The position numbers and the translations under genes are program-made. From Gammaproteobacteria bacterium (GTDB taxonomy: Bacteria > Pseudomonadota > Gammaproteobacteria > QZLD01), in contig JAWSVB010000014.1 of NCBI GenBank assembly GCA_033852135.1, positions 2,963 through 66,962 on the forward strand: a DNA stretch of 64,000 nt, read 5' to 3'. Shown one piece after another: positions 1 to 64,000 of this stretch. The notes under the pieces were generated by a model. The model did no database searches. It saw nothing but the letters and a program-made list of their open reading frames with translations, and had not been told where the DNA came from. Numbering within the stretch: the first letter of the stretch is position 1; each line of letters opens with the position of its first letter.

Positions 1-11
1 GAATTGACTAC

Positions 12-302
12 ATGCTGACATACCCTGATATGCGAAGTTTTCTCACTAAAAAGTTAAATATTAAATCAAAATTAAGATACATCCCTGTTGTAGAGATGCC
101 AAAAGACTATTTGCTTGAAGCTCATGTTGGTTGTGCTAAAAATACTTGGGGACAGGAGCTTATTGGAAAAATTGATAACTTAATAAAAAATACTGATTTA
201 ATAGGAAAAACCGCAGATTATTATAGCTATTGGTTGGATGAAAATGATAAAAAAATCTACCGAGAGTTATTTGAGAAAGTAGTAAAGAGTAAGCAGGAAT
301 AA
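12..302 (+). CDS. 5'-truncated periplasmic solute-binding-like protein (C-terminal part; paralog of the next ORF)
   Basis: ORF runs off the window start. The C-terminal ~90 aa align with the C-terminus of ORF 305..1243 (KxKxxYIPxxEMPxxYLxxxHxxCxKxxWG...KxxxxI). Confidence 0.5.
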   Translation: MLTYPDMRSFLTKKLNIKSKLRYIPVVEMPKDYLLEAHVGCAKNTWGQELIGKIDNLIKNTDLIGKTADYYSYWLDENDKKIYRELFEKVVKSKQE

Positions 303-304
303 AG

Positions 305-1243
305 ATGAAACGCCAAAGGTGTCATCTTGCAAATTTTGCTTGGACATTGTTAGCTATTTTTAACCTATTTGTTTTGCATTTAGGTCATGCTTCGGCCGTT
401 GAATCTGGGGCCAAAACCGCTGGTCTTATTTTTGAAGATGGAAATGATTGGGGAAAGATAACCTGGTATAAGCACGATTTTCCTCCATATTTTATCCTGG
501 ATGGGGAATATAAAGATAAGGGGATTCTGGACCAGATTTTTCCATCCATAGTCAAAAACCTTCCTGAATTTCAACATCACCATTTTGTAAGCAACAATGC
601 AGGATTTTTCCGAAGGGTGGAGAACGGAGATGATGTCTGCGCTTATAGTTTGATAAAAACCGACCAGAGGGAAGAGCTATTATATTTTTCTACCCCATAT
701 TTCTTTGTGTTGCAAAATGCAATTTTCATAAGGGAAGAAGATAAAGGTAAATTCTCCAAATATATAAATGCAAAAGGGAGAATATCGCTATCTAAACTAA
801 TTCAAAATGACAAAATAAATTTTGGCGTCAAAAAAAGCGTCGCTTACGGTAAAAATGTTGACCAAATTATCCTGCAAAATTTAGATAGGCCTAATGTGAT
901 TGTACGCAAGGGGAAGGATCTTACTGAGGGGCTTCTTAAAATGCTCAGTTTAAAGCGGATAGACTACATGTTAGCCTATGATGAAAGTGTGGGGTTTCTA
1001 TCTCAGAAGTTAAACTTAAAGACAAAGTTTATGTATATCCCTATAGCTGAAATGCCTGAAAATTACTTAATAAGAGGACATATGGCGTGTCCTAAAACTA
1101 TATGGGGTAGAGCAGTAATAGATAAAGTAAATGCAGTGATTAAAGGCAAAGGTCTGGTTGAAAAAACAACAAACATATATAAAAAATGGCTAACTGACGA
1201 TGCAAAAAAAGAGTATCTGCAACTAATAGAAGTGATTAAATGA
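305..1243 (+). CDS. periplasmic solute-binding protein family 3-like protein (signal peptide)
   Basis: N-terminal hydrophobic signal peptide. The length and sequence character fit amino-acid-ABC-type binding proteins. Its stop overlaps the start of the downstream kinase gene (ATGA). Confidence 0.55.
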   Translation: MKRQRCHLANFAWTLLAIFNLFVLHLGHASAVESGAKTAGLIFEDGNDWGKITWYKHDFPPYFILDGEYKDKGILDQIFPSIVKNLPEFQHHHFVSNNAGFFRRVENGDDVCAYSLIKTDQREELLYFSTPYFFVLQNAIFIREEDKGKFSKYINAKGRISLSKLIQNDKINFGVKKSVAYGKNVDQIILQNLDRPNVIVRKGKDLTEGLLKMLSLKRIDYMLAYDESVGFLSQKLNLKTKFMYIPIAEMPENYLIRGHMACPKTIWGRAVIDKVNAVIKGKGLVEKTTNIYKKWLTDDAKKEYLQLIEVIK

Positions 1244-3507
1244 AGGAAAAATTAGCAAAGTTAAAATTCACTAATTATTTATTGCATGATTATGCGGTAC
1301 AGCACCTAATACTTTCAATAATGATATTTAGCTTTGTATTAACGCTTATTTTCTCCCTTATCCAGGTGAGTTTAGATTATCGAAGTGATATGGGTAAAAT
1401 TGATAATGCATTTTCCCAAATCGAAAATAGTAGCCTGATACCGTTAACCAATAATATCTGGTTTGTTAATGAAGAACAGGTGCGGCTGCAGTTAGATAGC
1501 TTTTTACAGTTTCCATTTGTCGAAATGGCCATGGTGGCAGAAAACTCCGGCTCTGTTATCTCTACGGGTGATATAACCTCAACAGATATCATCTCCAAAG
1601 AGTTTAAATTAATCAAAGATAACGTCGACGTAGGCAGTTTGATTATCGTTGCTGGGATAGATGAAATTTTTGATAAATTAATGCACCAATTTTTTATTAA
1701 CTTTATGGATTATGCTGTAAAGATATTTTTGGTATCTGGCTTTAGTATTTACGTGCTAAATAAATTAATCATTCGTCACCTTGCGAATATCTCCAACTTT
1801 TTAAGCAACATAAATATGGAGCAGCTAGATGCTGTCGAGCTCAAGTTAGATCGTAAGCAAGTAACAGCAGCAAAACATGACTCTTTAGAGCAGTTGGTAT
1901 CATCGATTAATTCGATGCGGCAAAGGTTAAATGACTCATACCAAAGATTAGATGGCTTTAAGACTGAGTTAGAACACAAAGTTGAAGAGAGAACTGTTGC
2001 GCTAAAAGATGCCAAAGATGAGGCGGAAGCTGCAAACAAAGCCAAGAGCCATTTTCTCGCTAATATGTCGCATGAAATTCGTACCCCAATGAACGCGATA
2101 TTAGGCTTTTCCGAGATAATGATGGAGAAAGTGGTCGACCCTCAGTTATCGCACTATGTAGAGTCAATTAACTCCAGTGGTAAATCCTTATTAAGTCTCA
2201 TCAATGATATATTGGATCTATCAAAAGTAGAATCAGGAAAGATGCAGCTTGAGTATTCAGCAGTATCATTAGCAAGCCTCATTAACGAGATGAAAGTGGT
2301 CTTTGGGCAAAGATTATCTGAGAAGAACCTTGATTTTATAATCGATATACCAAAAGAGTTTCCTAGTGCACTGGTGATGGATGATGCAAGGGTGCGCCAG
2401 GTTTTAATCAACCTAATCGGAAATGCAATAAAATTCACTGAATCTGGGTATATAAAAATTTCTTTGCAGCAAAGAACTTCTACTAATTATGAAAGAAGTT
2501 GCTTTGACTTTGCCTTAGCGGTTGAAGATACCGGAATGGGGATACCAAAAGAGGATCGAACCTCAATCTTTAGTGCCTTTTCACAAATGGACGGGCAAAA
2601 GTTCTCTAAATTTGGGGGGACAGGTCTTGGCCTGGCAATTTCATCACAATTAGTAAAAGTGATGGGGGGGGAGATAAAAGTAGATAGTCAGGTTGGCAAA
2701 GGTTCCATTTTCCAACTTGAATTTAAAGATATCGAAGTTGCATCCGCAGATGATATTGCAAATCAAAGCAGTGATTTTGATTATTCTAAGATCAAATTTG
2801 AAAACAGCGTAGTGGTTGTTGCTGACGATATCGATTTTAATCGAGAGTTGATTTGCGGATTTTTAGAGGGGTTTGGCCTGCAATTAATAGAAGCAAAAAA
2901 TGGTAAAGAAGCACTAGATAAAACCAAAGAATATAATGCCGATGTAGTATTAATGGATATCAGAATGCCCGAGATGAACGGGTATGATGCAACAAACTTA
3001 TTAAGAGAAGACCCAGAGTATAAAGATATACCAGTCATAGCTGTAACAGCATCGGTAATGAAAGAGGACATAGAAAACCTAGAATATGTCTTTAGCTCAT
3101 ACCTTAAAAAGCCAATTAGCAAAAAGCAGTTATTTAAAGAGTTAATTAAGCACCTACCATATTCAGAAAAAGAAGATTTAGCTACAGGTGATACTGAAAT
3201 AACAGAAGAGATAGAGCCTCTGGTAAAAATAAAAGAGTATCCCGCAGTATTACAAGTATTACAAAATAGGTTTGTAGAATTAGAAGAGTTATCAAATGAG
3301 TTAGCTATAGATAAAGTTGAATTAATAGCAGAAGATTTGAAAAAATTAGCAGTTGAAAATAAGTGCAGCCCACTTAAAAATTGGGCCAGCCAATTGGAAA
3401 ATGCAGCTTATATATTTGATATAGAGCAGATGCAAAAACTTTTCCTTGAGTTGCAACAGCTTTTATTTGAGCAGCAACAAAGCACGCAAGCTCAAGATAT
3501 GGAGTAG
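1240..3507 (+). CDS. hybrid sensor histidine kinase (TM sensor, coiled-coil, HisKA, HATPase, C-terminal receiver)
   Basis: H-box HFLANMSHEIRTPMNAILGFSE, G-boxes GMGIP and GGTGLGLAI, and a receiver with DD...D...MP(EMNG)...T...K. 4-nt overlap with the upstream SBP gene. Confidence 0.85.
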   Translation: MKEKLAKLKFTNYLLHDYAVQHLILSIMIFSFVLTLIFSLIQVSLDYRSDMGKIDNAFSQIENSSLIPLTNNIWFVNEEQVRLQLDSFLQFPFVEMAMVAENSGSVISTGDITSTDIISKEFKLIKDNVDVGSLIIVAGIDEIFDKLMHQFFINFMDYAVKIFLVSGFSIYVLNKLIIRHLANISNFLSNINMEQLDAVELKLDRKQVTAAKHDSLEQLVSSINSMRQRLNDSYQRLDGFKTELEHKVEERTVALKDAKDEAEAANKAKSHFLANMSHEIRTPMNAILGFSEIMMEKVVDPQLSHYVESINSSGKSLLSLINDILDLSKVESGKMQLEYSAVSLASLINEMKVVFGQRLSEKNLDFIIDIPKEFPSALVMDDARVRQVLINLIGNAIKFTESGYIKISLQQRTSTNYERSCFDFALAVEDTGMGIPKEDRTSIFSAFSQMDGQKFSKFGGTGLGLAISSQLVKVMGGEIKVDSQVGKGSIFQLEFKDIEVASADDIANQSSDFDYSKIKFENSVVVVADDIDFNRELICGFLEGFGLQLIEAKNGKEALDKTKEYNADVVLMDIRMPEMNGYDATNLLREDPEYKDIPVIAVTASVMKEDIENLEYVFSSYLKKPISKKQLFKELIKHLPYSEKEDLATGDTEITEEIEPLVKIKEYPAVLQVLQNRFVELEELSNELAIDKVELIAEDLKKLAVENKCSPLKNWASQLENAAYIFDIEQMQKLFLELQQLLFEQQQSTQAQDME

Positions 3508-3510
3508 ATA

Positions 3511-5085
3511 ATGGACGAGATCGAAGAAAATATGCAGCGCATTTTAGTAGTAGATGATACCCAGAAAAATATTCAGGTAATCGGGGCAATTCTACGCGAA
3601 AAAGATTATCTAATAAGCATCGCTAGTAGTGGGGAGATGGCTCTTAAAACGATAGAAAGTACAACTCCAGATTTGATTCTATTGGATATAATGATGCCGG
3701 GTATCGATGGATATGAAACTTGTAAAAGAATTAAAGAAAATCCAGAGACAAAAGATATTCCAATTATCTTTCTAAGCGCCATTACAGAGACTTTGGACAA
3801 GGTCAAAGCATTTGAGCTAGGAGCTGTTGACTATGTAACCAAGCCAATCGAATCTAAAGAACTTTTGGCAAGAGTTCATACCCACCTGAAGATAGATTCA
3901 CTACAAAAAGAATTAAAATATATAAACAAAAATCTAGAGCAACTGGTAGAGATCCGCACTCATGAGCTGCAACAAACAGAGTCATATCTTGAGAACGTTA
4001 TCGATTCAATGCCATCGAGCATTATTGGGATAGATTTAGAAGGGGATATTATAAATCTAAATGAACAGGCAGAACGCCAGGCATCTTTATATGCAGGTGA
4101 TGTTGAGCGCAGAAATGTGAGAGAAGTATTTCCAGAGTTTTCTGATTACTACCCCGAGATATTTGCAGCCCTGAATAAAGGTGAAATATTTAAGCACAAC
4201 AAGATACATACTCAAACTGATTCGAAACAGCGTTACATAAATATTAATGTTTATCCTCTAATAGTTAAGTATACAGTTGTCGGTGGAGTAATCCGCATAG
4301 ATGATGTAACAGAGGCCATGAAACTGGAGAAGATAAAAAATAGATTTGAGAAAGAGAAAATGACAGCACTGGGGGATATTGTGATTGGTGTAGCTCATGA
4401 GATTAATACACCGATTGGCAGTGCGATAACAGCAGCATCTTTTCTAAAAGGGAAAACAGAAAACCTGAACGAGATTTTTCATCAAGGCAATATGACCAAG
4501 CGAGATTTCGAAACCTACATGGAGTCTGCCCAGCAATTTGAAACAATGGTGCTTTCAAATATGCAGCGAGTAGCAGTGCTAGTCTCTCATTTTAAAGAGA
4601 TAGCGGTTGACTATGATGGTGACAAGATAAGTTGTTTTAATCTTCGGGATAAAATAAACACCATTATTGATTCACTCGTGTATGAGATAAATGAGAGAAA
4701 ATGCAGTATAGAATTAAACTGTCCTGAAGAGTTTGAGATAAAACTGCAGAAGAAATCCTTTAATCAAGTATTGGGAAATCTGCTAACTAACTCCCTTATT
4801 CATGGATTTGAAGGTAAAGATAACGGCGTTATAAATATTGATGTTGAAGCCAATCCAGATGTAGTGGTGATACATTACAGTGATAACGGCAAAGGGATAG
4901 CAAAAGAGGATCAGGATAAAGTATTTTCTCCATTTTTCACTACCAAAAGGGGGAGTGAGTGCGTGGGCCTTGGGTTGTCCATCCTATACAACCTTGTGAC
5001 TTTACGTATGGAAGGCAAGATAGATTTTAGTAACACACCTGGAAAAGGACTAAGCTTCAGAATAGAGTTGCCACAGGTGGATTAA
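3511..5085 (+). CDS. response-regulator receiver / PAS / histidine kinase fusion protein
   Basis: N-terminal receiver (VVDD...LLDIMMPGIDGY...FLSA...K), central PAS-like region, HEINTPIG H-box, C-terminal ATPase (GLGLSI). Confidence 0.8.
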   Translation: MDEIEENMQRILVVDDTQKNIQVIGAILREKDYLISIASSGEMALKTIESTTPDLILLDIMMPGIDGYETCKRIKENPETKDIPIIFLSAITETLDKVKAFELGAVDYVTKPIESKELLARVHTHLKIDSLQKELKYINKNLEQLVEIRTHELQQTESYLENVIDSMPSSIIGIDLEGDIINLNEQAERQASLYAGDVERRNVREVFPEFSDYYPEIFAALNKGEIFKHNKIHTQTDSKQRYININVYPLIVKYTVVGGVIRIDDVTEAMKLEKIKNRFEKEKMTALGDIVIGVAHEINTPIGSAITAASFLKGKTENLNEIFHQGNMTKRDFETYMESAQQFETMVLSNMQRVAVLVSHFKEIAVDYDGDKISCFNLRDKINTIIDSLVYEINERKCSIELNCPEEFEIKLQKKSFNQVLGNLLTNSLIHGFEGKDNGVINIDVEANPDVVVIHYSDNGKGIAKEDQDKVFSPFFTTKRGSECVGLGLSILYNLVTLRMEGKIDFSNTPGKGLSFRIELPQVD

Positions 5086-5230
5086 TTAGGAAAAATGCCT
5101 ATAAATCATTTGATTAACAGTGGTTGTTTCATTGACCGCCGGAATATATCGTAGTAGCATGTCACAAAATAATAACTAGCGCGTTAAATTTCATAAGCGC
5201 AATAATAAAGCTACAACGAGACCCATTTTT

Positions 5231-6550
5231 ATGATTTCAGCCCTTCGGTCATGCTTCTCATTTGAGAAAAATCTTGAAGCCCTAACTAAAAGAGATAACA
5301 GCAATATAGCAGTGCTCGATGGCTTAAGAGTTATTGCTACCTTTTACGTGATTCTCTACCATGGATTTCATCTTGCCCAGGCTTTTTTTACCGAGAGTGA
5401 AGTGGGAAAATTCGTAGAATATCTGAATACCTTTCCAACATGGCTTAACTGGGTGTGGTATGGCGATCGCGGCGTAGATATATTTTTTGTGCTCAGTGGC
5501 TTTTTGATTGGCGGCCTTTTATTTAATGAGCACACCAAAAAAGCAAAAATTAATATTCCCCGTTTTTATTGGCGCAGAGCACTAAGGCTTATGCCTTTAT
5601 ATCTCTTCTTAATCATAGTTTTTTACAAAATAGGCGATGGGAAAGGAATAGATTATATTTGGGCTAATATCCTATATGTAAATAACTACCTACAAGCTGA
5701 AAATGTATTTATCGCCTGGAGTTGGAGCCTAGCTGTAGAGCAGCAATTTTATTGGGTATTTCCTTTGTTACTAACCTTAGTGTTTTTTAGAACCAAACAT
5801 AAGCTAACAGTATTAATCTCACTTTTTATCCTCTCATTTATAATTCGCTGGCTCATAATTCTAACGGATGAGAGCTTGGTAACGCTCCCTAATGCAGCAA
5901 ATATGTTCCACCTTTTGCCTGAATCAAATACCAACCTAGGTGAAAAACTCTATACCAATCTTTACAGTAGATACGGGGCATTAATTTTAGGGGTTATAGG
6001 TGCTTACCTAAACCATTATCACAGCACTGCATTAGCAGGATTTTTCCAAACTAAAAAGTCTGATTTAATCGCTATCATCTCTATAGTATTTATGGCTTTG
6101 TGGGCAAGTTTACCGGTGTATAAACCTCTGTTTGAACCATCTAAACAGGTACTAACCGCGTACTTTGTATTTGACAGGAATATCTTCTCGATCGCCATAC
6201 TCTACCTAATGCTGGCTCTGCTATACCCAACTGCTTTTAGAACACCGCTTGCTAAATTGTTATCATTAAAGATATTTCATCCATTGGCGCAACTATCGTA
6301 CTCTTTATATCTATTTCACCCACTATTCTTACTACCTGTAGGGATAATGGTGGCAGGGGTTATGCCGGCCTCGCAGTTGTTATATTCAGGTATATTTATC
6401 ATCGTAATCCTAGGCACCGCTTTTTGCGCACTATTTTGTATCTTTACCTACCTATTTATCGAAAGACCATTTATGAATATGCGAAACCTGAAAAGGCATT
6501 GTATAAACACCGACCTTGATAGCGACCAATTACAAGGGGCTGGTTCCTAG
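5231..6550 (+). CDS. acyltransferase family 3 (OafA/YrhL-like) integral membrane protein
   Basis: About 10 TM segments and the N-terminal LDGLRVIA...HG motif typical of acyltransferase_3. Confidence 0.75.
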   Translation: MISALRSCFSFEKNLEALTKRDNSNIAVLDGLRVIATFYVILYHGFHLAQAFFTESEVGKFVEYLNTFPTWLNWVWYGDRGVDIFFVLSGFLIGGLLFNEHTKKAKINIPRFYWRRALRLMPLYLFLIIVFYKIGDGKGIDYIWANILYVNNYLQAENVFIAWSWSLAVEQQFYWVFPLLLTLVFFRTKHKLTVLISLFILSFIIRWLIILTDESLVTLPNAANMFHLLPESNTNLGEKLYTNLYSRYGALILGVIGAYLNHYHSTALAGFFQTKKSDLIAIISIVFMALWASLPVYKPLFEPSKQVLTAYFVFDRNIFSIAILYLMLALLYPTAFRTPLAKLLSLKIFHPLAQLSYSLYLFHPLFLLPVGIMVAGVMPASQLLYSGIFIIVILGTAFCALFCIFTYLFIERPFMNMRNLKRHCINTDLDSDQLQGAGS

Positions 6551-6705
6551 TAACTCAGCTCCTGCTTGTTCTGATTCATTATTTCAAATAAGCACTATTC
6601 ATCAACTAAACAGTAATTATTTATAAAATCCAGTTGCAGTACTCACTTTGATTGTCCATTATTCCTACTAAGGTAATTACCTTGAAATCAAATTTAGGAA
6701 TTAAA

Positions 6706-7524
6706 ATGACAGAGATAGTTATTGACCCGCACAAGTGTAATAGAGATGGAATTTGCGCAGCATCATGTCCTCTGCATCTATTTAAAATTGATGCCGACAC
6801 CAAGATCCCATATCTTGATGAAGAAAGGGCAGATAACTGTATAAACTGTGGTCACTGCATCTCAGTCTGCTCTCAAGATGCGCTAACCCTCAACGGCGTT
6901 TCCCCCGCAGAACTCACCCAAATAGACCCTGAGCTAATGCCATCGCCAGAGAGCATAGAGCAGTTTCTAAGAAGCAGAAGATCTATCCGTAGATACAAAA
7001 ACAAACCAGTGGATAAAGAGACGCTAACCAAATTAGTCGATCTAGCAAGTTGCTCTCCAACTGGGCGTAACGAGCGCGAGATCTCATGGCGTTTAGTCAA
7101 TGACAAACAAAAGATGAAACAGCTTGCCGGTTACGTAATAGATTGGATGAGGCAGGTAAGTAAGCTTAATAAAGAGTCAGAACAGAATTTTCAAACGTTT
7201 ATCAATGCATGGGAAAAAGGGCATGACTCAATCCTAAGAGATGCACCAGCTTTAGCAGTAGCCGTAGCTCCCAAAGCATTTCCAATAGCGACAGAGGATG
7301 GATCTACTGCCATAGCTTATCTTGAACTCGCAGCACCATCTTTTGGTTTAGGCTCATGTTGGGGTGGATACTTCTATTATGCTGCTAACTCTAGTGCCAA
7401 AATTCAAAAGCTATTATCGATAACAGAGGATGAGAAGTGCGTAGGTGCCGCAATGCTTGGCTACCCACAGTTTAAATACTACCGTATTCCCAAGCGCGAG
7501 ACAGAGCAGATTAAATGGGTTTAA
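6706..7524 (+). CDS. 2x[4Fe-4S] ferredoxin-domain / nitroreductase-family fusion protein
   Basis: Two CxxCxxCxxxCP cluster motifs (CNRDGICAASCP, CINCGHCISVCS) followed by a nitroreductase-like domain (RRSIRRY). The start is placed at the ATG with an AGGA RBS; the 6652 alternative is less likely. Confidence 0.7.
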   Translation: MTEIVIDPHKCNRDGICAASCPLHLFKIDADTKIPYLDEERADNCINCGHCISVCSQDALTLNGVSPAELTQIDPELMPSPESIEQFLRSRRSIRRYKNKPVDKETLTKLVDLASCSPTGRNEREISWRLVNDKQKMKQLAGYVIDWMRQVSKLNKESEQNFQTFINAWEKGHDSILRDAPALAVAVAPKAFPIATEDGSTAIAYLELAAPSFGLGSCWGGYFYYAANSSAKIQKLLSITEDEKCVGAAMLGYPQFKYYRIPKRETEQIKWV

Positions 7525-7577
7525 GCATTAGGTATTAAGCACTAGGCATTAGGCATAAATCGATATGGAGCATTAAT

Positions 7578-8036
7578 ATGAGCTTAAACCTAAAAATCCC
7601 ACCAGTTGCACAAGGGATAATTGCAGCCGCACTAACCTGGCTTTGTAGTGAGTTTGTACCGCTGTATAAACTTAATATACCTCACCAAATAGTGGCTGCT
7701 TCCATACTGTTTTTCTCTGGTGGGGTGGTTGCTCTTTTAGGTGTGTACGCATTTAGAAAAATGAGTACAACCGTTGACCCAAGGTACCCAGATAAAGCAT
7801 CCTCACTAGTGGTTATTGGAATCTACAGATACTCGCGTAACCCTATGTATCTTGGAATTTTACTGGTGCTGCTGGGGTGGGCTTTATTTTTGGGGGCTAT
7901 CTCCGGCCTTATTATCCCAGTAGTCTTTGTGGTTGCTATAAATCAATTGCAAATAAAACCAGAAGAACAAGCACTAAAAGATAAGTTTAAAGATAGCTAT
8001 ATTAGCTACACCAAAAGCGTAAGACGTTGGATATAG
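7578..8036 (+). CDS. isoprenylcysteine carboxyl methyltransferase (ICMT/PEMT)-family membrane methyltransferase
   Basis: YRYSRNPMYLG motif and multi-TM topology. Confidence 0.7.
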   Translation: MSLNLKIPPVAQGIIAAALTWLCSEFVPLYKLNIPHQIVAASILFFSGGVVALLGVYAFRKMSTTVDPRYPDKASSLVVIGIYRYSRNPMYLGILLVLLGWALFLGAISGLIIPVVFVVAINQLQIKPEEQALKDKFKDSYISYTKSVRRWI

Positions 8037-8059
8037 CAATAGATGATTAGCGTTATAAG

Positions 8060-8809
8060 CTAGTACTCTAAAGCTCTCATGTTTAGCCATAAATCCTCAA
8101 ATACAACCTGGTATTTTTTGATTGTTGCAAGGTTATTTGTACGCAGAATATTCTCGTAGTTATACTTGCCTGCACTGCGAGTCCAGTTATAACTACCAGT
8201 AATCAAACTCACATTATCGAAGATAGCAAACTTATGATGCATATGGACATCGGTATAATCAACTTTGGTACTAATACCGTGTTTGAATAACTCATCGATA
8301 TCCGAGCCTCTATCTAAAGATTTATCGTTATCAGAGATAATTCTAACCTTAACCCCTTTGTCATGAGCAGCTTTAATCTCGCTAGATATGCGATTATCTG
8401 TAATAGTAAATACACATATATCGATGGATCTAGTGGCAGACCTAATCGAGCTAACGATAGCATCAACGCAATCATCGCCAGGGCTAAAAAAAGCTTCCTC
8501 TTCAAAACTAGCAGAATCGATATTCAAAGTTTTATTCGCAGTCTCAACCCAATCTAAAACTAAAGGGGAGTTTTCCGTATGGATAGCCGAGCGAGCAATA
8601 TCAAAAATCTTATTCCTAATAAAATTTATATCGTTCGTTTCAAGCTCCATCTCTTTAATGATTTGCTTAATCGCATTTTTCTCATTACGTGAGAAGTTAG
8701 CATCATCAAAGGTCTGCTCATAATTGTTAATCAATTGTTTTAGTTCTTTTAGATTTGGCATAATGTATTTGATAAAGTTATTAATTACAGAAACACCATG
8801 ATAAAACAC
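8060..8809 (-). CDS. phospholipase D-like (single HKD motif, Nuc-like) domain protein
   Basis: HxKxxxxD motif (HHKFAIFD...GSYNWT) in the C-terminal half, with a second degenerate half upstream. Confidence 0.7.
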   Translation of the reverse strand: MFYHGVSVINNFIKYIMPNLKELKQLINNYEQTFDDANFSRNEKNAIKQIIKEMELETNDINFIRNKIFDIARSAIHTENSPLVLDWVETANKTLNIDSASFEEEAFFSPGDDCVDAIVSSIRSATRSIDICVFTITDNRISSEIKAAHDKGVKVRIISDNDKSLDRGSDIDELFKHGISTKVDYTDVHMHHKFAIFDNVSLITGSYNWTRSAGKYNYENILRTNNLATIKKYQVVFEDLWLNMRALEY

Positions 8810-8860
8810 ATAAAGTAGAATATCAGTAAATGTTTTGCACTTAGGAGTTGAATCTAGGAA

Positions 8861-9661
8861 ATGAAAAATCTAAATGAATATTTACAAAGAATAGGCTTTC
8901 AAGGTGAGCCAAAAGTTGATTTAGAAACCCTAATCAAACTGCATAGATGCCAAGCATTCAGTATTCCGTTTGAAAACTTTGATGTTTATGTAAACGACAA
9001 AGTGGATATTGAAAAACCAGCAGTATTAGATAAGTTAATTAAGCAGGGTAGAGGCGGTTATTGCTACGAGCTTAATGGAGCACTCTATGACCTGTTAACA
9101 ACCATAGGTTTTAAAGTTAAGTACCTGGCTTCACGCCCCATGATGGGATATACCGAGCTAAGGCCCAAAACCCATATGATATTAATGGTAGAGCTGCAAG
9201 GGGAACAATATCTGGCGGACGTAGGTTTTACAGCCCTAAATATTATAGAGCCTCTGAAAATTGAACCTGGAACCGTGCATCACCAATATGGGCAATGCTT
9301 TAGAATCATAGAGGATGCAGAGCGCGGCTACATCTTTCAATCTAAAACAGGGGATGAGTGGGAATCATGCTACTCATTTGACTTAACTGAGCAGCAATAT
9401 ATAGATTTTAAACTAGCCAATTTCTATAACTCCAACTCAACAGAATCAATCTGCACCAACATGATTATCGCAGGTATCTATTCCGAAAAGGGGCGAGTTA
9501 GGCTGTTAAATAATAGATTTGAAGTAAAGCTAACCGATAGAGATGAAGATATTCAAGTAGAGAGTGAAGAGCAGCTAGCAAATCTACTCAAGCAGTTTTT
9601 CAACATCAAACTGGATGCTGAAAAACTAGATAAACTCTATGTTCGGATGAGTTCAGAATAA
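8861..9661 (+). CDS. nat: arylamine N-acetyltransferase
   Basis: Catalytic cysteine context RGGYCYELN, conserved length (~270 aa), and the LHRC...IPFEN N-terminal motif. Confidence 0.8.
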   Translation: MKNLNEYLQRIGFQGEPKVDLETLIKLHRCQAFSIPFENFDVYVNDKVDIEKPAVLDKLIKQGRGGYCYELNGALYDLLTTIGFKVKYLASRPMMGYTELRPKTHMILMVELQGEQYLADVGFTALNIIEPLKIEPGTVHHQYGQCFRIIEDAERGYIFQSKTGDEWESCYSFDLTEQQYIDFKLANFYNSNSTESICTNMIIAGIYSEKGRVRLLNNRFEVKLTDRDEDIQVESEEQLANLLKQFFNIKLDAEKLDKLYVRMSSE

Positions 9662-9668
9662 ATTAAAT

Positions 9669-10085
9669 CTAAACATCACTCGGATGAAAAATCTTATCTA
9701 AAGATAATCTACCCGGACCAACAAGAATCAACCCCAAGAAGAGCACAGCAGCTTCAAGCGCGTGGGAGAACTTCATAAATGGGTCGCCTAAACCAATATG
9801 CATAGCAGTGGCAACCGCCATAGTGCAAAAGAGGAAGAAGCAAGCTGGACGCATTAATAACCCAAGGATTAAAAACAGCCCGCCAGCAAATTCAGAAATT
9901 GCAGCCATAAAGCCAAAAAATGTATGGAAAAAATCGATTCCGATAAATGATATAGCACCACCAAGATTAACCCAAAGCTCGGGGCCACCAGATAGTTTGG
10001 GGAATCCATGCAGCATAAATGCAGCACCAATCCCAATCCGAATAATTAACAGCCCAATATCCCTGTGAGTTTTATCTGCAAACAT
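9669..10085 (-). CDS. DoxX family membrane protein
   Basis: Four TM segments and the HG(F)PKL DoxX signature. Confidence 0.75.
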   Translation of the reverse strand: MFADKTHRDIGLLIIRIGIGAAFMLHGFPKLSGGPELWVNLGGAISFIGIDFFHTFFGFMAAISEFAGGLFLILGLLMRPACFFLFCTMAVATAMHIGLGDPFMKFSHALEAAVLFLGLILVGPGRLSLDKIFHPSDV

Positions 10086-10167
10086 TATCCATTGCTCCGT
10101 AGCTATATTTGTCCGTATTAATATTTAATATAGAACGGGTTGCAAAAAATGCAATAAAAATGGGTGT

Positions 10168-12309
10168 TTAGCTGCTTTTAATCGCTGATAGAGGAAGGTG
10201 TATAAAGATACAAACACCAGTTTCATCCGCCAGGTTTTCAGCATAAACATGCCCCTGGTGGTATTTGCAAATTAACTCAACAATATAAAGGCCAAGACCT
10301 AGGTGGTTAGAGTTTTCGATGTTGTTACGCATTGAAACCATAGGGGAGAAAATCTCAGAGACATTCTCTGGTAAAATAGTTTTCCCTTGGTTCTCGATGG
10401 ATAAAACTGCATAGCCGTTATCTTGTTGCAGCTGTACCTTGATTGGGGTGCCAGCGGTATGAAAGTCTGCCGCATTACCAAAAACTTTATCAAGCATCTG
10501 CGCAAATAGATCTTTATTACCAACGATATGAATATCTTTTTTAGATAAACAGCTCTCAATAGTTATCGACTCAAAGCAGGATTGATAACCCTCGCAATAT
10601 GACTTGAGTAATTCCTTAATATCTATGATATCGCTTGGAGCCGATTCCAGAGTTTTTTCCAATCTGGTTGCCTCACTCATAGCCGATAGCATCTGTCTTA
10701 ATCTATGCGCGCCATCGGTTGCTCGCTGGTGATAAACCTTAATGTCCTCGGGCACCTCACACATAGATATATTATCTAGCGATGAGCTCACAATCGCCAA
10801 TGGGGTTTTAAGCTCATGCGATAGTCTGCCAGACATATTCTCAAGATAGTTTGTATATTGTGAAACGCGGTCAATCATATTAGAAAAGTTATGCGCCAGG
10901 TCGGTAATCTCATCGTTAGCATCATCTTCAAATGGCATGTCACTAATAATTCTGCCATCTTTGGATATTGAGTTATTGGTATAGCGCTGCAAGCGGAGAA
11001 TCTTGCGTGAGATGTGGGTAGTAAGATAAATCAATACACTTAAAGTCAGCAAAAAGGCCAAAATTGATATATCAATTATCCTTTCCATCGCTTCATTATG
11101 CAGTGAGAGAATCTTATTGCTGGTCTTCTCTGCGATTACCGCACCAATAACACCACCGTCTTTTTTTACTGGGTAAGCTGCAGAGAGGATAACCGCGCGA
11201 TTATCTGGGGTAGGGTGCCATGATTGAAAAGGTGTTCCAGTTAAAGCCTTCTTGCTACTAATATCGGAGATGTGGCTGCTTCCATACTGAGTATCGGCAA
11301 AGTTTGATGTTGGCTGCTTCAAAATAAAGCGATAGATAGATTTTCTCATCGTGGTCAAAGTTGACTCTTTCTCACTGCTAATATCACCATTCTTGATGTT
11401 ATCTATCGCCGCTAAAACCGTACCGTTAGTATTGATTGCCCAGTAACGTAGACCATCCTGATTAAAGTCAGAGATAGCCTTTTGCAAAGGGATAGATGGG
11501 GACGATATTGAATAAGATTCTGCCGATGATTTTTCACTAGTTGTTTTTATCCCGTTGGTTTCTACGAAAGCATCGAATAAGGAGATTGAGATATTGTGCG
11601 GAATAAGTGATTTAGGTATTTTAAGCTCAAGGTTGTAGCCATTATTACTCTCTTCCCAGTAACCATTAATCCGTGGTTCATTAATAGTCTGCTCACCATT
11701 TTCACCCGTTAAAATCCGCGCAAAAACCTTACCTGGAGCAGCAGTGTAAAACATATAACTGGTTGAGCTATTCGCCCCTGTTGCGGTGATTAATACACTG
11801 TCATGAAACTTGGAGAAACTAGGGTTAAAATAGCGAATATCGCTATCTACCACTTTTATAAATAGATAGTAATATCTGCTGTCCGTAGTTAAAAAAGTAT
11901 CAGCGAAAACCTTATCTTCCCCAATAGCATTACCAGTAACACCTGGAGTTTCATTAGCCAAAATGGAGAATGCAGGTTTAATATGATTCGGCCATTCATC
12001 AAAATAACCATCTAAAAGTGGTTTAAAATTGATTGGGTAAGCGTATATCGATTTACCATTGGTTGCTTGCTGTGAAGTTAGAAAATCTTCTGCTTGATTA
12101 CTTAAAACAGTTGCAGCTAAACGGGAATAGTTAGTAAGCAAACTTTGCTCGTTATCGCGCAAAAACTGTTCTAAATTCTTAACAAAAGAGTAACCAATTA
12201 AAGGGATACAAAAGGGGATAATTAGTAATAAAAAAAGCTTAGCCCGAAGAGAGATCCTCGGTCTATATTTTTTAGTTTGTATTCTAGGCGGTTTTACTCC
12301 GACTTCCAT
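10168..12309 (-). CDS. sensor histidine kinase with large periplasmic domain
   Basis: Two TM segments flank a ~400-aa periplasmic domain, followed by H-box LSHELKTPLA and an ATPase domain (GLGLYIV). 16-nt overlap with the response regulator gene upstream. Confidence 0.8.
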   Translation of the reverse strand: MEVGVKPPRIQTKKYRPRISLRAKLFLLLIIPFCIPLIGYSFVKNLEQFLRDNEQSLLTNYSRLAATVLSNQAEDFLTSQQATNGKSIYAYPINFKPLLDGYFDEWPNHIKPAFSILANETPGVTGNAIGEDKVFADTFLTTDSRYYYLFIKVVDSDIRYFNPSFSKFHDSVLITATGANSSTSYMFYTAAPGKVFARILTGENGEQTINEPRINGYWEESNNGYNLELKIPKSLIPHNISISLFDAFVETNGIKTTSEKSSAESYSISSPSIPLQKAISDFNQDGLRYWAINTNGTVLAAIDNIKNGDISSEKESTLTTMRKSIYRFILKQPTSNFADTQYGSSHISDISSKKALTGTPFQSWHPTPDNRAVILSAAYPVKKDGGVIGAVIAEKTSNKILSLHNEAMERIIDISILAFLLTLSVLIYLTTHISRKILRLQRYTNNSISKDGRIISDMPFEDDANDEITDLAHNFSNMIDRVSQYTNYLENMSGRLSHELKTPLAIVSSSLDNISMCEVPEDIKVYHQRATDGAHRLRQMLSAMSEATRLEKTLESAPSDIIDIKELLKSYCEGYQSCFESITIESCLSKKDIHIVGNKDLFAQMLDKVFGNAADFHTAGTPIKVQLQQDNGYAVLSIENQGKTILPENVSEIFSPMVSMRNNIENSNHLGLGLYIVELICKYHQGHVYAENLADETGVCIFIHLPLSAIKSS

Positions 12310-12986
12310 CGGTATCCCATACCGTAAACGGTCTCAACCATATCAAATTCAGAGTCATTCACAGCAAACTTCTTCCTAATCCTTTTGATATGCGAGGTAA
12401 TAGTATTATCGTCTACAAAAATATTCGCGTCTTTCATTAACTGTTCACGGCTTTTAACATGCCCTGGGCGCTTAGCAATGGTATACACCATCCAAAACTC
12501 AGTAACCGTAAGGTCAACAAGGTTGCCTTTCCACTTAATAAACATACGGCTGTTATCAATCTCAAGGTCACCATGCGCAATTAACTGCTCTTTCTGTGTA
12601 GGTTGTTTTAAAGCCTCCATGCGGCGGAAGATAGCTGCAATACGGGCAGAAAGGTGGGGCAGGCTAATATCCTTAGTCAAATAATCATCGGCGCCAAGGC
12701 GCAAGCCAGATATAAGGTCAAAATCACTATCGCGCGCAGTCAAAAAGATAATCGGAACAGTAGAATCAATCGCACGAATATCGCGGCACAGGTCGAATCC
12801 ACCCTCAATCTCATCTCCAAGGCCAATATCAAGCAAAATCAAATCTGGCAGAATATTCTCCAGCGCTTTCCATGCTTCAGGACGAGATGCATAAGTCTTA
12901 ACGCTATACCCCTGTTTAGAAAGCATATCCGAGTAGTTATCACTAATCGCTTTCTCATCTTCAACTATTGCAATTGTCTTAGCCAT
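12294..12986 (-). CDS. OmpR-family winged-helix response regulator
   Basis: Receiver (IVEDE...LLDIGL...FLTA...K) plus a C-terminal trans_reg_C domain (YGMGYRW). Confidence 0.85.
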   Translation of the reverse strand: MAKTIAIVEDEKAISDNYSDMLSKQGYSVKTYASRPEAWKALENILPDLILLDIGLGDEIEGGFDLCRDIRAIDSTVPIIFLTARDSDFDLISGLRLGADDYLTKDISLPHLSARIAAIFRRMEALKQPTQKEQLIAHGDLEIDNSRMFIKWKGNLVDLTVTEFWMVYTIAKRPGHVKSREQLMKDANIFVDDNTITSHIKRIRKKFAVNDSEFDMVETVYGMGYRWKSE

Positions 12987-13030
12987 TAAGTCCTGCCATT
13001 AAACCCTATCATTAAAGCTTGTCATTAAAC
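12983..13030. promoter_or_regulatory. four tandem ~13-bp direct repeats (C)CATTAAA(c/g) abutting the response regulator start codon
   Basis: Copies at 12983, 12997, 13010 and 13023 with 13-14 bp periodicity. Located in the divergent RR/ompA-like intergenic region and partly resembles Pho-box half-sites (TGTCAT). Confidence 0.3.
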
Positions 13031-13166
13031 CTTGCCATGGTTCTTTGCCATTTTATTGCCACATTTAATCGGTGGATCTACATCATCTCTCAATCTCCAC
13101 GACATCTCAAGTTGATTTAATAACTCTTGAAATATGAACAAAACATCGAGTCCAAAGGAGAATGAA

Positions 13167-14021
13167 ATGAAAATAACTACCACTAAAACCAGCATACTTA
13201 AAACAGCAATCGCAGCTAGCGCAATCGCAGGGTCAATCGCAGCAACACCGGCATTTGCCGAGATATCAATTCAAGATCTAGAGCACGCTAATCTAGCGCC
13301 ATATGAGAATACCTCAAATGTACCTACAGTAACCTCATTATCCGGTATGGGAGTGGGAGCAGTTATTGGTGGAATCTTCGGTGGGCCAGCTGGGGCAATA
13401 ATCGGTGGTGTAGGCGGGTTGGCAGTAGCAGATAACGAGCACAACAGTCAGGCACTTGCCCAAGCGAACATAAAAGCTCAAGAGGTTGAGTCACAACTAC
13501 AAGTAGCTCAGCTAGAGCTGAAAAATGCCAAGATGATACTCAAAGAGCAAGAGGAGCGCCAAAGCATACAATTAGCATCTTTGCAAAACGATATAATGCA
13601 CCGCGAAGCTACAACTGTAAAAACCAATGAAACCATGAGCGCGATATCAAATGGATTCACTATGGCAGTACAGTTTCGTAGTGACAGCTTCAAAATTGAG
13701 CAGCACTATAAAAAACAGTTAACGAAACTAGCCAGCTCATTAAATACCCTAAGTAAGATAGAGGTAGAGTTAAGCGGTTTCACCGACCCACGCGGCAACA
13801 CAATCTCCAACTTAGAGCTATCCAGAAAAAGGGTAGAAGAGGTTAAAAAAGTATTGGTGAATGCTGGAGTAGCGAAAGAGAGAATCACTGCATCATCATT
13901 AGGTGAAGGTGAGCTAATGTGCACCATGGAAGATACCAAGGGCTACCAATTTGAGAGAAGGGTAGAGATATCATTTCGATTTTTAACAGAAGAGGGAGGT
14001 GGCAGAATAGCGCAAAATTAA
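13167..14021 (+). CDS. OmpA-like domain protein with N-terminal glycine-zipper and coiled-coil regions
   Basis: Signal peptide, GxxxG zipper (GAVIGGIFGGPAGAIIGGVGG), and a C-terminal OmpA_C-like motif (FTDPRGNTISNLELSRKRVEEV). The start is placed at the ATG with an AAGGAG RBS. Confidence 0.65.
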   Translation: MKITTTKTSILKTAIAASAIAGSIAATPAFAEISIQDLEHANLAPYENTSNVPTVTSLSGMGVGAVIGGIFGGPAGAIIGGVGGLAVADNEHNSQALAQANIKAQEVESQLQVAQLELKNAKMILKEQEERQSIQLASLQNDIMHREATTVKTNETMSAISNGFTMAVQFRSDSFKIEQHYKKQLTKLASSLNTLSKIEVELSGFTDPRGNTISNLELSRKRVEEVKKVLVNAGVAKERITASSLGEGELMCTMEDTKGYQFERRVEISFRFLTEEGGGRIAQN

Positions 14022-14041
14022 AATCTAAAAATGTCCTAATT

Positions 14042-14191
14042 GTGCCGGTGTTCCTCCGGCACAAGCACAAAACATACCCTGGGGGCGCTGGCGTTCCTCC
14101 GGCATTATAATAATTAACCTTCAAAGCAAACGTTGGGCTTCATTCTTCAGCCCAACCTACAATGCTAAATCCAACCATACTCCGCTGTAGG
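14042..14191. repeat. cluster of three GC-rich hairpins plus a 13-bp direct repeat between convergent genes (likely bidirectional terminators / REP-like)
   Basis: GTGCCGG-N7-CCGGCAC (14042-14062), GTTGGGCT-N9-AGCCCAAC (14132-14156), AACCTACA-N24-TGTAGGTT (14154-14193). The sequence gttcctccggca occurs twice. Confidence 0.35.
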
Positions 14192-14227
14192 TTGGTGGTG
14201 AGCGTAGCGAACCCCAACAATATGCTA

Positions 14228-14554
14228 TTAATTATTCTCGCAAGCTAATGGTGTTTCAGTGTAAATGGTATTCATATTGGAAGTCACAATAGTTTTTTTA
14301 ATAAGGTTTTGTTGGTCGTCATAAGTCCACAAAATAAAATCACTACCGTTTTTTGTTAATGAAACCTTTTCTGTAGCAGCTTTAGAAATGTCTGAACATG
14401 ATGGAATATTGAAATTTCGCTCAGTAATTTGAAACTCATTAGCAATGGTATTTTCAGATCTATTTGCAAATTCATTGCTTTGGTATGTAACGCCAATAAA
14501 GAATGAAGAGATAGAAGCAATAGCTAAGGCTAAAATATAAATAATGATTTTCAT
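14228..14554 (-). CDS. small secreted hypothetical protein
   Basis: Signal peptide. Sits 2 nt downstream of the L,D-transpeptidase gene (operon-like). Confidence 0.4.
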   Translation of the reverse strand: MKIIIYILALAIASISSFFIGVTYQSNEFANRSENTIANEFQITERNFNIPSCSDISKAATEKVSLTKNGSDFILWTYDDQQNLIKKTIVTSNMNTIYTETPLACENN

Positions 14555-14556
14555 GA

Positions 14557-15225
14557 TTAATCCATATCAACAAAAACTGGTGTATTCATAGGTGCCCATG
14601 CAAATATTTTTTTCGCATCACTTTCAGGTAAACGAATACAACCATGAGACCCTAGGAAATTAACTCCAATGTCTTTTAAAAAAGATGTTACGGTGACTGC
14701 ATTCGACTGGTGTATAGCTTTTCCATCGTAAGAAAAAAACATAGCATAATCCATTTGAGCGTCATATTTTACACTGCGATATTTTTTATGCTTTCTTATA
14801 ATGCTGAATAATTCTGGTTTTACAGCAGTTGGGTGTTTAGAATCTCCAGTGGCACAGTGAAATTCAAATTGTTTAACAGCACCATCAAACGCATATAGTT
14901 TTTGGTCATCCAAGTCAGCAATTATTTGCTGTCCTGATTTTCTTACTCCTCCAAGAAAATAAATGGTGTTACCATTAGGGCTTACTAATCCATCAGGTTT
15001 TTTTTGCCCTTGAACCGTTTTTTGGAAAATTTTTATTGCAGATTCTAAATCTGTTAATAGAGTTTTAGACTTAATATTTGGAATTTTTATTTGAGCAATT
15101 TTTTTATTGTAATAGCTATCTTTCTTTCTTAAAGATAGTAAATGAATAATGGTAACGATGTCATTTTTATCTTTTTTTCCGCCTAGTCCTACAGATGATG
15201 CTATCGCCTTCATGTTATATCCCAT
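14557..15225 (-). CDS. L,D-transpeptidase (YkuD-family) domain protein
   Basis: Catalytic motif SHGCIRL. Confidence 0.75.
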   Translation of the reverse strand: MGYNMKAIASSVGLGGKKDKNDIVTIIHLLSLRKKDSYYNKKIAQIKIPNIKSKTLLTDLESAIKIFQKTVQGQKKPDGLVSPNGNTIYFLGGVRKSGQQIIADLDDQKLYAFDGAVKQFEFHCATGDSKHPTAVKPELFSIIRKHKKYRSVKYDAQMDYAMFFSYDGKAIHQSNAVTVTSFLKDIGVNFLGSHGCIRLPESDAKKIFAWAPMNTPVFVDMD

Positions 15226-15350
15226 TCTTTATATAATATAATAACTTGTAAGCTGAAAAGGTCATTTAATAGTACCTTTTTAGTTATTTAATAATCATAT
15301 AGTTAATTAAAATTAATAGCAATCAAAGGGAATTGAAAAATTTAACGGTT

Positions 15351-16316
15351 TTAAAACTTTTTCACCAAACAGCTATCTTGGTCCAGATAAAAAACATCAA
15401 AATCACTAGCTAAAAACAGCCCACCACTAAAAGCATCTTTAGCCTCAACTTCTAAAGCAGTAATAGAGTTCTCTCCAGTACCAATATTATGAAAACGGGG
15501 GCTAAAGTGAGTCAGTACCAGGTTGCTGACAGATGCTTCCTGGGCAAATTCAGCAACTCTTTTTGCCGAACAGTGTTGGTACTCATTGCCTACTTTTTCC
15601 TCCACTTTGGCTGTATACGTAGCCTCATGTACTAAAACATCAATCTTCTCAGAGCATTCAGCAAGCAAAGTAGGGGTGTCATTATCTCCTGCAATAACAA
15701 CTTTGCGTGGTGACCTTCTTTCCAATAAATAATTATCGCAAATTAAAGCCTCACCACTTGGCAGCATTACATCCTCACCATCTTGCAGAAACCCCCAAAC
15801 CGGCCCCGGAGCAACCCCTTCTTTTTCAAGCTTTTCAATATCCAGCTTGCGCTCAATATTCTTCTCAATAAAACAAAAAGCAAAAGATGGGATAGTGTGC
15901 GATAGCTCCGTAATCTCTACCAAAAAATCATCAAACTCAAGCTGTTCGTCAACAGCTTCAATTTCAATAAATGTAATCTCAAATGAAAGGGTAAGCTTGG
16001 TTCCAGCCTGAACCCCTTTCAGAAACTCCTTAATAGCAGCAGGCGCAATAATGGTTAATGGCTCAGTTCTACCAAGCATAGAGGCACTAGCCAAAATACC
16101 AGGCAAACCATAACAATGGTCACCATGAATATGGGATATAAAAATAGCCTGCATATTCATTAAAGATAAATTCGTATGCAAAACTTGTTGCTGCGTACCT
16201 TCACCACAATCAACCAGATACCAAGCCTTAGCACTCGCCATCTTAATCGCAGCAGCAGCTACATTTCTTGATTTAGTGGGGGTACCAGCTGAGGTACCAA
16301 GAAAAACTAACTCCAT
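15351..16316 (-). CDS. rnz: ribonuclease Z / BN (metallo-beta-lactamase fold tRNA 3'-processing endonuclease)
   Basis: HIHGDHCYGLPG motif and overall ElaC/RNase Z length and organisation. Confidence 0.8.
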   Translation of the reverse strand: MELVFLGTSAGTPTKSRNVAAAAIKMASAKAWYLVDCGEGTQQQVLHTNLSLMNMQAIFISHIHGDHCYGLPGILASASMLGRTEPLTIIAPAAIKEFLKGVQAGTKLTLSFEITFIEIEAVDEQLEFDDFLVEITELSHTIPSFAFCFIEKNIERKLDIEKLEKEGVAPGPVWGFLQDGEDVMLPSGEALICDNYLLERRSPRKVVIAGDNDTPTLLAECSEKIDVLVHEATYTAKVEEKVGNEYQHCSAKRVAEFAQEASVSNLVLTHFSPRFHNIGTGENSITALEVEAKDAFSGGLFLASDFDVFYLDQDSCLVKKF

Positions 16317-16478
16317 AACAACCTTTTATATTGCATTTACCAAGTATCATTTAATCATATAACAAACATATAACTTTGCATTCTATTTCCTGTTATCTGG
16401 CTGAGGCGAATAAAGGTTTTTTGATAGTTTCCTATTTTAGGATGCCTTAGTTTATCAATGACTTAGTTGAAAGTTGAG

Positions 16479-16500
16479 ATTTTACATTCGAATGTAAAAT
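16479..16500. promoter_or_regulatory. perfect 22-bp palindrome ATTTTACATTCGAATGTAAAAT in divergent rnz / small-ORF-array intergenic region
   Basis: Exact reverse-complement symmetry, read directly. Candidate operator site. Confidence 0.3.
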
Positions 16501-16704
16501 TCATAGTGTATCGCAAGATGTTGATTGTTATGTAATTGCCTTTTTTAAAAGTTATAAAAAAGACAGAAATTGAAAGGTGGTTGGTAGATAAATTAGCTCT
16601 GTAGGGTGGGCACTGCCCACCAGATAAGGATATAACATATTTATCAAAAGTTACGTCATTTTATTATTCGTTATTTTAAGTAGTGTTGTAGCTTAATTCG
16701 TCAG

Positions 16705-16800
16705 CTTATTCATAATAAAAATCTAGTCAGTTTATGATTCTATTTATATGTTAGTCAATGTTTAATATACTGTCCTATATGACAAGTATATGGGGTGGGT
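16705..16800. repeat. intergenic repeat family copy R0 (diverged)
   Basis: Shares attcataat-aaaaa-t-tag and aagtatatgg blocks with the other copies. Lies upstream of ORF 16885. Confidence 0.4.
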
Positions 16801-16884
16801 ATCTTATGGTTTCTAGCGCGAGATTATGGAATAATTCACCCTTTTTTTTTGTTAATTTTTTATATTTTCTACTAAGGAATTAAG

Positions 16885-17391
16885 ATGAAAAAAATTCTAT
16901 CTTTTGTGTTTATAGCTTTAATTACTTTTAATGTAAATGCTCAGCAAACAGCATCGAAACAGTCAGTTGAAACATTAATGGAACTGACTGAAGTATCTAA
17001 AATGGTAGATACTATATATTCCCAAATAACCAATATGTTCAATGGTATGTCTGACCAGTTAGGAATTTCTAAAGAAGAAAAACCTGCATTTGATAAATAC
17101 ATGAATGAATTAACCATATTACTTAAAGAAGATATGGGATGGGATAAATTTAAGGGACCAATAATTGATATTTACGCAAAAAGATTAACTGAAACAGAGG
17201 TTCAGGGATTAATAAAATTTTATCGCTCAGATGCAGGTAAAAGCATGATTAAAAAAATGCCGTTAATCATGCAAGATTCTATGCTTGTCTCACAGGAAGT
17301 TATGAAAGAGTTTTTACCTAAAGTTAAGCTATTAGCAACACAAATGCAAAGTGAGATAAAAGAGCTACGCAAAAAGAAGAATGAAAAATAA
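16885..17391 (+). CDS. secreted DUF2059-like protein
   Basis: Signal peptide. Resemblance to DUF2059 is weak and recalled from memory. Confidence 0.45.
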   Translation: MKKILSFVFIALITFNVNAQQTASKQSVETLMELTEVSKMVDTIYSQITNMFNGMSDQLGISKEEKPAFDKYMNELTILLKEDMGWDKFKGPIIDIYAKRLTETEVQGLIKFYRSDAGKSMIKKMPLIMQDSMLVSQEVMKEFLPKVKLLATQMQSEIKELRKKKNEK

Positions 17392-17455
17392 ATTTATAGT
17401 TTTTGATGCACGATGTAATTAATTGTCGTTCTCTATTGATTATTTAGATAAGTAA

Positions 17456-17587
17456 GTAGTCTGCAAAATGCAATGACTTAAAACTTCATTGTATTTATAG
17501 TAAAAAAATGTAGACTCAGCGCATATGGGTGTTCATGTTAAATGAACAATTTTAAAAATAATGACTGGGGTCTAGTCAGAGTTAGAT
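17456..17587. repeat. intergenic repeat family copy R1
   Basis: gtagtctg..aaaac-tcattgtatt-ata-t-aaaaaaatgtag-...-gcatatgggtgttcatgttaaatgaac, with a cttcatt/aatgtag inverted repeat. GTTAGAT (GTTRRRY-like) at 17581. Confidence 0.5.
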
Positions 17588-17611
17588 TTTCAATTAAGAG
17601 GGGTTGGAAGT

Positions 17612-18139
17612 ATGGTTAATCTTTATGAAACACCAGATGCTAAATTAATAAATAGTAATTTTTCTCAAGATAGCTACATTAATTTTGATAGGTTTAGCAC
17701 ATGGGGGGTATTGGGCTTGTCTATCATAACTTTATCTTTTTACATGATTTATTGGATATATAAAAGGACATTGATATTGAATAAGCAGCCAGGAGTTACT
17801 CCAATTGGTGGTATGTTTATGGTGGTTGCTATTGTCTTATATATATTATCTTTTTTATTCATTATACCTGAAGCAATGTATCCATTGTCCCCAGAAGTAG
17901 TGCTTGTATCTCAGTTGGTTTCAATTTTCTCAAATATATTATTTTTAGTTTGGGCGTTTAAGTATAAAAACCGGTTGAATATTGTTTTGGATAATAGGGG
18001 GATTTCAATCAATCCTGTCAGCTCGATTATGACATTTTTTTTCCATGTTATATATTTGTCATATAAAACTAATGAGTATATGGATTGTTCAAATCATCAC
18101 ACTACTTCTATACAACCCATTGTTGAACCAGCTTCGTAG
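17612..18139 (+). CDS. hypothetical membrane protein
   Basis: Multiple TM helices; no motif recognised. Confidence 0.4.
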   Translation: MVNLYETPDAKLINSNFSQDSYINFDRFSTWGVLGLSIITLSFYMIYWIYKRTLILNKQPGVTPIGGMFMVVAIVLYILSFLFIIPEAMYPLSPEVVLVSQLVSIFSNILFLVWAFKYKNRLNIVLDNRGISINPVSSIMTFFFHVIYLSYKTNEYMDCSNHHTTSIQPIVEPAS

Positions 18140-18249
18140 ATTGGAATCAATGAGTCATTCAATAGGGTCATAGTTTTTGATTTGGTTGATAGGTACCGGT
18201 GGTTGTATTATTTTAATCGACTACCAGATCCTATTTTATTCTTCAGATA

Positions 18250-18305
18250 ATAAGTATCTAGTAAGAGGTAATTGTTCAAAGTATATGGATGTTCATAATT
18301 AATTC
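18250..18305. repeat. intergenic repeat family copy R2 (right-hand part only)
   Basis: caaagtatatggatgttcataattaatt matches the right end of R1 and R5. Confidence 0.4.
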
Positions 18306-18504
18306 CACTTTATTTAATTACTCGCTCGATATGCAAGCCACATATTATTCTTGATGTGACGTTGTCAGCTTTGTTTACATATTTTGTCCTAGTCACTTGT
18401 GAAAAAACTTTTTTATTTTAAAAAATAACACTATATGTTTTATGGCTTTATTTTTGCTTAAGAACTGGCGGACATTTTATAAATTTTACTCTAGGACATA
18501 AATA

Positions 18505-19110
18505 ATGAAAAAAATAGTTATTTTAGCTTTATTGCTATCTGTAGGAACTGCTAATGCAGGAATTATTGAATTAGGTGATTTTTCTGGCTCAGAAACAGTA
18601 ATTGATTTTAATGCTATATCTAATACAGAATCTGTTGCTAACCAATATTCTATTGATGGGGTTTTATTTAGTGGTGCGTTACTGGGGATGACAAATTCTG
18701 GCGATACAGCACTATTTAATGGCAGTACAATTGCTTCAAACTGGAACTACTCAGGTGGTGGCAATACTGGGCAAAGCTGGTCTGCAACTTTTGATTCAGT
18801 TCAAAACATTTTTGGTTTTTTCTCGGAAACTAATTCTAGCGATGATGTAACTATCGAAGCCTATTTGGGGACAGCATTAATTGGTACAGTAAATTTCTTG
18901 AACCCTAATGGCACATATCCAGATTTTCTTGGCTTTGGTGACTCTGGTGGCTTTGATAGTATTACAGTTACAATTGCAAAAAATGCTAACGGTTTTTTCG
19001 CAATGGATGATTTAAGATTTGAAAGTTTAAGAATACCTGAGCCAGGTTCTCTTGCTTTGCTTTGTTTAGGGATAGCAGGTGTTGGATTTTCAAGAAAAAA
19101 AATTGCTTAA
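18505..19110 (+). CDS. PEP-CTERM sorting-domain secreted protein (exosortase substrate)
   Basis: Signal peptide and C-terminal PEPGSLALLCLGIAGVGFSRKK (PEP motif, TM helix, basic tail). Confidence 0.75.
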   Translation: MKKIVILALLLSVGTANAGIIELGDFSGSETVIDFNAISNTESVANQYSIDGVLFSGALLGMTNSGDTALFNGSTIASNWNYSGGGNTGQSWSATFDSVQNIFGFFSETNSSDDVTIEAYLGTALIGTVNFLNPNGTYPDFLGFGDSGGFDSITVTIAKNANGFFAMDDLRFESLRIPEPGSLALLCLGIAGVGFSRKKIA

Positions 19111-19129
19111 TTAAAAATTAATCTACTTA

Positions 19130-19158
19130 AAAACCTCGGTGTTATACGGGGTTTTTTT
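19130..19158 (+). terminator. rho-independent terminator after the PEP-CTERM gene
   Basis: aaaaCCTCG-gtgttata-CGGGG followed by a T7 run. Confidence 0.55.
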
Positions 19159-19205
19159 GTGCCTGATAAAAATTATACTAGGGTATAAATAGATGGAGAG
19201 TAATT

Positions 19206-19610
19206 GTGAAATTTAGTGGGGTTGGTGTCTTTAAACATAAATTTAATAATCCAAATAAAATTACACAATTTGAAGAGCGTGTTGTTATGACTGAAGCCTC
19301 TTCATACGAAAAAGCATAAGAGCTTATTCTTGAGAATTTTAATGAATATGCAACTGATGCTGTTGAGTTTCTACATGTATATGAAATTGAAGAGATATAT
19401 CCAGAAAGTGAGGCGGTAATTGAAGTTGCGAGCGCAATGAAGGTTTTTGCAGGAACAGATGATGAATATATTGAAAGGTATTGGGGCGATCAAAAACCAT
19501 TAACATGTGAATCAAAAGGTTGGAAACACGTATGGTTTAATAGAGGCGAAGGCAAAAGCGGTTGTTATAATTGCCAAGAGGAACGTTTCGGTGAATTATG
19601 GGAGCTATAG
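19206..19610 (+). pseudogene. disrupted ORF (in-frame TAA at 19317-19319); product would be a ~134-aa protein of unknown function
   Basis: Continuous reading frame GTG19206..TAG19610 broken by a single stop. Absent from the ORF track because both pieces are under 60 aa. Confidence 0.35.
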
Positions 19611-19664
19611 TTAAGGTTATAGACGCTTAATTCAACATTTAATGCTTTCAAATAAGGAAATCAG

Positions 19665-19808
19665 ATGAATACAAAAGAATTATCTACATGTTTTTGTACA
19701 ACCGAAGTGGAATCGTGTCGTGAGTTCTATATAAAGTATTTTGCGGCCAAAGCTGTTTTTGATTGTGGTTGGTATGCTGTAGTGAAAATTAGTAAAAAGA
19801 TTTCATGA
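19665..19808 (+). pseudogene. 47-aa N-terminal remnant of a glyoxalase/VOC-family protein
   Basis: RBS and ATG are present. The N-terminal beta-alpha-beta-beta-beta pattern (EFYIKYFAAKAVFDCGWYAVVKI) resembles VOC proteins, but the frame stops after 47 aa. Confidence 0.3.
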
Positions 19809-19864
19809 AATCAGAGTCTTTGATTTTGCTCTGCGGTAATGGTTGTTTTTCAAACGACTGCCGA

Positions 19865-19980
19865 CCCCCATTGATTCCGCAGGTAATGAGTAGTCTGAAA
19901 TAGGCAACGATTTAAAACTACATTGTATTCATAATCAAAAAAATGTAGGTTTAACTCAAAGAGTTCACTTTTAATGAATT
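19865..19980. repeat. intergenic repeat family copy R3 (full length, ~115 bp)
   Basis: ccccattgattccgcaggtaatgagtagtctgaaataggcaacgatttaaaactacattgtattcataatcaaaaaaatgtaggtttaactcaaagagttcac, with a perfect ctacatt/aatgtag inverted repeat. GTTAGGC at 20021 lies just before the RBS of ORF 20041. Confidence 0.5.
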
Positions 19981-20040
19981 ATTATTATAAATAATTATGT
20001 TTGATTTGGATCAAATTATAGTTAGGCATAAGGAGATCTA

Positions 20041-20517
20041 ATGGAAATAACTCAAATAATTTTTGCTATAGTGATGGCCATAATTGGCTCTTTCATGGGG
20101 TTTTATATTACTCGTTTCTTAGAAAAGAGGCATCTTCCTAAAATAACAAAAGCTAGACAAAAAGCGATAAATGGCAAATGGGAAGGTACATATAAGCAAG
20201 ATGCAAATAAACACAGAGAGGAAAAAGCTCTTAAAATCGAGTTTATTCTAGAAGCTCTACCTAGAAAAATTATAGGTAAAATGATTGTAGAGGATGAAAA
20301 AAAGTACACTTTTTCAATAGAAGGCCCATTTTACCACAATAAATATTTAAGGTTAAACTATACAGCAAGCAACGAAACAGAGTTCGCAATAGATTTTGGT
20401 TCAATATTTCTTGTATTAGGAGATTACCCTGACACCATGGATGGCAAAATAGCTGGCTATGGATCTATGTCTAGAGCTTTAATATCTGGAAATGTCTCAA
20501 TCAAGAAAAATGCATAA
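20041..20517 (+). CDS. hypothetical protein with single N-terminal TM anchor
   Basis: Strong RBS AAGGAG; no recognisable motif. Confidence 0.4.
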   Translation: MEITQIIFAIVMAIIGSFMGFYITRFLEKRHLPKITKARQKAINGKWEGTYKQDANKHREEKALKIEFILEALPRKIIGKMIVEDEKKYTFSIEGPFYHNKYLRLNYTASNETEFAIDFGSIFLVLGDYPDTMDGKIAGYGSMSRALISGNVSIKKNA

Positions 20518-20610
20518 TATGTTAATTAACGACCGAGTGTTTGGTATGGGATTCAAAGCTGATACATGCTTTTTTCTCGGTTATGATAGGTATTATTTGT
20601 TTAATAGATT

Positions 20611-20919
20611 ATGAGTTATTTTGCTAATTTATGTAATAAACTAAGATTGAAATTATTCTATGTATTTGCGGGTTTAAGCTCAGTATTAGTAATGTTTTTG
20701 TTTTTACTATTACCTATGTATTTATTTCGCCAGTATTATGATATTCCACTGAGCACTAAAGGCCATGATGGGGAAATATGGTTTTTGATTATTGGTGGAA
20801 TCAATGGGGTCAGAGTCTTTGATTTTTCGCTTCGCTCAGAAATCAATACACTACTGACCCCAGTTGATTGCGCTGCTAATGAGCAGTTTGGAATAGATAA
20901 CGATTTAGGTCTATTTTGA
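20611..20919 (+). CDS. hypothetical small membrane protein
   Basis: Two TM helices. Its 3' end overlaps the left arm of repeat copy R4. Confidence 0.35.
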   Translation: MSYFANLCNKLRLKLFYVFAGLSSVLVMFLFLLLPMYLFRQYYDIPLSTKGHDGEIWFLIIGGINGVRVFDFSLRSEINTLLTPVDCAANEQFGIDNDLGLF

Positions 20920-20990
20920 GGCCTGATTATAGTCAGCCTATTTCTCATACTTCAGTTCTTTATCTCAAAGTAATACTATAGTGGTACAGT
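20858..20990. repeat. intergenic repeat family copy R4 (diverged full length)
   Basis: ccccagttgattgcgctgctaatgagcagtttggaatagataacgattta...gattatagtcag...caaag is collinear with R3 at about 75% identity. Confidence 0.45.
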
Positions 20991-21012
20991 TATCTAAACA
21001 TAGGTAAATTGC

Positions 21013-21156
21013 ATGAAAACCGAATTAGTTACCAACCTAGAAAAACAAACTACTAAACTTCTTGAAGGTATTGCAAAAGGTGAACAAGCAATAAGAGAAG
21101 GGCGAACTTTTACCAATGCTGAAGCTAAGGAAAAGCTTAAAAAGTGGCTTAAATAA
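21013..21156 (+). CDS. 47-aa hypothetical protein (coiled-coil, antitoxin-sized)
   Basis: ATG with an upstream AGGTAAAT; absent from the ORF track because it is under 60 aa. Call is speculative. Confidence 0.25.
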   Translation: MKTELVTNLEKQTTKLLEGIAKGEQAIREGRTFTNAEAKEKLKKWLK

Positions 21157-21312
21157 TTTGGGCTGACAAGAAAGAAAAATATATAATCAGTGAAGCTGAA
21201 AATGGTTAACACCGCAATCAACTATAGTGCTTTCTGCACTGAATCTTAAGTCGTTACGTACTTTTTACCGATTACTGCTGGCGTTAAATGACAAAAGGAA
21301 ATTGAGTAACAA

Positions 21313-21732
21313 ATGGAAACAAAAGAATTTCAAACAGAATGGTGCTTACTTCAGAATCAGTTCGATAGTTATGAAAAGCACTCACTGTATATAAAGTTAC
21401 TAAGTGTTATTGTTTTGTTGGCTGCAGAGGCTCTGGATGTAATTAATATTTTTATGTTGCTTATCTTGCTGGTGTTGTGGGTTCAAGATGCAATTTGGAA
21501 GACATTCCAATCACGTATAGAGCCAAGGCTATTGCAAATTGAAAAGTACATCTCGGAGGGAATAGGAGAGGGGAGCGAAAAGGGTGTATGTCAGTTCAAC
21601 ACTGAGTACCAAAAGGTTAGCTTAACTGGACTATCATTAATTATGGAATACGCTAAGCAATCAATTCGACCTACGGTAGCTTTCCCACATATAGTATTGG
21701 TACTGATTTTATTGGTTCAGTACGTACTTTAG
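21313..21732 (+). CDS. hypothetical membrane protein
   Basis: Two or three TM helices; no motif recognised. Confidence 0.35.
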   Translation: METKEFQTEWCLLQNQFDSYEKHSLYIKLLSVIVLLAAEALDVINIFMLLILLVLWVQDAIWKTFQSRIEPRLLQIEKYISEGIGEGSEKGVCQFNTEYQKVSLTGLSLIMEYAKQSIRPTVAFPHIVLVLILLVQYVL

Positions 21733-21809
21733 ACCGTAGGTTGCTGGTCTAGGATAGCTTGAATTGTTAGTTTTGATTTTACGCTTTCTTACTCATAGGT
21801 GAAGGTGAT

Positions 21810-22652
21810 ATGAATAATCAGGATATTAAGGTCGAATTAGGTCCAGTTCAAGAAACTTTGATGCTGCCTCTGTGGGCAAGGGCTAAAGAGGCAGAGAAAG
21901 ACAATCCCATCGTATCTGATACCTATGCTAAAAATATAGTTGAAAGTATCGATTATGATTTCTCACAGATTGAACAGAGTCATATGGCGGATAATCAGGG
22001 TGTATGGGCTATTCGCGCTTATAACTTTGATAATATAGTTAAACAATTTTTAGCTGATAACAGCAATGCTGTGGTTGTAAATTTTGGAGCAGGTTTAGAG
22101 ACCATGTTTCAGAGAGTTGATGATGGTAGTGTTCAATGGATTAATATCGACTTACCAGATGTAGTTGCTCTGCGACAGAAGCTAATTCCTGACTCAGAAC
22201 GGGAAATCACAATCGCTAAATCCATTTTTGATTTCACCTGGATTGACGATATATCTTCACTGACACAAGATCGCCCCATTATGTTCATTGCTTCTGGAGT
22301 ATTATGCTATTTTGAAGCTAGTGAGATCGAAACCCTGTTTCATAATCTTGCTGAAAATTATCCATCATCCCATGTTATTTTTGATTCTATGTCGTGGCTT
22401 CCAGCGTGGGGGTCAAACAGGGAAATAAAGAGAAGTATGAAAAATTCTAAAATGGATTCTTCAGCACTTATTAAGTGGCATCTGAAAAGAGCATCTGGCC
22501 TTAAAAAGTGGGTAGATACAATCAAAATAGTTGAAGAGTATCCTATGCTTTCGAAAGTGCCCGCCATAAATGATTTTAGTAAGAAAGAGATGTGGCAGAT
22601 TAAAATCGTAGCTCTGTTTCGCTTTTACAATATGATTCATGTGCAGCTTTGA
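21810..22652 (+). CDS. class I SAM-dependent O-methyltransferase (TcmP / leucine-carboxyl-methyltransferase-like family)
   Basis: N-terminal ETLMLPLWARA motif and a VVNFGAGLET SAM-binding motif I. Confidence 0.65.
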   Translation: MNNQDIKVELGPVQETLMLPLWARAKEAEKDNPIVSDTYAKNIVESIDYDFSQIEQSHMADNQGVWAIRAYNFDNIVKQFLADNSNAVVVNFGAGLETMFQRVDDGSVQWINIDLPDVVALRQKLIPDSEREITIAKSIFDFTWIDDISSLTQDRPIMFIASGVLCYFEASEIETLFHNLAENYPSSHVIFDSMSWLPAWGSNREIKRSMKNSKMDSSALIKWHLKRASGLKKWVDTIKIVEEYPMLSKVPAINDFSKKEMWQIKIVALFRFYNMIHVQL

Positions 22653-22692
22653 AAAAGCCTGCTTACAAAACAATATGAATAGATCTGGACTA

Positions 22693-23046
22693 TTATTTCT
22701 TCAGCAAATCTTTGAGATTGGCAAATGGATTGTGCGTAGCGACAGATTCAGGTTTATCCTCTCCTGGATTACCAGTTGAATTCATAAATTTCATGTGTTC
22801 CTCTTCATGGCAGTAGGTACAAAGTAACTCCCAATTACTGCCGTCAGCTGGATTATCATCATGGTCGCAGTTTTTGTGGTGTACCTCCAGCTCAGTTAAG
22901 TTGCTGCGTTCAAATGCGCGTGAACAGCGGCCACAAACCCACGGGAATAATTTGAGAGCCTGCTCTCTATACCCTTTGGCACGTAAATCGGCATTCTGCC
23001 GGGCTTCAAGAACCACATTATCCAGTTTACTGCTGTCTTTAGTCAT
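22693..23046 (-). CDS. yajD: HNH nuclease-family protein YajD
   Basis: KALKLFPWVCGRCSRAF...ELEVHH...DGSNWELLCTYCHEEEH closely matches E. coli YajD, including the zinc-finger cysteines and the HNH histidines. Confidence 0.8.
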   Translation of the reverse strand: MTKDSSKLDNVVLEARQNADLRAKGYREQALKLFPWVCGRCSRAFERSNLTELEVHHKNCDHDDNPADGSNWELLCTYCHEEEHMKFMNSTGNPGEDKPESVATHNPFANLKDLLKK

Positions 23047-23172
23047 GCTTTGCCTTTTTTAAATTGAAGAATCATTAAATTTAATATTTTAATACCTACA
23101 CAAAGAGGCGATTAAGTCTGTTTACTGTTAACAATTATAAACCATAAAAAGTACTAAAATATAATTTCAATG

Positions 23173-23200
23173 TTGACACAATTATTCATCAGAGTAATAT
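23173..23200 (+). promoter_or_regulatory. sigma70-like promoter (TTGACA-N16-TAATAT) driving the rtcB leader
   Basis: Consensus -35 hexamer at 23173-23178 and a near-consensus -10 at 23195-23200. Confidence 0.4.
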
Positions 23201-23242
23201 ACGCCGAAATTTCACATCAACTCATATGTTAGGAGGTAATCA

Positions 23243-23269
23243 ATGCAAAAACAGGTAAACAAAATATAA
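23243..23269 (+). CDS. 8-codon leader ORF (MQKQVNKI) with consensus SD AGGAGG
   Basis: AGGAGGT sits 6 nt upstream of the ATG and a TAA stop follows 8 codons. Located inside the rtcB leader. Confidence 0.3.
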   Translation: MQKQVNKI

Positions 23270-23320
23270 AACCTCCCCAGAAAAAATTCTGATTGGGAGG
23301 CTCAGCCTTCTAATCACAAG

Positions 23321-23353
23321 ACCCTGATTAGCTTTGGCTGTCAGGGTTTTTTT
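23321..23353 (+). terminator. intrinsic terminator / attenuator hairpin immediately upstream of rtcB start
   Basis: ACCCTGA-N12-TCAGGGT followed by T7. It is preceded by an SD / anti-SD / anti-anti-SD triplet: AGGAGG 23231, CCTCCCC 23272, GGGAGG 23295. Confidence 0.55.
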
Positions 23354-23376
23354 ATGGGTCAGAATTAGGAATTATT

Positions 23377-24570
23377 ATGCCAGTTTATATGGAACTAAAT
23401 AAGGGGGAAGTTCCGGTAAAAATTTACACTGATGAGATTGAATCAGAAGCGATAGATCAACTTATCAAGGTATCTCAATTACCGTTCATTCACTCACATA
23501 TCGCAGCAATGCCTGATGTGCATAGCGGCAAAGGTGCGACGATAGGAAGTATTATCCCAACAAAAGGAGCGATTATACCTGCTGCTGTTGGCGTGGATAT
23601 TGGATGCGGAATGCAGGCTGTTAGGCTTAACATGAAGCGTAAATACCTGCCTAAGAAGCTTGCTAAGTTGCGTGCCTCGATCGAGGATCTTGTACCAATT
23701 GGGTTTACTATGAACCAACCGGGAAATGCGCATAAAAAAGCGTGTAAGGATCTTGATGCAAGGCTAGATGCGATAGTAAAAAAGCACCCAGAATTGATGA
23801 AGATGGTAAAAAATCTTCCGCAAACTTGGGTTTGCCAAATGGGTACCTTAGGTGGTGGTAACCACTTTATAGAGGTGTGTATTGACCAGCAAGATTCAGT
23901 TTGGATTATGCTGCATACAGGGAGTCGCGGCCTTGGTAATGCAATGGGGAGATATTTTATCTCTCTTGCCAAGCGCAATATGCCTGCGGAAGTAAATCTG
24001 CCAAATAAAGATCTAGCTTACTTTACCGAAGGGACAGAGCTTTTTGATGATTATGTTGAGACAGTTTTATGGGCTCAGGATTATGCCAAAACCAATCGAG
24101 ACGTAATTATGCAAGAGGTACTGTCAGCTGTTGATAAGAGCTCATCCTATCACCAATTAAAAAGTAGCATTATTGACTGCCATCATAACTATGTGGCGCA
24201 GGAGACCCACTTTGGTGAAAAGGTTTTTGTTACTCGTAAAGGTGCAATTCGCGCTGCTAAAGGTGAGGTTGGAATTATCCCCGGTAGCATGGGGGCAAAG
24301 TCTTTTATTGTAGAAGGGATAGGCAACGAGGATTCTTTTCAATCATGCTCCCATGGAGCAGGTAGAAAGATGAGCCGTAGTAAGGCAAAAAGGTCTTTCA
24401 CCAAAAAGGATCTTGAAGCACAAACCAAAGGTATTGAATGCCGTAAGGACAAAGATGTTTTAGATGAGATTCCAAGCGCATATAAAAATATCGATTCGGT
24501 GATGAAGAAACAAAGCGACTTGGTTGAAATCAAATACACCTTAAAGCAGGTTATTTGTATTAAAGGGTAA
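23377..24570 (+). CDS. rtcB: RNA-splicing ligase RtcB (3'-phosphate/5'-hydroxyl RNA ligase)
   Basis: Conserved RtcB motifs: DVHSGKG, GGGNHF, HNY..Q, SHGAGR; ~400 aa. Confidence 0.9.
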   Translation: MPVYMELNKGEVPVKIYTDEIESEAIDQLIKVSQLPFIHSHIAAMPDVHSGKGATIGSIIPTKGAIIPAAVGVDIGCGMQAVRLNMKRKYLPKKLAKLRASIEDLVPIGFTMNQPGNAHKKACKDLDARLDAIVKKHPELMKMVKNLPQTWVCQMGTLGGGNHFIEVCIDQQDSVWIMLHTGSRGLGNAMGRYFISLAKRNMPAEVNLPNKDLAYFTEGTELFDDYVETVLWAQDYAKTNRDVIMQEVLSAVDKSSSYHQLKSSIIDCHHNYVAQETHFGEKVFVTRKGAIRAAKGEVGIIPGSMGAKSFIVEGIGNEDSFQSCSHGAGRKMSRSKAKRSFTKKDLEAQTKGIECRKDKDVLDEIPSAYKNIDSVMKKQSDLVEIKYTLKQVICIKG

Positions 24571-24612
24571 GTTAACAAATATACAACCAACAAAAAACCA
24601 AAAGGAAAGACA

Positions 24613-24867
24613 ATGAAATATAGAAACCATGTAGCGCAAAACCCATTGCTTAGAAAGGGTGGGGCGCATCAAAAATCACGCAGTTCGCAGCGTTCTAGCA
24701 ACAGGCGCAAGCTTAACTCATATCTTGATGAATGGTATGAAGATGAGCATAACGAAAAAAGCGATAATAAAGGGATTAAAGAGGAGCAGGATAGCTCCTC
24801 TTTTTTTGCCATTTATTTAGCTAATTCTTCATATGATAGCTACATAAAAAATCTGCTTATTTCGTAG
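24613..24867 (+). CDS. small basic protein, possibly an ArfA-like alternative ribosome-rescue factor
   Basis: The N-terminal 35 aa (NPLLRKGGAHQKSRSSQRSSNRRK) resemble the hydrophobic-P-L-F-R-x-R plus K/R-rich core of ArfA. The call is weak. Confidence 0.25.
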   Translation: MKYRNHVAQNPLLRKGGAHQKSRSSQRSSNRRKLNSYLDEWYEDEHNEKSDNKGIKEEQDSSSFFAIYLANSSYDSYIKNLLIS

Positions 24868-24887
24868 GTAATAAAGGTTTTATATTA

Positions 24888-24968
24888 GATTGCTACATTA
24901 AAATAATATTGTATTGATTATAAAAAAAATGTAGATTCAAAGCATATGGGCGTTCACGATAAACGAAT
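24888..24968. repeat. intergenic repeat family copy R5
   Basis: gctacattaaaataatattgtattgattataaaaaaaatgtagattcaaagcatatgggcgttcacgataaacgaa, with a perfect ctacatt/aatgtag inverted repeat. Confidence 0.5.
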
Positions 24969-25041
24969 TATTATATAAAGATTTAGATTCCATTTTAACT
25001 CCTAATTATTGATAGATATTTAGTTACTAATTGAGAAAAAT

Positions 25042-25530
25042 ATGTTGATTCAAATATTAAAGCACACACCAATTTGGGTATTTTGCCTTTTCTTTATTCT
25101 GCTGTCTCTAGGGTTTTTACAAAGTAAAACTAGAACGGTCAATAGACGCAGAGTTATTACTATCCCTTGTGCCATGTTGGTCTTATCATTTTTTGGCGTT
25201 ATTTCAGCATTTGGTCCAATATATGCTGGGCTACTTGCTTGGTTTATAGGTATAACTGCTGCCAGTTGGTTAGGTTTTAAGCTTGGGATCATTAAAGGGG
25301 TCACCTATTCAAAGGAAAACCAGACTTTTTTAATCCCAGGTAGCTGGATACCATTTATATTAATGATGGCTCTATTTTTTACAAAATACGCGGTTAATGT
25401 GTTGCTAGCCCTACAGCTTACTATTGTGCAAAGCGCAGAGTTTATTGCTGTGGTTAGTTGCCTTTACGGGTGCTTCAGTGGATTATTTTTTTCTCGCTTA
25501 TTAGTTATAAGAAGAGCGATTAATAAATAG
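25042..25530 (+). CDS. hypothetical membrane protein (4 TM)
   Basis: Hydrophobic profile only. Confidence 0.4.
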   Translation: MLIQILKHTPIWVFCLFFILLSLGFLQSKTRTVNRRRVITIPCAMLVLSFFGVISAFGPIYAGLLAWFIGITAASWLGFKLGIIKGVTYSKENQTFLIPGSWIPFILMMALFFTKYAVNVLLALQLTIVQSAEFIAVVSCLYGCFSGLFFSRLLVIRRAINK

Positions 25531-25664
25531 ATATAAGTAATGCCCAATATCAGCTTAAGCCATTTTGTATCAGGAAATAAATATTTAAACCACGAGCGTT
25601 AACAACAGGTGGTGCTTGGTATAGAAACTTTACTACTTACTGCAATTAATAGGAGAAACAGATA

Positions 25665-26099
25665 GTGAAAACACTAGCAACGATAGCGGCTACTTTTGTA
25701 ATAGGGGTAGCTTCAACACATATCTACGCCGGAGAATATAACTTTAAACCTGGATTGTGGGAAACAACCACAACAATAGAGGTAAAAGGTGTTCCTGCTA
25801 ATATGGCAGCAATGATGAAAGTTCCACCTCAAACTGAGCAGGAATGTATTAAAAGCACAGATCCCATATTTGAATCTGATGAAGAGTGTAAGTTTAAAAA
25901 AACACGTGTTAGTGCAAATAAAATACTGGTTGATGTTACATGCACTGAATCAGAAATGGTGATGAAAGGAAAAGGTGAGATGAACTTCAACGGAAAAACT
26001 ACATCTGGCTGGTTTGAAATGAAAGTACCCCAAGGACCAGCAGGTCCAATGAAAATGAAAAACAAATTTGAAGGTAAGTATCTAGGGCCTTGTAAATAG
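25665..26099 (+). CDS. secreted DUF3617-like protein
   Basis: Signal peptide and a PGLWE motif near the N-terminus of the mature protein. Confidence 0.45.
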   Translation: MKTLATIAATFVIGVASTHIYAGEYNFKPGLWETTTTIEVKGVPANMAAMMKVPPQTEQECIKSTDPIFESDEECKFKKTRVSANKILVDVTCTESEMVMKGKGEMNFNGKTTSGWFEMKVPQGPAGPMKMKNKFEGKYLGPCK

Positions 26100-26198
26100 A
26101 TATCAAATGTTTCCATTAAAGTTCAGTGCGATTCTGCGCTGAACTTGAAGTTAAGCCTTACTTATTTATCCACTTATTTAAACCTCATAAGGTAAAAC

Positions 26199-26582
26199 AT
26201 GATCCAAATTTACGGTATTAAAGAAAATCTAAACCCAATTAAGGCAAAACTGTCTGATGTAATCAATCTGTGTATGGTTGATGCTTTATCGTTTCCTGAT
26301 AATAAGCGTGCACATAGATTTATTCCTATGGAAAAAGAAGATTACTTTTATCCAGAGGGCCGTTCTGATGCATATATGGTAATTGAAATTTCACTAATGA
26401 GTGGCCGTTCAGTTGAGGCAAAGAAAAATCTTATCCATTTGCTATTTCAACGTATTGAATCAACCCTTGGTATTGCTCCTATAGATGTTGAAATTACAAT
26501 CTCTGAATCACCGGCAAGTAATTGGGGCTTTAGAGGTATTACTGGTGATGAAGCAAAATTGAATTATAAGGTAGATGTATAG
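26199..26582 (+). CDS. hypothetical protein, possibly tautomerase-superfamily-like
   Basis: Weak resemblance only (beta-alpha-beta, ~125 aa). Confidence 0.25.
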   Translation: MIQIYGIKENLNPIKAKLSDVINLCMVDALSFPDNKRAHRFIPMEKEDYFYPEGRSDAYMVIEISLMSGRSVEAKKNLIHLLFQRIESTLGIAPIDVEITISESPASNWGFRGITGDEAKLNYKVDV

Positions 26583-26602
26583 TAAGTATATTTATTATGT
26601 GA

Positions 26603-27373
26603 TTAATAATCTTGATAACGATCCATTATTAAATCGTATGTACCATTTTCACGTATTATTTTAAGGCCTTGGTTAAAGTCATCACGAATCTTTTCTAACT
26701 TAAAAACAAAAGAATATTTTGTTGGAGGAAAGATTGTATGCATTTTTACTTTGCGCCTTTGCTCCTCAGGTAATAACTTTGCTTTGCCTAGCGCATTTCT
26801 TAAGTGGAATAAAAAAACTCTTTTATCCGAAATCAACACATCTACCCGTTTTTTCAATAGGATAACAGCATGTAAACTTTGGTCTGAGATCTCAAGATAA
26901 TTTTTATTTTCTGTTGCAACCTGTGCGAACTCATCCCCGAGAAACTTTGAAGCATTTTGAAAAGCTAGAACAGTAAACTTGCTATCTTTCAGGTCAATAA
27001 TGTTATTAATAGAAAAATTATTATCTTCTAAACTAATTGCTACATTCTGAAATGATATGACATCATCACTGTAATACCCCAAAAGCAGTGAATCTTTTTT
27101 TACATTAATTGCGCCATCTAATTTACCCTCTTCAAAGAATGATAATGTTCGAACATTAGGTAAATATCTAATCTTTACTGTATGGCCTTTTATCGCGAAA
27201 GCTGCTCTCAATATATCTATTTCAATACCTGAATCGCTATCCTGGATAACATATGGAGGCAGGGAAAATCCAACCCCTATAGTTATCTCATCGGCTAATA
27301 CGGTGTTTATAAATAACATATTGAGCACAAATAAAAGTGAATAAGATATAGACATGGCTTTTGTTCTAATCAT
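26603..27373 (-). CDS. periplasmic solute-binding-like protein (paralog family of ORF 305..1243)
   Basis: Signal peptide. N-terminal ITIGVGFSLPPYVI...GIEIDILRAAF is typical of SBP family 3. Confidence 0.55.
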   Translation of the reverse strand: MIRTKAMSISYSLLFVLNMLFINTVLADEITIGVGFSLPPYVIQDSDSGIEIDILRAAFAIKGHTVKIRYLPNVRTLSFFEEGKLDGAINVKKDSLLLGYYSDDVISFQNVAISLEDNNFSINNIIDLKDSKFTVLAFQNASKFLGDEFAQVATENKNYLEISDQSLHAVILLKKRVDVLISDKRVFLFHLRNALGKAKLLPEEQRRKVKMHTIFPPTKYSFVFKLEKIRDDFNQGLKIIRENGTYDLIMDRYQDY

Positions 27374-27649
27374 TCACTTTTCCTTAGGTGCAGGTCGAAT
27401 TGATTGTTGTAATGCTAGTATTAAATATAGCGCAAAAAAGTTTGAAATGCCTTGTTAACAATAAGTTAAAGATGGTGCTTTAAAAAAATATTTGGATTGT
27501 TAACTAGTGTAATGAATGGATTTGTTGCGTAGGGGAAGATAAATATAAAGAGGGGGCGTGAACTAATAAGGCAAGTATCAATTAAAAGATATTTGCCTTA
27601 TTAAGATATATACCAGGAGTGGATAAAATTAAATCAATATATGGTCAGA

Positions 27650-28753
27650 CTATTTGCAGGCCTGAGCTTCTTGGTTAACTTTATCTAGTATTGCAAAAAC
27701 TTCTAAGCTATTTTCTTCAATTACTTTGAAAGCATTAAATAGAGCAGTGTAATCTAACGGTTTCTTGTCAATTAACTCAAATACGCTGTGTGTGCCGTTA
27801 TGTACAACAGAATGAGGACGATCTAATAATTTAAATGATGGATTAGATGAGAAGAATTCCTTTCCATCCCCTTCAAAATACCATTTGCCCAGGCGGCAAT
27901 TATGATGGTCAACAAAGTCGAAAGCAGGTTTCTTTTTATTTACTGAAAGGTAAGTATTGGTTTTCCAAAGTAAGTGGTCAAGCTTTGCTAAACTCATAAA
28001 TACTGTATCCGATACATTTGCAATATCAGAGAAATGAGCAGCTACTTCTTCATTAATATTTTTTACACCACTTTGCAGATTCTCAGATACTTCGCTTATG
28101 TTAGTAACTGTACTCCACACTGTTTGAGAATCAGTTGATACCGACGAAACATCCCCTTGCATCGCTACAATTACATCATTAGTTTCAGTAATTGCTAACT
28201 GTGTTTTATCTGCAAGCCCACGTACTTCCTCAGCAACTACAGCAAAACCTCTTCCTTGTTCTCCTGCCCTGGCTGCTTCAATTGCCGCATTCAAAGCAAG
28301 TAAATTAGTTTGTTCAGCAATGCCCTTAATCAAGTTAAGAATAGAGCTTATCTCTTCAGCCCTAGCTGACATAGATTCAACTGACTGACTTGATTGCTGG
28401 GCTACCGATTCTAGCCCCTTAAGCCCAGAGCTCATATCAGCGATCTGCTGATTAAGAGAGGTAAAGTCACTTTGAATAGAGCCGATACACTGTAGTATGT
28501 GTTTGGCAGAATTTACTGAATCAGCTAGATTTTGCTGGATATCAGTTAAGCAAATTTTGCTGTTATCATTCTGATATCCCATGAGTTTATTAAGTTGTTC
28601 TTCTTTAGGATTAACTTGGGATAAATTTTGCAGCTGCTGTTTAGTTTTATCCAGTTCATCTTTGAGAGCAGAGTTTTCTGATTTTAGAGTTGAGTTTTCA
28701 TGTTTAAGCTTTTCAAGCTCTATCTTTGTTTTTCCAAAATCAAATAAACTCAT
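27650..28753 (-). CDS. soluble methyl-accepting chemotaxis-like protein with C-terminal CZB (chemoreceptor zinc-binding) domain
   Basis: MCP signalling motif [31 protein letters not shown], then C-terminal [13 protein letters not shown] and HSVVH (H-x3-C-x-L-G-K-W CZB signature). No TM segments. Confidence 0.75.
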
Positions 28754-28918
28754 AGCTACTCCAATTATTATTATAAAATAAATTTCCTATTAGCTTTTCT
28801 TATATGGACTCTTTATTTTTTAATAGAAAGCTAGGCATTATGATTATAGGATAAAATAATAATAACTCTACATAATAGTAATGAAGGCAAAATTCTTAAT
28901 TAAGCTAAGGAAACACAA

Positions 28919-29209
28919 ATGACAAAATTAACAATCATCGCGAACATAACTGCTAAAGAAGGCAAAATTGATTTAGTTAAATCTGAGCTTATAAAATTAA
29001 TTGATGTAACTCGTGCTGAAGATGGGTGTATAAATTATGATTTGCATCAGGATATTCAAAACCCAGCTCACTTTATGTTTTACGAAAACTGGGAGACTCG
29101 TGAGCTTTGGGAAAAGCATATGGGTAACCAGCACCTAAAAGATTACTTGGCTGCCACAGATGGAGCAGTTGCAGAATTCACAGTTAATGAGATGACAGAA
29201 GTATTGTAG
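28919..29209 (+). CDS. antibiotic-biosynthesis-monooxygenase (ABM) domain protein
   Basis: 96 aa with a ferredoxin-like ABM pattern. Confidence 0.7.
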   Translation: MTKLTIIANITAKEGKIDLVKSELIKLIDVTRAEDGCINYDLHQDIQNPAHFMFYENWETRELWEKHMGNQHLKDYLAATDGAVAEFTVNEMTEVL

Positions 29210-29385
29210 TTTGATTATCTCTAAATAGTTGCAAATACACCTGGATGTAAACGCTCTGTTTTTATATAAATAACAGAGCTATGCCAGATGCAGCTATCTC
29301 ATGTATGCTTTTAATTATGTAAAGAGTTTTGTCTGGATATAGGTGGTATATATCTGTTCGTAAATATATTAAAGATGGGGTTTAA

Positions 29386-29862
29386 ATGTTTAGTAATAGA
29401 TCTTTTATAGAAAAAGATGCAGGCATTATTGTAGAGTTTCCACAGTCGAAAGATGAGCTTTTTTATATGTTTCCAAAAGCTGACTTTCCTCTACAACCTG
29501 AAACTCTTATCAAACAATCAAAATTACGATTTTCTCCGACCGTCGTATTATTTAATGATGATGTGGTAGGTTATGGAAATTTTATATGCGTTAAGTATGG
29601 GGATTTTTGTTCGATTGGTAATATAGTTGTAAACCCGCTACTACGTAGAACAGGTATTGCTACTTATCTTATTGGAACCATGTTGGGAATGGCCTTTAAA
29701 AAGCAAAATGCTAAATATGTACAAATTTCATGTTTTAGTCAGAATACCAGTGGTTTGCTTTTGTATAAGAAGCTTGGCTTTGCATCTTATGAAATTGAAT
29801 CAAGAGAGAAGCATAATGGTAAGCAGGTTGATCTAATTCATATGCGTAGATATATGGCATAG
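29386..29862 (+). CDS. GNAT family N-acetyltransferase
   Basis: Motif A region VVNPLLRRTGIATYLIG. Confidence 0.6.
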   Translation: MFSNRSFIEKDAGIIVEFPQSKDELFYMFPKADFPLQPETLIKQSKLRFSPTVVLFNDDVVGYGNFICVKYGDFCSIGNIVVNPLLRRTGIATYLIGTMLGMAFKKQNAKYVQISCFSQNTSGLLLYKKLGFASYEIESREKHNGKQVDLIHMRRYMA

Positions 29863-29966
29863 TTTATTCAAAGTTACACACAACAAAAAAGTGAGGGTGA
29901 TTTTTTTGGTTGTAACTATCGATTATGTAATAATCGTACGATGTTAAATTTATACAAGGACAAGAA

Positions 29967-30404
29967 ATGAGAACAATAGGGAATATACTCTGGTTTATAT
30001 TAGGTGGATTTGTAATGGGGTTGGCTTGGTGTTTTTTTGGGCTTATAGCGTATATAAGTATTGTCGGTATACCATGGGGAAGATCTTGTTTTGTTATAGC
30101 CGGTTTTTCATTTTTTCCATTTGGAAAAGAAGCTATATCTCGTGATGAATTAACCCAGACTAAAGATATAGGAACAAGTGGTTTTGGAACCTTGGGTAAT
30201 ATCATTTGGTTTGTTTTTGCTGGCTTGTGGTTAGCGATAGGGCATATATTATCTGCAGTAGCATGTTTTATTACAATTATTGGTATCCCTTTTGGGTTGC
30301 AACACTTAAAACTTGCAGGGGTTTCTTTAGCTCCTATTGGTAAAACAGTAGTTACTAAAGAAGTTGCAGCAGCTGCTCGTATTGCGAATATAGTAAAACC
30401 GTAG
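29967..30404 (+). CDS. yccF: inner membrane protein YccF (DUF307)
   Basis: MRTIGNILWFILGGF...RSCF...GNIIWFVFAGLWLAIGH...IIGIPFG is collinear with E. coli YccF. Confidence 0.8.
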   Translation: MRTIGNILWFILGGFVMGLAWCFFGLIAYISIVGIPWGRSCFVIAGFSFFPFGKEAISRDELTQTKDIGTSGFGTLGNIIWFVFAGLWLAIGHILSAVACFITIIGIPFGLQHLKLAGVSLAPIGKTVVTKEVAAAARIANIVKP

Positions 30405-30444
30405 TATTTCCTAAGTTGCTAGTTGGCGCTACAATAACGCCATC

Positions 30445-30831
30445 TTGGTATTATGTTTTAATATAATTGTTATCTACTTTATGGGGTTTTTAATGAAAAA
30501 AATTATTATTTTTTTATTCTTATCAGTTGTGATGTCTAATTTGGTTCATGCTAAGTCAATAAACATGAATGATTTAACTTGTGAAAAATATTTCTCTCTC
30601 TTATTAAAGTTTAAAGCTCAGGAAAATAATGGGAAAAAGGAAAAGGTAAAACTAAAATCTACATCGATATTATCCTGGTTATATGGTTATGCAGCAGCAC
30701 AAAATAACTCTACTTCATACGATGGCAGTGAGTTTAAGAAGGTGATGAAAAAGACTTCTGCTAAATGCAAAGAAAACTTAAATGAAAAAATTACAGTTGT
30801 AGTTTCAGAAGCATTTAAAGAGTTAAAGTAA
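30445..30831 (+). CDS. secreted hypothetical protein (possibly HdeA/HdeB-like)
   Basis: Signal peptide. The TCEKYFSL segment is reminiscent of HdeA TCEDFL; weak. Confidence 0.3.
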   Translation: MVLCFNIIVIYFMGFLMKKIIIFLFLSVVMSNLVHAKSINMNDLTCEKYFSLLLKFKAQENNGKKEKVKLKSTSILSWLYGYAAAQNNSTSYDGSEFKKVMKKTSAKCKENLNEKITVVVSEAFKELK

Positions 30832-30913
30832 GGTCAAAATTTATATCTATATATTTATCCTGCTACTGTGAAAAACAACGTTTTAGCTGGGATAATATTT
30901 ATTAGGAATAAAA

Positions 30914-31261
30914 ATGAAACAAATAACTTTAGATTTTGGTGAATTTACTTTAGATGCAGAGCTATTTGATTCAACTGTATCTAAGAAGTTTGCTCAGCAC
31001 TTACCGTATACAGTTAATCTCGAGAAATGGGGAGAAGAAGTATATGGACCAATAGGCATCAATTTGGGTGAGGAGAGTCCTATCCCAGAGATTCCGTCAG
31101 GAGGAATTGCCTATACCAATAATGGAAATTTCGTCTGCGTATTTTTTGGTCAAAGACCAGCATGGGATGTTGAGTATATTGGACAGATTGTCGGCGATGG
31201 CTGGAAGAAACTTTGTAACAACCATTCTTTAACATCTGTAACAATAAAACTTAACCAATAG
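30914..31261 (+). CDS. hypothetical protein, possibly cyclophilin-like fold
   Basis: Weak resemblance only. Confidence 0.3.
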   Translation: MKQITLDFGEFTLDAELFDSTVSKKFAQHLPYTVNLEKWGEEVYGPIGINLGEESPIPEIPSGGIAYTNNGNFVCVFFGQRPAWDVEYIGQIVGDGWKKLCNNHSLTSVTIKLNQ

Positions 31262-31397
31262 TTTAGATTATTTAAAAAACATCATTGATTTTAGTAACTA
31301 TTTGTTGAGAATATCAGCATTTAATGATATTTTGTTGACTAGTGTTCATTATAGTTTGTCGATTCTATTTATTTAAGTGTTATACCAAGGGATAAAA

Positions 31398-32219
31398 ATG
31401 AAAATTATCACTAGTAAATTTTTATTAACAATTTCTATTATTTTAAGTTTGTTTTTTAGTGTAAACAGCTATGCTGCTCCGATGCTTGATATTGCCATCC
31501 TTATGGATTCAAGCGGAAGTATGGGGAAAAGTGGTTGGGCTAATGAAGAGGACTTCGTCTCAGATTTAATTATATCTGGTATCCCATATGAAGATACTCG
31601 CTTAGGCATCATTCAATTTTCATCAAGTTCGAAAACCAAACAGATTTATGGTTTTGAAAACCAGCAAGATAATAGACAACAAATTTCAGATGTTGTCCAA
31701 GATATGTATTATCGTGGTGGTTCAACATATATGAAAAAAGCCGTAGATACTGCTATTAATCTTTTCGATAACGAAAGTACAGAAGAGAATAGTAAAGCTA
31801 TTATCATGCTTACAGATGGCAACCCTTGGCCTTCTTCTAGTCAAAGTCCATGCGGTAGGGTAGATGATCTTAACGACAGAGGCATAAGTGTTTTTATTGT
31901 TGGCATGGGTAATGGTTGGACCAGAGATAGAATTGACTGCTTGGTTGAAGACTCTTATCTAGATATCATAGCTACAGATAGTACTAGTGCATATGATTTA
32001 GCTACTGCAATGCAACCACTAACAGAAAGGCTTGGTGCAATTAGTGGCGTTCCATTTGCTACTGAAATTGATTGTGTTGAAGGTGGAGCTATATGGGATT
32101 CAAACTCATGTCGCGCTGCTTGGCCGTCTGATGCAGAGCCAGTTAATGAGCCTGCAATATTATTTATGATGCTATTTGGCTTTGGTGGAATGTTCTCACT
32201 ACGCAGATATAAAAAATAA
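31398..32219 (+). CDS. von Willebrand factor A domain protein with C-terminal PEP-CTERM anchor
   Basis: MIDAS motif DSSGS, vWA-like core (MLTDGNP), and C-terminal NEPAILFMMLFGFGGMFSLRRYKK. The start is placed at the ATG with an AAGGGA RBS. Confidence 0.7.
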   Translation: MKIITSKFLLTISIILSLFFSVNSYAAPMLDIAILMDSSGSMGKSGWANEEDFVSDLIISGIPYEDTRLGIIQFSSSSKTKQIYGFENQQDNRQQISDVVQDMYYRGGSTYMKKAVDTAINLFDNESTEENSKAIIMLTDGNPWPSSSQSPCGRVDDLNDRGISVFIVGMGNGWTRDRIDCLVEDSYLDIIATDSTSAYDLATAMQPLTERLGAISGVPFATEIDCVEGGAIWDSNSCRAAWPSDAEPVNEPAILFMMLFGFGGMFSLRRYKK

Positions 32220-32381
32220 ATAGAAAATAAATAAAAAATAAAATAGAACGGCTGCCTAAATGGTGGCCGTTTTTATTTGAGGGTTATAACGCGGTTCTTA
32301 AATAATAAGTAGAAAGAAAACTTAATAAAGCTATCTATACTATTTAATGATACTGAACTTAATGGAATAAGGGAGAGCAGA

Positions 32382-32843
32382 ATGGCAGAAGTGAATTTTG
32401 AATTATCAGGGGGTAAAGCTGTAGTAGCAATTATTGTTTTGGCCATAGTGATTGTTATCAGGTTAGTCTCAATCGGTGGCACTACTGACGATAAAGATCT
32501 AATCAGGCAGTTAGAGCTAAATCTAACATCATTTTATTATCCGGGTGAGGTTGATAGGCTGAAAGCAGCAATGGCTAGCGGCGATAGTGAAGAGATTGAC
32601 CTTGTAGCTAAATCAGTAACTAGTACAAAACTAAAAATTGACTCAGTAAAAACCAGCTATGCATTATTCGATTTTTCTTCACCTAAAAAAGTTATTGTGA
32701 AAGTTAATTATTCATTGGTGGATGATTCAGGGGTAAATGACCAACAAGAGAAATATTTTAAGTTTCAACATGGGGGAATTATGAATAATTGGAGTTATCA
32801 ATATGAGTCAAATATGGTCTCATATTACTTAAATTTTTTATAA
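32382..32843 (+). CDS. hypothetical protein with N-terminal TM anchor
   Basis: No motif recognised. Confidence 0.35.
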   Translation: MAEVNFELSGGKAVVAIIVLAIVIVIRLVSIGGTTDDKDLIRQLELNLTSFYYPGEVDRLKAAMASGDSEEIDLVAKSVTSTKLKIDSVKTSYALFDFSSPKKVIVKVNYSLVDDSGVNDQQEKYFKFQHGGIMNNWSYQYESNMVSYYLNFL

Positions 32844-32916
32844 TTTTGACAATCGTAATGTGATTTTTTAGCACCATTTCAGGGTGTTTTTTTGTTCAGA
32901 TAACTGTGGAGACCTA

Positions 32917-33531
32917 ATGATAGCCACTTTTTTAATACTAGCTTCAGTCACTTTTATAGCTATGATGAGCCCTGGGCCAGATATGATGATGGTTATAAAA
33001 TATGGCAGTACAAAAAATCATCGGTCAGCTATTACTTGTATAGCAGGCATATGCTGTGGTGTCTCGGTACATGTGACTCTATCAATTCTTGGGCTTGCAG
33101 CTATTATTGCTGCCAGCGCTAAATTATTTGCAGCTATGAAACTTATTGGTGCAGGGTATTTAATCTATATAGGGATAAAATCGTTTTTATCTAGCGGTGG
33201 ATTAGCGTTGGATAAATCTAATAATTTAAAGGCTAATAAACGGAATACACCTTTTCGTGACGGCCTTCTTTGTAATGTTCTCAACCCAAAAGTAACTATG
33301 TTTATTTTGGCGGTTTTTACCCAGATAATTGAACCTACAACCCCAGTATTTGAAAAAATTATTTATGGTGCTTTTATTGCTATTCAGGCATTTGTTGTTT
33401 GGAATATTTTTGTACTATTTATTCGTACCAAGCCTGTATTAGTGTTATTAAACAAGTTTCAAGTAGCTATTGATCGCACTGTAGGGGTAGCTTTGGTTGG
33501 ATTTGGAGTAGCTCTTGCTTTGGATAAGTAA
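32917..33531 (+). CDS. LysE/RhtB-family amino-acid exporter
   Basis: MSPGPD N-terminal motif and six TM helices. The start is placed at the ATG with a GGAGA RBS. Confidence 0.75.
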   Translation: MIATFLILASVTFIAMMSPGPDMMMVIKYGSTKNHRSAITCIAGICCGVSVHVTLSILGLAAIIAASAKLFAAMKLIGAGYLIYIGIKSFLSSGGLALDKSNNLKANKRNTPFRDGLLCNVLNPKVTMFILAVFTQIIEPTTPVFEKIIYGAFIAIQAFVVWNIFVLFIRTKPVLVLLNKFQVAIDRTVGVALVGFGVALALDK

Positions 33532-33567
33532 AGATATATGCCAGCTTTTTTTATATGGAGATAACTA

Positions 33568-34098
33568 GTGAATTTTGTATATGTTGGTCAAAGTTTAGAT
33601 GGGTATATTGCTGGCCCTAATGGGGAGTTGGATTGGCTAGATGAGATAGATAACCCCGAGAAAGATGATTTTGGCTATGATACATTTATGAAAAAAATTG
33701 ATGCCTTAATCATGGGTAAAAATACCTTTGAAAAAGTTATGTCATTCGGAATGTGGCCATATAAAAAGCCAGTTTTTGTCGCTAGCAACTCATTATCATC
33801 ACTACCACATAGTGTCGATGGAAAAGCTTTTTTAATAAAAGGTACTCCTGCTGAGATGGCTCAAATATTAAATAAAAATGGCTTCACCAATCTCTATATT
33901 GATGGTGGGGCTCTTATTCAAAGTTTTCTTAAAGAGGGGTTAATCGACAAGATTATAGTTACTACACTTCCGATTTTATTAGGGGGCGGGATATCATTAT
34001 TCGGCAACCTTCCAAACCGTATTAACCTCAAATTGGTTGGCTCAGAAGTATTGTTAAATCAGTTGGTTAAAACTAAATATGAAGTGGAAAAGAATTAA
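33568..34098 (+). CDS. dihydrofolate-reductase-family (RibD C-terminal domain-like) protein
   Basis: YVGQSLDGYIAGPNGELDWL motif. Confidence 0.7.
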   Translation: MNFVYVGQSLDGYIAGPNGELDWLDEIDNPEKDDFGYDTFMKKIDALIMGKNTFEKVMSFGMWPYKKPVFVASNSLSSLPHSVDGKAFLIKGTPAEMAQILNKNGFTNLYIDGGALIQSFLKEGLIDKIIVTTLPILLGGGISLFGNLPNRINLKLVGSEVLLNQLVKTKYEVEKN

Positions 34099-34176
34099 TT
34101 CAATAAGCATAGAATCAAATTAGGACAGAGTTTGATACTATTTACCCTATCCTAAGTTGATTCTGATTTATGGATT

Positions 34177-35334
34177 TTACAAAGCAGCTGTTAATATCTT
34201 CTTAACAGTATCTAAATCCAAATCACGGGTTTCAGATAAAGCTGTCATCCCCATTTTTTCTAAATTAGATACAACTTTATCCACTCCAGTTGTATCAATT
34301 CCGTAATGGGAGAGGTTGGTTATAATGCCAAGTGAATTAAAAAATGCCTCGGTGTTATCGATAGCTTTATCAATTTTATTTTCATCAGAGCCAGTAGTAA
34401 TTCCCCAAACTCTTTCTGCATATTGTAGAAGCTTGGCTTTTTTCTTATCTTTTCTTTCACGCAATAGGTGTGGAAGGATTATTGCCAGAGTTCTTCCGTG
34501 AGCAATACCAAAAAGCGCAGTAATTTCATGTCCAATCATGTGTGTAGACCAATCTTGCGGGACTCCAGTGCCAATAAAACCATTTAATGCACATGTTGCT
34601 GACCACATGAAGTTCTTTCTTGCATCAAGGTTATCATTGTCATTAAAGGTAATTGGTCCATCTTCGATCAATGTTTGTAATATCCCTTCTGATACGCGAT
34701 CTTGGATTTTTGCATTTACAGGGTAGGTGATGTATTGCTCAACCACATGAACAAAGGCATCGGCAACCCCATTGGCAATTTGCTCTTTAGGTAAGCTGTT
34801 GGTTAAGTCAGGATCAAGGAATGAAAATTGTGGGAAACATAGTGGCGACATAAACACAAATTTCTGTTCGTTCATTGTTATAACTCCACCCATGTTCATC
34901 TCTGAACCAGTTGCAGGAAGAGTTGCAACACAGCCTAAAGGGGTTGCTTTTTTTGTTGGGACCCCTTTAAAACCATGCATGAGAATATCTTGTGGGTCAT
35001 TTTCATAATTGATTGCTAGTGAAATAAATTTGGTTCCATCCATCACCGAGCCACCGCCAACAGCTAGCAAGAAGTCGATGTTTTCTGATTTAGCAATTTC
35101 TACAGCTTTTAGTAATGTTTTGATTTGTGGGTTAGGCTCTATACCACCAAACTCAATCACTTCTCGATTACCAAGCGAGCTAGTTACCTTTTCGATAGTT
35201 CCGTACTTTTTTGCGCTGCCACCACCAAAAAGAATCATCACTTTGGCATCTTTTGGAACTAGGCTATCTAGTTTTGCGAGTTTGTTTTGCCCAAAAATAA
35301 TTTGCGTAGGGTTGTAGTAGTTAAAGTCAAACAT
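34177..35334 (-). CDS. iron-containing (group III) alcohol dehydrogenase, YqhD-like
   Basis: GGGSVMDGTKF motif and ~385 aa. Confidence 0.85.
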   Translation of the reverse strand: MFDFNYYNPTQIIFGQNKLAKLDSLVPKDAKVMILFGGGSAKKYGTIEKVTSSLGNREVIEFGGIEPNPQIKTLLKAVEIAKSENIDFLLAVGGGSVMDGTKFISLAINYENDPQDILMHGFKGVPTKKATPLGCVATLPATGSEMNMGGVITMNEQKFVFMSPLCFPQFSFLDPDLTNSLPKEQIANGVADAFVHVVEQYITYPVNAKIQDRVSEGILQTLIEDGPITFNDNDNLDARKNFMWSATCALNGFIGTGVPQDWSTHMIGHEITALFGIAHGRTLAIILPHLLRERKDKKKAKLLQYAERVWGITTGSDENKIDKAIDNTEAFFNSLGIITNLSHYGIDTTGVDKVVSNLEKMGMTALSETRDLDLDTVKKILTAAL

Positions 35335-35435
35335 TTAGGTCTCCTGCTGCAGGTTATGTTATAGCCTTAATCAAGGCTTCAGTTACTGCAGCTTCATCAT
35401 ATGTATTAATTCAATTCCAGTATTTATTAACGCTG

Positions 35436-38400
35436 TTATTTTTTCACTACGGTAAATGTTACATGAGTAACCTCTTTATCATTTGTGGTCTCATTCATCC
35501 GAAAACTATATTTTCCAGGTTTTGTTGGTGCTTTAAAAACCATCTGCCCCGAAGCTTTACCGCTAATGCGTTGATAGGTATGGTCATGCTGGTCGTTGCG
35601 ATATGTAGAGCCATGTGCAATTTGTTCTGGGATCAATCCTACCCAGCTATTTTTTGGCAGTAACGGGGATGCTTTAAAGCTAACCGTTATTTTCTCTCCC
35701 GGGGTAAATGTTTGCTTGGAAAGTTGTAACTTATTATCCTGTATAGGAACAGCAACTTCAAAGGCAACAGCTGTTATCTCTTTATCATTGGTAGTTTCAT
35801 TCATACGGAAGCCGTATGTACCGATTTTTCTAGGTGCAGTGAACTCCATCTGTCCCGATGCTTTACCACTAACTCGTTGAAAGGTGTGGTCATGTTGATC
35901 GTTACGGTATGTCGAGCCATGAGCAATTTGCTCTGGTATCAACCCGATCCAACTATTTTTTGGTAGCAGCGGCGATGCCTTAAAATCTAATTTGATCTTC
36001 TCATAAGGTGCATAAACTTTTTTGCTAAGTATTAACTCATTGCCTTCCATTGGTACTGCTACTTCAAAGCTAACTGCTGCTACCTCTTTGTCGTTGGTGG
36101 TCTCGTTCATACGGAAACTGTATGTGCCGATTTTCTTCGGTGCTCGAAATACCATCTGACCTGATTCTTTACCACTAACTCGTTGAAAGGTGTAGTCATG
36201 TTGATCGTTACGATATGTAGATCCGTGAGGAACCTGCTCTGGTATCAATCCTACCCAGCTGTTTTTTGGTAGCAGTTTCGATGCCTTAAAATCTAATTTA
36301 ATATCTTCATTTGGGGCAAAGATTTTCTTAGGGAGTATTAATGCTGCTGTATGATTTGGGACAGATACTGTGAAGGTAATAGATATTAACTCCTTATCAC
36401 CATCACGTGTACTCACCCTTAAATCATAGCTCCCATTGTTCTTTGGCACTTGGAATTTAAATTCCCCCGATGCCTTACCTTTAATCTTTTGAAAGGTTAT
36501 ATCATGTTGATCGTTGCGATATGCGGATCCATGAGCAACATGGCTTGGAATCAAACCTACCCAAGCATTTGCCGGTATTTTTGAAGAGGATAAATTTAGA
36601 CTGATACTTTCCCCAGGGGCATAAAGCGTTTGAGCCAGTTTCAGAGTTGTTCCTTCCTTAGAAACTGTTTGTGGTGGATTTTTTGGTGCTGGTATAACAG
36701 GGGAGCGCAGGTTCGGCGCAGCATATTTTTTATCCGTGGCTTTTCCCTTACCTTGTTTTTGCTGCTCTTCAGCCATCATCTGGCGCGCAAGATCAATGGA
36801 ACCCTGAATATTTTTCCTCCGATTTTGGCTGAGCTCTCTATTTAATGCAGGAAGTGAAATATCCAAAATACCCTGCCAGTTTTTCTCTTTAAAGAGCTTG
36901 GTATTTTGTTGTTCCAAATCTAGGATATAATTGCGGTATTCACGAAATGCCGCATTAAAATCATCAGAAATTCTTTGCAATAGAGGGGAGGACCCACCTC
37001 CTGGAATAGGTGATTGAATTTTTTGCATTTCCAGCAATACTTTTTGGGCAGAAAACGGCTTTTTCTCTGCTACATGCTGGTCAAATAGTGGTACTTTGGC
37101 TTTGGCTCGTGACCACAGTTTCTCAAATGTTTTTAATTTTTTAAGTTTTTCTTGGGTGTCAGCATTTCCTGGAGCTAGCCTACCTGCAACCTCAAGATTC
37201 TCCCTGGCCTTAGAAAAGTCACGTAGATTAACTGCACGCCAGCCACTTTTCTTCGCAGCTTTTGCTACCTCTTTTATCACTGGCGCTGCACTTTTGGGGT
37301 CGTGTTGTTTAGCCTCATTAACGCTCTTTTCTGCAGCTACCATGTCTCCTCTAGCTATCTCATCTCGAGCTTGTTCGATCTTATTCTTTGCTGCTGCTTT
37401 TTTCTGCGGACCTGTTTTAGGATTTTCTGGTTTTTTGTAATTGGCTGGTGGGCTGACTAGTTCAATAACACTGACTGTTACTATTGCCTCCCCCAGTTTA
37501 TTACCGTTTTTATTTTTCGCTGTTACCTTAGCGGTAATTGTTCCTGCGGTGCTTCTGGATACTCTTGGTGTCTGGGAGATATCATTACTGATAGCTGTTC
37601 CCGGGTTAACGGTCCATTTCCAACGCACGCCATCCGGCGTTGTACCACCTTGTAGTTCTGCTTTTAGGGTAATCTGTTCTGCGGTAGCCCGAGTTCCTCT
37701 TTTAATGGTTTTCAAACCTTTTGCTTTTGGATCCCAGGTTCTTGGCAGATTTGGTGGTTGCACCATCCAGGCATTTACGCCATATGTCATTCCGGTATAG
37801 CTGCTAGTTATCTCTGATAACTCATCACCATGGACTGGAACTCTGGCCAATGCTTTAAGTTTTAGTGGGTTTACATCTTTTACTTTAAAGGATATTCGAC
37901 CGCCGTTGCCATCAAGTTCTAAACGGTTAGAGGTAGAAGGGTCAAACCAGCGGTAATCAATTAGTTTGCTTTCTATACCAGGTTTAGCGTGTATGGTGGC
38001 TGTTACTTGCTGCCCGACATAAGCTTTGCCATTAGCTGGTTCATAGCTGATGCTAAAGTTTGGAGCTACCACATTTACAGTGATTTGTTCACTCTCAGCC
38101 ACAGTTTGATAAGCTCCCTCTATAAATTTAAGTAGTTCACACCAAACCTTAACTTCACCCATGCGGTCATAGGTAACTTCGGTAGAAGGATCTGGGCTTT
38201 CACCGGGATCAAATGTCAGTGCTGGTTCAGACTGCCAAACCACCTTGTACTCTTCTATTGGGGGTTGTTCATCATATTCCTCTTCGTCAGGATCTGGCAC
38301 ATAATGCCCCTGATTGGTATCATCAGGAATATCTAGTTTTGGCGGCGGAGTATAAGTAGCAGTGGCATTTGACGAGGTATCTACACAAAAAGGATTATCC

Positions 38401-48599: not shown

Positions 48600-48878
48600 T
48601 TATCTAATCTTTCCTAAATGATCGATTAATTCATCAATAAGCTGGTCTTTAACTCCATCTTCAGCAGTGGCCTTATGGATGCATCCGCGTAAATGATCCC
48701 CAACAATTTGAGTCCAAACTCCGCGAACTGCACCGGATGTAGAAACTACCTGCCGCAGAACATCGATACAGTCACGGTCATCTTCTATCATTCCTCGCAG
48801 CCCTCTGATTTGTCCTTCAATACGGTTAAGGCGCTTAATTAATCGTTCTTTATCTTGGTCAGTTCCGCAAAGAGCCAT
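48600..48878 (-). CDS. CsoR/RcnR/FrmR-family metal-sensing transcriptional repressor
   Basis: RLNRIEGQIRGLRGMIEDDRDCIDVLRQV...GAVRG...HLRGC, with a Cys...His-x3-Cys CsoR-type ligand pattern. The start is placed at MALCG, with GGAGAA 5 nt upstream. Confidence 0.75.
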   Translation of the reverse strand: MALCGTDQDKERLIKRLNRIEGQIRGLRGMIEDDRDCIDVLRQVVSTSGAVRGVWTQIVGDHLRGCIHKATAEDGVKDQLIDELIDHLGKIR

Positions 48879-49427
48879 ATTTTCTCCGATATAGTATATA
48901 GGGGTATACCCTATATTATCCTGTCGATGAATGTCAATTTTTATTCTTATGCCTTTCATGTTAATGAAACAACACTGCATGGAACGTTACAGGTTTATTA
49001 TCAAGCATTATGTGTGAATTGTGTTTAGGGAAACTAGAGTTGCCAACTTCAACAGCCAAGTGATGCTTCTAATATTTGAATGCTGTTTAACAGGTAATCT
49101 GAATTAATTCATGAGGTTTAATCATTGCTTATTTTAGTTTTTCTACGATTACTGCAGAAATAGATCTGGTCAATATAGTTATTGCAAATGTTATGTGCGT
49201 TAGTTATTAATTGGGTGATTTATGGGGATTAGGTTTGGAAAAAGGATTGGTGTGAAGTGGTAAGCTGTTTATTTTAAAGTATTTATTCTGAATTTATCTA
49301 TAATTAGAGGTGAGAAACAAGTATTGTTTGTGCAAATAAGATATAGACAGCTCAAATAAGTTAGGATAACCTAAGTTAAATGCAAATTATGATTTACTAA
49401 GATTAGTAGCGGTTTAAAGGTAAACAA

Positions 49428-49658
49428 ATGAAATTAAGGCAGATGAAAAAAAATCAGTCTGGGAAGATTGTCAGAGTTACTGCGTCAAAGGAAGTTGGCC
49501 GAAGAATCAGGGATATGGGTCTAGTTACTGGAGCTACAATTACTATTGGTAATCGAGCACCGTTGCAAGACCCGGTTGCAATCAAGGTTTCAGGTTGTGT
49601 GATTAGTCTTAGAAACAGCGAAGCTGATTTTATCGAAGTTGAGGTGGGAAATGAGTGA
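49428..49658 (+). CDS. feoA: ferrous iron transport protein A
   Basis: 76-aa FeoA SH3-like domain (GKIVRV...GLVTGATITI). 8-nt overlap with feoB. Confidence 0.8.
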   Translation: MKLRQMKKNQSGKIVRVTASKEVGRRIRDMGLVTGATITIGNRAPLQDPVAIKVSGCVISLRNSEADFIEVEVGNE

Positions 49659-51846
49659 AGTGATAGCGTTAGCTGGTAATCCAAATGCAGGTAAAACCAC
49701 GCTGTTTAATCGATTAACTGGTGCTAATCAACACGTAGCAAATTACCCAGGTGTTACCGTAGAAAAGAAATCTGGTTCTTACAAAATTAATGATACAAAA
49801 TATGAGCTTGTTGACCTTCCTGGTACCTATTCTTTAACTGCTTATTCTATTGAAGAGATTGTAGCGCGAGACTTTATCGCCAAAGAAAAACCGAACGCAT
49901 TAGTAAATGTTGTTGATGCTTCAAATCTTGAAAGAAACCTATCATTTACAGTTCAATTATTAGAGATGGGTGTTCCAGTATGTATTGCGCTTAATATGAT
50001 TGATGATGCCCACCGCAGGGGTATCAAAATTGATTATAAACTCCTATCTGAAAAGCTTGGTGTTCCTGTCACCCCTATAATTGCAAAAAGAGGGCAGGGG
50101 GTTGAAGAGCTAATGAATAAAACTCTTTCAGCTATGGGGACTGGGAGTAAGCCGCTGGAAATCTCTTACGGGATTGATATCGAAGAAGCGATATATAAGA
50201 TGTCCCCACTTATTGAAGAGAAGCATTTCCTTACCAATCTATACACACCGCGTTGGATTGCAATTAAATATCTTGAACAAGATGAACTTATTATTGAGGC
50301 AGGGGATAGAAGGAATAAAGATATATCCACAGCGCTGAAAAAGATTGTTGATGAAGTAACGGTTCATATTGAGGAAACATTAGATACATACCCAGAGGCG
50401 ATTATTGCTGACCAGCGATATGGTTTTATTCGTGCACTTCTAAAACAAGGAGTTTTAACCCGAGCTTTAGATGAAACCCGAGTATTTTTGACCGAGAGAG
50501 TAGATTCAGTCTTGCTGAACAGATTCTTTGGTCCAATCATAATGATTGGGATCATTACAGGTTTGTATTACGCAACATTTACCTTTAGCGAGATACCAGT
50601 TGGCTGGCTGGAAGGGGCTATTGGTTGGCTCTCTGGAGCTGTTGAAGGAGTTCTCCCTGAAGGGATGCTGAAATCCTTGGTTGTGTCAGGAGTTATCGAC
50701 GGTGTTGGTGGCGTCCTAGGTTTTACACCAATTATTATGTTTATGTTCCTTGGGATAGCTATCCTTGAAGATTCTGGCTATTTGGCGCGTATGTCCTTTA
50801 TGCTGGATAGAGTGTTTAGGCTTTTTGGATTGCATGGTAATTCAGTAATGCCGTTTATCGTATCTGGAGGTATTGCTGGTGGCTGTGCTGTACCAGGAGT
50901 AATGGCAGCTAGAACTATTAAATCACCACGGGAAAGATTGGTAACTATTCTAACCGCACCATTTATGAACTGCGGTGCAAAGCTTCCGGTATTTGCTTTA
51001 TTGGTTGCCGCATTCTTCCAGGAGAATGAGGCTACGGTGATGCTTATCATAACACTTGTCTCTTGGGCAGGAGCTTTAGCTGCAGCTAAATTACTTAGAC
51101 TTACAGTGCTTAAAGGGGATGAATCCCCATTTGTGATGGAGCTACCTCCATACAGAATCCCAACTATTCGTGGAGTGCTTTTGCACACATGGGAAAAGGT
51201 TTGGCAATACGTTAAAAAGGCTGGAACAGTTATTCTAGCAATCTCAATTCTTATTTGGGCGATGATGACATTCCCAGGACTTGATGAAGAAAAAGTTAAG
51301 ATCTTTGACAGTCAGAGACAAGCAATTACAGCAACATATGATGCAGCAGTTGTCACAGAGTTAGAAAACGCTGGTGAAGAGGTAGAGCTTTCAGAAGTTG
51401 CTGCTGAACTACGTGAAAAGATTCTTGATGTAGATGCTAATGAAGCTCAGCTAGCATTAAGAAGCTCTATTGCTGGCAGAATCGGAACCGCTATGGAGTC
51501 AGTTACCCAGGTGGCAGGATTTGATTGGAGAACTAATATAGCCTTGGTGTCAGGCTTTGCTGCAAAAGAGGTTCTTGTATCTACTCTTGGTACAGCTTAT
51601 TCACTTGGAGAGGTGGACCCAGAAGATACCGATTCTCTAAGTGATAAATTGGCAAAATCTCCAGCATGGAGTAAGGCAACGGCATGGTCTTTGATTATAT
51701 TCACCATATTCTATGCTCCGTGCTTTGTAACTGTAGTGTGTATTGCCAAAGAGGCTGGTTCTTGGAAGTGGGGGCTATTCTCAGTGGTATTTAATACAAC
51801 TATAGCTTTTGTGCTCTCAACATTGGTCTATCAGCTAATGTTATAA
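49651..51846 (+). CDS. feoB: ferrous iron transport protein B (G-domain + membrane permease)
   Basis: GNPNAGKTTLFN P-loop, DLPG, Gate motifs, ~730 aa. The start is placed at ATG 49651 with GAGGTG SD. Confidence 0.9.
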   Translation: MSEVIALAGNPNAGKTTLFNRLTGANQHVANYPGVTVEKKSGSYKINDTKYELVDLPGTYSLTAYSIEEIVARDFIAKEKPNALVNVVDASNLERNLSFTVQLLEMGVPVCIALNMIDDAHRRGIKIDYKLLSEKLGVPVTPIIAKRGQGVEELMNKTLSAMGTGSKPLEISYGIDIEEAIYKMSPLIEEKHFLTNLYTPRWIAIKYLEQDELIIEAGDRRNKDISTALKKIVDEVTVHIEETLDTYPEAIIADQRYGFIRALLKQGVLTRALDETRVFLTERVDSVLLNRFFGPIIMIGIITGLYYATFTFSEIPVGWLEGAIGWLSGAVEGVLPEGMLKSLVVSGVIDGVGGVLGFTPIIMFMFLGIAILEDSGYLARMSFMLDRVFRLFGLHGNSVMPFIVSGGIAGGCAVPGVMAARTIKSPRERLVTILTAPFMNCGAKLPVFALLVAAFFQENEATVMLIITLVSWAGALAAAKLLRLTVLKGDESPFVMELPPYRIPTIRGVLLHTWEKVWQYVKKAGTVILAISILIWAMMTFPGLDEEKVKIFDSQRQAITATYDAAVVTELENAGEEVELSEVAAELREKILDVDANEAQLALRSSIAGRIGTAMESVTQVAGFDWRTNIALVSGFAAKEVLVSTLGTAYSLGEVDPEDTDSLSDKLAKSPAWSKATAWSLIIFTIFYAPCFVTVVCIAKEAGSWKWGLFSVVFNTTIAFVLSTLVYQLML

Positions 51847-51869
51847 GTTAGTTGTATAAAGGAGACGTT

Positions 51870-52100
51870 ATGGAAACTGCAATCGTAATATTCATAATCA
51901 TAGTGGCAGCTGTATATGTTGTATGGACTTTTTACAAAAGCCAGAATAAGGATGATGATAGCGGCTGCGGATGTTCCAATGGTAAAAGCGGCTGTGGTGG
52001 TTGTGGTGGTCACAATCACCACCATAAGCCTAGAGGGTCAAACCCTACAGATTCGATTAAGCGGCATAAAACCAGTTCAACCCCTTCATCTAGAAGCTAA
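51870..52100 (+). CDS. FeoB-associated Cys-rich small membrane protein (with His-run)
   Basis: Single TM, then SGCGCSNGKSGCGGCGGHNHHH. AGGAG RBS 6 nt upstream. Immediately follows feoB. Confidence 0.55.
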   Translation: METAIVIFIIIVAAVYVVWTFYKSQNKDDDSGCGCSNGKSGCGGCGGHNHHHKPRGSNPTDSIKRHKTSSTPSSRS

Positions 52101-52337
52101 CGCTTCATCTACAAAAACGTATTAACAAATTACACGCATTAAAAAAACACACGTATTAAAGAATAAGAAGCTAACCTGGAGTATTTATCTCTGGGGGGGC
52201 TTTGTTCGAGCATTGTTTTTTATAGTTAAATAATTTATATCAAAAGAACTAAACTCTAAGCGATAGAAGATTCAAAATATTGAACAACTGTTTGAGTTTG
52301 AATATTGGAATTTATTGGGTCTTGCAGAGCAAGTAAA

Positions 52338-52427
52338 TGGCGGAGAGCGAGGGATTCGAACCCTCGATAGAGTTACCCCTATACACCCTTAGCAGGGGTG
52401 CGCCTTCAGCCACTCGGCCAGCTCTCC
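52338..52427 (-). tRNA. tRNA-Ser (anticodon GCT)
   Basis: Reverse complement gives GGAGAGC...acceptor, anticodon stem-loop CACCC-CTGCTAA-GGGTG, long variable arm, T-loop GGTTCGAATCC, 3' CCA. 90 nt. Confidence 0.85.
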
Positions 52428-52530
52428 GGGATGCAGCTCTACCAGTAATGTAGAGCTGTATTTGATGTAGCGTAGAATACGGAAATTTCGCTAAAAGGTA
52501 AAGTCAAAAAGTAAGTTTTTTTAGAAAAAA

Positions 52531-52737
52531 TTATTGGTTTCCAAAGTTGTCATCAGAACCATCAGCAATTTCTTTTTCACGCTTAATTCTTTCATAAATT
52601 TCTTCACGATGAACAGATACTTCTTTTGGTGCATTTACCCCAATTCTTACCTGATTACCTTTTACGCCCAAAACTGTGACAGTTACATCGTCACCAATCA
52701 TTAATGTCTCGCCTACTCTTCGTGTTAGTATTAGCAC
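52531..52737 (-). CDS. csrA: carbon storage regulator CsrA
   Basis: [48 protein letters not shown] matches CsrA. Confidence 0.9.
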
Positions 52738-52916
52738 GACCAGTCTCCTTGTTCTTTAAAATCTTTATGGAATATTTTTTATGCTATTTATTCCGTTTCC
52801 ATAAGGGATTACCCCTTTAGTGAATCTACAACTTTAAGCATAGTAAAATATTTACTTTATTACAGGTTGAAAATGCAGTTTTATTAAAAACTGCCAACCC
52901 TTTATCACTATATTGT

Positions 52917-54149
52917 TTATTCCTGAATTGCTGGTTCCGCATCCAGTCCAAATGCTGTATGTAGAGCTCTAACTCCAAGCTCTAAGTACTTTTCATCTAC
53001 TACAGCAGATATCTTGATCTCTGATGTTGAAATAAGATTAATGTTTATCCCTTCATTAGATAAGGTCTCAAACATTTTTGTAGCAACACCAGCATGAGAA
53101 CGCATCCCAACACCAACAATAGATATCTTAACGATTTTAGTGTCGCCAAGAACAGATTCTGCGCCAAGTTTATCAGCGATAGTCTGAAGAATTTCTGATG
53201 CTTTTTCATAGTCATTTTTATGAACTGTGAAAGTGAAATCGGTATGACCGTCTGAACCTGTGTTCTGAATAATCATATCAACTTCGATATTAGCTTCTGA
53301 TACAGGGCCTAATATTTTATAAGCTATTCCAGGAGTATCAGGAACTCTAGTTACAGTTAGTTTAGCTTCATCACGATTAAATGCAATTCCGGATACTATT
53401 GGTTTTTCCACTTCAGATTCCTCAAATGTGATCAATGTTCCAGGACCCTCTTTGAAAGAAGAGAGGACTCTAAGAGGAACTTTGTATTTACCAGCAAATT
53501 CGACAGATCTTATCTGTAATACTTTTGAGCCTAGGCTTGCCATCTCCAACATCTCTTCAAAAGTGATGCTTTCGAGTCTTTTGGCGTTTTTTACAACTCT
53601 TGGGTCTGTGGTGTAAACGCCATCAACATCGGTGTAGATTTGGCATTCATCAGCCTTAAGTGCAGTAGCTAGAGCAACTGCTGTGGTATCAGATCCACCG
53701 CGACCAAGAGTAGTTATGCACCCTTTTTCATTAACTCCTTGAAAACCAGCAACGATAACAACTTTTCCGCCATCTAGGTCTTTCTGGATGCTTTGTGCAT
53801 CGATATCTTTGATGCGAGCTTTTGTGTGCTGGTCGTCAGTGAGGATTTTAACCTGTGAGCCTGTGTATGATTTTGCAGGGCAGCCAATCTCATTTAGAGC
53901 CATTGAAAGCAAAGAGATTGTAACTTGTTCTCCAGTAGATAGGAGTACATCCATCTCTCTAGCTGTTGGGCGTGCCTGCATTTGACTAGCAAGGTCAGTT
54001 AGCCTGTTTGTTTCGCCGCTCATTGCAGAAACCACTACAACGATTTTATCGCCAGCTTCAGTTGCTGCTTTTACTTTCTTGGCGACATTCTTGATTCGAT
54101 CGGGATCCCCGACAGAAGTGCCGCCATATTTTTGAACAATTAATGCCAT
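52917..54149 (-). CDS. lysC: aspartate kinase (monofunctional, two ACT domains)
   Basis: MALIVQKYGGTSV N-terminus, ~410 aa. alaS-lysC-csrA-tRNASer synteny. Confidence 0.85.
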   Translation of the reverse strand: MALIVQKYGGTSVGDPDRIKNVAKKVKAATEAGDKIVVVVSAMSGETNRLTDLASQMQARPTAREMDVLLSTGEQVTISLLSMALNEIGCPAKSYTGSQVKILTDDQHTKARIKDIDAQSIQKDLDGGKVVIVAGFQGVNEKGCITTLGRGGSDTTAVALATALKADECQIYTDVDGVYTTDPRVVKNAKRLESITFEEMLEMASLGSKVLQIRSVEFAGKYKVPLRVLSSFKEGPGTLITFEESEVEKPIVSGIAFNRDEAKLTVTRVPDTPGIAYKILGPVSEANIEVDMIIQNTGSDGHTDFTFTVHKNDYEKASEILQTIADKLGAESVLGDTKIVKISIVGVGMRSHAGVATKMFETLSNEGININLISTSEIKISAVVDEKYLELGVRALHTAFGLDAEPAIQE

Positions 54150-54344
54150 AAATCTGCCTAAATTGTGTAAGAAAGATATGTTTCTTTGGTTGTAATGTTA
54201 GTTATGAATATATGCAGAGGACTATGGTAAATAGGTGTTTATAGCTATATCTGATATTCACTTTCGCGCGCATATTTAACACTAATTTGGTGATTAAATA
54301 AACCTGTAAATCGTTATTGTGTGCGATTATCAGGGTTTTTTTAC

Positions 54345-55172
54345 TTATGCTGCATGTTTTTCAATATGTGATTTTAGGAGTTTATTTACTTCATCTACAC
54401 ATTCAAGAACAATTGCGTGACCATATTTGGGGATTATAGTTATCTCCGATTGTGGAACATGGTCAGACATTATTTGAGAAAAACGTGGTGGGTACTGGAT
54501 ATCATCTTCAGCAGCAATGAAATGTGCTGGGCAAGTTATTTTTGATAACAGTGGGATTAGTCCATCACCAGCCAAGTCATCAAGACTACATTTGTTTAGA
54601 TTATACTGCCCAAGTGAGAAATTGGTAATTCCTTGCGTAGCATTTACTAGCATAGGCTTTCTACTCTCAATTATTTCTTCATTGTTCTCAAAATACCATT
54701 CGGAAAAAATCTCATGGGTCATCACATCGTAGTAAAAACCAACATCATCTTGTTTATTTAGGTGGCACCAATTCTGTACCGCTTTTCGAGATCTTCCAAT
54801 GATATTTGGGGCTGAAGTCATCATAAAGATTGATTTAGCTTTTTCAGGATACATTGAAGCAAATTGCTGCGTCACAAACCCACCATAGCTAGTGCTTACT
54901 AGGTGTGCATTTTCAATATTACAGTGATTCATTAGTGCTGCTAGATCTTGGGCTAGTAGCTCCATAGAATATGGGCCTGGTGTAGTTTCTGAAAACCATT
55001 GGCCGCGTAGGTCATACCTGAGCACATTAAGTCCCATTGACTCCATCAAGTCAGCCTGCTGTTGCCAGGTGCTGACGGTGAAAAGGATACCGTTGAGAAA
55101 AATTACAGTATCCGCACCAGGGAATTTATTGTTGTGCTCAAAAAAACACTTATGACCATTAATTAATTGCAT
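54345..55172 (-). CDS. alpha/beta-fold hydrolase
   Basis: Nucleophile elbow VSTSYGG and a ~275-aa alpha/beta profile. Confidence 0.65.
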   Translation of the reverse strand: MQLINGHKCFFEHNNKFPGADTVIFLNGILFTVSTWQQQADLMESMGLNVLRYDLRGQWFSETTPGPYSMELLAQDLAALMNHCNIENAHLVSTSYGGFVTQQFASMYPEKAKSIFMMTSAPNIIGRSRKAVQNWCHLNKQDDVGFYYDVMTHEIFSEWYFENNEEIIESRKPMLVNATQGITNFSLGQYNLNKCSLDDLAGDGLIPLLSKITCPAHFIAAEDDIQYPPRFSQIMSDHVPQSEITIIPKYGHAIVLECVDEVNKLLKSHIEKHAA

Positions 55173-55181
55173 CGGTATCCC

Positions 55182-57785
55182 TTAAATATTCTCTTTAGCC
55201 CATGTTTCTAATGAGGCAAGTGCGGCATCAAGCTTTTCTGGCTCACTACCACCAGCTAGAGCCATGTCTGGCTTACCACCACCACGGCCACCAACTTGAG
55301 CCGCAATGTGATTTACTACATCTCCAGCTTTAATGTTTTTGATTAGGTTTTTGGTTACACCAGCTACAAGTTGTACTTTTCCACCATCTAGTTCAGTACC
55401 AAGTACTACAACAGCGGTGCCAAGTTTGTTTTTAAGTTGGTCTACAGTCTCTCTTAGAGTTTTAGCGTCTGCACCTTCGAGTTTTGCTGCTAGAACTTTA
55501 ACTCCGTTAACTTCAACTGCATTGCTGGCAAGGTCACCACCAGCTTGGCTGGCAAGTTTACTCTTTAAACGCTCAAGCTCTTTTTCAGTATTACGGTTGC
55601 GGGTTACTAGCTGTTCCATCTTGTCATTAAGATTTTCACGGTCAGCTTTAAGGAAACCACATAGCTTGTTTAATTTATGCTCATTGTTCCATAGGTAGCT
55701 CATTGCATTTGAGCCGGTTAATGCTTCAATTCTACGTACACCTGAAGCAATACCTGTTTCACTGATAACTTTGATTAGGCCGATATCTCCAGCTCTATCA
55801 GCATGAGTACCACCACAAAGCTCAACTGAGAAGTCGCCAAGTTTGATAACTCTAACTTCATCGCCATACTTTTCACCGAAAAGAGCCATTGCACCGGATT
55901 TTGTAGCTTGGTCGTACGGCATAACGTTAACTTCAGCATCGTGATTAGCGCGAACCTGTTCATTGGCTATACGCTCAATCTCTACAAGTTGTTCATCTGA
56001 TACAGGTTCAAAGTGAGAGAAGTCAAACCTTAACCTGTCGGAATTAACTAGTGAGCCTTTCTGCGCAACATGGGTTCCCAATACTTCGCGTAACGCAGCA
56101 TGCAGGATGTGGGTTGCGGTATGGTTAAGCATAGTTGCTTGGCGTTTGGCGCCATCTACAACTGCTGCAACTTCATCTCTGGTGCTCAGTGTCCCTTGAG
56201 TTACTGTTCCAACATGAATAGAAGCATTACCGTTTTTCAGGGTGTCTTTGATCTCTATTTTGCAATCTTGACCAAGTAATTCACCGCTATCGCCAGCTTG
56301 TCCACCTGACTCTGCATAGAATGGAGTTTGGTCCAAAATTATCTGCACCTCTTCTCCAGCTGAAACTTTGTCGATTAGATTTCCATCTTTAAATAGGGCA
56401 AGAACAGTGCCTTTGCCTGTGGTTGCTTCGTAGCCAATGAATTCGGTGCTGTGTTCAGTTTCCACAGTGTCGTTGTAGTCAATGCCAAATTTACTACTCT
56501 GCTGGCTTTGTTTCTTTTGCTGCTCCATAGCTGCATCAAAGCCGTCTCTATCCACGGTTAGTTCACGCTCACGTGCGATATCTGCAGTTAGGTCAAATGG
56601 GAAGCCGTAGGTGTCATAAAGTTTGAAAGCTGTAGCGCCAGAGATAATCTTACCACCCATGGTATCAATCTCAGCTTCGAGGATTTTCATCCCTTGCTCT
56701 AGAGTTTTAGCGAACTGTTCCTCTTCTTGCTTTAGGATCTTTTTCACGAAGTCTTTTTGTTCAACAAGAATAGGGTAGGCCTTACCCATCTCTTGTATCA
56801 GGGTATCTACTATTTTGTAGAAGAATAGATCTTTAACGCCAAGCTGATATCCATGCCTTACTGCACGACGGATGATGCGTCTTAATACATAGCCACGCCC
56901 TTCATTCGATGGGAATACGCCATCTGCAATTAGGAATGAGCAAGCACGAATGTGGTCAGCAATTACGCGTAGAGATTTGTTGTTTAGATCTGTAGTACCA
57001 GTGATTTTCGCAGTGGCTTTAATCAAGCTTTGGAATAGGTCGATTTCGTAATTGGAGTGAACATTCTGCATGATAGCAGCAAGTCTCTCTAGACCCATTC
57101 CGGTATCAACTGATGGCTTTGGTAGTGGCTCCATGGTTCCATCTGCAAAACGGTTGTATTGCATGAAAACTAGGTTCCAGATCTCGATATATCTATCGCC
57201 ATCCTCTTCGGGTGTTCCTGGAGGGCCTCCAGGTATATCTTCACCATGGTCGTAGAAGATTTCGGTACAAGGGCCGCAAGGACCAGTATCACCCATGGCC
57301 CAGAAGTTATCTTTAGCACCGATGCGCGAGAAGCGGTTTTCATCAACACCTATCTCTTTTAACCAGATGTCTGCTGCTTCATCATCTTCTTCATATACAG
57401 TTATCCAAAGCTTTTCTGCTGGAAGGCCAACAACTTCAGTTAAAAACTCCCAGCCATATTTGATTGCATCTTGTTTGAAGTAATCGCCGAAGCTGAAGTT
57501 ACCAAGCATCTCAAAGAAGGTATGGTGTCTGGCGGTATAACCAACGTTCTCAAGATCGTTGTGCTTGCCACCAGCTCTTACACAACGTTGGCTTGAGGTA
57601 GCCTTATTGTAAGAGCGCTTATCTTGTCCTAAAAAGGTGTCTTTAAACTGGACCATACCAGCATTGGTGAATAGTAATGTTTTATCATTACCAGGTACCA
57701 ATGGGCTGCTGTCTACGATTTCATGCCCTTTATCTTTAAAGAAGTTTAGAAAAGCATCTCTAATATCTGCACAAGTCCAGTTCAT
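55182..57785 (-). CDS. alaS: alanine--tRNA ligase
   Basis: 867 aa. N-terminal IRxAFLxFFxxKGH, class II motifs, C-terminal editing and DHHA1 domains. Confidence 0.95.
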
Positions 57786-57801
57786 TACTTACTCTCATTC
57801 G

Positions 57802-58239
57802 TTATGTTTCATTAAGCGCGCATTTTACCTGATCGAAACTAAAACCTCGATACTGTAAAAAGCGAATTTGTTTAGCTTTGCTGTTGTTATCAGTAGGAAT
57901 CTCTTTGCCAAAGCGCTTTTCTCTAGCTTTTTGGGCCATTTCAATCCATTCAGATTGTTCTAAACCAAGATCATTTTGGCTAATATTTATCCCTTTACCC
58001 TTCAATTCAGCGACAATTTTTACCGGACCATGCCCTTTGGTAAGGCGCGAATTTATAAAATTTTCGGTAAAACGCTCATCGCTTTGCAGGTTTCTCTCTT
58101 GTAGCCATTCAAGAACCTCGTAAATATCAGATGTCTCTCCACCTTTATTAGAAAGTTTTTCTAATAGCTCTTGGCTGGAGTGCTCACGACGTGATAAATA
58201 ATCAATCGAGGTTTTTTTTATGGCTTCCTTGTCGAACAA
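57802..58239 (-). CDS. recX: recombination regulator RecX
   Basis: About 145 aa with a three-repeat helical RecX pattern (YLSRREHSSQEL...). Confidence 0.75.
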   Translation of the reverse strand: MFDKEAIKKTSIDYLSRREHSSQELLEKLSNKGGETSDIYEVLEWLQERNLQSDERFTENFINSRLTKGHGPVKIVAELKGKGINISQNDLGLEQSEWIEMAQKAREKRFGKEIPTDNNSKAKQIRFLQYRGFSFDQVKCALNET

Positions 58240-58275
58240 CTTTATCCCTATATCTCTTTATACTTTAATCGTTAA

Positions 58276-59565
58276 TTAATGTTTATCTGCTAGTTCAGCT
58301 TCAATATTCCAGATCTTTTTCGATCTAAACGCTAAAGCAGATAATAATATAACGGCAAATGCGCTGATAACAAACATTAACGCAATGCCTCGATTTGCTC
58401 CAACTCCAATAATATCTGCAATGATGGAATTTTTTAAGGACCCATCGGGGAGAAGGGACGGAGTAAACACATTATCAACTGCCCAGCCGGCTACCTTGGC
58501 TCCAATAGGAATGCTAATAGTGCATGCAGTTATTGCAAAGGTAAACACTCTACCTTGTTTGCTTAGCTCTACCTTTTTCTGCCATATAACTTGGTTGCAG
58601 CCCCAGGATAATATGTGCATAAAGGATGCTATAAAGATTGCGCATGTGATTATGATGATTGTTGGTTGAGGAATAGCTAGCAGCAATACAGTTCCGTAAC
58701 AGGCTGCAAAAAGGATAACCCCTTTGATCTTTTTTTGTGGTCCACCCCAAGCCATTAGAGTTATGCCACCAATAAGGGTGCCAATCCCGCCTGCTGATAA
58801 AACCATTGCAAGATCTTGTCTGTTTCCAATGCTAAGAACATAAGGGGGGAATATTGCATTGCCAACTCCGATAAAAAAGCAAAATAGTGAGAAGAAGATT
58901 AAAAGGTATATAAGGTTGGTATGCTCTTTTATATATCTAGGGCCAATCATAAGTTCGTTAAGAAATTTCTTCAGGCTAAGTTTTTCTAATATCTCATCGA
59001 GATGAGGTATGGAGACAAAGAGGATAGAGATAACTGCAATAGAGAATGAAATTATATCTATAACTAGTATTCCAGTAAGATCGATTAGTGAAAGTAATAG
59101 CACTGCAGTTGGGGCAGCGGCGATAGTGCATAGCGCACGACCTAGACCATCAAGACCACTGGTTTTTGCCAGATCTTCCTTTTTTACTAGTGTTGAAGTT
59201 GCGGCTAAAAGTGAAGGGGCTACTAATGCATTAAATGTTGAGCTGACTGCAATGATGATAGCGATAATTGTGAAATTAAAACTATCTGTAATAAAAAGGG
59301 TAAAAATAATAAGAGAACATACCCCAGCGCCTAGGTGGCCAATTAATATTAATCGCTTTCTGTGGACCCTATCGATAAACACTCCGATTATTGGTGTGAG
59401 CAAGATAGAAGGGGTGAGAACTGTGGCAAGAATGGTTGAATAGGAGGATACGGAGCTATTTTGCTCTAGAAACCAAACCCCTAAAGCGAATCCTGTCATG
59501 GTTGTGCCAAACATTGAGATAAACTGGCCGAACCATATTAGGAGATAGATCCTGAAGGATTTCAT
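58276..59565 (-). CDS. MFS transporter
   Basis: Twelve TM helices and a GxxxDRxxRKR-like loop (FIDRVHRKRL). Confidence 0.7.
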   Translation of the reverse strand: MKSFRIYLLIWFGQFISMFGTTMTGFALGVWFLEQNSSVSSYSTILATVLTPSILLTPIIGVFIDRVHRKRLILIGHLGAGVCSLIIFTLFITDSFNFTIIAIIIAVSSTFNALVAPSLLAATSTLVKKEDLAKTSGLDGLGRALCTIAAAPTAVLLLSLIDLTGILVIDIISFSIAVISILFVSIPHLDEILEKLSLKKFLNELMIGPRYIKEHTNLIYLLIFFSLFCFFIGVGNAIFPPYVLSIGNRQDLAMVLSAGGIGTLIGGITLMAWGGPQKKIKGVILFAACYGTVLLLAIPQPTIIIITCAIFIASFMHILSWGCNQVIWQKKVELSKQGRVFTFAITACTISIPIGAKVAGWAVDNVFTPSLLPDGSLKNSIIADIIGVGANRGIALMFVISAFAVILLSALAFRSKKIWNIEAELADKH

Positions 59566-59630
59566 GTCATTATTATTAGTATTGTGGATACGGTAGGTGT
59601 TGAACCTACCGTATGAAAGTTTTGCAGATA

Positions 59631-59969
<339 letters not shown>

Positions 59970-60243
59970 TTAAGACTCCTGTTTTGTATCGACCTGGGTG
60001 GGGTAAATCTTTTGTAATGATAGTTGTTTGGTGAAAATTGGGCAAATATTTGTCTTTTAATTTATGTATATGCTGTCCTAGTCTCATTAATGTTATTAAT
60101 ATTTAGTTAGGATTGTACTGTTTTTATATGGATGTTTGTCCATATGTAAATATGTTTGTAGCTTAAAAATCAGTATAGTAGTTATTAATTATTATTTTTG
60201 CCTGCTGTTTATTTGAACTTATATATTTTTTGGAAGGTTTTTT

Positions 60244-61380
60244 ATGAAATATTTTTTGTCATTCCTTTTTATATGCTTTGCCATTATTTCAAACTCCTCT
60301 TTTGCTGAAACTGAAAAGAAGGTGGCTGCGTCAGAAGCTAAACCATTTCATCTGGTAGAAGATTTTCCTGCAGTTACTGATGAGGATTCAGTGCTTGCAA
60401 ACCCTGGCAATTTGAAAATGTATCTTCATGCTCCTGCTGGTATGCCAGAAAAAGCACCGGTGGTTTTTGTGCTGCACGGTTGTATGAAAGGGGCTCAACA
60501 GATGAAAAAATGGACTGGATGGAATGAGCTCGCTGATAAGCACAAATTCTACGTAGTCTATCCTCAGCAGCAAAAGGTTAAGGTTAGCAAGAAATCTAGA
60601 ACCGGCAACCCGGTATTGTGTTTCAACTGGTCAGGGGTAAACGGTAAGTGGAAAAAAAGAGGGGAAGGGGAAGATAAATCGATCCTTGATATGATCTCTT
60701 ATCTTGAGAGTTCAGGACATTCTATTGACCCAAAGAGAGTTTTTATAACAGGTTTTTCTGCTGGTGGCGCTATGACCAATCTGATGATGGCATATTGGCC
60801 GGATAAATTTGCCGGTGGAGCACCTTTAGCCGGAGTCCCATTCCACTGTGCAGATACTATTAAGCAAGGGCTGGACTGTATGGGGGTAAAGGCGACCTTT
60901 ACAACCAGAAGTAATAATGGCCCAGGATGTGAGGGCAAAGGTGAGGCGTGTATGGATCCAGCGCGTAAGAAAACTCCTGCTGAGTGGAAGCAAATGGTAA
61001 TGCAGCATGGTAAACAAGGTTATACCGGTAAATATCCACGAGTGATGATTATACATGGTGGTAGAGACAAATATGTGGATGACGATAACCTGCAAGAAAC
61101 AATGGAGCAGTGGACAGCTGTTCATGGTATCGATCAAAAAGCTGATAATGATAAACAAGTTTTAAAAGAGACATATTCACAACATATATATAAAGAATAC
61201 AGTGATAAAAATGGTGAGGCTAAAGTTGCTACTTTGATTATTCCTAGGATGTTTCACTCAATTCCGGTTGAGCCAGGAGAGGGAAAAGATCAAGGTGGAA
61301 TGGAAGCTGGTGGCTTTGCTGTTGACTACGGATTGCACTCAAGTTATTACATAGCCCGCTTCTGGGGAATAGTTGAATAG
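60244..61380 (+). CDS. secreted esterase / PHB-depolymerase-family (LpqC-like) protein
   Basis: Signal peptide, VFVLHGC and GFSAGG nucleophile motifs. Confidence 0.6.
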   Translation: MKYFLSFLFICFAIISNSSFAETEKKVAASEAKPFHLVEDFPAVTDEDSVLANPGNLKMYLHAPAGMPEKAPVVFVLHGCMKGAQQMKKWTGWNELADKHKFYVVYPQQQKVKVSKKSRTGNPVLCFNWSGVNGKWKKRGEGEDKSILDMISYLESSGHSIDPKRVFITGFSAGGAMTNLMMAYWPDKFAGGAPLAGVPFHCADTIKQGLDCMGVKATFTTRSNNGPGCEGKGEACMDPARKKTPAEWKQMVMQHGKQGYTGKYPRVMIIHGGRDKYVDDDNLQETMEQWTAVHGIDQKADNDKQVLKETYSQHIYKEYSDKNGEAKVATLIIPRMFHSIPVEPGEGKDQGGMEAGGFAVDYGLHSSYYIARFWGIVE

Positions 61381-61666
61381 GTATTAGGCGAGTTATCAAA
61401 GCACAGATAAAATAACTCAATTAGTTGCCATATTGAGTTACTCAGTGTAAATTGTCGACGGATTATGTTTGAAAAAAACAGTCTTTAGCCTGCGGAAAAT
61501 ATGGCTTAAGTCTGGAAAACAATCAGATTCTATCTTAAGGGCGAATCAGTCCAAAACTTCACAGTAATACCGTTGTTGTGGGGTTACTGCGCGAGATAGA
61601 AACTGAAAGAGAACACAGGTCTTTATTATTAATAATAAATTTGTGTGAAATTTAAGGAGCATTTAA

Positions 61667-61906
61667 ATGCAAGAAGGTTTTACTCTAGTTGCACTTGGAA
61701 TGGGAACAGTTTTTATTTTCCTTACAGTTCTAATTGCTTGTACCACATTGATGTCAAAATTTGTTATGGCATTAGAGGCCAGGCAGCCAAAACCAGAGCA
61801 AGCTATGCCAGTGCCAGTAACTGGACAATCAAAGATTCCTGATGCTGTTTTGACCGCTGTGATTACAGCAGCTGTTCATCAACATCGCGCTGCTAAAAAG
61901 CAGTAA
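61667..61906 (+). CDS. oadG: oxaloacetate decarboxylase gamma subunit
   Basis: Small single-TM protein (LVALGMGTVFIFL) directly upstream of oadA. AAGGAG RBS. Confidence 0.75.
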   Translation: MQEGFTLVALGMGTVFIFLTVLIACTTLMSKFVMALEARQPKPEQAMPVPVTGQSKIPDAVLTAVITAAVHQHRAAKKQ

Positions 61907-61957
61907 CAATTTTACAGAAATACGGACTTTTAATTTAATAAGATAAGGTTGATACCC

Positions 61958-63772
61958 ATGAGTAACACAAATAAACTTGGAATTACCGAAGTAGTATTAC
62001 GTGACGCACACCAATCTCTATTTGCAACTAGAATGCGCTTAGAAGATATGCTTCCTATTGCTGAAAAAATAGATCAAGTTGGCTATTGGTCAGTTGAAAC
62101 TTGGGGCGGAGCAACATTTGATTCATGCATCAGGTTTCTTGGTGAAGATCCATGGGACAGAATTCGTCAACTTAAGGCAGCTATGCCAAACACTCCGCAG
62201 CAGATGCTTTTCCGTGGTCAAAATATCCTAGGTTACAGACACTATGCTGATGACGTTGTAAGAAAATTCGTTGAAAGAGCTGCTGTAAACGGCGTTGACG
62301 TATTCCGCGTATTCGATGCGATGAACGATCCACGCAACCTTGAAACAGCTATTAAAGCGGTTATCGAAAATGAAAAGCACGCTCAAGGTACTCTTTCTTA
62401 TACAACAAGCCCAGTTCATACACTTGAGTCATGGTGTAAACTAGCTAAGCAAGTTGAAGCTATGGGTGCTCACTCTATCTGTATTAAAGATATGGCTGGT
62501 CTTCTTAAACCGTATGAAGCATATGAGTTAATCACTGCACTTAAGAAAGAGGTTAAAATTCCTCTTCATCTACATAGCCATGCAACAACTGGTCTATCAA
62601 TTCCAACATATCTTAAGGCTGCAGAAGCTGGTATCGACAACGTTGATGCTTCTATCTCTTCAATGTCTATGACTTACGGTCACTCAGCTACAGAAACAGT
62701 TGTTGCAATGCTTGATGGTCAAGAGAGAGATACAGGTCTTGATATCAATAAGATGGAAGAGATCGCCGCATACTTCAGAGAAGTTCGTAAGAAATACGCT
62801 AAGTTCGAAGGTGGACTTAAAGGTATTGATTCAAGAATTCTTGTTGCTCAAGTTCCTGGTGGAATGTTGACTAACATGGAAGGTCAGCTTAAAGAGCAGG
62901 GCGCTATTGATAAGCTAGATGCTGTACTGGAAGAGATTCCACGTGTACGTGAAGATCTTGGTTATATTCCACTAGTTACTCCAACTTCGCAAATCGTTGG
63001 TACTCAGGCAGTACTTAATGTTCTTACTGGTGAAAGATACAAAACTATCACTAAAGAGACTGCTGGTATCCTTAAAGGTGAGTACGGCGCGGCTCCTTCT
63101 GAACTGAATAAAGAACTGCAAGATCGTGTTCTTGACGGTGCAGATCCAATCACTTGCCGTCCAGCTGACCTGCTTGAAGATGAAGTTGACAAACTTACTG
63201 CTGAGCTTAAAGGTATCGCTAAAGAGAAAGGGATCAAGCTTGCTAAAGATGAGATTGATGACGTATTAACATACGCTCTATTCCCACAAATTGGTCTGAA
63301 ATTCCTTGAGAACCGTGGTAATCCTGCTGCGTTTGAGCCAGCTCCAACTGCTGCTGATGCTCAACCAGCTGCGGCTCCTGCTGCTGCGAAAACAGCTGGC
63401 GGTGCTGATGTTTACACAGTATCTGTTGCTGGTCATAGCTATGTTGTTCAAGTTGAAGAGGGTGGAGATATTTCTCAAATCGCTCAAGCTGCTCCAGTAG
63501 TTAGCGCATCTACTCCTGCATCTGCTCCTGCTACACCTGCACCTGTTGGTTCAGCTGGCGCAGAAGCTATTCCTGCTCCTCTTGGTGGACACATCTTTAA
63601 GGTTCCAGTATCTGTAGGTCAGCAAGTTAATGAAGGTGACGTAATCATAGTTCTAGAAGCTATGAAGATGGAAACTGAAGTACGTGCTAGCAAATCTGGT
63701 TCTATTGCTGAGATCTGCGTGAAAGAGGGCGACACAGTAGCTGTTGGTGACACTCTTTTAACTATGGCTTAA
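61958..63772 (+). CDS. oadA: oxaloacetate decarboxylase alpha subunit (carboxyltransferase + biotinyl domain)
   Basis: Pyruvate-carboxyltransferase TIM barrel (LRDAHQS, HxH), Ala/Pro-rich linker, and C-terminal biotin attachment EAMKME. Confidence 0.9.
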
Positions 63773-63853
63773 TTGATTTTTAAGCTTTTATATTAAGCCT
63801 CTAGTTAATAGGGGCTTTGTTATCAAGGTTAAATCGCTAAAGGGTTTTATCCA

Positions 63854-64000
63854 ATGGAAAATGTTTTAAGATTAGTGTACGGCTCAGGGATATATAATAT
63901 ATCACCAGGTCAGGCACTTATGTTGGCTGTAGGGTTGTTGTTGCTATACCTTGCAATCAAAAAGGGGTTTGAGCCTCTACTATTAGTTCCTATCGGCTTC
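63854..64000 (+). CDS. oadB: oxaloacetate decarboxylase beta subunit (Na+ pump), 3'-truncated by window end
   Basis: MENVLRLVYGSGIY...AIKKGFEPLLLVPIGF matches the OadB N-terminus. Confidence 0.75.
   Translation, partial: MENVLRLVYGSGIYNISPGQALMLAVGLLLLYLAIKKGFEPLLLVPIGF

Follow-up and report, generated by a model that had tools for sequence, protein, structure and literature searches.

Minimal mobile elements (MMEs), as in Neisseria, are plasticity islets that are exchanged by homologous recombination in conserved flanks. Promoter-active MITEs, such as the Correia elements of Neisseria, and REP/BIME hairpin repeats are short, AT-rich and intergenic, and can affect expression. Putative mobile promoters (PMPs) are operationally recognized as stretches of at least 50 nt at at least 80% identity, upstream of non-homologous genes (Matus-Garcia, Nijveen & van Passel 2012; PMC3488235). 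The locus described here, part of a 64,000-nucleotide stretch of DNA (hereafter the window), shares with PMPs homologous non-coding stretches that immediately precede, within one genome, genes not homologous to one another, sequence conservation that stops only a few nucleotides short of the start codon, and small family size. PMPs are usually scattered in the genome, whereas the present copies are all confined to 8 kb of a single variable locus, and the present unit is longer and composite (hairpin, spacer, core and leader). Promoter activity is putative here, as it is for most PMPs.

With MMEs, the locus shares the occupation of one slot between conserved flanks (rnz on one side, the 139-aa ORF, HNH and RtcB genes on the other) by different genes in related strains, as well as the absence of dedicated mobility genes; unlike MMEs, the slot also holds numerous decayed genes and an intergenic module that is repeated within it. 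In our opinion, held with roughly even confidence, the locus carries a locally propagated promoter or leader module of the PMP type within a recombination-driven plasticity islet.

The intergenic module and its copies

A non-coding stretch of ~170-240 bp occurs five times (three complete and two partial copies), always in the same orientation and directly 5' of unrelated small genes. The unit comprises a long hairpin (H), a spacer (A), a 59-nt core (B) and a leader (C), and contains three short internal direct repeats, CGATTTAAAAC, AGATTCAAAGC and AGATTTAGR. C ends at (A)GTTAGRY, 7-24 nt 5' of the start codons of unrelated genes: DUF4234, a 158-aa ORF and DUF6622 in the window, a 121-aa ORF in the related genome L067, and a Phd operon in a related MAG (L013). 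An all-vs-all blastp of the flanking coding sequences gave 0 matches with E<0.1.

The full copies, R1 (17392-17588), R3 (19811-20028) and R5 (24849-25018), all on the + strand, were each taken at nhmmer E<1e-37, with matched spans of 17428-17588, 19863-20028 and 24851-25018, respectively. R1 (E 1.8e-37) fills the entire intergenic region between DUF2059 and DUF4234 and consists of a degenerate H remnant (17392-17427), A (17428-17480), the B core (17480-17565) and a C ending AGTTAGAT, with the ATG of DUF4234 at 17612. R3 (E 1.1e-40) combines a truncated H with A, B and a C ending AGTTAGGC, lacks the CATATGGG block, and precedes the 158-aa ORF, whose ATG is at 20041. R5 (E 1.4e-38; A, B and C) lies between an 84-aa ORF and DUF6622; its 59-nt B core (TTAAAA..ATTGTATT..AAAAAAATGTAGATTCAA..CATATGGGYGTTCA), assigned through identity across three lineages, occupies 24898-24956 of the + strand. 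Identity is 85% over 60 nt between R1 and R3 and 81% over 57 nt between R1 and R5, values that fall within the operational definition of PMPs.

The two partial copies, also on the + strand, are deletion derivatives. The decayed R2 (18145-18302) was recognized by matches to separate A and B models at consecutive positions (E 0.04 and E 5), the whole nhmmer model covering 18235-18288 (E 0.37); it retains an H remnant (AATCAATGAG..GGTCATAGTTTTTGATT), A and the 3' part of B alone (GTATATGGATGTTCA). It has lost the palindromic 5' part of B, and alignment with R4 places the junction at the internal direct repeat GATTYAAA. R4 (20799-20937), assigned by its A part (E 6.6e-7; nhmmer match 20857-20907, 5' part only) together with alignment and junction comparison, has an intact H (20799-20869) followed by A fused to C at GATTTAG, the B core being lost. 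Its 5' part is 74% identical to that of R3 over 76 nt, and it starts at the exact point where a 99-aa gene of the relative L066 is broken off.

An earlier sequence-only reading had counted six copies, of which these five stand. The sixth, R0 at 16.70 kb (16693-16735, + strand), was rejected as a family member, showing 65% identity over 43 nt only and no profile match at E<=20; profile and repeat searches found no further copy elsewhere in the window. The CTACATT/AATGTAG hairpin ascribed to every copy is perfect only in R3, has one mismatch in R1 and a displaced left arm in R5, and reads CAATATT/AATGTAG in relatives; no pair shows a compensatory change among the copies and relatives compared. 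R1 and R5 carry the gcatatggg(t/c)gttca block, R2 has a degenerate version of it, and R3 and R4 lack it. The heptamers GTTAGAT (17581) and GTTAGGC (20021) are both there, and form the 3' edge of the repeat, where L067 has GTTAGGT and the MAG has GTTAGCA.

In R4, H measures 71 nt and forms an imperfect hairpin whose outer arms, AATCAA/TTGATT, are conserved; its predicted DNA fold (-19 kcal/mol) has z scores of -6.2 on the + strand and -5.0 on the - strand. Patterns of the H type number 7 against 1.4 expected, and H is intact at two window positions only. The second H-type hairpin (GAATCAA..CAGAGT..GTTGATTC; 34111-34164, + strand; z -3.7) has no A, B or C, and its inner stem differs from that at 20799, yet is complementary. 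It lies 3' of a RibD_C-like gene, outside the array under study.

By sequence comparison, the B core is under constraint, because its orthologous copies in three lineages are 88-97% identical, whereas neighbouring non-coding segments are 65-86% identical; in the same lineage comparison the RtcB coding sequence is 89.5-94.8% identical. A copy is present at the R5 position in all six clade relatives, among them L056, L066, L067, L068 and the MAG. The module is restricted to one locus and one clade: a strict pattern matching every full copy found two sites only in the MAG assembly, both at the same locus, and no copies were found in genomes of other species, 241 M metagenome records or IMG/VR.

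Gene turnover and decay

The + strand carries 15 ORFs or ORF remnants between 16.9 and 26.6 kb, and the - strand one HNH gene, an arrangement that bears out the co-directional small-ORF array seen earlier. The HNH gene and that of RtcB (23377-24570) had been absent from the earlier description.

Partial decay, too, had been recognized, and now extends to four short ORFs of the window that are gene fragments or pseudogenes, all on the + strand. The first (19206-19595) is a pseudogene with in-frame stops, 64.6% identical over 130 aa in a single frame (tblastn) to a 135-aa ORF that is intact in L067; ORF listing gives no intact ORF across 19206-19595, and reading through 19207-19610 meets five stop codons. 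The second (19665-19808) represents the N-terminal 45 codons of a VOC/glyoxalase gene that is intact, at 131 aa, in L057. The third (20611-20919) is chimeric: codons 1-63 match the 99-aa membrane protein, intact in L066, at 98%, and thereafter the reading frame runs through H and A of R4. The fourth (21013-21156) is a Phd/YefM antitoxin remnant identified by tblastn, beside which the ParE toxin gene is deleted; L057 has both genes intact (Phd 85 aa, ParE 103 aa). It should be noted that the reported ACCGAG/CTCGGT inverted repeat exists 3' of the 158-aa ORF, with corrected limits (20532-20581, + strand, 38-nt spacer, as opposed to 20533-20580 and 36 nt), and lies outside the repeat family.

The content of the slot between rnz and RtcB differs in each of five related genomes, where its genes include Phd/ParE, HigBA, a PLD nuclease and an LmuB-like ATPase. 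The proposal of a gene-acquisition hotspot is thereby upheld, as the comparison across relatives reveals variable gene content and not one fixed ORF set. Breakpoints between genomes are scattered, often inside genes, with no single fixed site. Some fall at unit edges: at window 20798/20799, the left edge of H; just 3' of AGTTAGG, between L067 and the window; and at the start of C, between the MAG and the window. Most islet indels at 26-35 kb have no unit nearby, and the repeats are therefore not needed for variability. L057 carries a 51-bp duplication, and rearrangement junctions show microhomology.

Alternative explanations

It is possible, although improbable, that the repeats are functionless debris, remaining from segmental duplication and illegitimate recombination as the region decays. 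Deletion derivatives make up two of the five copies, and truncated neighbouring genes, the junction microhomology and the L057 duplication speak for this too. Against it stand a B core that is as conserved as the RtcB coding sequence, beside non-coding DNA that has fallen to 65-75% identity, and the retention of the R5-position copy in all clade relatives.

We also regard as unlikely the explanation that the unit encodes or contains a functional RNA, either a cis-regulatory 5' leader common to the copies, containing two small hairpins and an upstream ORF of 6-10 codons (MGVHVK), or a minus-strand small RNA that terminates at the CCTGC..GCAGG-T7 hairpin of the MAG and L067. The two small hairpins have five one-sided substitutions that retain pairing via G-U on the + strand, which leaves room for an RNA-level role, and the substitutions in ATG GGY GTT CAY fall at third codon positions. 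Against this, compensatory double changes are absent from every pair, and the mini-ORF lacks a Shine-Dalgarno sequence and does not occur in R3. On neither strand do the units fold more stably than shuffled sequences (z -0.3 to +1.6), and Rfam families give no match even at E<=5. On the minus strand, the R5-position unit has a TTAAAA-17-TATAAT match (10/12), and those of L067 and the MAG have a terminator-like hairpin followed by a T-run; this terminator, however, is absent from R1 and R3 and weakened in the R5 of the window.

A non-autonomous transposable element (MITE, Correia-like or REP/BIME-like) with an outward promoter and repeated insertion is, in our view, very unlikely. The units are AT-rich, 170-240 bp long, located upstream of genes and endowed with a palindromic segment and WATCAA-like (IHF-core-like) motifs, as MITEs and REP/BIME repeats can be. 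Short direct repeats flank B (GACT.. in R1, GATT.. in the other copies), and R4, without B, and R2, without its palindromic half, resemble empty sites; slippage deletions between internal direct repeats, however, explain these equally well. Alignments reveal no terminal inverted repeats at the unit ends, target duplication is not consistent, all copies share one orientation, and full copies are confined to this locus in the MAG assembly and absent from the other genomes, metagenomes and viral contigs. No transposase was found among the scanned window ORFs. The earlier suggestion of a MITE with a portable promoter in a hotspot thus keeps the hotspot and the promoter-proximal position, whereas the lack of terminal inverted repeats and the single locus exclude a generic scattered MITE.

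Highly doubtful as well is an Xer-dependent array, in which the CATATGGGYGTTCAYGTTAAAT block within B would act as a dif-like site for XerC/XerD, where host Xer proteins integrate and excise genes, as in IMEX arrays or Acinetobacter dif modules (pdif). The 28-mer in B of R1 (TCAGCGCATAT-GGGTGT-TCATGTTAAAT; 17516-17543, + strand) has the 11+6+11 layout and, of all 128,000 28-mers of the window, comes closest to E. coli dif (reference sequence from PMC3025954), agreeing with it at 17 of 22 arm positions; accessory and toxin-antitoxin modules between 28-bp dif-like sites have a precedent in the pdif and IMEX systems (PMC6449649). The 28-mer is nonetheless a weak rival lead. The other copies, including the homologous site in R5 (24937-24964), reach 14-15 of 22, a level matched by about 30 chance sites in the window, and R3 has no such site. 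Gammaproteobacterial dif sites have an invariant outer XerD arm (PMC3025954), which here varies among orthologous copies (GATAAAC, GTTAAAT, GTTAGAT), and R1 pairs only 3 of 6 positions of the inner palindrome, for which more than four complementary pairs (positions 7-12 against 17-22) are described (PMC3025954). Breakpoints fall at the C end, the C start or the H edge, and none lies in the 6-bp central region. Inverted sites delimit pdif modules, whereas the present sites are all direct; unlike IMEX loci, this one is not at a terminus, with no GC-skew switch and four KOPS-like octamers all in the same direction. No site of this kind was found in viral contigs.

Finally, it is scarcely credible that the region is a chromosomal integron cassette array or CALIN, with the repeats or H as attC and the integrase encoded elsewhere: complementary RYYYAAC...GTTRRRY (R''/R') pairs 50-160 nt apart number 0 on both strands of 16.3-35.4 kb against 1.9 by chance, folding of the copies, as had been proposed, revealed no end-to-end attC-like fold in the units, and no integrase was found in the 21-kb L066 and L067 loci or, as already noted for intI, in the window (no integrase or transposase among scanned ORFs of at least 110 aa). 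The resemblance to such arrays comprises co-directional small unrelated ORFs, toxin-antitoxin genes or remnants, strain-variable content, and a repeat in several intergenic regions with a GTTRRRY-like heptamer (GTTAGRY) at its 3' edge, where inter-copy similarity stops. The AATCAA/TTGATT arms of the 71-nt H, with the different, complementary inner stem at 34111, also fit; yet the left arm of H ends in AAT or AAA, not AAC, the unpaired central spacer is absent, H is intact at just two places, and ~170 nt of conserved sequence lie 3' of H, unexpectedly for a cassette boundary. Breakpoints are imprecise, occurring within genes, within H and at its left edge, none at a G|TT core, and most intergenic regions of the array lack the repeat.

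A probable re-used promoter or leader module

Under the promoter/leader reading that we prefer, the stretch from rnz to ~35 kb would be a recombination-driven plasticity islet that acquires single genes and toxin-antitoxin or defence modules, exchanges them for others and lets them erode, and in which an intergenic module specific to the lineage has spread to several positions by local copying. H, which directly follows the stop codon of the preceding gene, is probably a 3' end or insulator. B would most likely be protein-bound regulatory DNA (promoter or operator) or the start of a shared 5' leader, with C the presumed leader extending to the ribosome-binding site. The units have weak sigma-70-like matches (9/12 is reached by R1 only), and promoter-like sites are not enriched in the region (38 found, 44 expected from shuffles). 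B is conserved in the MAG although the downstream gene, DUF6622, is a stub there; B may therefore serve something other than DUF6622.

The copies decay by deletion between the three internal direct repeats, which has left R2 without the hairpin half of B and R4 without any of B. As direct repeats of 100-240 bp, the copies could provide homology for RecA-type recombination that adds or removes genes between copies, and the module would give expression signals to whichever gene comes to lie downstream.

Anatomy of the repeat family

Between rnz (15351–16316, minus strand) and the SBP gene (26603–27373, minus strand), which flank the array on the left and the right, the plus strand holds 15 ORFs or remnants of ORFs and the minus strand one. 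Pfam families are found for the plus-strand genes DUF2059 (16885–17391), DUF4234 (17612–18139), a PEP-CTERM protein (18505–19110), an LCM-type methyltransferase (21810–22652), RtcB (23377–24570), DUF6622 (25042–25530), DUF3617 (25665–26099) and a tautomerase (26199–26582), and for the minus-strand HNH gene (22693–23046); several ORFs of the array have no Pfam family.

The sequence-only reading had described six repeat copies in this ORF array, each with a conserved CTACATT/AATGTAG hairpin, and is borne out in part. The array is real, and a direct-repeat search, a six-way alignment and profile searches define a true repeat family, but one with fewer good copies. R1 (17392–17588), R3 (19811–20028) and R5 (24849–25018) are full copies (nhmmer E 1e-37 to 1e-40), R4 (20799–20937) has the 5′ part alone (nhmmer E 7e-7), R2 (18145–18302) is decayed (profile E 0.04–0.4), and R0 (16693–16735) is not detected by the profile (E>20). 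The profile search found no further copies elsewhere in the 64-kb window. The hairpin is perfect in R3 and only there.

Four parts can be distinguished in the unit: a long hairpin (H), a spacer (A), a core (B) and a leader (C). Comparison of copies and relatives places the beginning of H a few nucleotides past the stop codon of the upstream gene; its best copy (20799–20869, AATCAATGGGGTCAG...CTGACCCCAGTTGATT) folds at −19 kcal/mol as DNA, with a z-score of −6.2. Spacer A is about 45 nt long (ATTGATTCCGCAGGTAATGAGTAGTCTG...CAACGATTTA), and the core B spans about 90 nt, of which the opening 59 read TTAAAAyAATATTGTATTsATwATmAAAAAAATGTAGATTCAAmrCATATGGGyGTTCA. The 30–45-nt leader C has the 3′ end (A)GTTAGRY, 7–24 nt from the downstream start codon; R5 and its orthologue in a related MAG have GATAGA instead.

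The full copies R1, R3 and R5 consist of A, B and C, with H degenerate or truncated in R1 and R3. In R4, H and A are fused straight to C at GATTTAG, while R2 retains a remnant of H, A and the 3′ portion of B. The R2 and R4 junctions coincide exactly with three internal direct repeats (CGATTTAAAAC, AGATTCAAAGC and AGATTTAGR), so that both copies would most simply be deletions between these repeats. All three internal repeats of R1, and of that copy only, have GACT where the others have GATT.

The B core also contains a mini-ORF (ATG GGY GTT CAY..), which reads MGVHVK (17525–17545), MGVHDKRIII (24946–24978) and MDVHN (18285–18302), each followed by a stop codon. Its changes between copies are at third codon positions or K/R; it lacks a Shine-Dalgarno sequence and is missing from R3.

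Distribution of the unit and gene turnover at its locus

Three sequence collections were searched with a 20-base pattern common to all full copies. In the one-genome-per-species collection (185,579 species), the true matches are two sites on a single contig, JAWSVA010000012.1, of the related MAG (loci L001 and L013), a deep-sea Gammaproteobacterium from a PHBH plastic biofilm (PMC10817984); there was no true match in 241 M metagenome records or in the IMG/VR viral contigs. Additional relatives were reached via the RtcB protein cluster: L066 (97–98% nucleotide identity to the window), L056 (97.9%), L057 (95% in shared parts), and L067 and L068 (about 86%), compared with 75–87% for the MAG. Every clade member has a copy at the R5 position; the remaining copies are confined to the lineage of the window and L066, apart from one (Q1) in the MAG. 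Distant RtcB loci (L058–L065; 84–86% amino-acid identity) have the HNH-RtcB-small-ORF trio in quite different surroundings and lack the repeat unit. As the matches come only from the related clade and the distant loci are repeat-free, the unit is restricted to one small clade and, within that clade, to this one locus.

The slot from rnz to the 139-aa ORF, HNH and RtcB has its own gene content in each relative. In the window it holds DUF2059, DUF4234, the PEP-CTERM protein, a pseudogene, a VOC fragment, a 158-aa ORF, a chimeric 102-aa ORF and a Phd fragment. In L066 the content is the same, except that YkuD replaces the pseudogene, a 99-aa gene is intact, and R4 and the Phd fragment are absent. 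L057 has YkuD, an intact VOC gene and an intact Phd-ParE pair; the MAG has an SBP, a PLD/NgoFVII-like (DrmC-like) nuclease, a 143-aa ORF and HigBA; and L067 has two SBPs and an 877-aa LmuB-like SMC ATPase, among others. By these sequence comparisons, four of the short window ORFs prove to be fragments or pseudogenes.

Single-gene indels extend past the 16.3–26.6 kb array to about 35 kb (26103–35434). The tautomerase-SBP-MCP segment (26.1–28.9 kb) and a 153-aa ORF (32289–32882) are absent in the MAG, and a GNAT gene (29212–29953) and a 128-aa ORF (30398–30929) are absent in the 97%-identical L066; no repeat unit was found near any of these four indels. Breakpoints lie within genes (VOC, DUF6622 and the 99-aa gene), at the exact left edge of H (20798/20799, window versus L066), within H (L057), at the start of C (MAG versus window) and directly after AGTTAGG (L067 versus window). 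Such heterogeneity fits a combination of illegitimate and homologous recombination, not a single site-specific enzyme. In L057, Phd-ParE lies between two copies of a 51-bp stretch from the start of the 139-aa ORF (1176–1226 and 1925–1975), which suggests that the toxin-antitoxin pair was inserted, with duplication, into the 5′ end of that gene.

The locus has further features of its own. The HNH-RtcB-small-ORF trio stays together as a block while its surroundings change from clade to clade, the upstream gene being a radical SAM gene in L058 and GFA in L060. A conserved leader upstream of rtcB (23215–23360) has a strong Shine-Dalgarno sequence and a short ORF (ATG CAA AAA CAG GTA AAC AAA ATA TAA in the window, longer in L058 and L060), followed by a CCTCCC/GGGAGG stem and, right before the rtcB start, an intrinsic terminator (AAGACCCTG...CAGGGTTTTTTT). 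Both RtcB clades have kept the leader, which shows one compensatory pair and matches no Rfam family; it looks like a transcription-attenuation leader. Farther along the contig, 60244–61380 encodes a PHB-depolymerase-type esterase (Pfam Esterase_PHB), in agreement with the plastic-biofilm origin of the MAG.

Other intergenic palindromes and repeats are present as well. The rnz-DUF2059 spacer contains a perfect 22-bp palindrome (ATTTTACATTCGAATGTAAAAT, 16477–16502), the MAG counterpart of which (GATTGTCCCTTCGAAGGGACAATTC) is changed on both stem sides with the hairpin kept. As a related operator, the TACATT/AATGTA palindrome at 16483 was considered and discarded, since the MAG stem at that position differs but is compensated. 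The clade also carries a recurrent GC-rich REP-like palindrome (TAGGGTGGGCAnTGCCCACC) in its intergenic regions (window 16605–16625; L001 639 and 1732; L067 59). A second intergenic repeat (..CAATCAACCATCGCRCCTYTGGC..GCGTTAAAT) occurs in L067 at 5905, 6385 and 8680 and once in the window (21207–21290), upstream of the 139-aa ORF; neither the L067 copies nor the window copy folds better than shuffles.

Conservation of the core and the mobile-promoter reading

Conservation was compared at the R5 position, where the window, the MAG and L067 have orthologous units. The 59-nt B core is 88–97% identical, in contrast to the spacer before A (65–84%), A (67–86%), the B tail (73–82%) and C (67–76%); the RtcB coding sequence is 89.5–94.8% identical. 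This difference between the core and its flanks indicates that the core is under sequence constraint, or in concerted evolution.

Structured RNA on either strand was considered and rejected. Whole-unit RNA folds of both strands are no better than shuffles (z near 0), and among the six distinct copies the CTACATT/AATGTAG and GTTCA/TGAAC hairpins have no compensatory changes, only one-sided G-U-compatible ones. Rfam 15 gave nothing credible in 16.3–26.6 kb, either at the gathering threshold or at E<=5, and its sole match in the window is a tRNA at 52341. With no sign of RNA structure, the B core more likely works at the level of DNA, as a putative protein-binding site. The stops in three frames in spacer A are not significant (rough chance estimate of about 0.3 for AT-rich DNA of that length), and no type I toxin-antitoxin or small hydrophobic ORFs were seen inside the unit on sequence reading.

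Putative mobile promoters (PMPs) are defined as sequences of at least 50 nt and at least 80% identity upstream of genes whose coding sequences and upstream neighbours are unrelated (Matus-Garcia et al., PMC3488235). Here, R1 and R3 are 85% identical over 60 nt and R1 and R5 81% over 57 nt, an all-versus-all blastp of the flanking proteins gave no match at E<0.1, and their Pfam families all differ. On this operational definition the family counts as a putative mobile promoter, a known and loosely defined kind. Promoter activity itself we infer. Matches to the sigma-70 consensus are weak (R1, ATGACT-17-TATAGT, 9/12), and sigma-70-like sites in the region are not enriched over shuffles. Sigma-54, sigma-32, sigma-E, Fur, ArgR, ArcA, parS and IHF consensus sequences, sought by eye, gave partial, non-conserved matches and were dropped.

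In our reading, the unit would provide the upstream gene with a 3′ hairpin and the downstream gene with a promoter/operator or shared leader. It would have spread locally by recombination and would decay via its internal direct repeats, and its direct copies may contribute to gene turnover in the islet without being required for it. B is still conserved in the MAG although DUF6622, the gene downstream of it, has shrunk to a stub there; B may therefore have a role independent of this gene.

Competing readings and significance

We retain a modified version of the proposal of a MITE/REP-like element that brings a portable promoter to a hotspot: the hotspot stands and the promoter is putative, but the element is local rather than genome-wide and is not a MITE. 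There are no terminal inverted repeats at the unit ends (ATTGATTCCGCAGG... / ...ATTATAGTTAGG), the sole palindrome being internal. Five copies lie in one orientation (plus) inside 8 kb, and no dispersed copies in both orientations were found: in the assembly of the related MAG, the full-copy pattern has matches at this locus alone. The GATTTA-type direct repeats (GACT in R1) on either side of B might be a target-site duplication, but a third internal copy of the motif and the R2 and R4 deletions suit slippage equally.

A further reading, to which we attach very little credence, is that the direct repeats are integrase-less chromosomal cassette recombination sites at which host recombinases insert and excise single genes together with an expression module. 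The enzyme could be XerC/D acting at a dif-like 28-mer, or a different one that uses the GATTYA repeats or the (A)GTTAGRY edge. The gcatatggg..gttca block extends into a 28-mer of dif layout; a dif site is expected to have 11-bp XerC and XerD arms around a 6-bp spacer, an inner palindrome and the conserved XerD arm TTATGTTAAAT (dif reference sequences from PMC3025954). No other 28-mer in the window comes as close to E. coli dif as that of R1 (TCAGCGCATAT-GGGTGT-TCATGTTAAAT), which agrees at 17/22 arm positions. However, the other copies reach 14–15/22, which is inside the chance range, and R3 has no such site. By our own reading, the inner palindrome of R1 (CATATG versus TTCATG) is complementary at 3/6 positions, where the criterion of PMC3025954 asks for more than four between positions 7–12 and 17–22. 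The outer XerD arm differs between orthologues (GATAAAC, GTTAAAT, GTTAGAT), and no inter-genome junction lies in or beside the 28-mer. We retain a Xer site in B as an alternative of low probability. The locus as chromosome terminus was rejected, there being no skew switch and KOPS-like octamers only on the plus strand.

The integron or CALIN-like array of the sequence-only reading is rejected. Complementary RYYYAAC/GTTRRRY pairs (at least 6/7 positions, 50–160 nt apart, both strands, 16.3–35.4 kb) number 0 versus 1.9 expected, and attC sites, sought by eye and by script, were rejected. The A+B+C units form small local hairpins only, not the one long imperfect hairpin of attC with its R box, unpaired central spacer, L box and extrahelical bases. 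H is a single long hairpin, but a 1×2 internal loop takes the place of the central spacer, and AAT/AAA that of AAC; about 170 nt of conserved sequence follow it, and it is intact at just two places. The region upstream of the 139-aa ORF and the second repeat of L067 (CAATCAACCATCGC...), tried as attC, fold no better than shuffles. No integrase (including tyrosine recombinase) or transposase domain was found in the scanned window ORFs of at least 110 aa or in the called genes of the 21-kb L066 and L067 loci. Breakpoints are scattered, and polymorphism edges do not fall exactly at the core site, the L067-window junction being the sole coincidence with a GTTAGG edge.

As a caution, an array of small co-directional ORFs can be mistaken for an integron when it contains GTTRRRY-like heptamers and repeats between its genes. 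The wider significance of the element is modest, because it is confined to one small deep-sea clade of Gammaproteobacteria. Its 59-nt core, conserved as well as the neighbouring RtcB coding sequence and matching no known family, is a defined target for work on binding proteins and transcription starts. If the unit is a re-used promoter or leader, it would be a compact natural example of how acquired and shuffled islet genes gain expression signals, and would also show how such repeats feed more recombination.

Follow-up and report, generated by a model that had tools for sequence, protein, structure and literature searches.

A likely ribosome-mediated transcription attenuator upstream of rtcB in Gammaproteobacteria

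Background

The triggers of the bacterial RNA ligase RtcB are only partly understood, the known route being the sigma-54 activator RtcR, which controls rtcBA in Escherichia coli and Salmonella and through which canonical rtcB responds to damage to the translation apparatus. The closest known system to the one described here is the Pseudomonas aeruginosa operon composed of the leader peptide PA5471.1, armZ (PA5471) and PA5470 (prfH), and the kind of control that we propose has thus already been described there. There armZ, an RtcB-like gene of the RtcB2 type, is under the control of PA5471.1, a leader of 13 codons, and in the published model stalling on the leader results in read-through while its full translation results in termination (PMC12057347, PMC13041342, PMC3516279). 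Expression of armZ is induced by ribosome-targeting antibiotics, by loss of suhB and by loss of the tRNA CCA-adding enzyme, the last acting via codons Q3 and F4 of PA5471.1 (PMC12057347, PMC13041342, PMC3516279), and also rises when the third codon of the leader is an amber codon (PMC13041342). Elsewhere, the titles and abstracts of reports on the ermC, bmrCD, vmlR and mef/mel attenuators describe leader uORFs with alternative structures, several of them with a terminator, in which a ribosome stall is the signal.

Here we describe a leader that lies directly upstream of a canonical rtcB gene in a 64-kb stretch of gammaproteobacterial DNA (the window), and analyse in silico which elements it contains, how far these are conserved and which alternative helices they can form. 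We consider it likely that this leader is a ribosome-mediated (leader-peptide) transcription attenuator controlling rtcB, with a logic resembling that of trp and with read-through predicted upon stalling at an early codon.

Organisation of the leader and its surroundings

All features discussed here lie on the forward strand. The leader begins with a sigma-70-type promoter at 23173–23200, read from the sequence as a −35 hexamer TTGACA (23173–23178), a 16-nt spacer and a −10 hexamer TAATAT (23195–23200), from which transcription is predicted to start at approximately 23207. Promoter-like sites are no more frequent in the sequence than expected (13 found, compared to 13.7 in shuffles), so the hexamers alone are not above chance and in this respect count against the model. 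Six segments follow. Segment 0 (23229–23245) is the translation-initiation region of the uORF, comprising the Shine-Dalgarno sequence (SD) AGGAGG at 23231–23236, a 6-nt spacer and the ATG at 23243–23245, and can pair with segment 1. The uORF itself (23243–23269) has eight codons, ATG CAA AAA CAG GTA AAC AAA ATA, encoding MQKQVNKI, with the stop codon TAA at 23267–23269. Segment 1, the anti-SD-like sequence CCUCCCCAGAA (23272–23282, including CCTCCCC at 23272–23278), can pair with either segment 0 or segment 2, and begins 2 nt beyond the uORF stop, so that a terminating ribosome would cover it. Segment 2, the SD-like sequence UUCUGAUUGGGAGGC (23287–23301, with GGGAGG at 23295–23300), has as its partner either segment 1, in the predicted read-through state, or segment 3, in the predicted termination state. 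Segment 3, GCCUUCUAAUCA (23305–23316), pairs with segment 2, and its 3' portion CUAAUCA (23310–23316) has an alternative partner in UGAUUAG (23325–23331), forming a candidate antiterminator. Segments 4 and 5 form the intrinsic terminator AAGACCCUGAUUAGC-UUUG-GCUGUCAGGGU followed by U7 (23318–23353), with the hairpin at 23318–23350, the core ACCCTGA/TCAGGGT and the U-run at 23347–23353; this hairpin escaped a simple terminator scan, whose limit of 8 nt its loop exceeds.

Reduced to their cores (CCUCCC in segment 1, GGGAGG in segment 2, CCUUCUAAUCA in segment 3 and a segment 4 containing UGAUUAG), the six segments can each pair with their neighbours, which results in a series of mutually exclusive helices (0:1, 1:2, 2:3, 3:4 and 4:5). 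The 156-nt leader folds far more stably than shuffled sequences (−47.4 compared to −29.9 kcal/mol, z = −5.1, reached by 0 of 200 shuffles). The alternative-structure prediction proposed in a preliminary description of this DNA, which was made from the sequence alone, thus yields both mutually exclusive helices and an unusually stable fold. That description had listed the promoter, SD, uORF, pairing segments and terminator, all of which are present where it placed them, with the exception that direct reading gives a gap of 23 nt, rather than 24, between the end of the terminator and the rtcB ATG at 23377. It contained neither the 3:4 antiterminator nor the PA5471.1-armZ precedent.

The gene downstream of the leader (23367–24570) has an SD AGGA at 23367–23370 and a coding sequence at 23377–24570, whose 397-aa product is RtcB, as first proposed, and of the canonical type (Pfam RtcB, 4.7e-124; E. 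coli RtcB is 53% identical over 413 columns). With both PrfH-coupled models its scores fall short of the cut-off (PRK09588, 195.8 bits, cut-off 407; TIGR03073, 163.8 bits, cut-off 271.8), and no PrfH was matched in the window by tblastn (best E 0.46). The divergent gene encodes an HNH nuclease of the YajD family (149.5 bits compared to a cut-off of 87), which agrees with its earlier naming as yajD. The statement that neither rtcR nor rtcA lies nearby can be extended to the whole 64 kb, in which tblastn with E. coli RtcR and RtcA gave nothing (E > 0.1), searches for GAFTGA, the enhancer-binding-protein Walker A motif and the sigma-54 promoter TGGCA-N5-TTGC found none of these motifs, and Pfam searches of ten suitably sized ORFs identified no RtcR or RtcA.

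Proposed mechanism

We propose that transcription from a constitutive sigma-70 promoter yields a leader RNA whose six segments would be resolved in three ways, depending on the ribosome. With no ribosome on the leader, 0:1 would form, followed by 2:3 and then by the terminator 4:5, and transcription would stop near 23350. A ribosome that has translated the eight codons and reached the uORF stop would cover segment 1, again allowing 2:3 and 4:5 to form and transcription to stop. A ribosome stalled with its P site at approximately codons 1–3 would instead mask segment 0 and leave segment 1 free, so that 1:2 could form; segment 3 would then be freed to pair with segment 4, the terminator could not nucleate and RNA polymerase would enter rtcB. 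The 3:4 antiterminator is therefore the link that joins the SD triplet to the terminator. Stalls would be expected when the tRNAs that read the early codons (Gln, Lys, Gln) are damaged or uncharged, when ribosomes are damaged or when antibiotics target them, and under such conditions a ligase able to repair tRNA and rRNA would plausibly be useful. We infer translation of the uORF, termination and read-through, and the assignment of each state to its outcome, from the arrangement and conservation of these elements.

Conservation of the leader among rtcB loci

The leader, including its promoter, is found in front of rtcB in no fewer than 13 gammaproteobacterial lineages. The carriers are the window together with locus L002; L001; L071; L140/141; L142/143; L003/144; L047 (Fluviicoccus); L145–147 and L160/161 (Marinobacter, including the complete genome CP071785.1); L148 (Beggiatoa alba B18LD); L149/150/154 (Competibacteraceae); L153; L155; and L157. 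A further locus, L068, is not counted as a carrier, since the 1:2:3 pattern is absent from it and it has a truncated rtcB. The order common to the carriers is promoter, SD and uORF, pyrimidine segment, SD-like segment, its complement and intrinsic terminator, and in 10 of 14 homologous leaders the best promoter match has a −35 of the form TTGAC[AT] (TTGACA or TTGACT) located 37–111 nt upstream of the uORF. A covariance model (R1) built from 13 of the leaders finds them at E-values of 1e-5 to 1e-19 and nothing upstream of more distant rtcB genes; the distant rtcB loci (≤ 57% identity), the clade with 402-aa products (L151) and L073 are without the leader. The preliminary description had suggested examining rtcB orthologues for conservation of the leader, and this is borne out both by its recurrence in at least 13 lineages and by covariation in helices 2:3 and 4:5.

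A uORF of 8–14 codons with an SD and a start codon occupies the same place in 12 of the 13 lineages, and in every lineage segment 1 starts 0–5 nt beyond the uORF stop. Both the length and the peptide sequence of the uORF drift between lineages, with Gln at codon 2 or 3 in eight of the 13. The putative uORF of L153 has no SD and that of L155 has a weak one only, which count against the model. The first of these would be expected if the hairpins were recognised by a protein, for example RtcB or a ribosomal protein, or by a small ligand that chooses between terminator and antiterminator, with the uORF irrelevant, as would the fact that the best-conserved stretch of the leader is the 3' arm of hairpin 2:3 (...CAGCCUUCU...). 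However, the loops and bulges are not conserved while the helices covary, and factor binding does not explain the SD-bearing uORF in 12 of 13 lineages, with its stop tied to segment 1. A search of the window with Rfam 15 at gathering scores also returned a single match, a tRNA at 52341–52427, and no family in the leader, where permissive matches are terminator look-alikes scoring 20–21 bits against gathering scores of 39–50. We therefore regard control by a bound factor as very improbable.

The strong promoter, strong terminator and compact fold could also be the marks of an independent trans-acting sRNA of approximately 145 nt, possibly with a micro-peptide, whose adjacency to rtcB is incidental or secondary. 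Trans-acting sRNAs derived from attenuators exist, to judge from the titles of reports on rnTrpL and peTrpL of Sinorhizobium, and in L071 the leader is intact despite deletion of most of rtcB (residues 1–335). Yet the small ORF that normally follows rtcB is still present behind the leader in L071, and every copy of the leader lies immediately in front of rtcB and shares its orientation, with no second copy in the window or in 160 loci. Moreover, what is conserved is a set of mutually exclusive pairings and the spacing from uORF stop to segment 1, rather than a single-stranded, seed-like sequence, and an sRNA is not needed to explain the region. It is therefore improbable that the unit acts mainly in trans, and a leader-peptide attenuator remains our preferred reading.

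Evidence for the alternative helices

The alignment produced with the covariance model (A3) was rejected, since it placed helix 2:3 of the window out of register and misaligned L153 and L157. For this reason 2:3 and 4:5 were assessed in a MAFFT alignment (A2), 1:2 in a core registered by hand, and 0:1, 1:2 and 3:4 by shuffling each sequence separately. In the unbiased MAFFT alignment, helices 2:3 and 4:5 are 93% paired and 9 of their 16 pairs show compensatory changes, a result reached in 0 of 500 shuffles; the terminator helix 4:5 alone accounts for nine pairs, of which five are compensatory. The duplex energy of helix 1:2 is more favourable than that of shuffled controls in eight lineages combined (Fisher p approximately 5e-11), and five of the six pairs in its hand-registered 6-bp core display compensatory changes. 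Complementarity between segments 0 and 1 also exceeds that of shuffles in which the SD core was held fixed (window p = 0.013; Fisher p approximately 2e-6 over nine lineages), and the earlier observation that CCTCCCC could pair with either the SD or GGGAGG is supported for both partners. It should be noted that some 0:1 complementarity is to be expected in any case, given that an SD pairs with any anti-SD-like segment, and this weighs against the model.

The antiterminator 3:4 overlaps the 5' arm of the terminator and is mutually exclusive with it. It is present in the nascent-RNA fold of 11 of 11 homologues, and its fifth pair changes from U-A to C-G in L071, L140 and L142. Against shuffles its combined significance is p approximately 3e-4 (Fisher), with single tests giving p = 0.01–0.16 only; the 3:4 pairs occupy non-homologous positions in distant lineages, which precluded a column-by-column count of covariation. 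The antiterminator of the window is weak (7 bp, of which five are A-U, approximately −5 kcal/mol), which counts against the model. An additional helix that would sequester the rtcB SD by pairing with segment 3 was judged by eye to be weak and not conserved, and was discarded.

These folds bear on a simpler polarity for the same attenuator, in which any lack of a ribosome on segment 1, including a failure of initiation, would result in read-through, so that the leader would sense overall translation capacity or the coupling of transcription to translation and not stalls at specific early codons, and 0:1 would be a by-product of SD/anti-SD composition. When the RNA beyond the uORF stop is folded alone, the nascent chain adopts 1:2 and 3:4 in 11 of 11 homologues, and in the naked nascent RNA of the window the minimum-energy pairing is 1:2 rather than 0:1 once segment 2 has emerged. 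The increased armZ expression caused by the amber codon at PA5471.1 position 3 (PMC13041342) points in the same direction. In contrast, the naked RNA of most homologues folds as 0:1, 2:3 and the terminator 4:5, although the window's own naked fold differs in pairing segment 0 with segment 3 and keeping 1:2. The excess of 0:1 complementarity with the SD core held fixed, which in L149, L047 and L003 reaches into the spacer and start codon, is likewise not what a by-product would predict. On balance we think this simpler polarity unlikely, if less so than an sRNA or a bound factor, and favour read-through upon an early stall.

Masking 15 nt from the uORF stop leads to the fold with 2:3 and the terminator, the structure predicted for a ribosome at the stop codon. 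At equilibrium the terminator state is by far the more stable (−34.7 compared to −19.6 kcal/mol), so that read-through must rest on kinetic trapping, a further point against the model. Taken step by step, the comparative evidence for each structural transition nonetheless supports the view that rtcB may be governed here by a cis-acting attenuator sensing translation status in place of RtcR, as had been suggested from the window alone.

The small ORF downstream of rtcB

In most homologous loci rtcB is followed by a small basic ORF, which in the window lies at 24613–24867 and encodes 84 aa with the motif NPLLRKGGAH..K..SQR. It probably shares an operon with rtcB and is probably under the control of the same leader. 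The family has at least 248 relatives, all of them unnamed, and no relative was found in Pfam, NCBIfam or the PDB. Inside the ORF, at 24781–24807, lies an intrinsic terminator (GAGGAGC-AGGAUA-GCUCCUC followed by U7), 58 nt before the in-frame stop; eight of the 12 homologous loci have such a terminator, the stop codon lying 4–125 nt beyond the U-run. As the terminator is within the reading frame, transcripts predicted to end there would have no stop codon.

The ORF had previously been called ArfA-like, a description that holds for its gene organisation, through the in-ORF terminator, but not for its sequence. The Pfam model PF03889 matched none of 11 family members at E-values up to 10 (the E. 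coli ArfA control scored 9.2e-26), hhalign gave a probability of 0.07% with only NPLLR aligned to DPLFR, and no ArfA chain in the PDB was matched. Abstracts on arfA regulation describe a non-stop mRNA that results from a hairpin in the reading frame, and the in-frame terminator of the small ORF parallels this arfA/brfA arrangement, a likeness that concerns the small ORF rather than the leader, while there is no sequence relationship to ArfA. By analogy, a non-stop transcript would mean that the product of the small ORF accumulates only once tmRNA is overwhelmed, and the gene organisation of the small protein suggests a function in ribosome rescue.

It is possible, although we advance this tentatively, that the leader, rtcB and the small ORF constitute a self-contained module for translation damage with two stacked sensors, namely the stall attenuator and a small protein made from non-stop mRNA when trans-translation is saturated. 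The small protein would then be a new ribosome-rescue or ribosome-targeting partner of canonical RtcB, as PrfH is for RtcB2. In that case, the control of armZ by a leader peptide would be an inherited trait of RtcB repair operons and not an invention for the regulation of MexXY. Irrespective of this, the work brings to light an uncharacterised small protein family beside rtcB, and the leader could serve as a simple cis-acting reporter for translation stress.

Comparison with known systems

Like the RtcR-controlled rtcBA genes, the leader described here concerns the regulation of a canonical rtcB. E. coli uses a CARF-domain activator for this purpose, whereas the control proposed for the window acts in cis via RNA and the ribosome, with no rtcR or rtcA in 64 kb. 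To judge from the carriers, which include Marinobacter, Beggiatoa, Competibacteraceae, Fluviicoccus and many uncultured organisms, a substantial part of the Gammaproteobacteria may couple canonical rtcB directly to the ribosome.

In common with attenuators of the trp type (trpL, pheL, hisL), the leader places an intrinsic terminator and alternative hairpins that overlap one another behind a uORF, and read-through is predicted solely for a stall inside the uORF, with termination predicted under both full translation and no translation. It differs from them in having no runs of one regulatory codon, in the location of its sensor segment, which is beyond the stop codon rather than within the ORF, in an extra helix that uses the uORF's own initiation region, and in its target, which is an RNA repair enzyme rather than amino-acid biosynthesis. 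Attenuators of the ermC type, as portrayed in titles and abstracts, share with it a uORF, alternative structures, in several cases a terminator, and a ribosome stall as the proposed signal. According to the same sources, the targets of those systems are resistance genes, for the most part of Firmicutes, and a particular arrest peptide is often required together with the drug, whereas the peptide sequence of this leader is poorly conserved and its target is RNA repair.

The closest resemblance is to PA5471.1-armZ, with which the leader shares a constitutive promoter, a strong SD (AAGGAGG in P. aeruginosa), a short leader ORF and terminators before a gene of the RtcB family; here our comparison draws on the published model and the first nine codons, MIQFSTLCR, taken from published primers. 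The L140 peptide MQQFTQLSKEQTI (which starts MQQFTQLSK) and the L142 peptide MQQFTYVSKEQSI (which starts MQQFTYVSK) are 13 aa long, as is PA5471.1, and have M1, Q3, F4, S/T5, S/C8 and K/R9 in common with it, with L7 shared by L140 alone, although peptides of this length do not lend themselves to statistics. With the window peptide, MQKQVNKI, PA5471.1 has only the initial M and an early Q in common. A search for the armZ leader among plasmids and viral contigs gave no match. The leader of E. coli K-12 ykfJ-prfH, which belongs to the RtcB2 family, contains a uORF, MTNPLSMTLCRPFQD, but is not recognised by model R1, and the only proteins matching the E. coli YkfJ fragment were short enterobacterial fragments.

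The gene downstream of the ligase is of ribosome-rescue type in P. aeruginosa, by virtue of PrfH, and may be so in the window, where it encodes a small, unnamed basic protein that is not a release-factor homologue. The ligases differ in that the window encodes the canonical RtcB type and armZ the PrfH-coupled RtcB2 type, and ArmZ has gained a role as anti-repressor for MexZ. The leader peptide is shorter in the window (8 codons compared to 13), and its leader ends 23 nt upstream of the gene, whereas PA5471.1 lies approximately 250 bp upstream of armZ. A 2025 review described the armZ leader as apparently unique to MexXY; the likeness reported here would link it to a broader and probably older logic of RNA repair.

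The rtcB leader and its genomic context

The leader lies on the forward strand of the window and comprises a promoter (-35 TTGACA at 23173-78 and, after a 16-nt spacer, -10 TAATAT at 23195-200), the SD AGGAGG (23231-36), an 8-codon uORF encoding MQKQVNKI (ATG 23243 to TAA 23267-69), CCTCCCC (23272-78), GGGAGG (23295-300) and a terminator hairpin (23318-23350) with T7 at 23347-53. Each element named in the preliminary description is thus present, except that the T-run ends 23 nt, not 24, before the rtcB ATG (23377). A simple terminator scan missed this hairpin because its loop exceeds 8 nt, and a lone promoter-like match carries little weight, since 13 such sites were observed compared to 13.7 expected. 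The 156-nt leader folds at -47.4 kcal/mol compared to -29.9 kcal/mol for shuffles (z = -5.1, 0/200 shuffles); an Rfam search with it found no family. Directly 3' of the U-run (23354-23368; columns 148-154 of A2, the MAFFT alignment of leader homologues) the bases are UAUGGG or UAUGCC in most homologues. The window's UAUGGG starts a 4-codon mini-ORF (ATG GGT CAG AAT TAG); the stop codon of this mini-ORF and the rtcB SD overlap, and in the MFE fold UAUGGGU is paired with ACUCAUA (23220-26) at the leader 5' end.

Directly downstream, rtcB (23377-24570) encodes a 397-aa protein that shares 53% identity with E. coli RtcB and scores under the cut-offs of PrfH-coupled models; by its sequence it is classed as the canonical type. 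Upstream, the leader is adjoined by a divergent HNH nuclease gene with a YajD-family match, as previously described. The claim that RtcR control is missing also stands, as RtcR, RtcA, a sigma-54 activator motif and a sigma-54 promoter were all absent from the 64-kb window.

Conservation upstream of rtcB

Homologues were gathered by RtcB protein look-ups in genomes, metagenomes and contigs. The same leader recurs 5' of rtcB across lineages: in close relatives (L002, L001, L140/141, L142/143, L071), L003/144 and L047 (Fluviicoccus), Marinobacter (L145-147, L160/161, including the complete genome CP071785.1), Beggiatoa alba B18LD (L148), Competibacteraceae (L149/150/154), and L153, L155 and L157. 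It is unlikely that the promoter-to-terminator unit is an sRNA only.

A covariance model built from 13 leaders (R1) retrieves all 13 with E-values of 1e-5 to 1e-19. No copy was found upstream of rtcB genes at most 57% identical, L047 excepted, nor in the 402-aa rtcB clade or L073. A weak second match in the window (19094-19161; 19.2 bits, E 0.16, 26% GC) is probably an AT-rich chance match. The best promoter match has a -35 of TTGAC[AT] in 10/14 leaders, and the SD and start codon of the uORF are kept in 12 of 13 lineages, L155 having a weak SD. The uORF varies from 8 to 14 codons and its peptide is poorly conserved except for an early Gln (8/13 lineages), while a pyrimidine-rich segment starts 0-5 nt past its stop in every lineage.

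Several loci show other arrangements. In the MAG L071 (2700-3200) the promoter, uORF MQQSINNISKEKYI, hairpins and terminator are all intact, while rtcB is cut down to its last 62 codons and the small ORF behind it is still present; this looks like a natural deletion, after which the leader precedes the small ORF. Directly 5' of a distant rtcB in a Bryobacteraceae MAG (L007, ~2740-2900) lies a tRNA-like sequence, GTAGCTCAACTGGTAGAGCA ... GGTTCGAACCCCGC, broken by ~100 nt, perhaps a split tRNA, or one with an intron, beside the ligase gene. Four Myxococcales loci (L022, L030, L035, L038) share a different element ~100 nt 5' of rtcB (...GAAAGCCTTAC.T...CGCGGGCC.TTCGTCTG...), pointing to a further rtcB leader specific to that lineage.

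Mutually exclusive helices and a proposed model of attenuation

The leader can be divided into segments 0 (uORF SD and start, 23229-45), 1 (CCUCCCCAGAA, 23272-82), 2 (UUCUGAUUGGGAGGC, 23287-301), 3 (GCCUUCUAAUCA, 23305-16), 4 (terminator 5' arm, 23318-32) and 5 (terminator 3' arm and U-run, 23337-53). Adjacent segments can pair, and each helix rules out the next. Helices 2:3 and 4:5, predicted on the unbiased MAFFT alignment, are 93% paired with compensatory changes at 9/16 pairs, a level of covariation reached by 0/500 shuffles and collapsing in slid registers. It was noted previously that CCTCCCC can pair with either the SD or GGGAGG, and both pairings exceed shuffled controls: 1:2 far so (Fisher p ~5e-11, 8 lineages), and 0:1 with the SD core held fixed (p ~2e-6), reaching into the spacer and start codon in L149, L047 and L003. 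Compensatory changes at 5/6 pairs of a hand-registered 6-bp core of 1:2 are descriptive, the alignment being biased toward pairing. The antiterminator 3:4, missed in the preliminary description, pairs CUAAUCA (23310-16) with UGAUUAG (23325-31) in the window. It appears in nascent-RNA folds cut ahead of the terminator 3' arm in 11/11 homologues tested and is modestly above shuffles (Fisher p ~3e-4; single tests 0.01-0.16), with one pair changing from U-A to C-G within the close clade.

Naked RNA folds as 0:1, 2:3 and terminator in most homologues, and as 0:3, 1:2 and terminator in the window itself; with 15 nt masked from the stop codon, to mimic a terminating ribosome, the fold is 2:3 and terminator. 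The leader would therefore terminate both without translation and during smooth translation of the uORF. The only state predicted to form 1:2 and 3:4 has segment 0 occupied and segment 1 free, which by geometry would correspond to a stall with ~codons 1-3 in the ribosomal P site and CAA, AAA or CAG in the A site, so that read-through is expected on early stalling only. As the terminator state is thermodynamically preferred (-34.7 compared to -19.6 kcal/mol), read-through would have to be a kinetic outcome. A simpler polarity is possible, with read-through whenever segment 1 carries no ribosome. The comparative evidence supports the attenuator interpretation as a class of mechanism, which we consider probable; we propose the early-stall polarity with less confidence.

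The small ORF behind rtcB

A small basic ORF of 84 aa (24613-24867, forward strand) follows rtcB in most homologous loci. Its family contains at least 248 proteins, all unnamed, with the invariant core ..RN....KGG.H......R and the conserved form KGG(A/V)H..K...R. It had been called ArfA-like, an identity that we reject by sequence: there is no match in Pfam, NCBIfam or PDB, and hhalign with E. coli ArfA gives a probability of 0.07%, NPLLR with DPLFR being the sole aligned stretch (E. coli ArfA matches the Pfam ArfA model at 9e-26). What does hold is the arrangement, as an intrinsic terminator (24781-24807, forward strand) lies within the frame, 58 nt ahead of the stop. This is so in 8/12 loci, and the stop position past the terminator varies freely. 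The product would therefore come from non-stop mRNA, like ArfA and BrfA, whose genes are regulated via non-stop mRNA by such an arrangement. In the Competibacteraceae-type loci L149, L154 and L155 a conserved ~313-aa gene (start MDLSEVQEIIACLPAGRTFFHYFKDRYALLLL), with no Pfam match recorded, replaces the small ORF.

Comparison with known systems

The pairing of rtcB with the small ORF mirrors that of RtcB2 with PrfH. A direct precedent for the leader is known from P. aeruginosa, where the RtcB-like armZ (PA5471) and PA5470, a release-factor homologue, form an operon. Control of armZ is exerted by PA5471.1, a leader of 13 codons; the proposed mechanism is transcription attenuation, full translation leading to the terminator and ribosome stalling to read-through (PMC12057347, PMC13041342, PMC3516279). 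It is induced by antibiotics that target the ribosome, by loss of suhB and by loss of the tRNA CCA-adding enzyme, in the last case via codons Q3 and F4 (PMC12057347, PMC13041342, PMC3516279). From published primers PA5471.1 starts AAAGGAGGTTACATCG ATG ATT CAG TTC TCT ACC CTT TGC AGG (MIQFSTLCR), which over these primer-derived codons alone resembles the 13-codon peptides MQQFTQLSKEQTI (L140) and MQQFTYVSKEQSI (L142). E. coli K-12 (L158, 3241-3288) has a 15-codon uORF, MTNPLSMTLCRPFQD, with an AAGGAGG SD, 5' of the RtcB2 remnant ykfJ (ykfJ-prfH); it has the motif TLCR in common with PA5471.1, its last codons fall in a long hairpin, on the 5' arm, and R1 does not match this leader RNA.

The principle of leader attenuation is already established for armZ, while our literature search found no description of an attenuator for canonical rtcB. 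What is new is that it extends to canonical rtcB in many Gammaproteobacteria and that a small protein is associated with it, and cultured hosts exist for testing. The predicted logic is that of trp attenuation, except that the rtcB leader would respond to damage to translation in general and not to a single amino acid.

Follow-up and report, generated by a model that had tools for sequence, protein, structure and literature searches.

The window, i.e. the whole stretch of 64000 nucleotides that we analysed, contains on its minus strand a complete coding sequence (35436..42695) for a giant protein of 2419 amino acids plus stop, in agreement with the single ORF called over this interval in the initial annotation. 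The ORF begins with an ATG codon with AGGAA located 7 nt upstream, and full-length colinear orthologues are present in three other genomes (87% identity in L003, 67% in L014 and 59% in L006). The giant ORF is real and intact. An artefact might be suspected, be it a repeat array collapsed or expanded during assembly or a pseudogene produced by frameshift or fusion: the tandem 306 nt units described below, at 66–77% DNA identity, could in principle mis-assemble, and the L001 homologue, which comes from a long-read metagenome, has an obvious frameshift. This is, however, extremely improbable, given that the frame is unbroken across 7.26 kb, that the locus is syntenic with that of the L003 genome, that three independent assemblies hold full-length colinear orthologues ending in the same terminal unit, and that the units, each with an orthologue of its own in L003, have diverged too far to be collapsed.

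The neighbouring genes in the window are Fe-ADH, MATE, MCP, LysE, RibD_C and VWA-PEP-CTERM genes, and no conserved gene neighbours were found beyond within-genus synteny (18 family loci and 23 repeat-domain loci). Only three loci have, downstream, a gene for a membrane protein of approx. 300 amino acids, which the window lacks. Neither in the window nor in 16 related loci does the gene have an immunity gene or an outer-membrane secretion system beside it; the T1SS or T5SS partners for which a search had been suggested are missing from both. Promoter and terminator scans returned a number of sites not above that of shuffled sequence. Scans of the whole protein against Pfam, NCBIfam, PADLOC and PHROGs gave nothing beyond a PKD domain and a Hoc-like Ig match, and a search of all 2419 residues against PDB sequences gave no match at E<0.05.

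A Sec-type signal peptide is predicted for residues 1–33 (42597..42695, minus strand), with Arg3, Arg9 and Arg13 in the n-region, a hydrophobic core with a Kyte–Doolittle peak of 1.78 at residues 8–34 and a predicted cleavage site A-H-S|D34. We infer both the signal peptide, which the initial annotation had also called, and its cleavage site from this hydropathy and from the homologues, in which an A-x-A site immediately precedes the same conserved D-[DE]-L-G-E motif. Directly after the signal peptide in all family members, distant ones included, lies module A (residues 34–345; 41661..42596, minus strand), an α/β domain with a nucleotidyltransferase-like motif, F-L-A-S-G-S-C-K-P-G-R-D-I-D-L-L-Y-V-G, at residues 108–126 (42318..42374, minus strand). 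The AF2 model places strands at 108–111 and 121–124, with the GS between them and the DxD at the start of the second. The GS-x5-DID segment that had been noticed near residue 110 proved to lie at residues 112–121 and to be conserved family-wide: Gly112-Ser113, Asp119 and Asp121 are invariant in 16/16 aligned sequences, some of them as low as 18–24% identical, and are conserved together with the basic or polar residues Arg86, Lys320, Arg324, Asn224 and Gln243. This constellation suggests an active-site pattern rather than part of a stalk.

The Pol-β-like nucleotidyltransferase superfamily is characterized by the motif hG[GS]-x9-13-Dh[DE]h. Module A resembles members of this superfamily, such as the AMPylation domain of DrrA/SidM, the cGAS/DncV-like enzymes and OAS, in carrying hG[GS]...DhDh on a strand–loop–strand that follows a long helix and conserved Lys/Arg residues in the helices that come after it. 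The spacing between GS and DxD is five residues in the subfamily of the present protein, as against nine (the canonical GS-x9-DxD) in a distant subfamily (P0062/63/77/79/90), the motif of which reads ALGSWAxxLNxGDhDhhV. The earlier hunch of a nucleotidyltransferase motif has therefore gained an invariant motif and a canonically spaced relative, whereas the fold evidence stays weak. Structural matches of module A to DncV, CdnE, OAS2 and DrrA were weak, its profile gave no match to PDB sequences at E<0.05, and the giant protein matched no curated nucleotidyltransferase model in Pfam or NCBIfam and no CD-NTase in PADLOC; among 16 homologues there were weak, single-member matches only, to MTPAP-like_central (E=0.071) and GlnE (E=0.15). 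A conserved third carboxylate was not pinned down from the alignment of 16 sequences and the AF2 model: of the acidic residues near strand 176–185 (Asp177, Asp182 and Asn/Asp185) none is fixed at one alignment column, and Asp154 is invariant but placed at a helix N-cap.

The N-terminal part as a whole, some 1200 residues, is almost entirely helical and matches no Pfam, NCBIfam or PDB sequence, which upholds the description of an uncharacterized helical N-terminal region. For residues 34–1207 there was likewise no significant fold match; a Foldseek search of the 1200-residue model (AF2 of residues 1–1200; pLDDT 70.7 and pTM 0.39, i.e. of moderate confidence) against the PDB returned nothing at E≤1e-3. 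Neither by sequence nor by fold did the region fall into a known family of adhesins or toxins, so that its status as the unknown part, as initially noted, stands. Module A is followed by helical region 2 (residues 346–640; 40776..41660, minus strand), all-helical in the AF2 model and the least conserved N-terminal part, and then by what we term module B, consisting of a moderately hydrophobic Gly/Pro-rich helical core (residues 641–800; 40296..40775, minus strand) with the signatures NAWVTxLPxVGDFAxG and VPGGQxPA, and helical region 3 (residues 801–1207; 39075..40295, minus strand). Nowhere in the protein is conservation higher than in the core, with 48–53% identity in distant orthologues as compared with 37% for module A; for helical region 2 the Desulfobacterota orthologues show 22–29%. 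Its hydropathy profile has one small and two larger peaks with an invariant PxxG inside, and its hydrophobic helices are short (15–16 residues) and contain invariant Asp, Glu and Lys. As the hydropathy maximum is 1.52, below the usual transmembrane threshold, Sec export of the giant protein is plausible. In the AF2 model of residues 640–1200 all is helical except for a short hairpin at 782–798, a small β-element just upstream of helical region 3, and the core itself has a pLDDT of 34–50 and no confident placement.

These features recall the large clostridial toxins. What is conserved as a fingerprint across the LCT-T family is the hydrophobic region, whereas effector (N-terminal) and binder (C-terminal) are variable (Orrell et al. 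2020, PMC6978384). The giant protein is similar to TcdA/TcdB and the LCT-T proteins in size (2.3–2.7 k amino acids), in its order of a (here putative) N-terminal enzyme, a central hydrophobic region and C-terminal binding-type repeats, and in the three hydropathy peaks, one small and two larger, with an invariant PxxG; diphtheria toxin shares the same order of effector, hydrophobic region and binding part. However, there is no sequence or profile similarity to TcdA/TcdB or LCT-T proteins. Module B is all-α, whereas the LCT delivery domain is a β-sheet-rich scaffold wrapped by hydrophobic helices (PMC6978384), and the giant protein further differs from TcdA/TcdB in having no C80 autoprotease, an N-terminal domain that is not a GT-A glycosyltransferase, a Sec signal peptide and environmental anaerobes as hosts. 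That it is a divergent member of a described toxin family (LCT-T translocases, Tc/ABC toxins, MARTX or RTX) is accordingly most unlikely: no Pfam match was obtained at E≤1 to TcdA_TcdB_pore, Peptidase_C80, RTX, Rhs or other toxins, and in PDB searches with three family profiles neither TcdA/TcdB nor any other toxin chain came up at E≤10. Features of polymorphic toxins were also absent, in that we found no Rhs or PAAR match, no toxin-domain match in the C-terminal variable modules and no small conserved downstream ORF.

Module B also occurs with a different N-terminus. A profile match over residues 640–1100 is common to approx. 30 representatives of a second subfamily, and in approx. 23 representatives module B is kept while the N-terminal ∼500 residues are unrelated. 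An hhalign comparison of this N-terminus with module A gave a probability of 0.2, so the two are not demonstrably related. Some entries of this subfamily are just ∼1150 residues long, without a stalk, and may simply be truncated. A profile of residues 640–1110 and one of the hydrophobic core that combined the two subfamilies gave no PDB match at E<0.05, and between modules A and B we saw no autoprotease, furin-type or disulfide release device.

Residues 1208–1313 (38757..39074, minus strand) form a probable β-sandwich with an acidic and Lys-rich linker (DDDKEDEKEKDKAEEEKPEEPE), conserved in P0001 and L001 and with a weak BiPBP_C match at residues 1222–1268. Next comes a PKD domain (PF00801; residues 1314–1386; 38538..38756, minus strand), with an E-value of 8e-9 and a score of 35.8 bits, above the Pfam gathering cutoff of 23.5; the PHROG search added the Hoc-like Ig match, and the prediction of at least one PKD/Ig-like module is thereby borne out. 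A further Ig-like β-rich region colinear with the orthologues (residues 1387–1760; 37416..38537, minus strand) has a weak InlK_D3 match at residues 1697–1743. It leads into a Lys/Ala-rich helical TPR-like linker (residues 1761–2012; 36660..37415, minus strand) with a weak LapB match, the composition of which (13.4% Lys and 12.3% Ala) confirms the Lys-rich linker expected; at the equivalent position, orthologues have recognizable TPR repeats.

The protein ends in a tandem array (residues 2013–2419; 35439..36659, minus strand) of four units: unit 1 (residues 2013–2114; 36354..36659), unit 2 (residues 2115–2216; 36048..36353), unit 3 (residues 2217–2318; 35742..36047) and the C-terminal unit 4 (residues 2319–2419; 35439..35741), which ends ...FTVVKK and has its counterpart at the end of the L003, L014 and L006 orthologues. 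Here the initial annotation needs correction, as it gave five units of ∼105 residues over 35439–37016, whereas the period is exactly 102 residues (306 nt) and the sequence upstream of 36659 is the helical linker. It had also described the units as near-identical with ∼80% DNA identity, which is overstated: units 2–4 have 68–77% protein and 66–77% DNA identity, unit 1 is a divergent copy (∼40% protein and 53% DNA identity with the others), and TRF reported 2.8 copies with 76% matches. Its warning of copy-number variation and assembly collapse holds for the former only, since related genomes vary between four and five units, but the repeats of this gene are not an assembly artefact, because orthologous units of L003 are closer (up to 94% identity, found for unit 2) than paralogous units inside one gene. 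The repeat, previously not assignable to a named domain, can be assigned loosely, as a putative divergent MG2/macroglobulin-like β-sandwich: repeated sub-threshold matches were obtained to MG2, bMG6, A2M_BRD and BatD. The MG2 (PF01835) score of the giant protein was 20.6 bits, below the gathering cutoff of 32.8, and that of single units at best E=0.003, and small homologous proteins with multiple copies reached 33.4–33.7 bits, barely over the cutoff. The unit differs from MG2/bMG (PF01835 and PF17962) and BatD in being without a thioester or bait region, and the repeat profile gave no match to PDB sequences at E<0.05. The family's invariant signature, W-x-G-h-h-P ... H-G-S-x3-N-[DN]-x-H-D ... 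G-x-Y-x-h-R, is to our knowledge not a feature of MG2. A resemblance to SKICH or NBR1-type domains was considered and dropped, as no tool result supported it. The C-terminal module is swapped between orthologues, being either a β-sandwich or (C-type-)lectin-like, and the repeat domain is also found in small secreted proteins, alongside VWA and OmpA domains. The unit thus defines an unannotated extracytoplasmic domain family, the conserved His/Asp/Asn loop of which may bind a metal or a sugar.

The giant protein belongs to a small, previously undescribed family, for which a literature search found no description. The family of residues 34–1207 is rare, with 88 cluster representatives among 1.84 billion, and its members come from Gammaproteobacteria, Desulfobacterota (including the cultured Syntrophus buswellii, with the gene at approx. 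257.4–266.4 kb of the complete DM-2 genome, NZ_CP175563) and one Planctomycetota MAG. This unit of ∼1200 residues, which keeps 37–53% identity from Gammaproteobacteria to Desulfobacterota, has been transferred across phyla. Its hosts live freely in sediments, as anaerobes, syntrophs and sulfur oxidizers, and none is a known pathogen; some genomes have two paralogues (L001; L011 and L012). Word-indexed homologue searches recovered just two relatives of the N-terminus and five of the repeat, with none added by a profile repeat, and tblastn against plasmids gave no match.

The overall view of a secreted modular giant with an unknown N-terminal part, for which an adhesin or a toxin had been named as candidate roles, stands. 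We tentatively favour, as one possibility, a Sec-exported toxin-like protein of effector, translocator and binder. The C-terminal repeats would attach to a ligand on the target surface, module B would put its hidden hydrophobic helices into a membrane, and module A would be an enzyme of nucleotidyltransferase fold active after delivery into the cytoplasm of another cell, the only place where it could act, since the export compartment has no NTPs. In favour of this are the signal peptide followed by module A throughout the family; the invariant GS, DxD and basic/polar residues with their strand placement in the AF2 model and the canonical spacing of the distant subfamily; the best-conserved core with a hydropathy under the transmembrane threshold; the swapping of N-termini around module B and of C-termini between orthologues; the module order shared with diphtheria toxin and the large clostridial toxins; and the paired paralogues of some genomes. 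It is weakened in that no nucleotidyltransferase or toxin translocation domain was matched significantly in fold or sequence, and by the spacing of just five residues and the third carboxylate not pinned down, the missing release device and adjoining immunity or secretion gene, the non-pathogenic hosts and the moderate confidence of the AF2 model. The Ig, TPR and lectin-like parts, moreover, fit an adhesin equally well.

Nearly as likely is an envelope-anchored giant adhesin or cell-contact protein, itself a doubtful proposition, in which the hydrophobic helices of the N-terminal 1200 residues would anchor the protein in the envelope of the producer, the Ig/PKD and TPR parts would form a stalk and the swappable C-terminal modules would bind partner cells, mineral or polymer surfaces, which would be of use to aggregate-forming syntrophs, sulfate reducers and sulfur oxidizers. 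Adhesins are typically built from modules such as the PKD/Ig-like, TPR and C-terminal MG2-like or C-type-lectin ones seen in this family, and the MG2-like domain is shared with small secreted VWA/OmpA proteins that belong to the cell envelope. The bacteria live freely in sediments and consortia, we found no immunity gene and the helices at 697–768 could sit in a membrane. Giant adhesins with Ig-like stalks (RTX adhesins such as SiiE, LapA and MpIBP; PMC5466336) are similarly very large, with Ig/PKD-like modules, environmental hosts and C-terminal tandem ligand-binding-type β-sandwich repeats of variable copy number. Unlike them, the giant protein has an N-terminal Sec signal in place of the C-terminal T1SS signal, lacks RTX repeats and neighbouring T1SS genes, and contains a few Ig-like modules where they contain dozens; half of its length, moreover, is taken up by a conserved helical part whose motif looks catalytic. 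No Pfam domains of T1SS RTX or T5SS proteins (RTX repeats, TPS domain or C-terminal β-barrel) were found, and no outer-membrane route (T1SS, T5SS or a sortase-like system) is near. An anchor would leave the GS...DxD and Lys/Arg residues, kept down to ∼20% identity, unexplained; the core helices are short, charged at invariant positions and of low hydropathy for a membrane; and the stalkless ∼1150-residue entries, if not truncated, also argue against it.

An enzyme-scaffold resident in the periplasm, envelope or inner membrane, in which module A would modify a polymer or protein of the envelope and partners would be organized by the TPR/Ig/MG2-like parts, is rather improbable. It would have counterparts in the bacterial α2-macroglobulin-like and BatD/VWA systems, which likewise reside in the envelope. 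No secretion system was found beyond the Sec signal, the MG2-like domain occurs together with VWA and OmpA proteins of the envelope and the TPR repeats of orthologues suggest protein–protein scaffolding. A nucleotidyltransferase would, however, lack its NTP substrate, which is missing from the periplasm, no conserved neighbours mark a pathway, and the variable lectin-like C-termini and cross-phylum transfer look more outward-facing.

Returning to the toxin-like protein, a broader and more speculative extension, which we consider unlikely, is that it stands for a novel class of toxins or contact effectors that are Sec-exported and deliver themselves, in use among environmental anaerobes and sulfur oxidizers. 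The all-α core (NAWVTxLPxVGDF...VPGGQxPA) would then be a membrane-translocation machine unrelated to those of diphtheria, botulinum and clostridial toxins, bringing exchangeable N-terminal enzymes, here a domain of nucleotidyltransferase fold, into target cells that exchangeable C-terminal binders would choose. Should module A be active as a nucleotidyltransferase and module B insert into membranes, the protein would offer a new scaffold for protein delivery, with cargo and targeting parts that are exchangeable by nature. The toxin-like reading, if true, would also point to antagonism or contact-dependent interactions within the syntrophic and sulfur-cycling communities of sediments. As an adhesin anchor, by contrast, the protein would show a new manner of holding giant proteins at the surface that needs neither T1SS nor T5SS. 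In either case, some 1200 residues conserved across Gammaproteobacteria and Desulfobacterota have no family, no solved relative and no fold match, and a cultured host, S. buswellii DM-2, makes the question testable.

The giant gene occupies positions 35436–42695 of the window on the minus strand as a single uninterrupted ORF of 2419 codons, with an AGGAA sequence 7 nt 5′ of its ATG. At the N-terminus of the product, three arginine residues accompany a hydrophobic core of 16 residues and an A-H-S↓D site; since its homologues have A-x-A immediately ahead of this conserved motif, D-[DE]-L-G-E, a predicted Sec signal peptide with cleavage at approximately residue 33 is well supported. On the basis of AF2 models, conservation and composition, we divided the protein into the predicted signal peptide (residues 1–33), an α/β module A (34–345), a poorly conserved helical region (346–640), a module B made up of Gly/Pro-rich hydrophobic helices (641–800) and long helices (801–1207), a probable β-sandwich with an acidic linker (1208–1313), a PKD domain with a further Ig-like region (1314–1760), a Lys/Ala-rich TPR-like linker (1761–2012) and four repeat units (2013–2419). 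The models of the N-terminal part were of moderate confidence, and the alignments comprised only 13–16 sequences. The PKD domain (residues 1314–1386) was the sole segment to pass a curated Pfam threshold; NCBIfam, PADLOC and the PDB gave no match, and PHROGs returned a Hoc-like Ig segment and nothing else. Long antisense ORFs of 114–216 aa lie within the gene (37096–41847, plus strand), and their minus-strand equivalents among the related loci reach 640 aa in high-GC homologues; these are best regarded as non-coding shadows, their clustering between loci being due solely to conservation of the sense strand.

A genome scan yielded 16 related loci. One, from a gammaproteobacterial MAG (L003), is syntenic with the window on either flank of the giant gene and encodes a colinear orthologue of 2546 aa with 87% identity. 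Full-length matches, terminal repeats included, were also found in a Desulfatitalea MAG (L014; 67% identity, 1.8-Mb contig, GC 0.61) and a Sedimentisphaerales MAG (L006; 59% identity, 534-kb contig, GC 0.55). Identities of 59–67% between members of different phyla, whose contigs are long and differ greatly in GC content, indicate horizontal transfer of this 7-kb gene between phyla; in the window its GC content (0.42–0.44) is higher than that of its flanks (0.33–0.39). With the N-terminal 1200 residues, a word-indexed search through 5.8 billion proteins recovered two relatives only. When 1.84 billion cluster representatives were searched exhaustively with a profile, 88 matched at E≤1e-3, of which 53 reached E≤1e-30; judged by these searches, the region defines a rare, unannotated family. 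Full-length members have 2200–3000 aa, and their hosts are Gammaproteobacteria (Sedimenticola and Chromatiaceae), Desulfobacterota [Syntrophus (including the cultured S. buswellii DM-2), Geobacter, Desulfococcus, Desulfatitalea and Syntrophorhabdaceae] and one planctomycetotal MAG. Two genomes have two copies each, at L011/L012 and, in tandem, at L001, a high-GC metagenome contig (ENA ERZ25039502) with paralogues at 186–8709 and 9057–13968. The first of these is split over several frames, probably through long-read indel errors, and ends in a different β-rich domain, one that the Syntrophus and Geobacter orthologues also have.

The initial annotation had described five near-identical C-terminal units of ~105 aa, approximately 80% identical in DNA and extending to 37016. 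We found instead four occurrences of W[VI]GLIP at a spacing of exactly 102 residues, in an array ending at 36659 (35439–36659), and 36660–37016 is part of the region encoding the Lys-rich helical linker. Units 2–4 share 68–77% identity as protein and 66–77% as DNA, and unit 1 is ~40% (protein) and 53% (DNA) identical with them; TRF reported a 306-nt period with 2.8 copies and 76% matches. Four units are present in the window and in L014, five in L003 and L006, and four and five in two metagenome orthologues, so that the copy-number variation anticipated earlier does occur in nature between orthologues. L003 has its own orthologue of each window unit (94% identity between the second units, 83% between window unit 4 and L003 unit 5) and one additional internal unit, and the copy number has therefore changed naturally by gain or loss of single units. 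The predicted risk of assembly collapse is not upheld, the window units being too divergent and individually orthologous to those of L003; with units that are long-standing and each conserved, the notion that the gene itself is an artefact is hardly credible, and we take it as real.

The 102-aa unit gave recurrent sub-threshold matches to MG2, bMG6, A2M_BRD and BatD. A metagenome scan located its domain at 28 loci. At most of these, small proteins (124–640 aa) of signal-peptide or lipoprotein type contain one to four copies, some together with VWA or OmpA domains, and the MG2 score there lies just over the curated cutoff (33.4–33.7 against 32.8 bits). Because of these matches in envelope-type proteins, we assign the unit as a predicted divergent macroglobulin-type β-sandwich of the cell envelope and exterior, with the invariant signature W-x-G-h-h-P, H-G-S-x3-N, H-D and G-x-Y-x-h-R. 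Past the TPR-like linker, orthologue C-termini are wholly divergent, with long TPR arrays and an unannotated β-rich domain in some, paired ~100-aa domains in others and a C-type lectin in one.

Module A of 14 orthologues contains F-x-A-[ST]-G-S-x-x-x-G-R-D-x-D-h-h-Y-x-G, in which G, S, G, R and both aspartates are invariant. When the comparison was widened by five distant-branch members (18–24% identity), G112, S113, G117, D119 and D121 were still invariant, as were R86, D154, N224, Y237, G239, G242, Q243, K320 and R324. The distant-branch motif, A-L-G-S-W-A-x-x-L-N-x-G-D-h-D-h-h-V, has the canonical GS-x9-DxD of Pol-β-like nucleotidyltransferases. The AF2 model of module A (pLDDT 77.9, pTM 0.66) runs from a long helix through a strand, the GS loop, a strand and helices to a third strand, an order compatible with a nucleotidyltransferase core. 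A nucleotidyltransferase-like active site is plausible on motif and model, and the invariant GS/DxD and the canonical x9 spacing of the distant branch strengthen the earlier suspicion of such a motif; superfamily membership is not established, and no third carboxylate was identified in the aligned homologues.

Residues 641–800 are the most conserved segment of the whole protein, with 48–53% identity in Desulfobacterota orthologues; the corresponding values are 37% in module A and 22–29% in residues 346–640. Approximately 23 more representatives (subfamily 2) match profile positions ~640–1100 alone and have, likewise behind a signal peptide, a different ~500-aa N-terminus with no detectable relationship to module A. 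Residues invariant in both subfamilies are E690, P703, V705, G706, D707, G737, P743, Q746, W778 and S781, and the signatures are NAWVTxLPxVGDFAxG and VPGxQxPA. Hydropathy peaks at 1.25 (residues 697–717) and 1.52 (residues 725–768), under typical transmembrane values, and around these peaks AF2 placed helices of 15–21 residues with low confidence (pLDDT 34–50). PDB sequence searches with family profiles, including the hydrophobic core of both subfamilies, gave no match, fold searches with the 1200-aa model gave loose helical-bundle matches only, and no Pfam domain was found in the first ~1000 aa of the subfamily 2 proteins. The alternative N-terminus of subfamily 2 (P0025–P0072) has the motifs …kapmD.D.g…, fhpeAy, dVsk.K and A..EaaRGt.KDl, a D-x-D among them, with no Pfam match, and could represent another, unrelated domain of effector type.

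The giant protein is thus intact, horizontally mobile and, by its predicted signal, Sec-exported, and its sequence divides into a conserved N-terminal ‘engine’ of two separable modules, a stalk and an exchangeable binding-type C-terminal module. An anchored adhesin would account for the stalk and the binders as well as for the ecology of the hosts, but leaves the catalytic-looking invariants unexplained, and we consider it nearly as likely as the toxin-like reading given next; an envelope-resident enzyme-scaffold appears improbable. An NTP-requiring enzyme has no substrate outside a cytoplasm, and because an exported nucleotidyltransferase would be deprived of NTPs, and would here be joined to a conserved hydrophobic module and binding repeats, a toxin-like protein is the simplest reading, held tentatively and well short of an even chance. 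Module A would be a nucleotidyltransferase-type effector needing delivery into a cytoplasm, module B, as a moderately hydrophobic conserved helical module, would be the translocator, and the repeats would be the binder, so that the domains would follow the order seen in diphtheria toxin and in the large clostridial toxins. Among the large clostridial toxins, a hydrophobic region containing a conserved PxxG is the conserved fingerprint, lying between variable effectors and binders (PMC6978384). The giant protein similarly has a conserved hydrophobic region amid variable N-terminal and C-terminal modules, and its invariant P703-x-x-G706 recalls the PxxG, a four-residue coincidence that is a resemblance only. 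Against a toxin-like role, the hosts are non-pathogenic, no release protease, immunity gene or outer-membrane export route was seen, and the searches run linked the protein to no toxin by fold or by sequence; that it belongs to a known toxin family is very improbable. A small share of probability falls to explanations other than those considered here. Giant secreted modular proteins with terminal binding repeats are already known as a kind, whereas the tools used placed neither the N-terminal module of 1200 aa nor the hydrophobic core within it in any family or fold so far described, and our literature search found no paper describing either.

Around the related loci, no neighbouring gene is conserved except through within-genus synteny. 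In the window the neighbours encode an Fe-alcohol dehydrogenase, a MATE transporter, chemoreceptors, LysE, RibD_C and a VWA protein, with T1SS, T5SS, immunity gene and chaperone all absent. Immediately 3′ of the giant gene, L003 has a HipA_C/HTH toxin–antitoxin-type kinase gene (17981–19312) where the window has the Fe-alcohol dehydrogenase (34177–35334), a small gene-content indel. A ~300–350-aa protein is encoded directly 3′ of the giant gene at three loci from two phyla (L004, 18276–19268; L005, 17429–18316; L014, 17793–18848) and is missing from the window and L003; it has weak membrane-protein-like matches and no confident Pfam match.

Two secreted proteins of the window have PEP-CTERM-like sorting tails, one with a VWA domain (31377–32219, plus strand; …VNEPAILFMMLFGFGGMFSLRRYKK) and one with no Pfam match (46615–47319, minus strand; …INEPIGLTLILLGFISIALTRSK), suggesting that the organism has an exosortase system. 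A metal-handling cluster adjoins the locus and comprises a cation-diffusion-facilitator protein with a long His-rich loop (HHGHHHGHGHDHEKHHEHKHDH; 47553–48521, minus strand), a small ORF (48600–48980, minus strand) and FeoB (49639–51846, plus strand). An RtcB RNA ligase gene (23377–24570, plus strand; Pfam E 5e-124) has no obvious adjoining rtcA or rtcR within the examined stretch. In addition, two chemoreceptor-type proteins with MCP signalling domains (27650–28753, minus strand; 45015–46535, plus strand), one of which has a CZB zinc-binding domain, have no obvious transmembrane N-terminus and are therefore probably soluble chemoreceptors.
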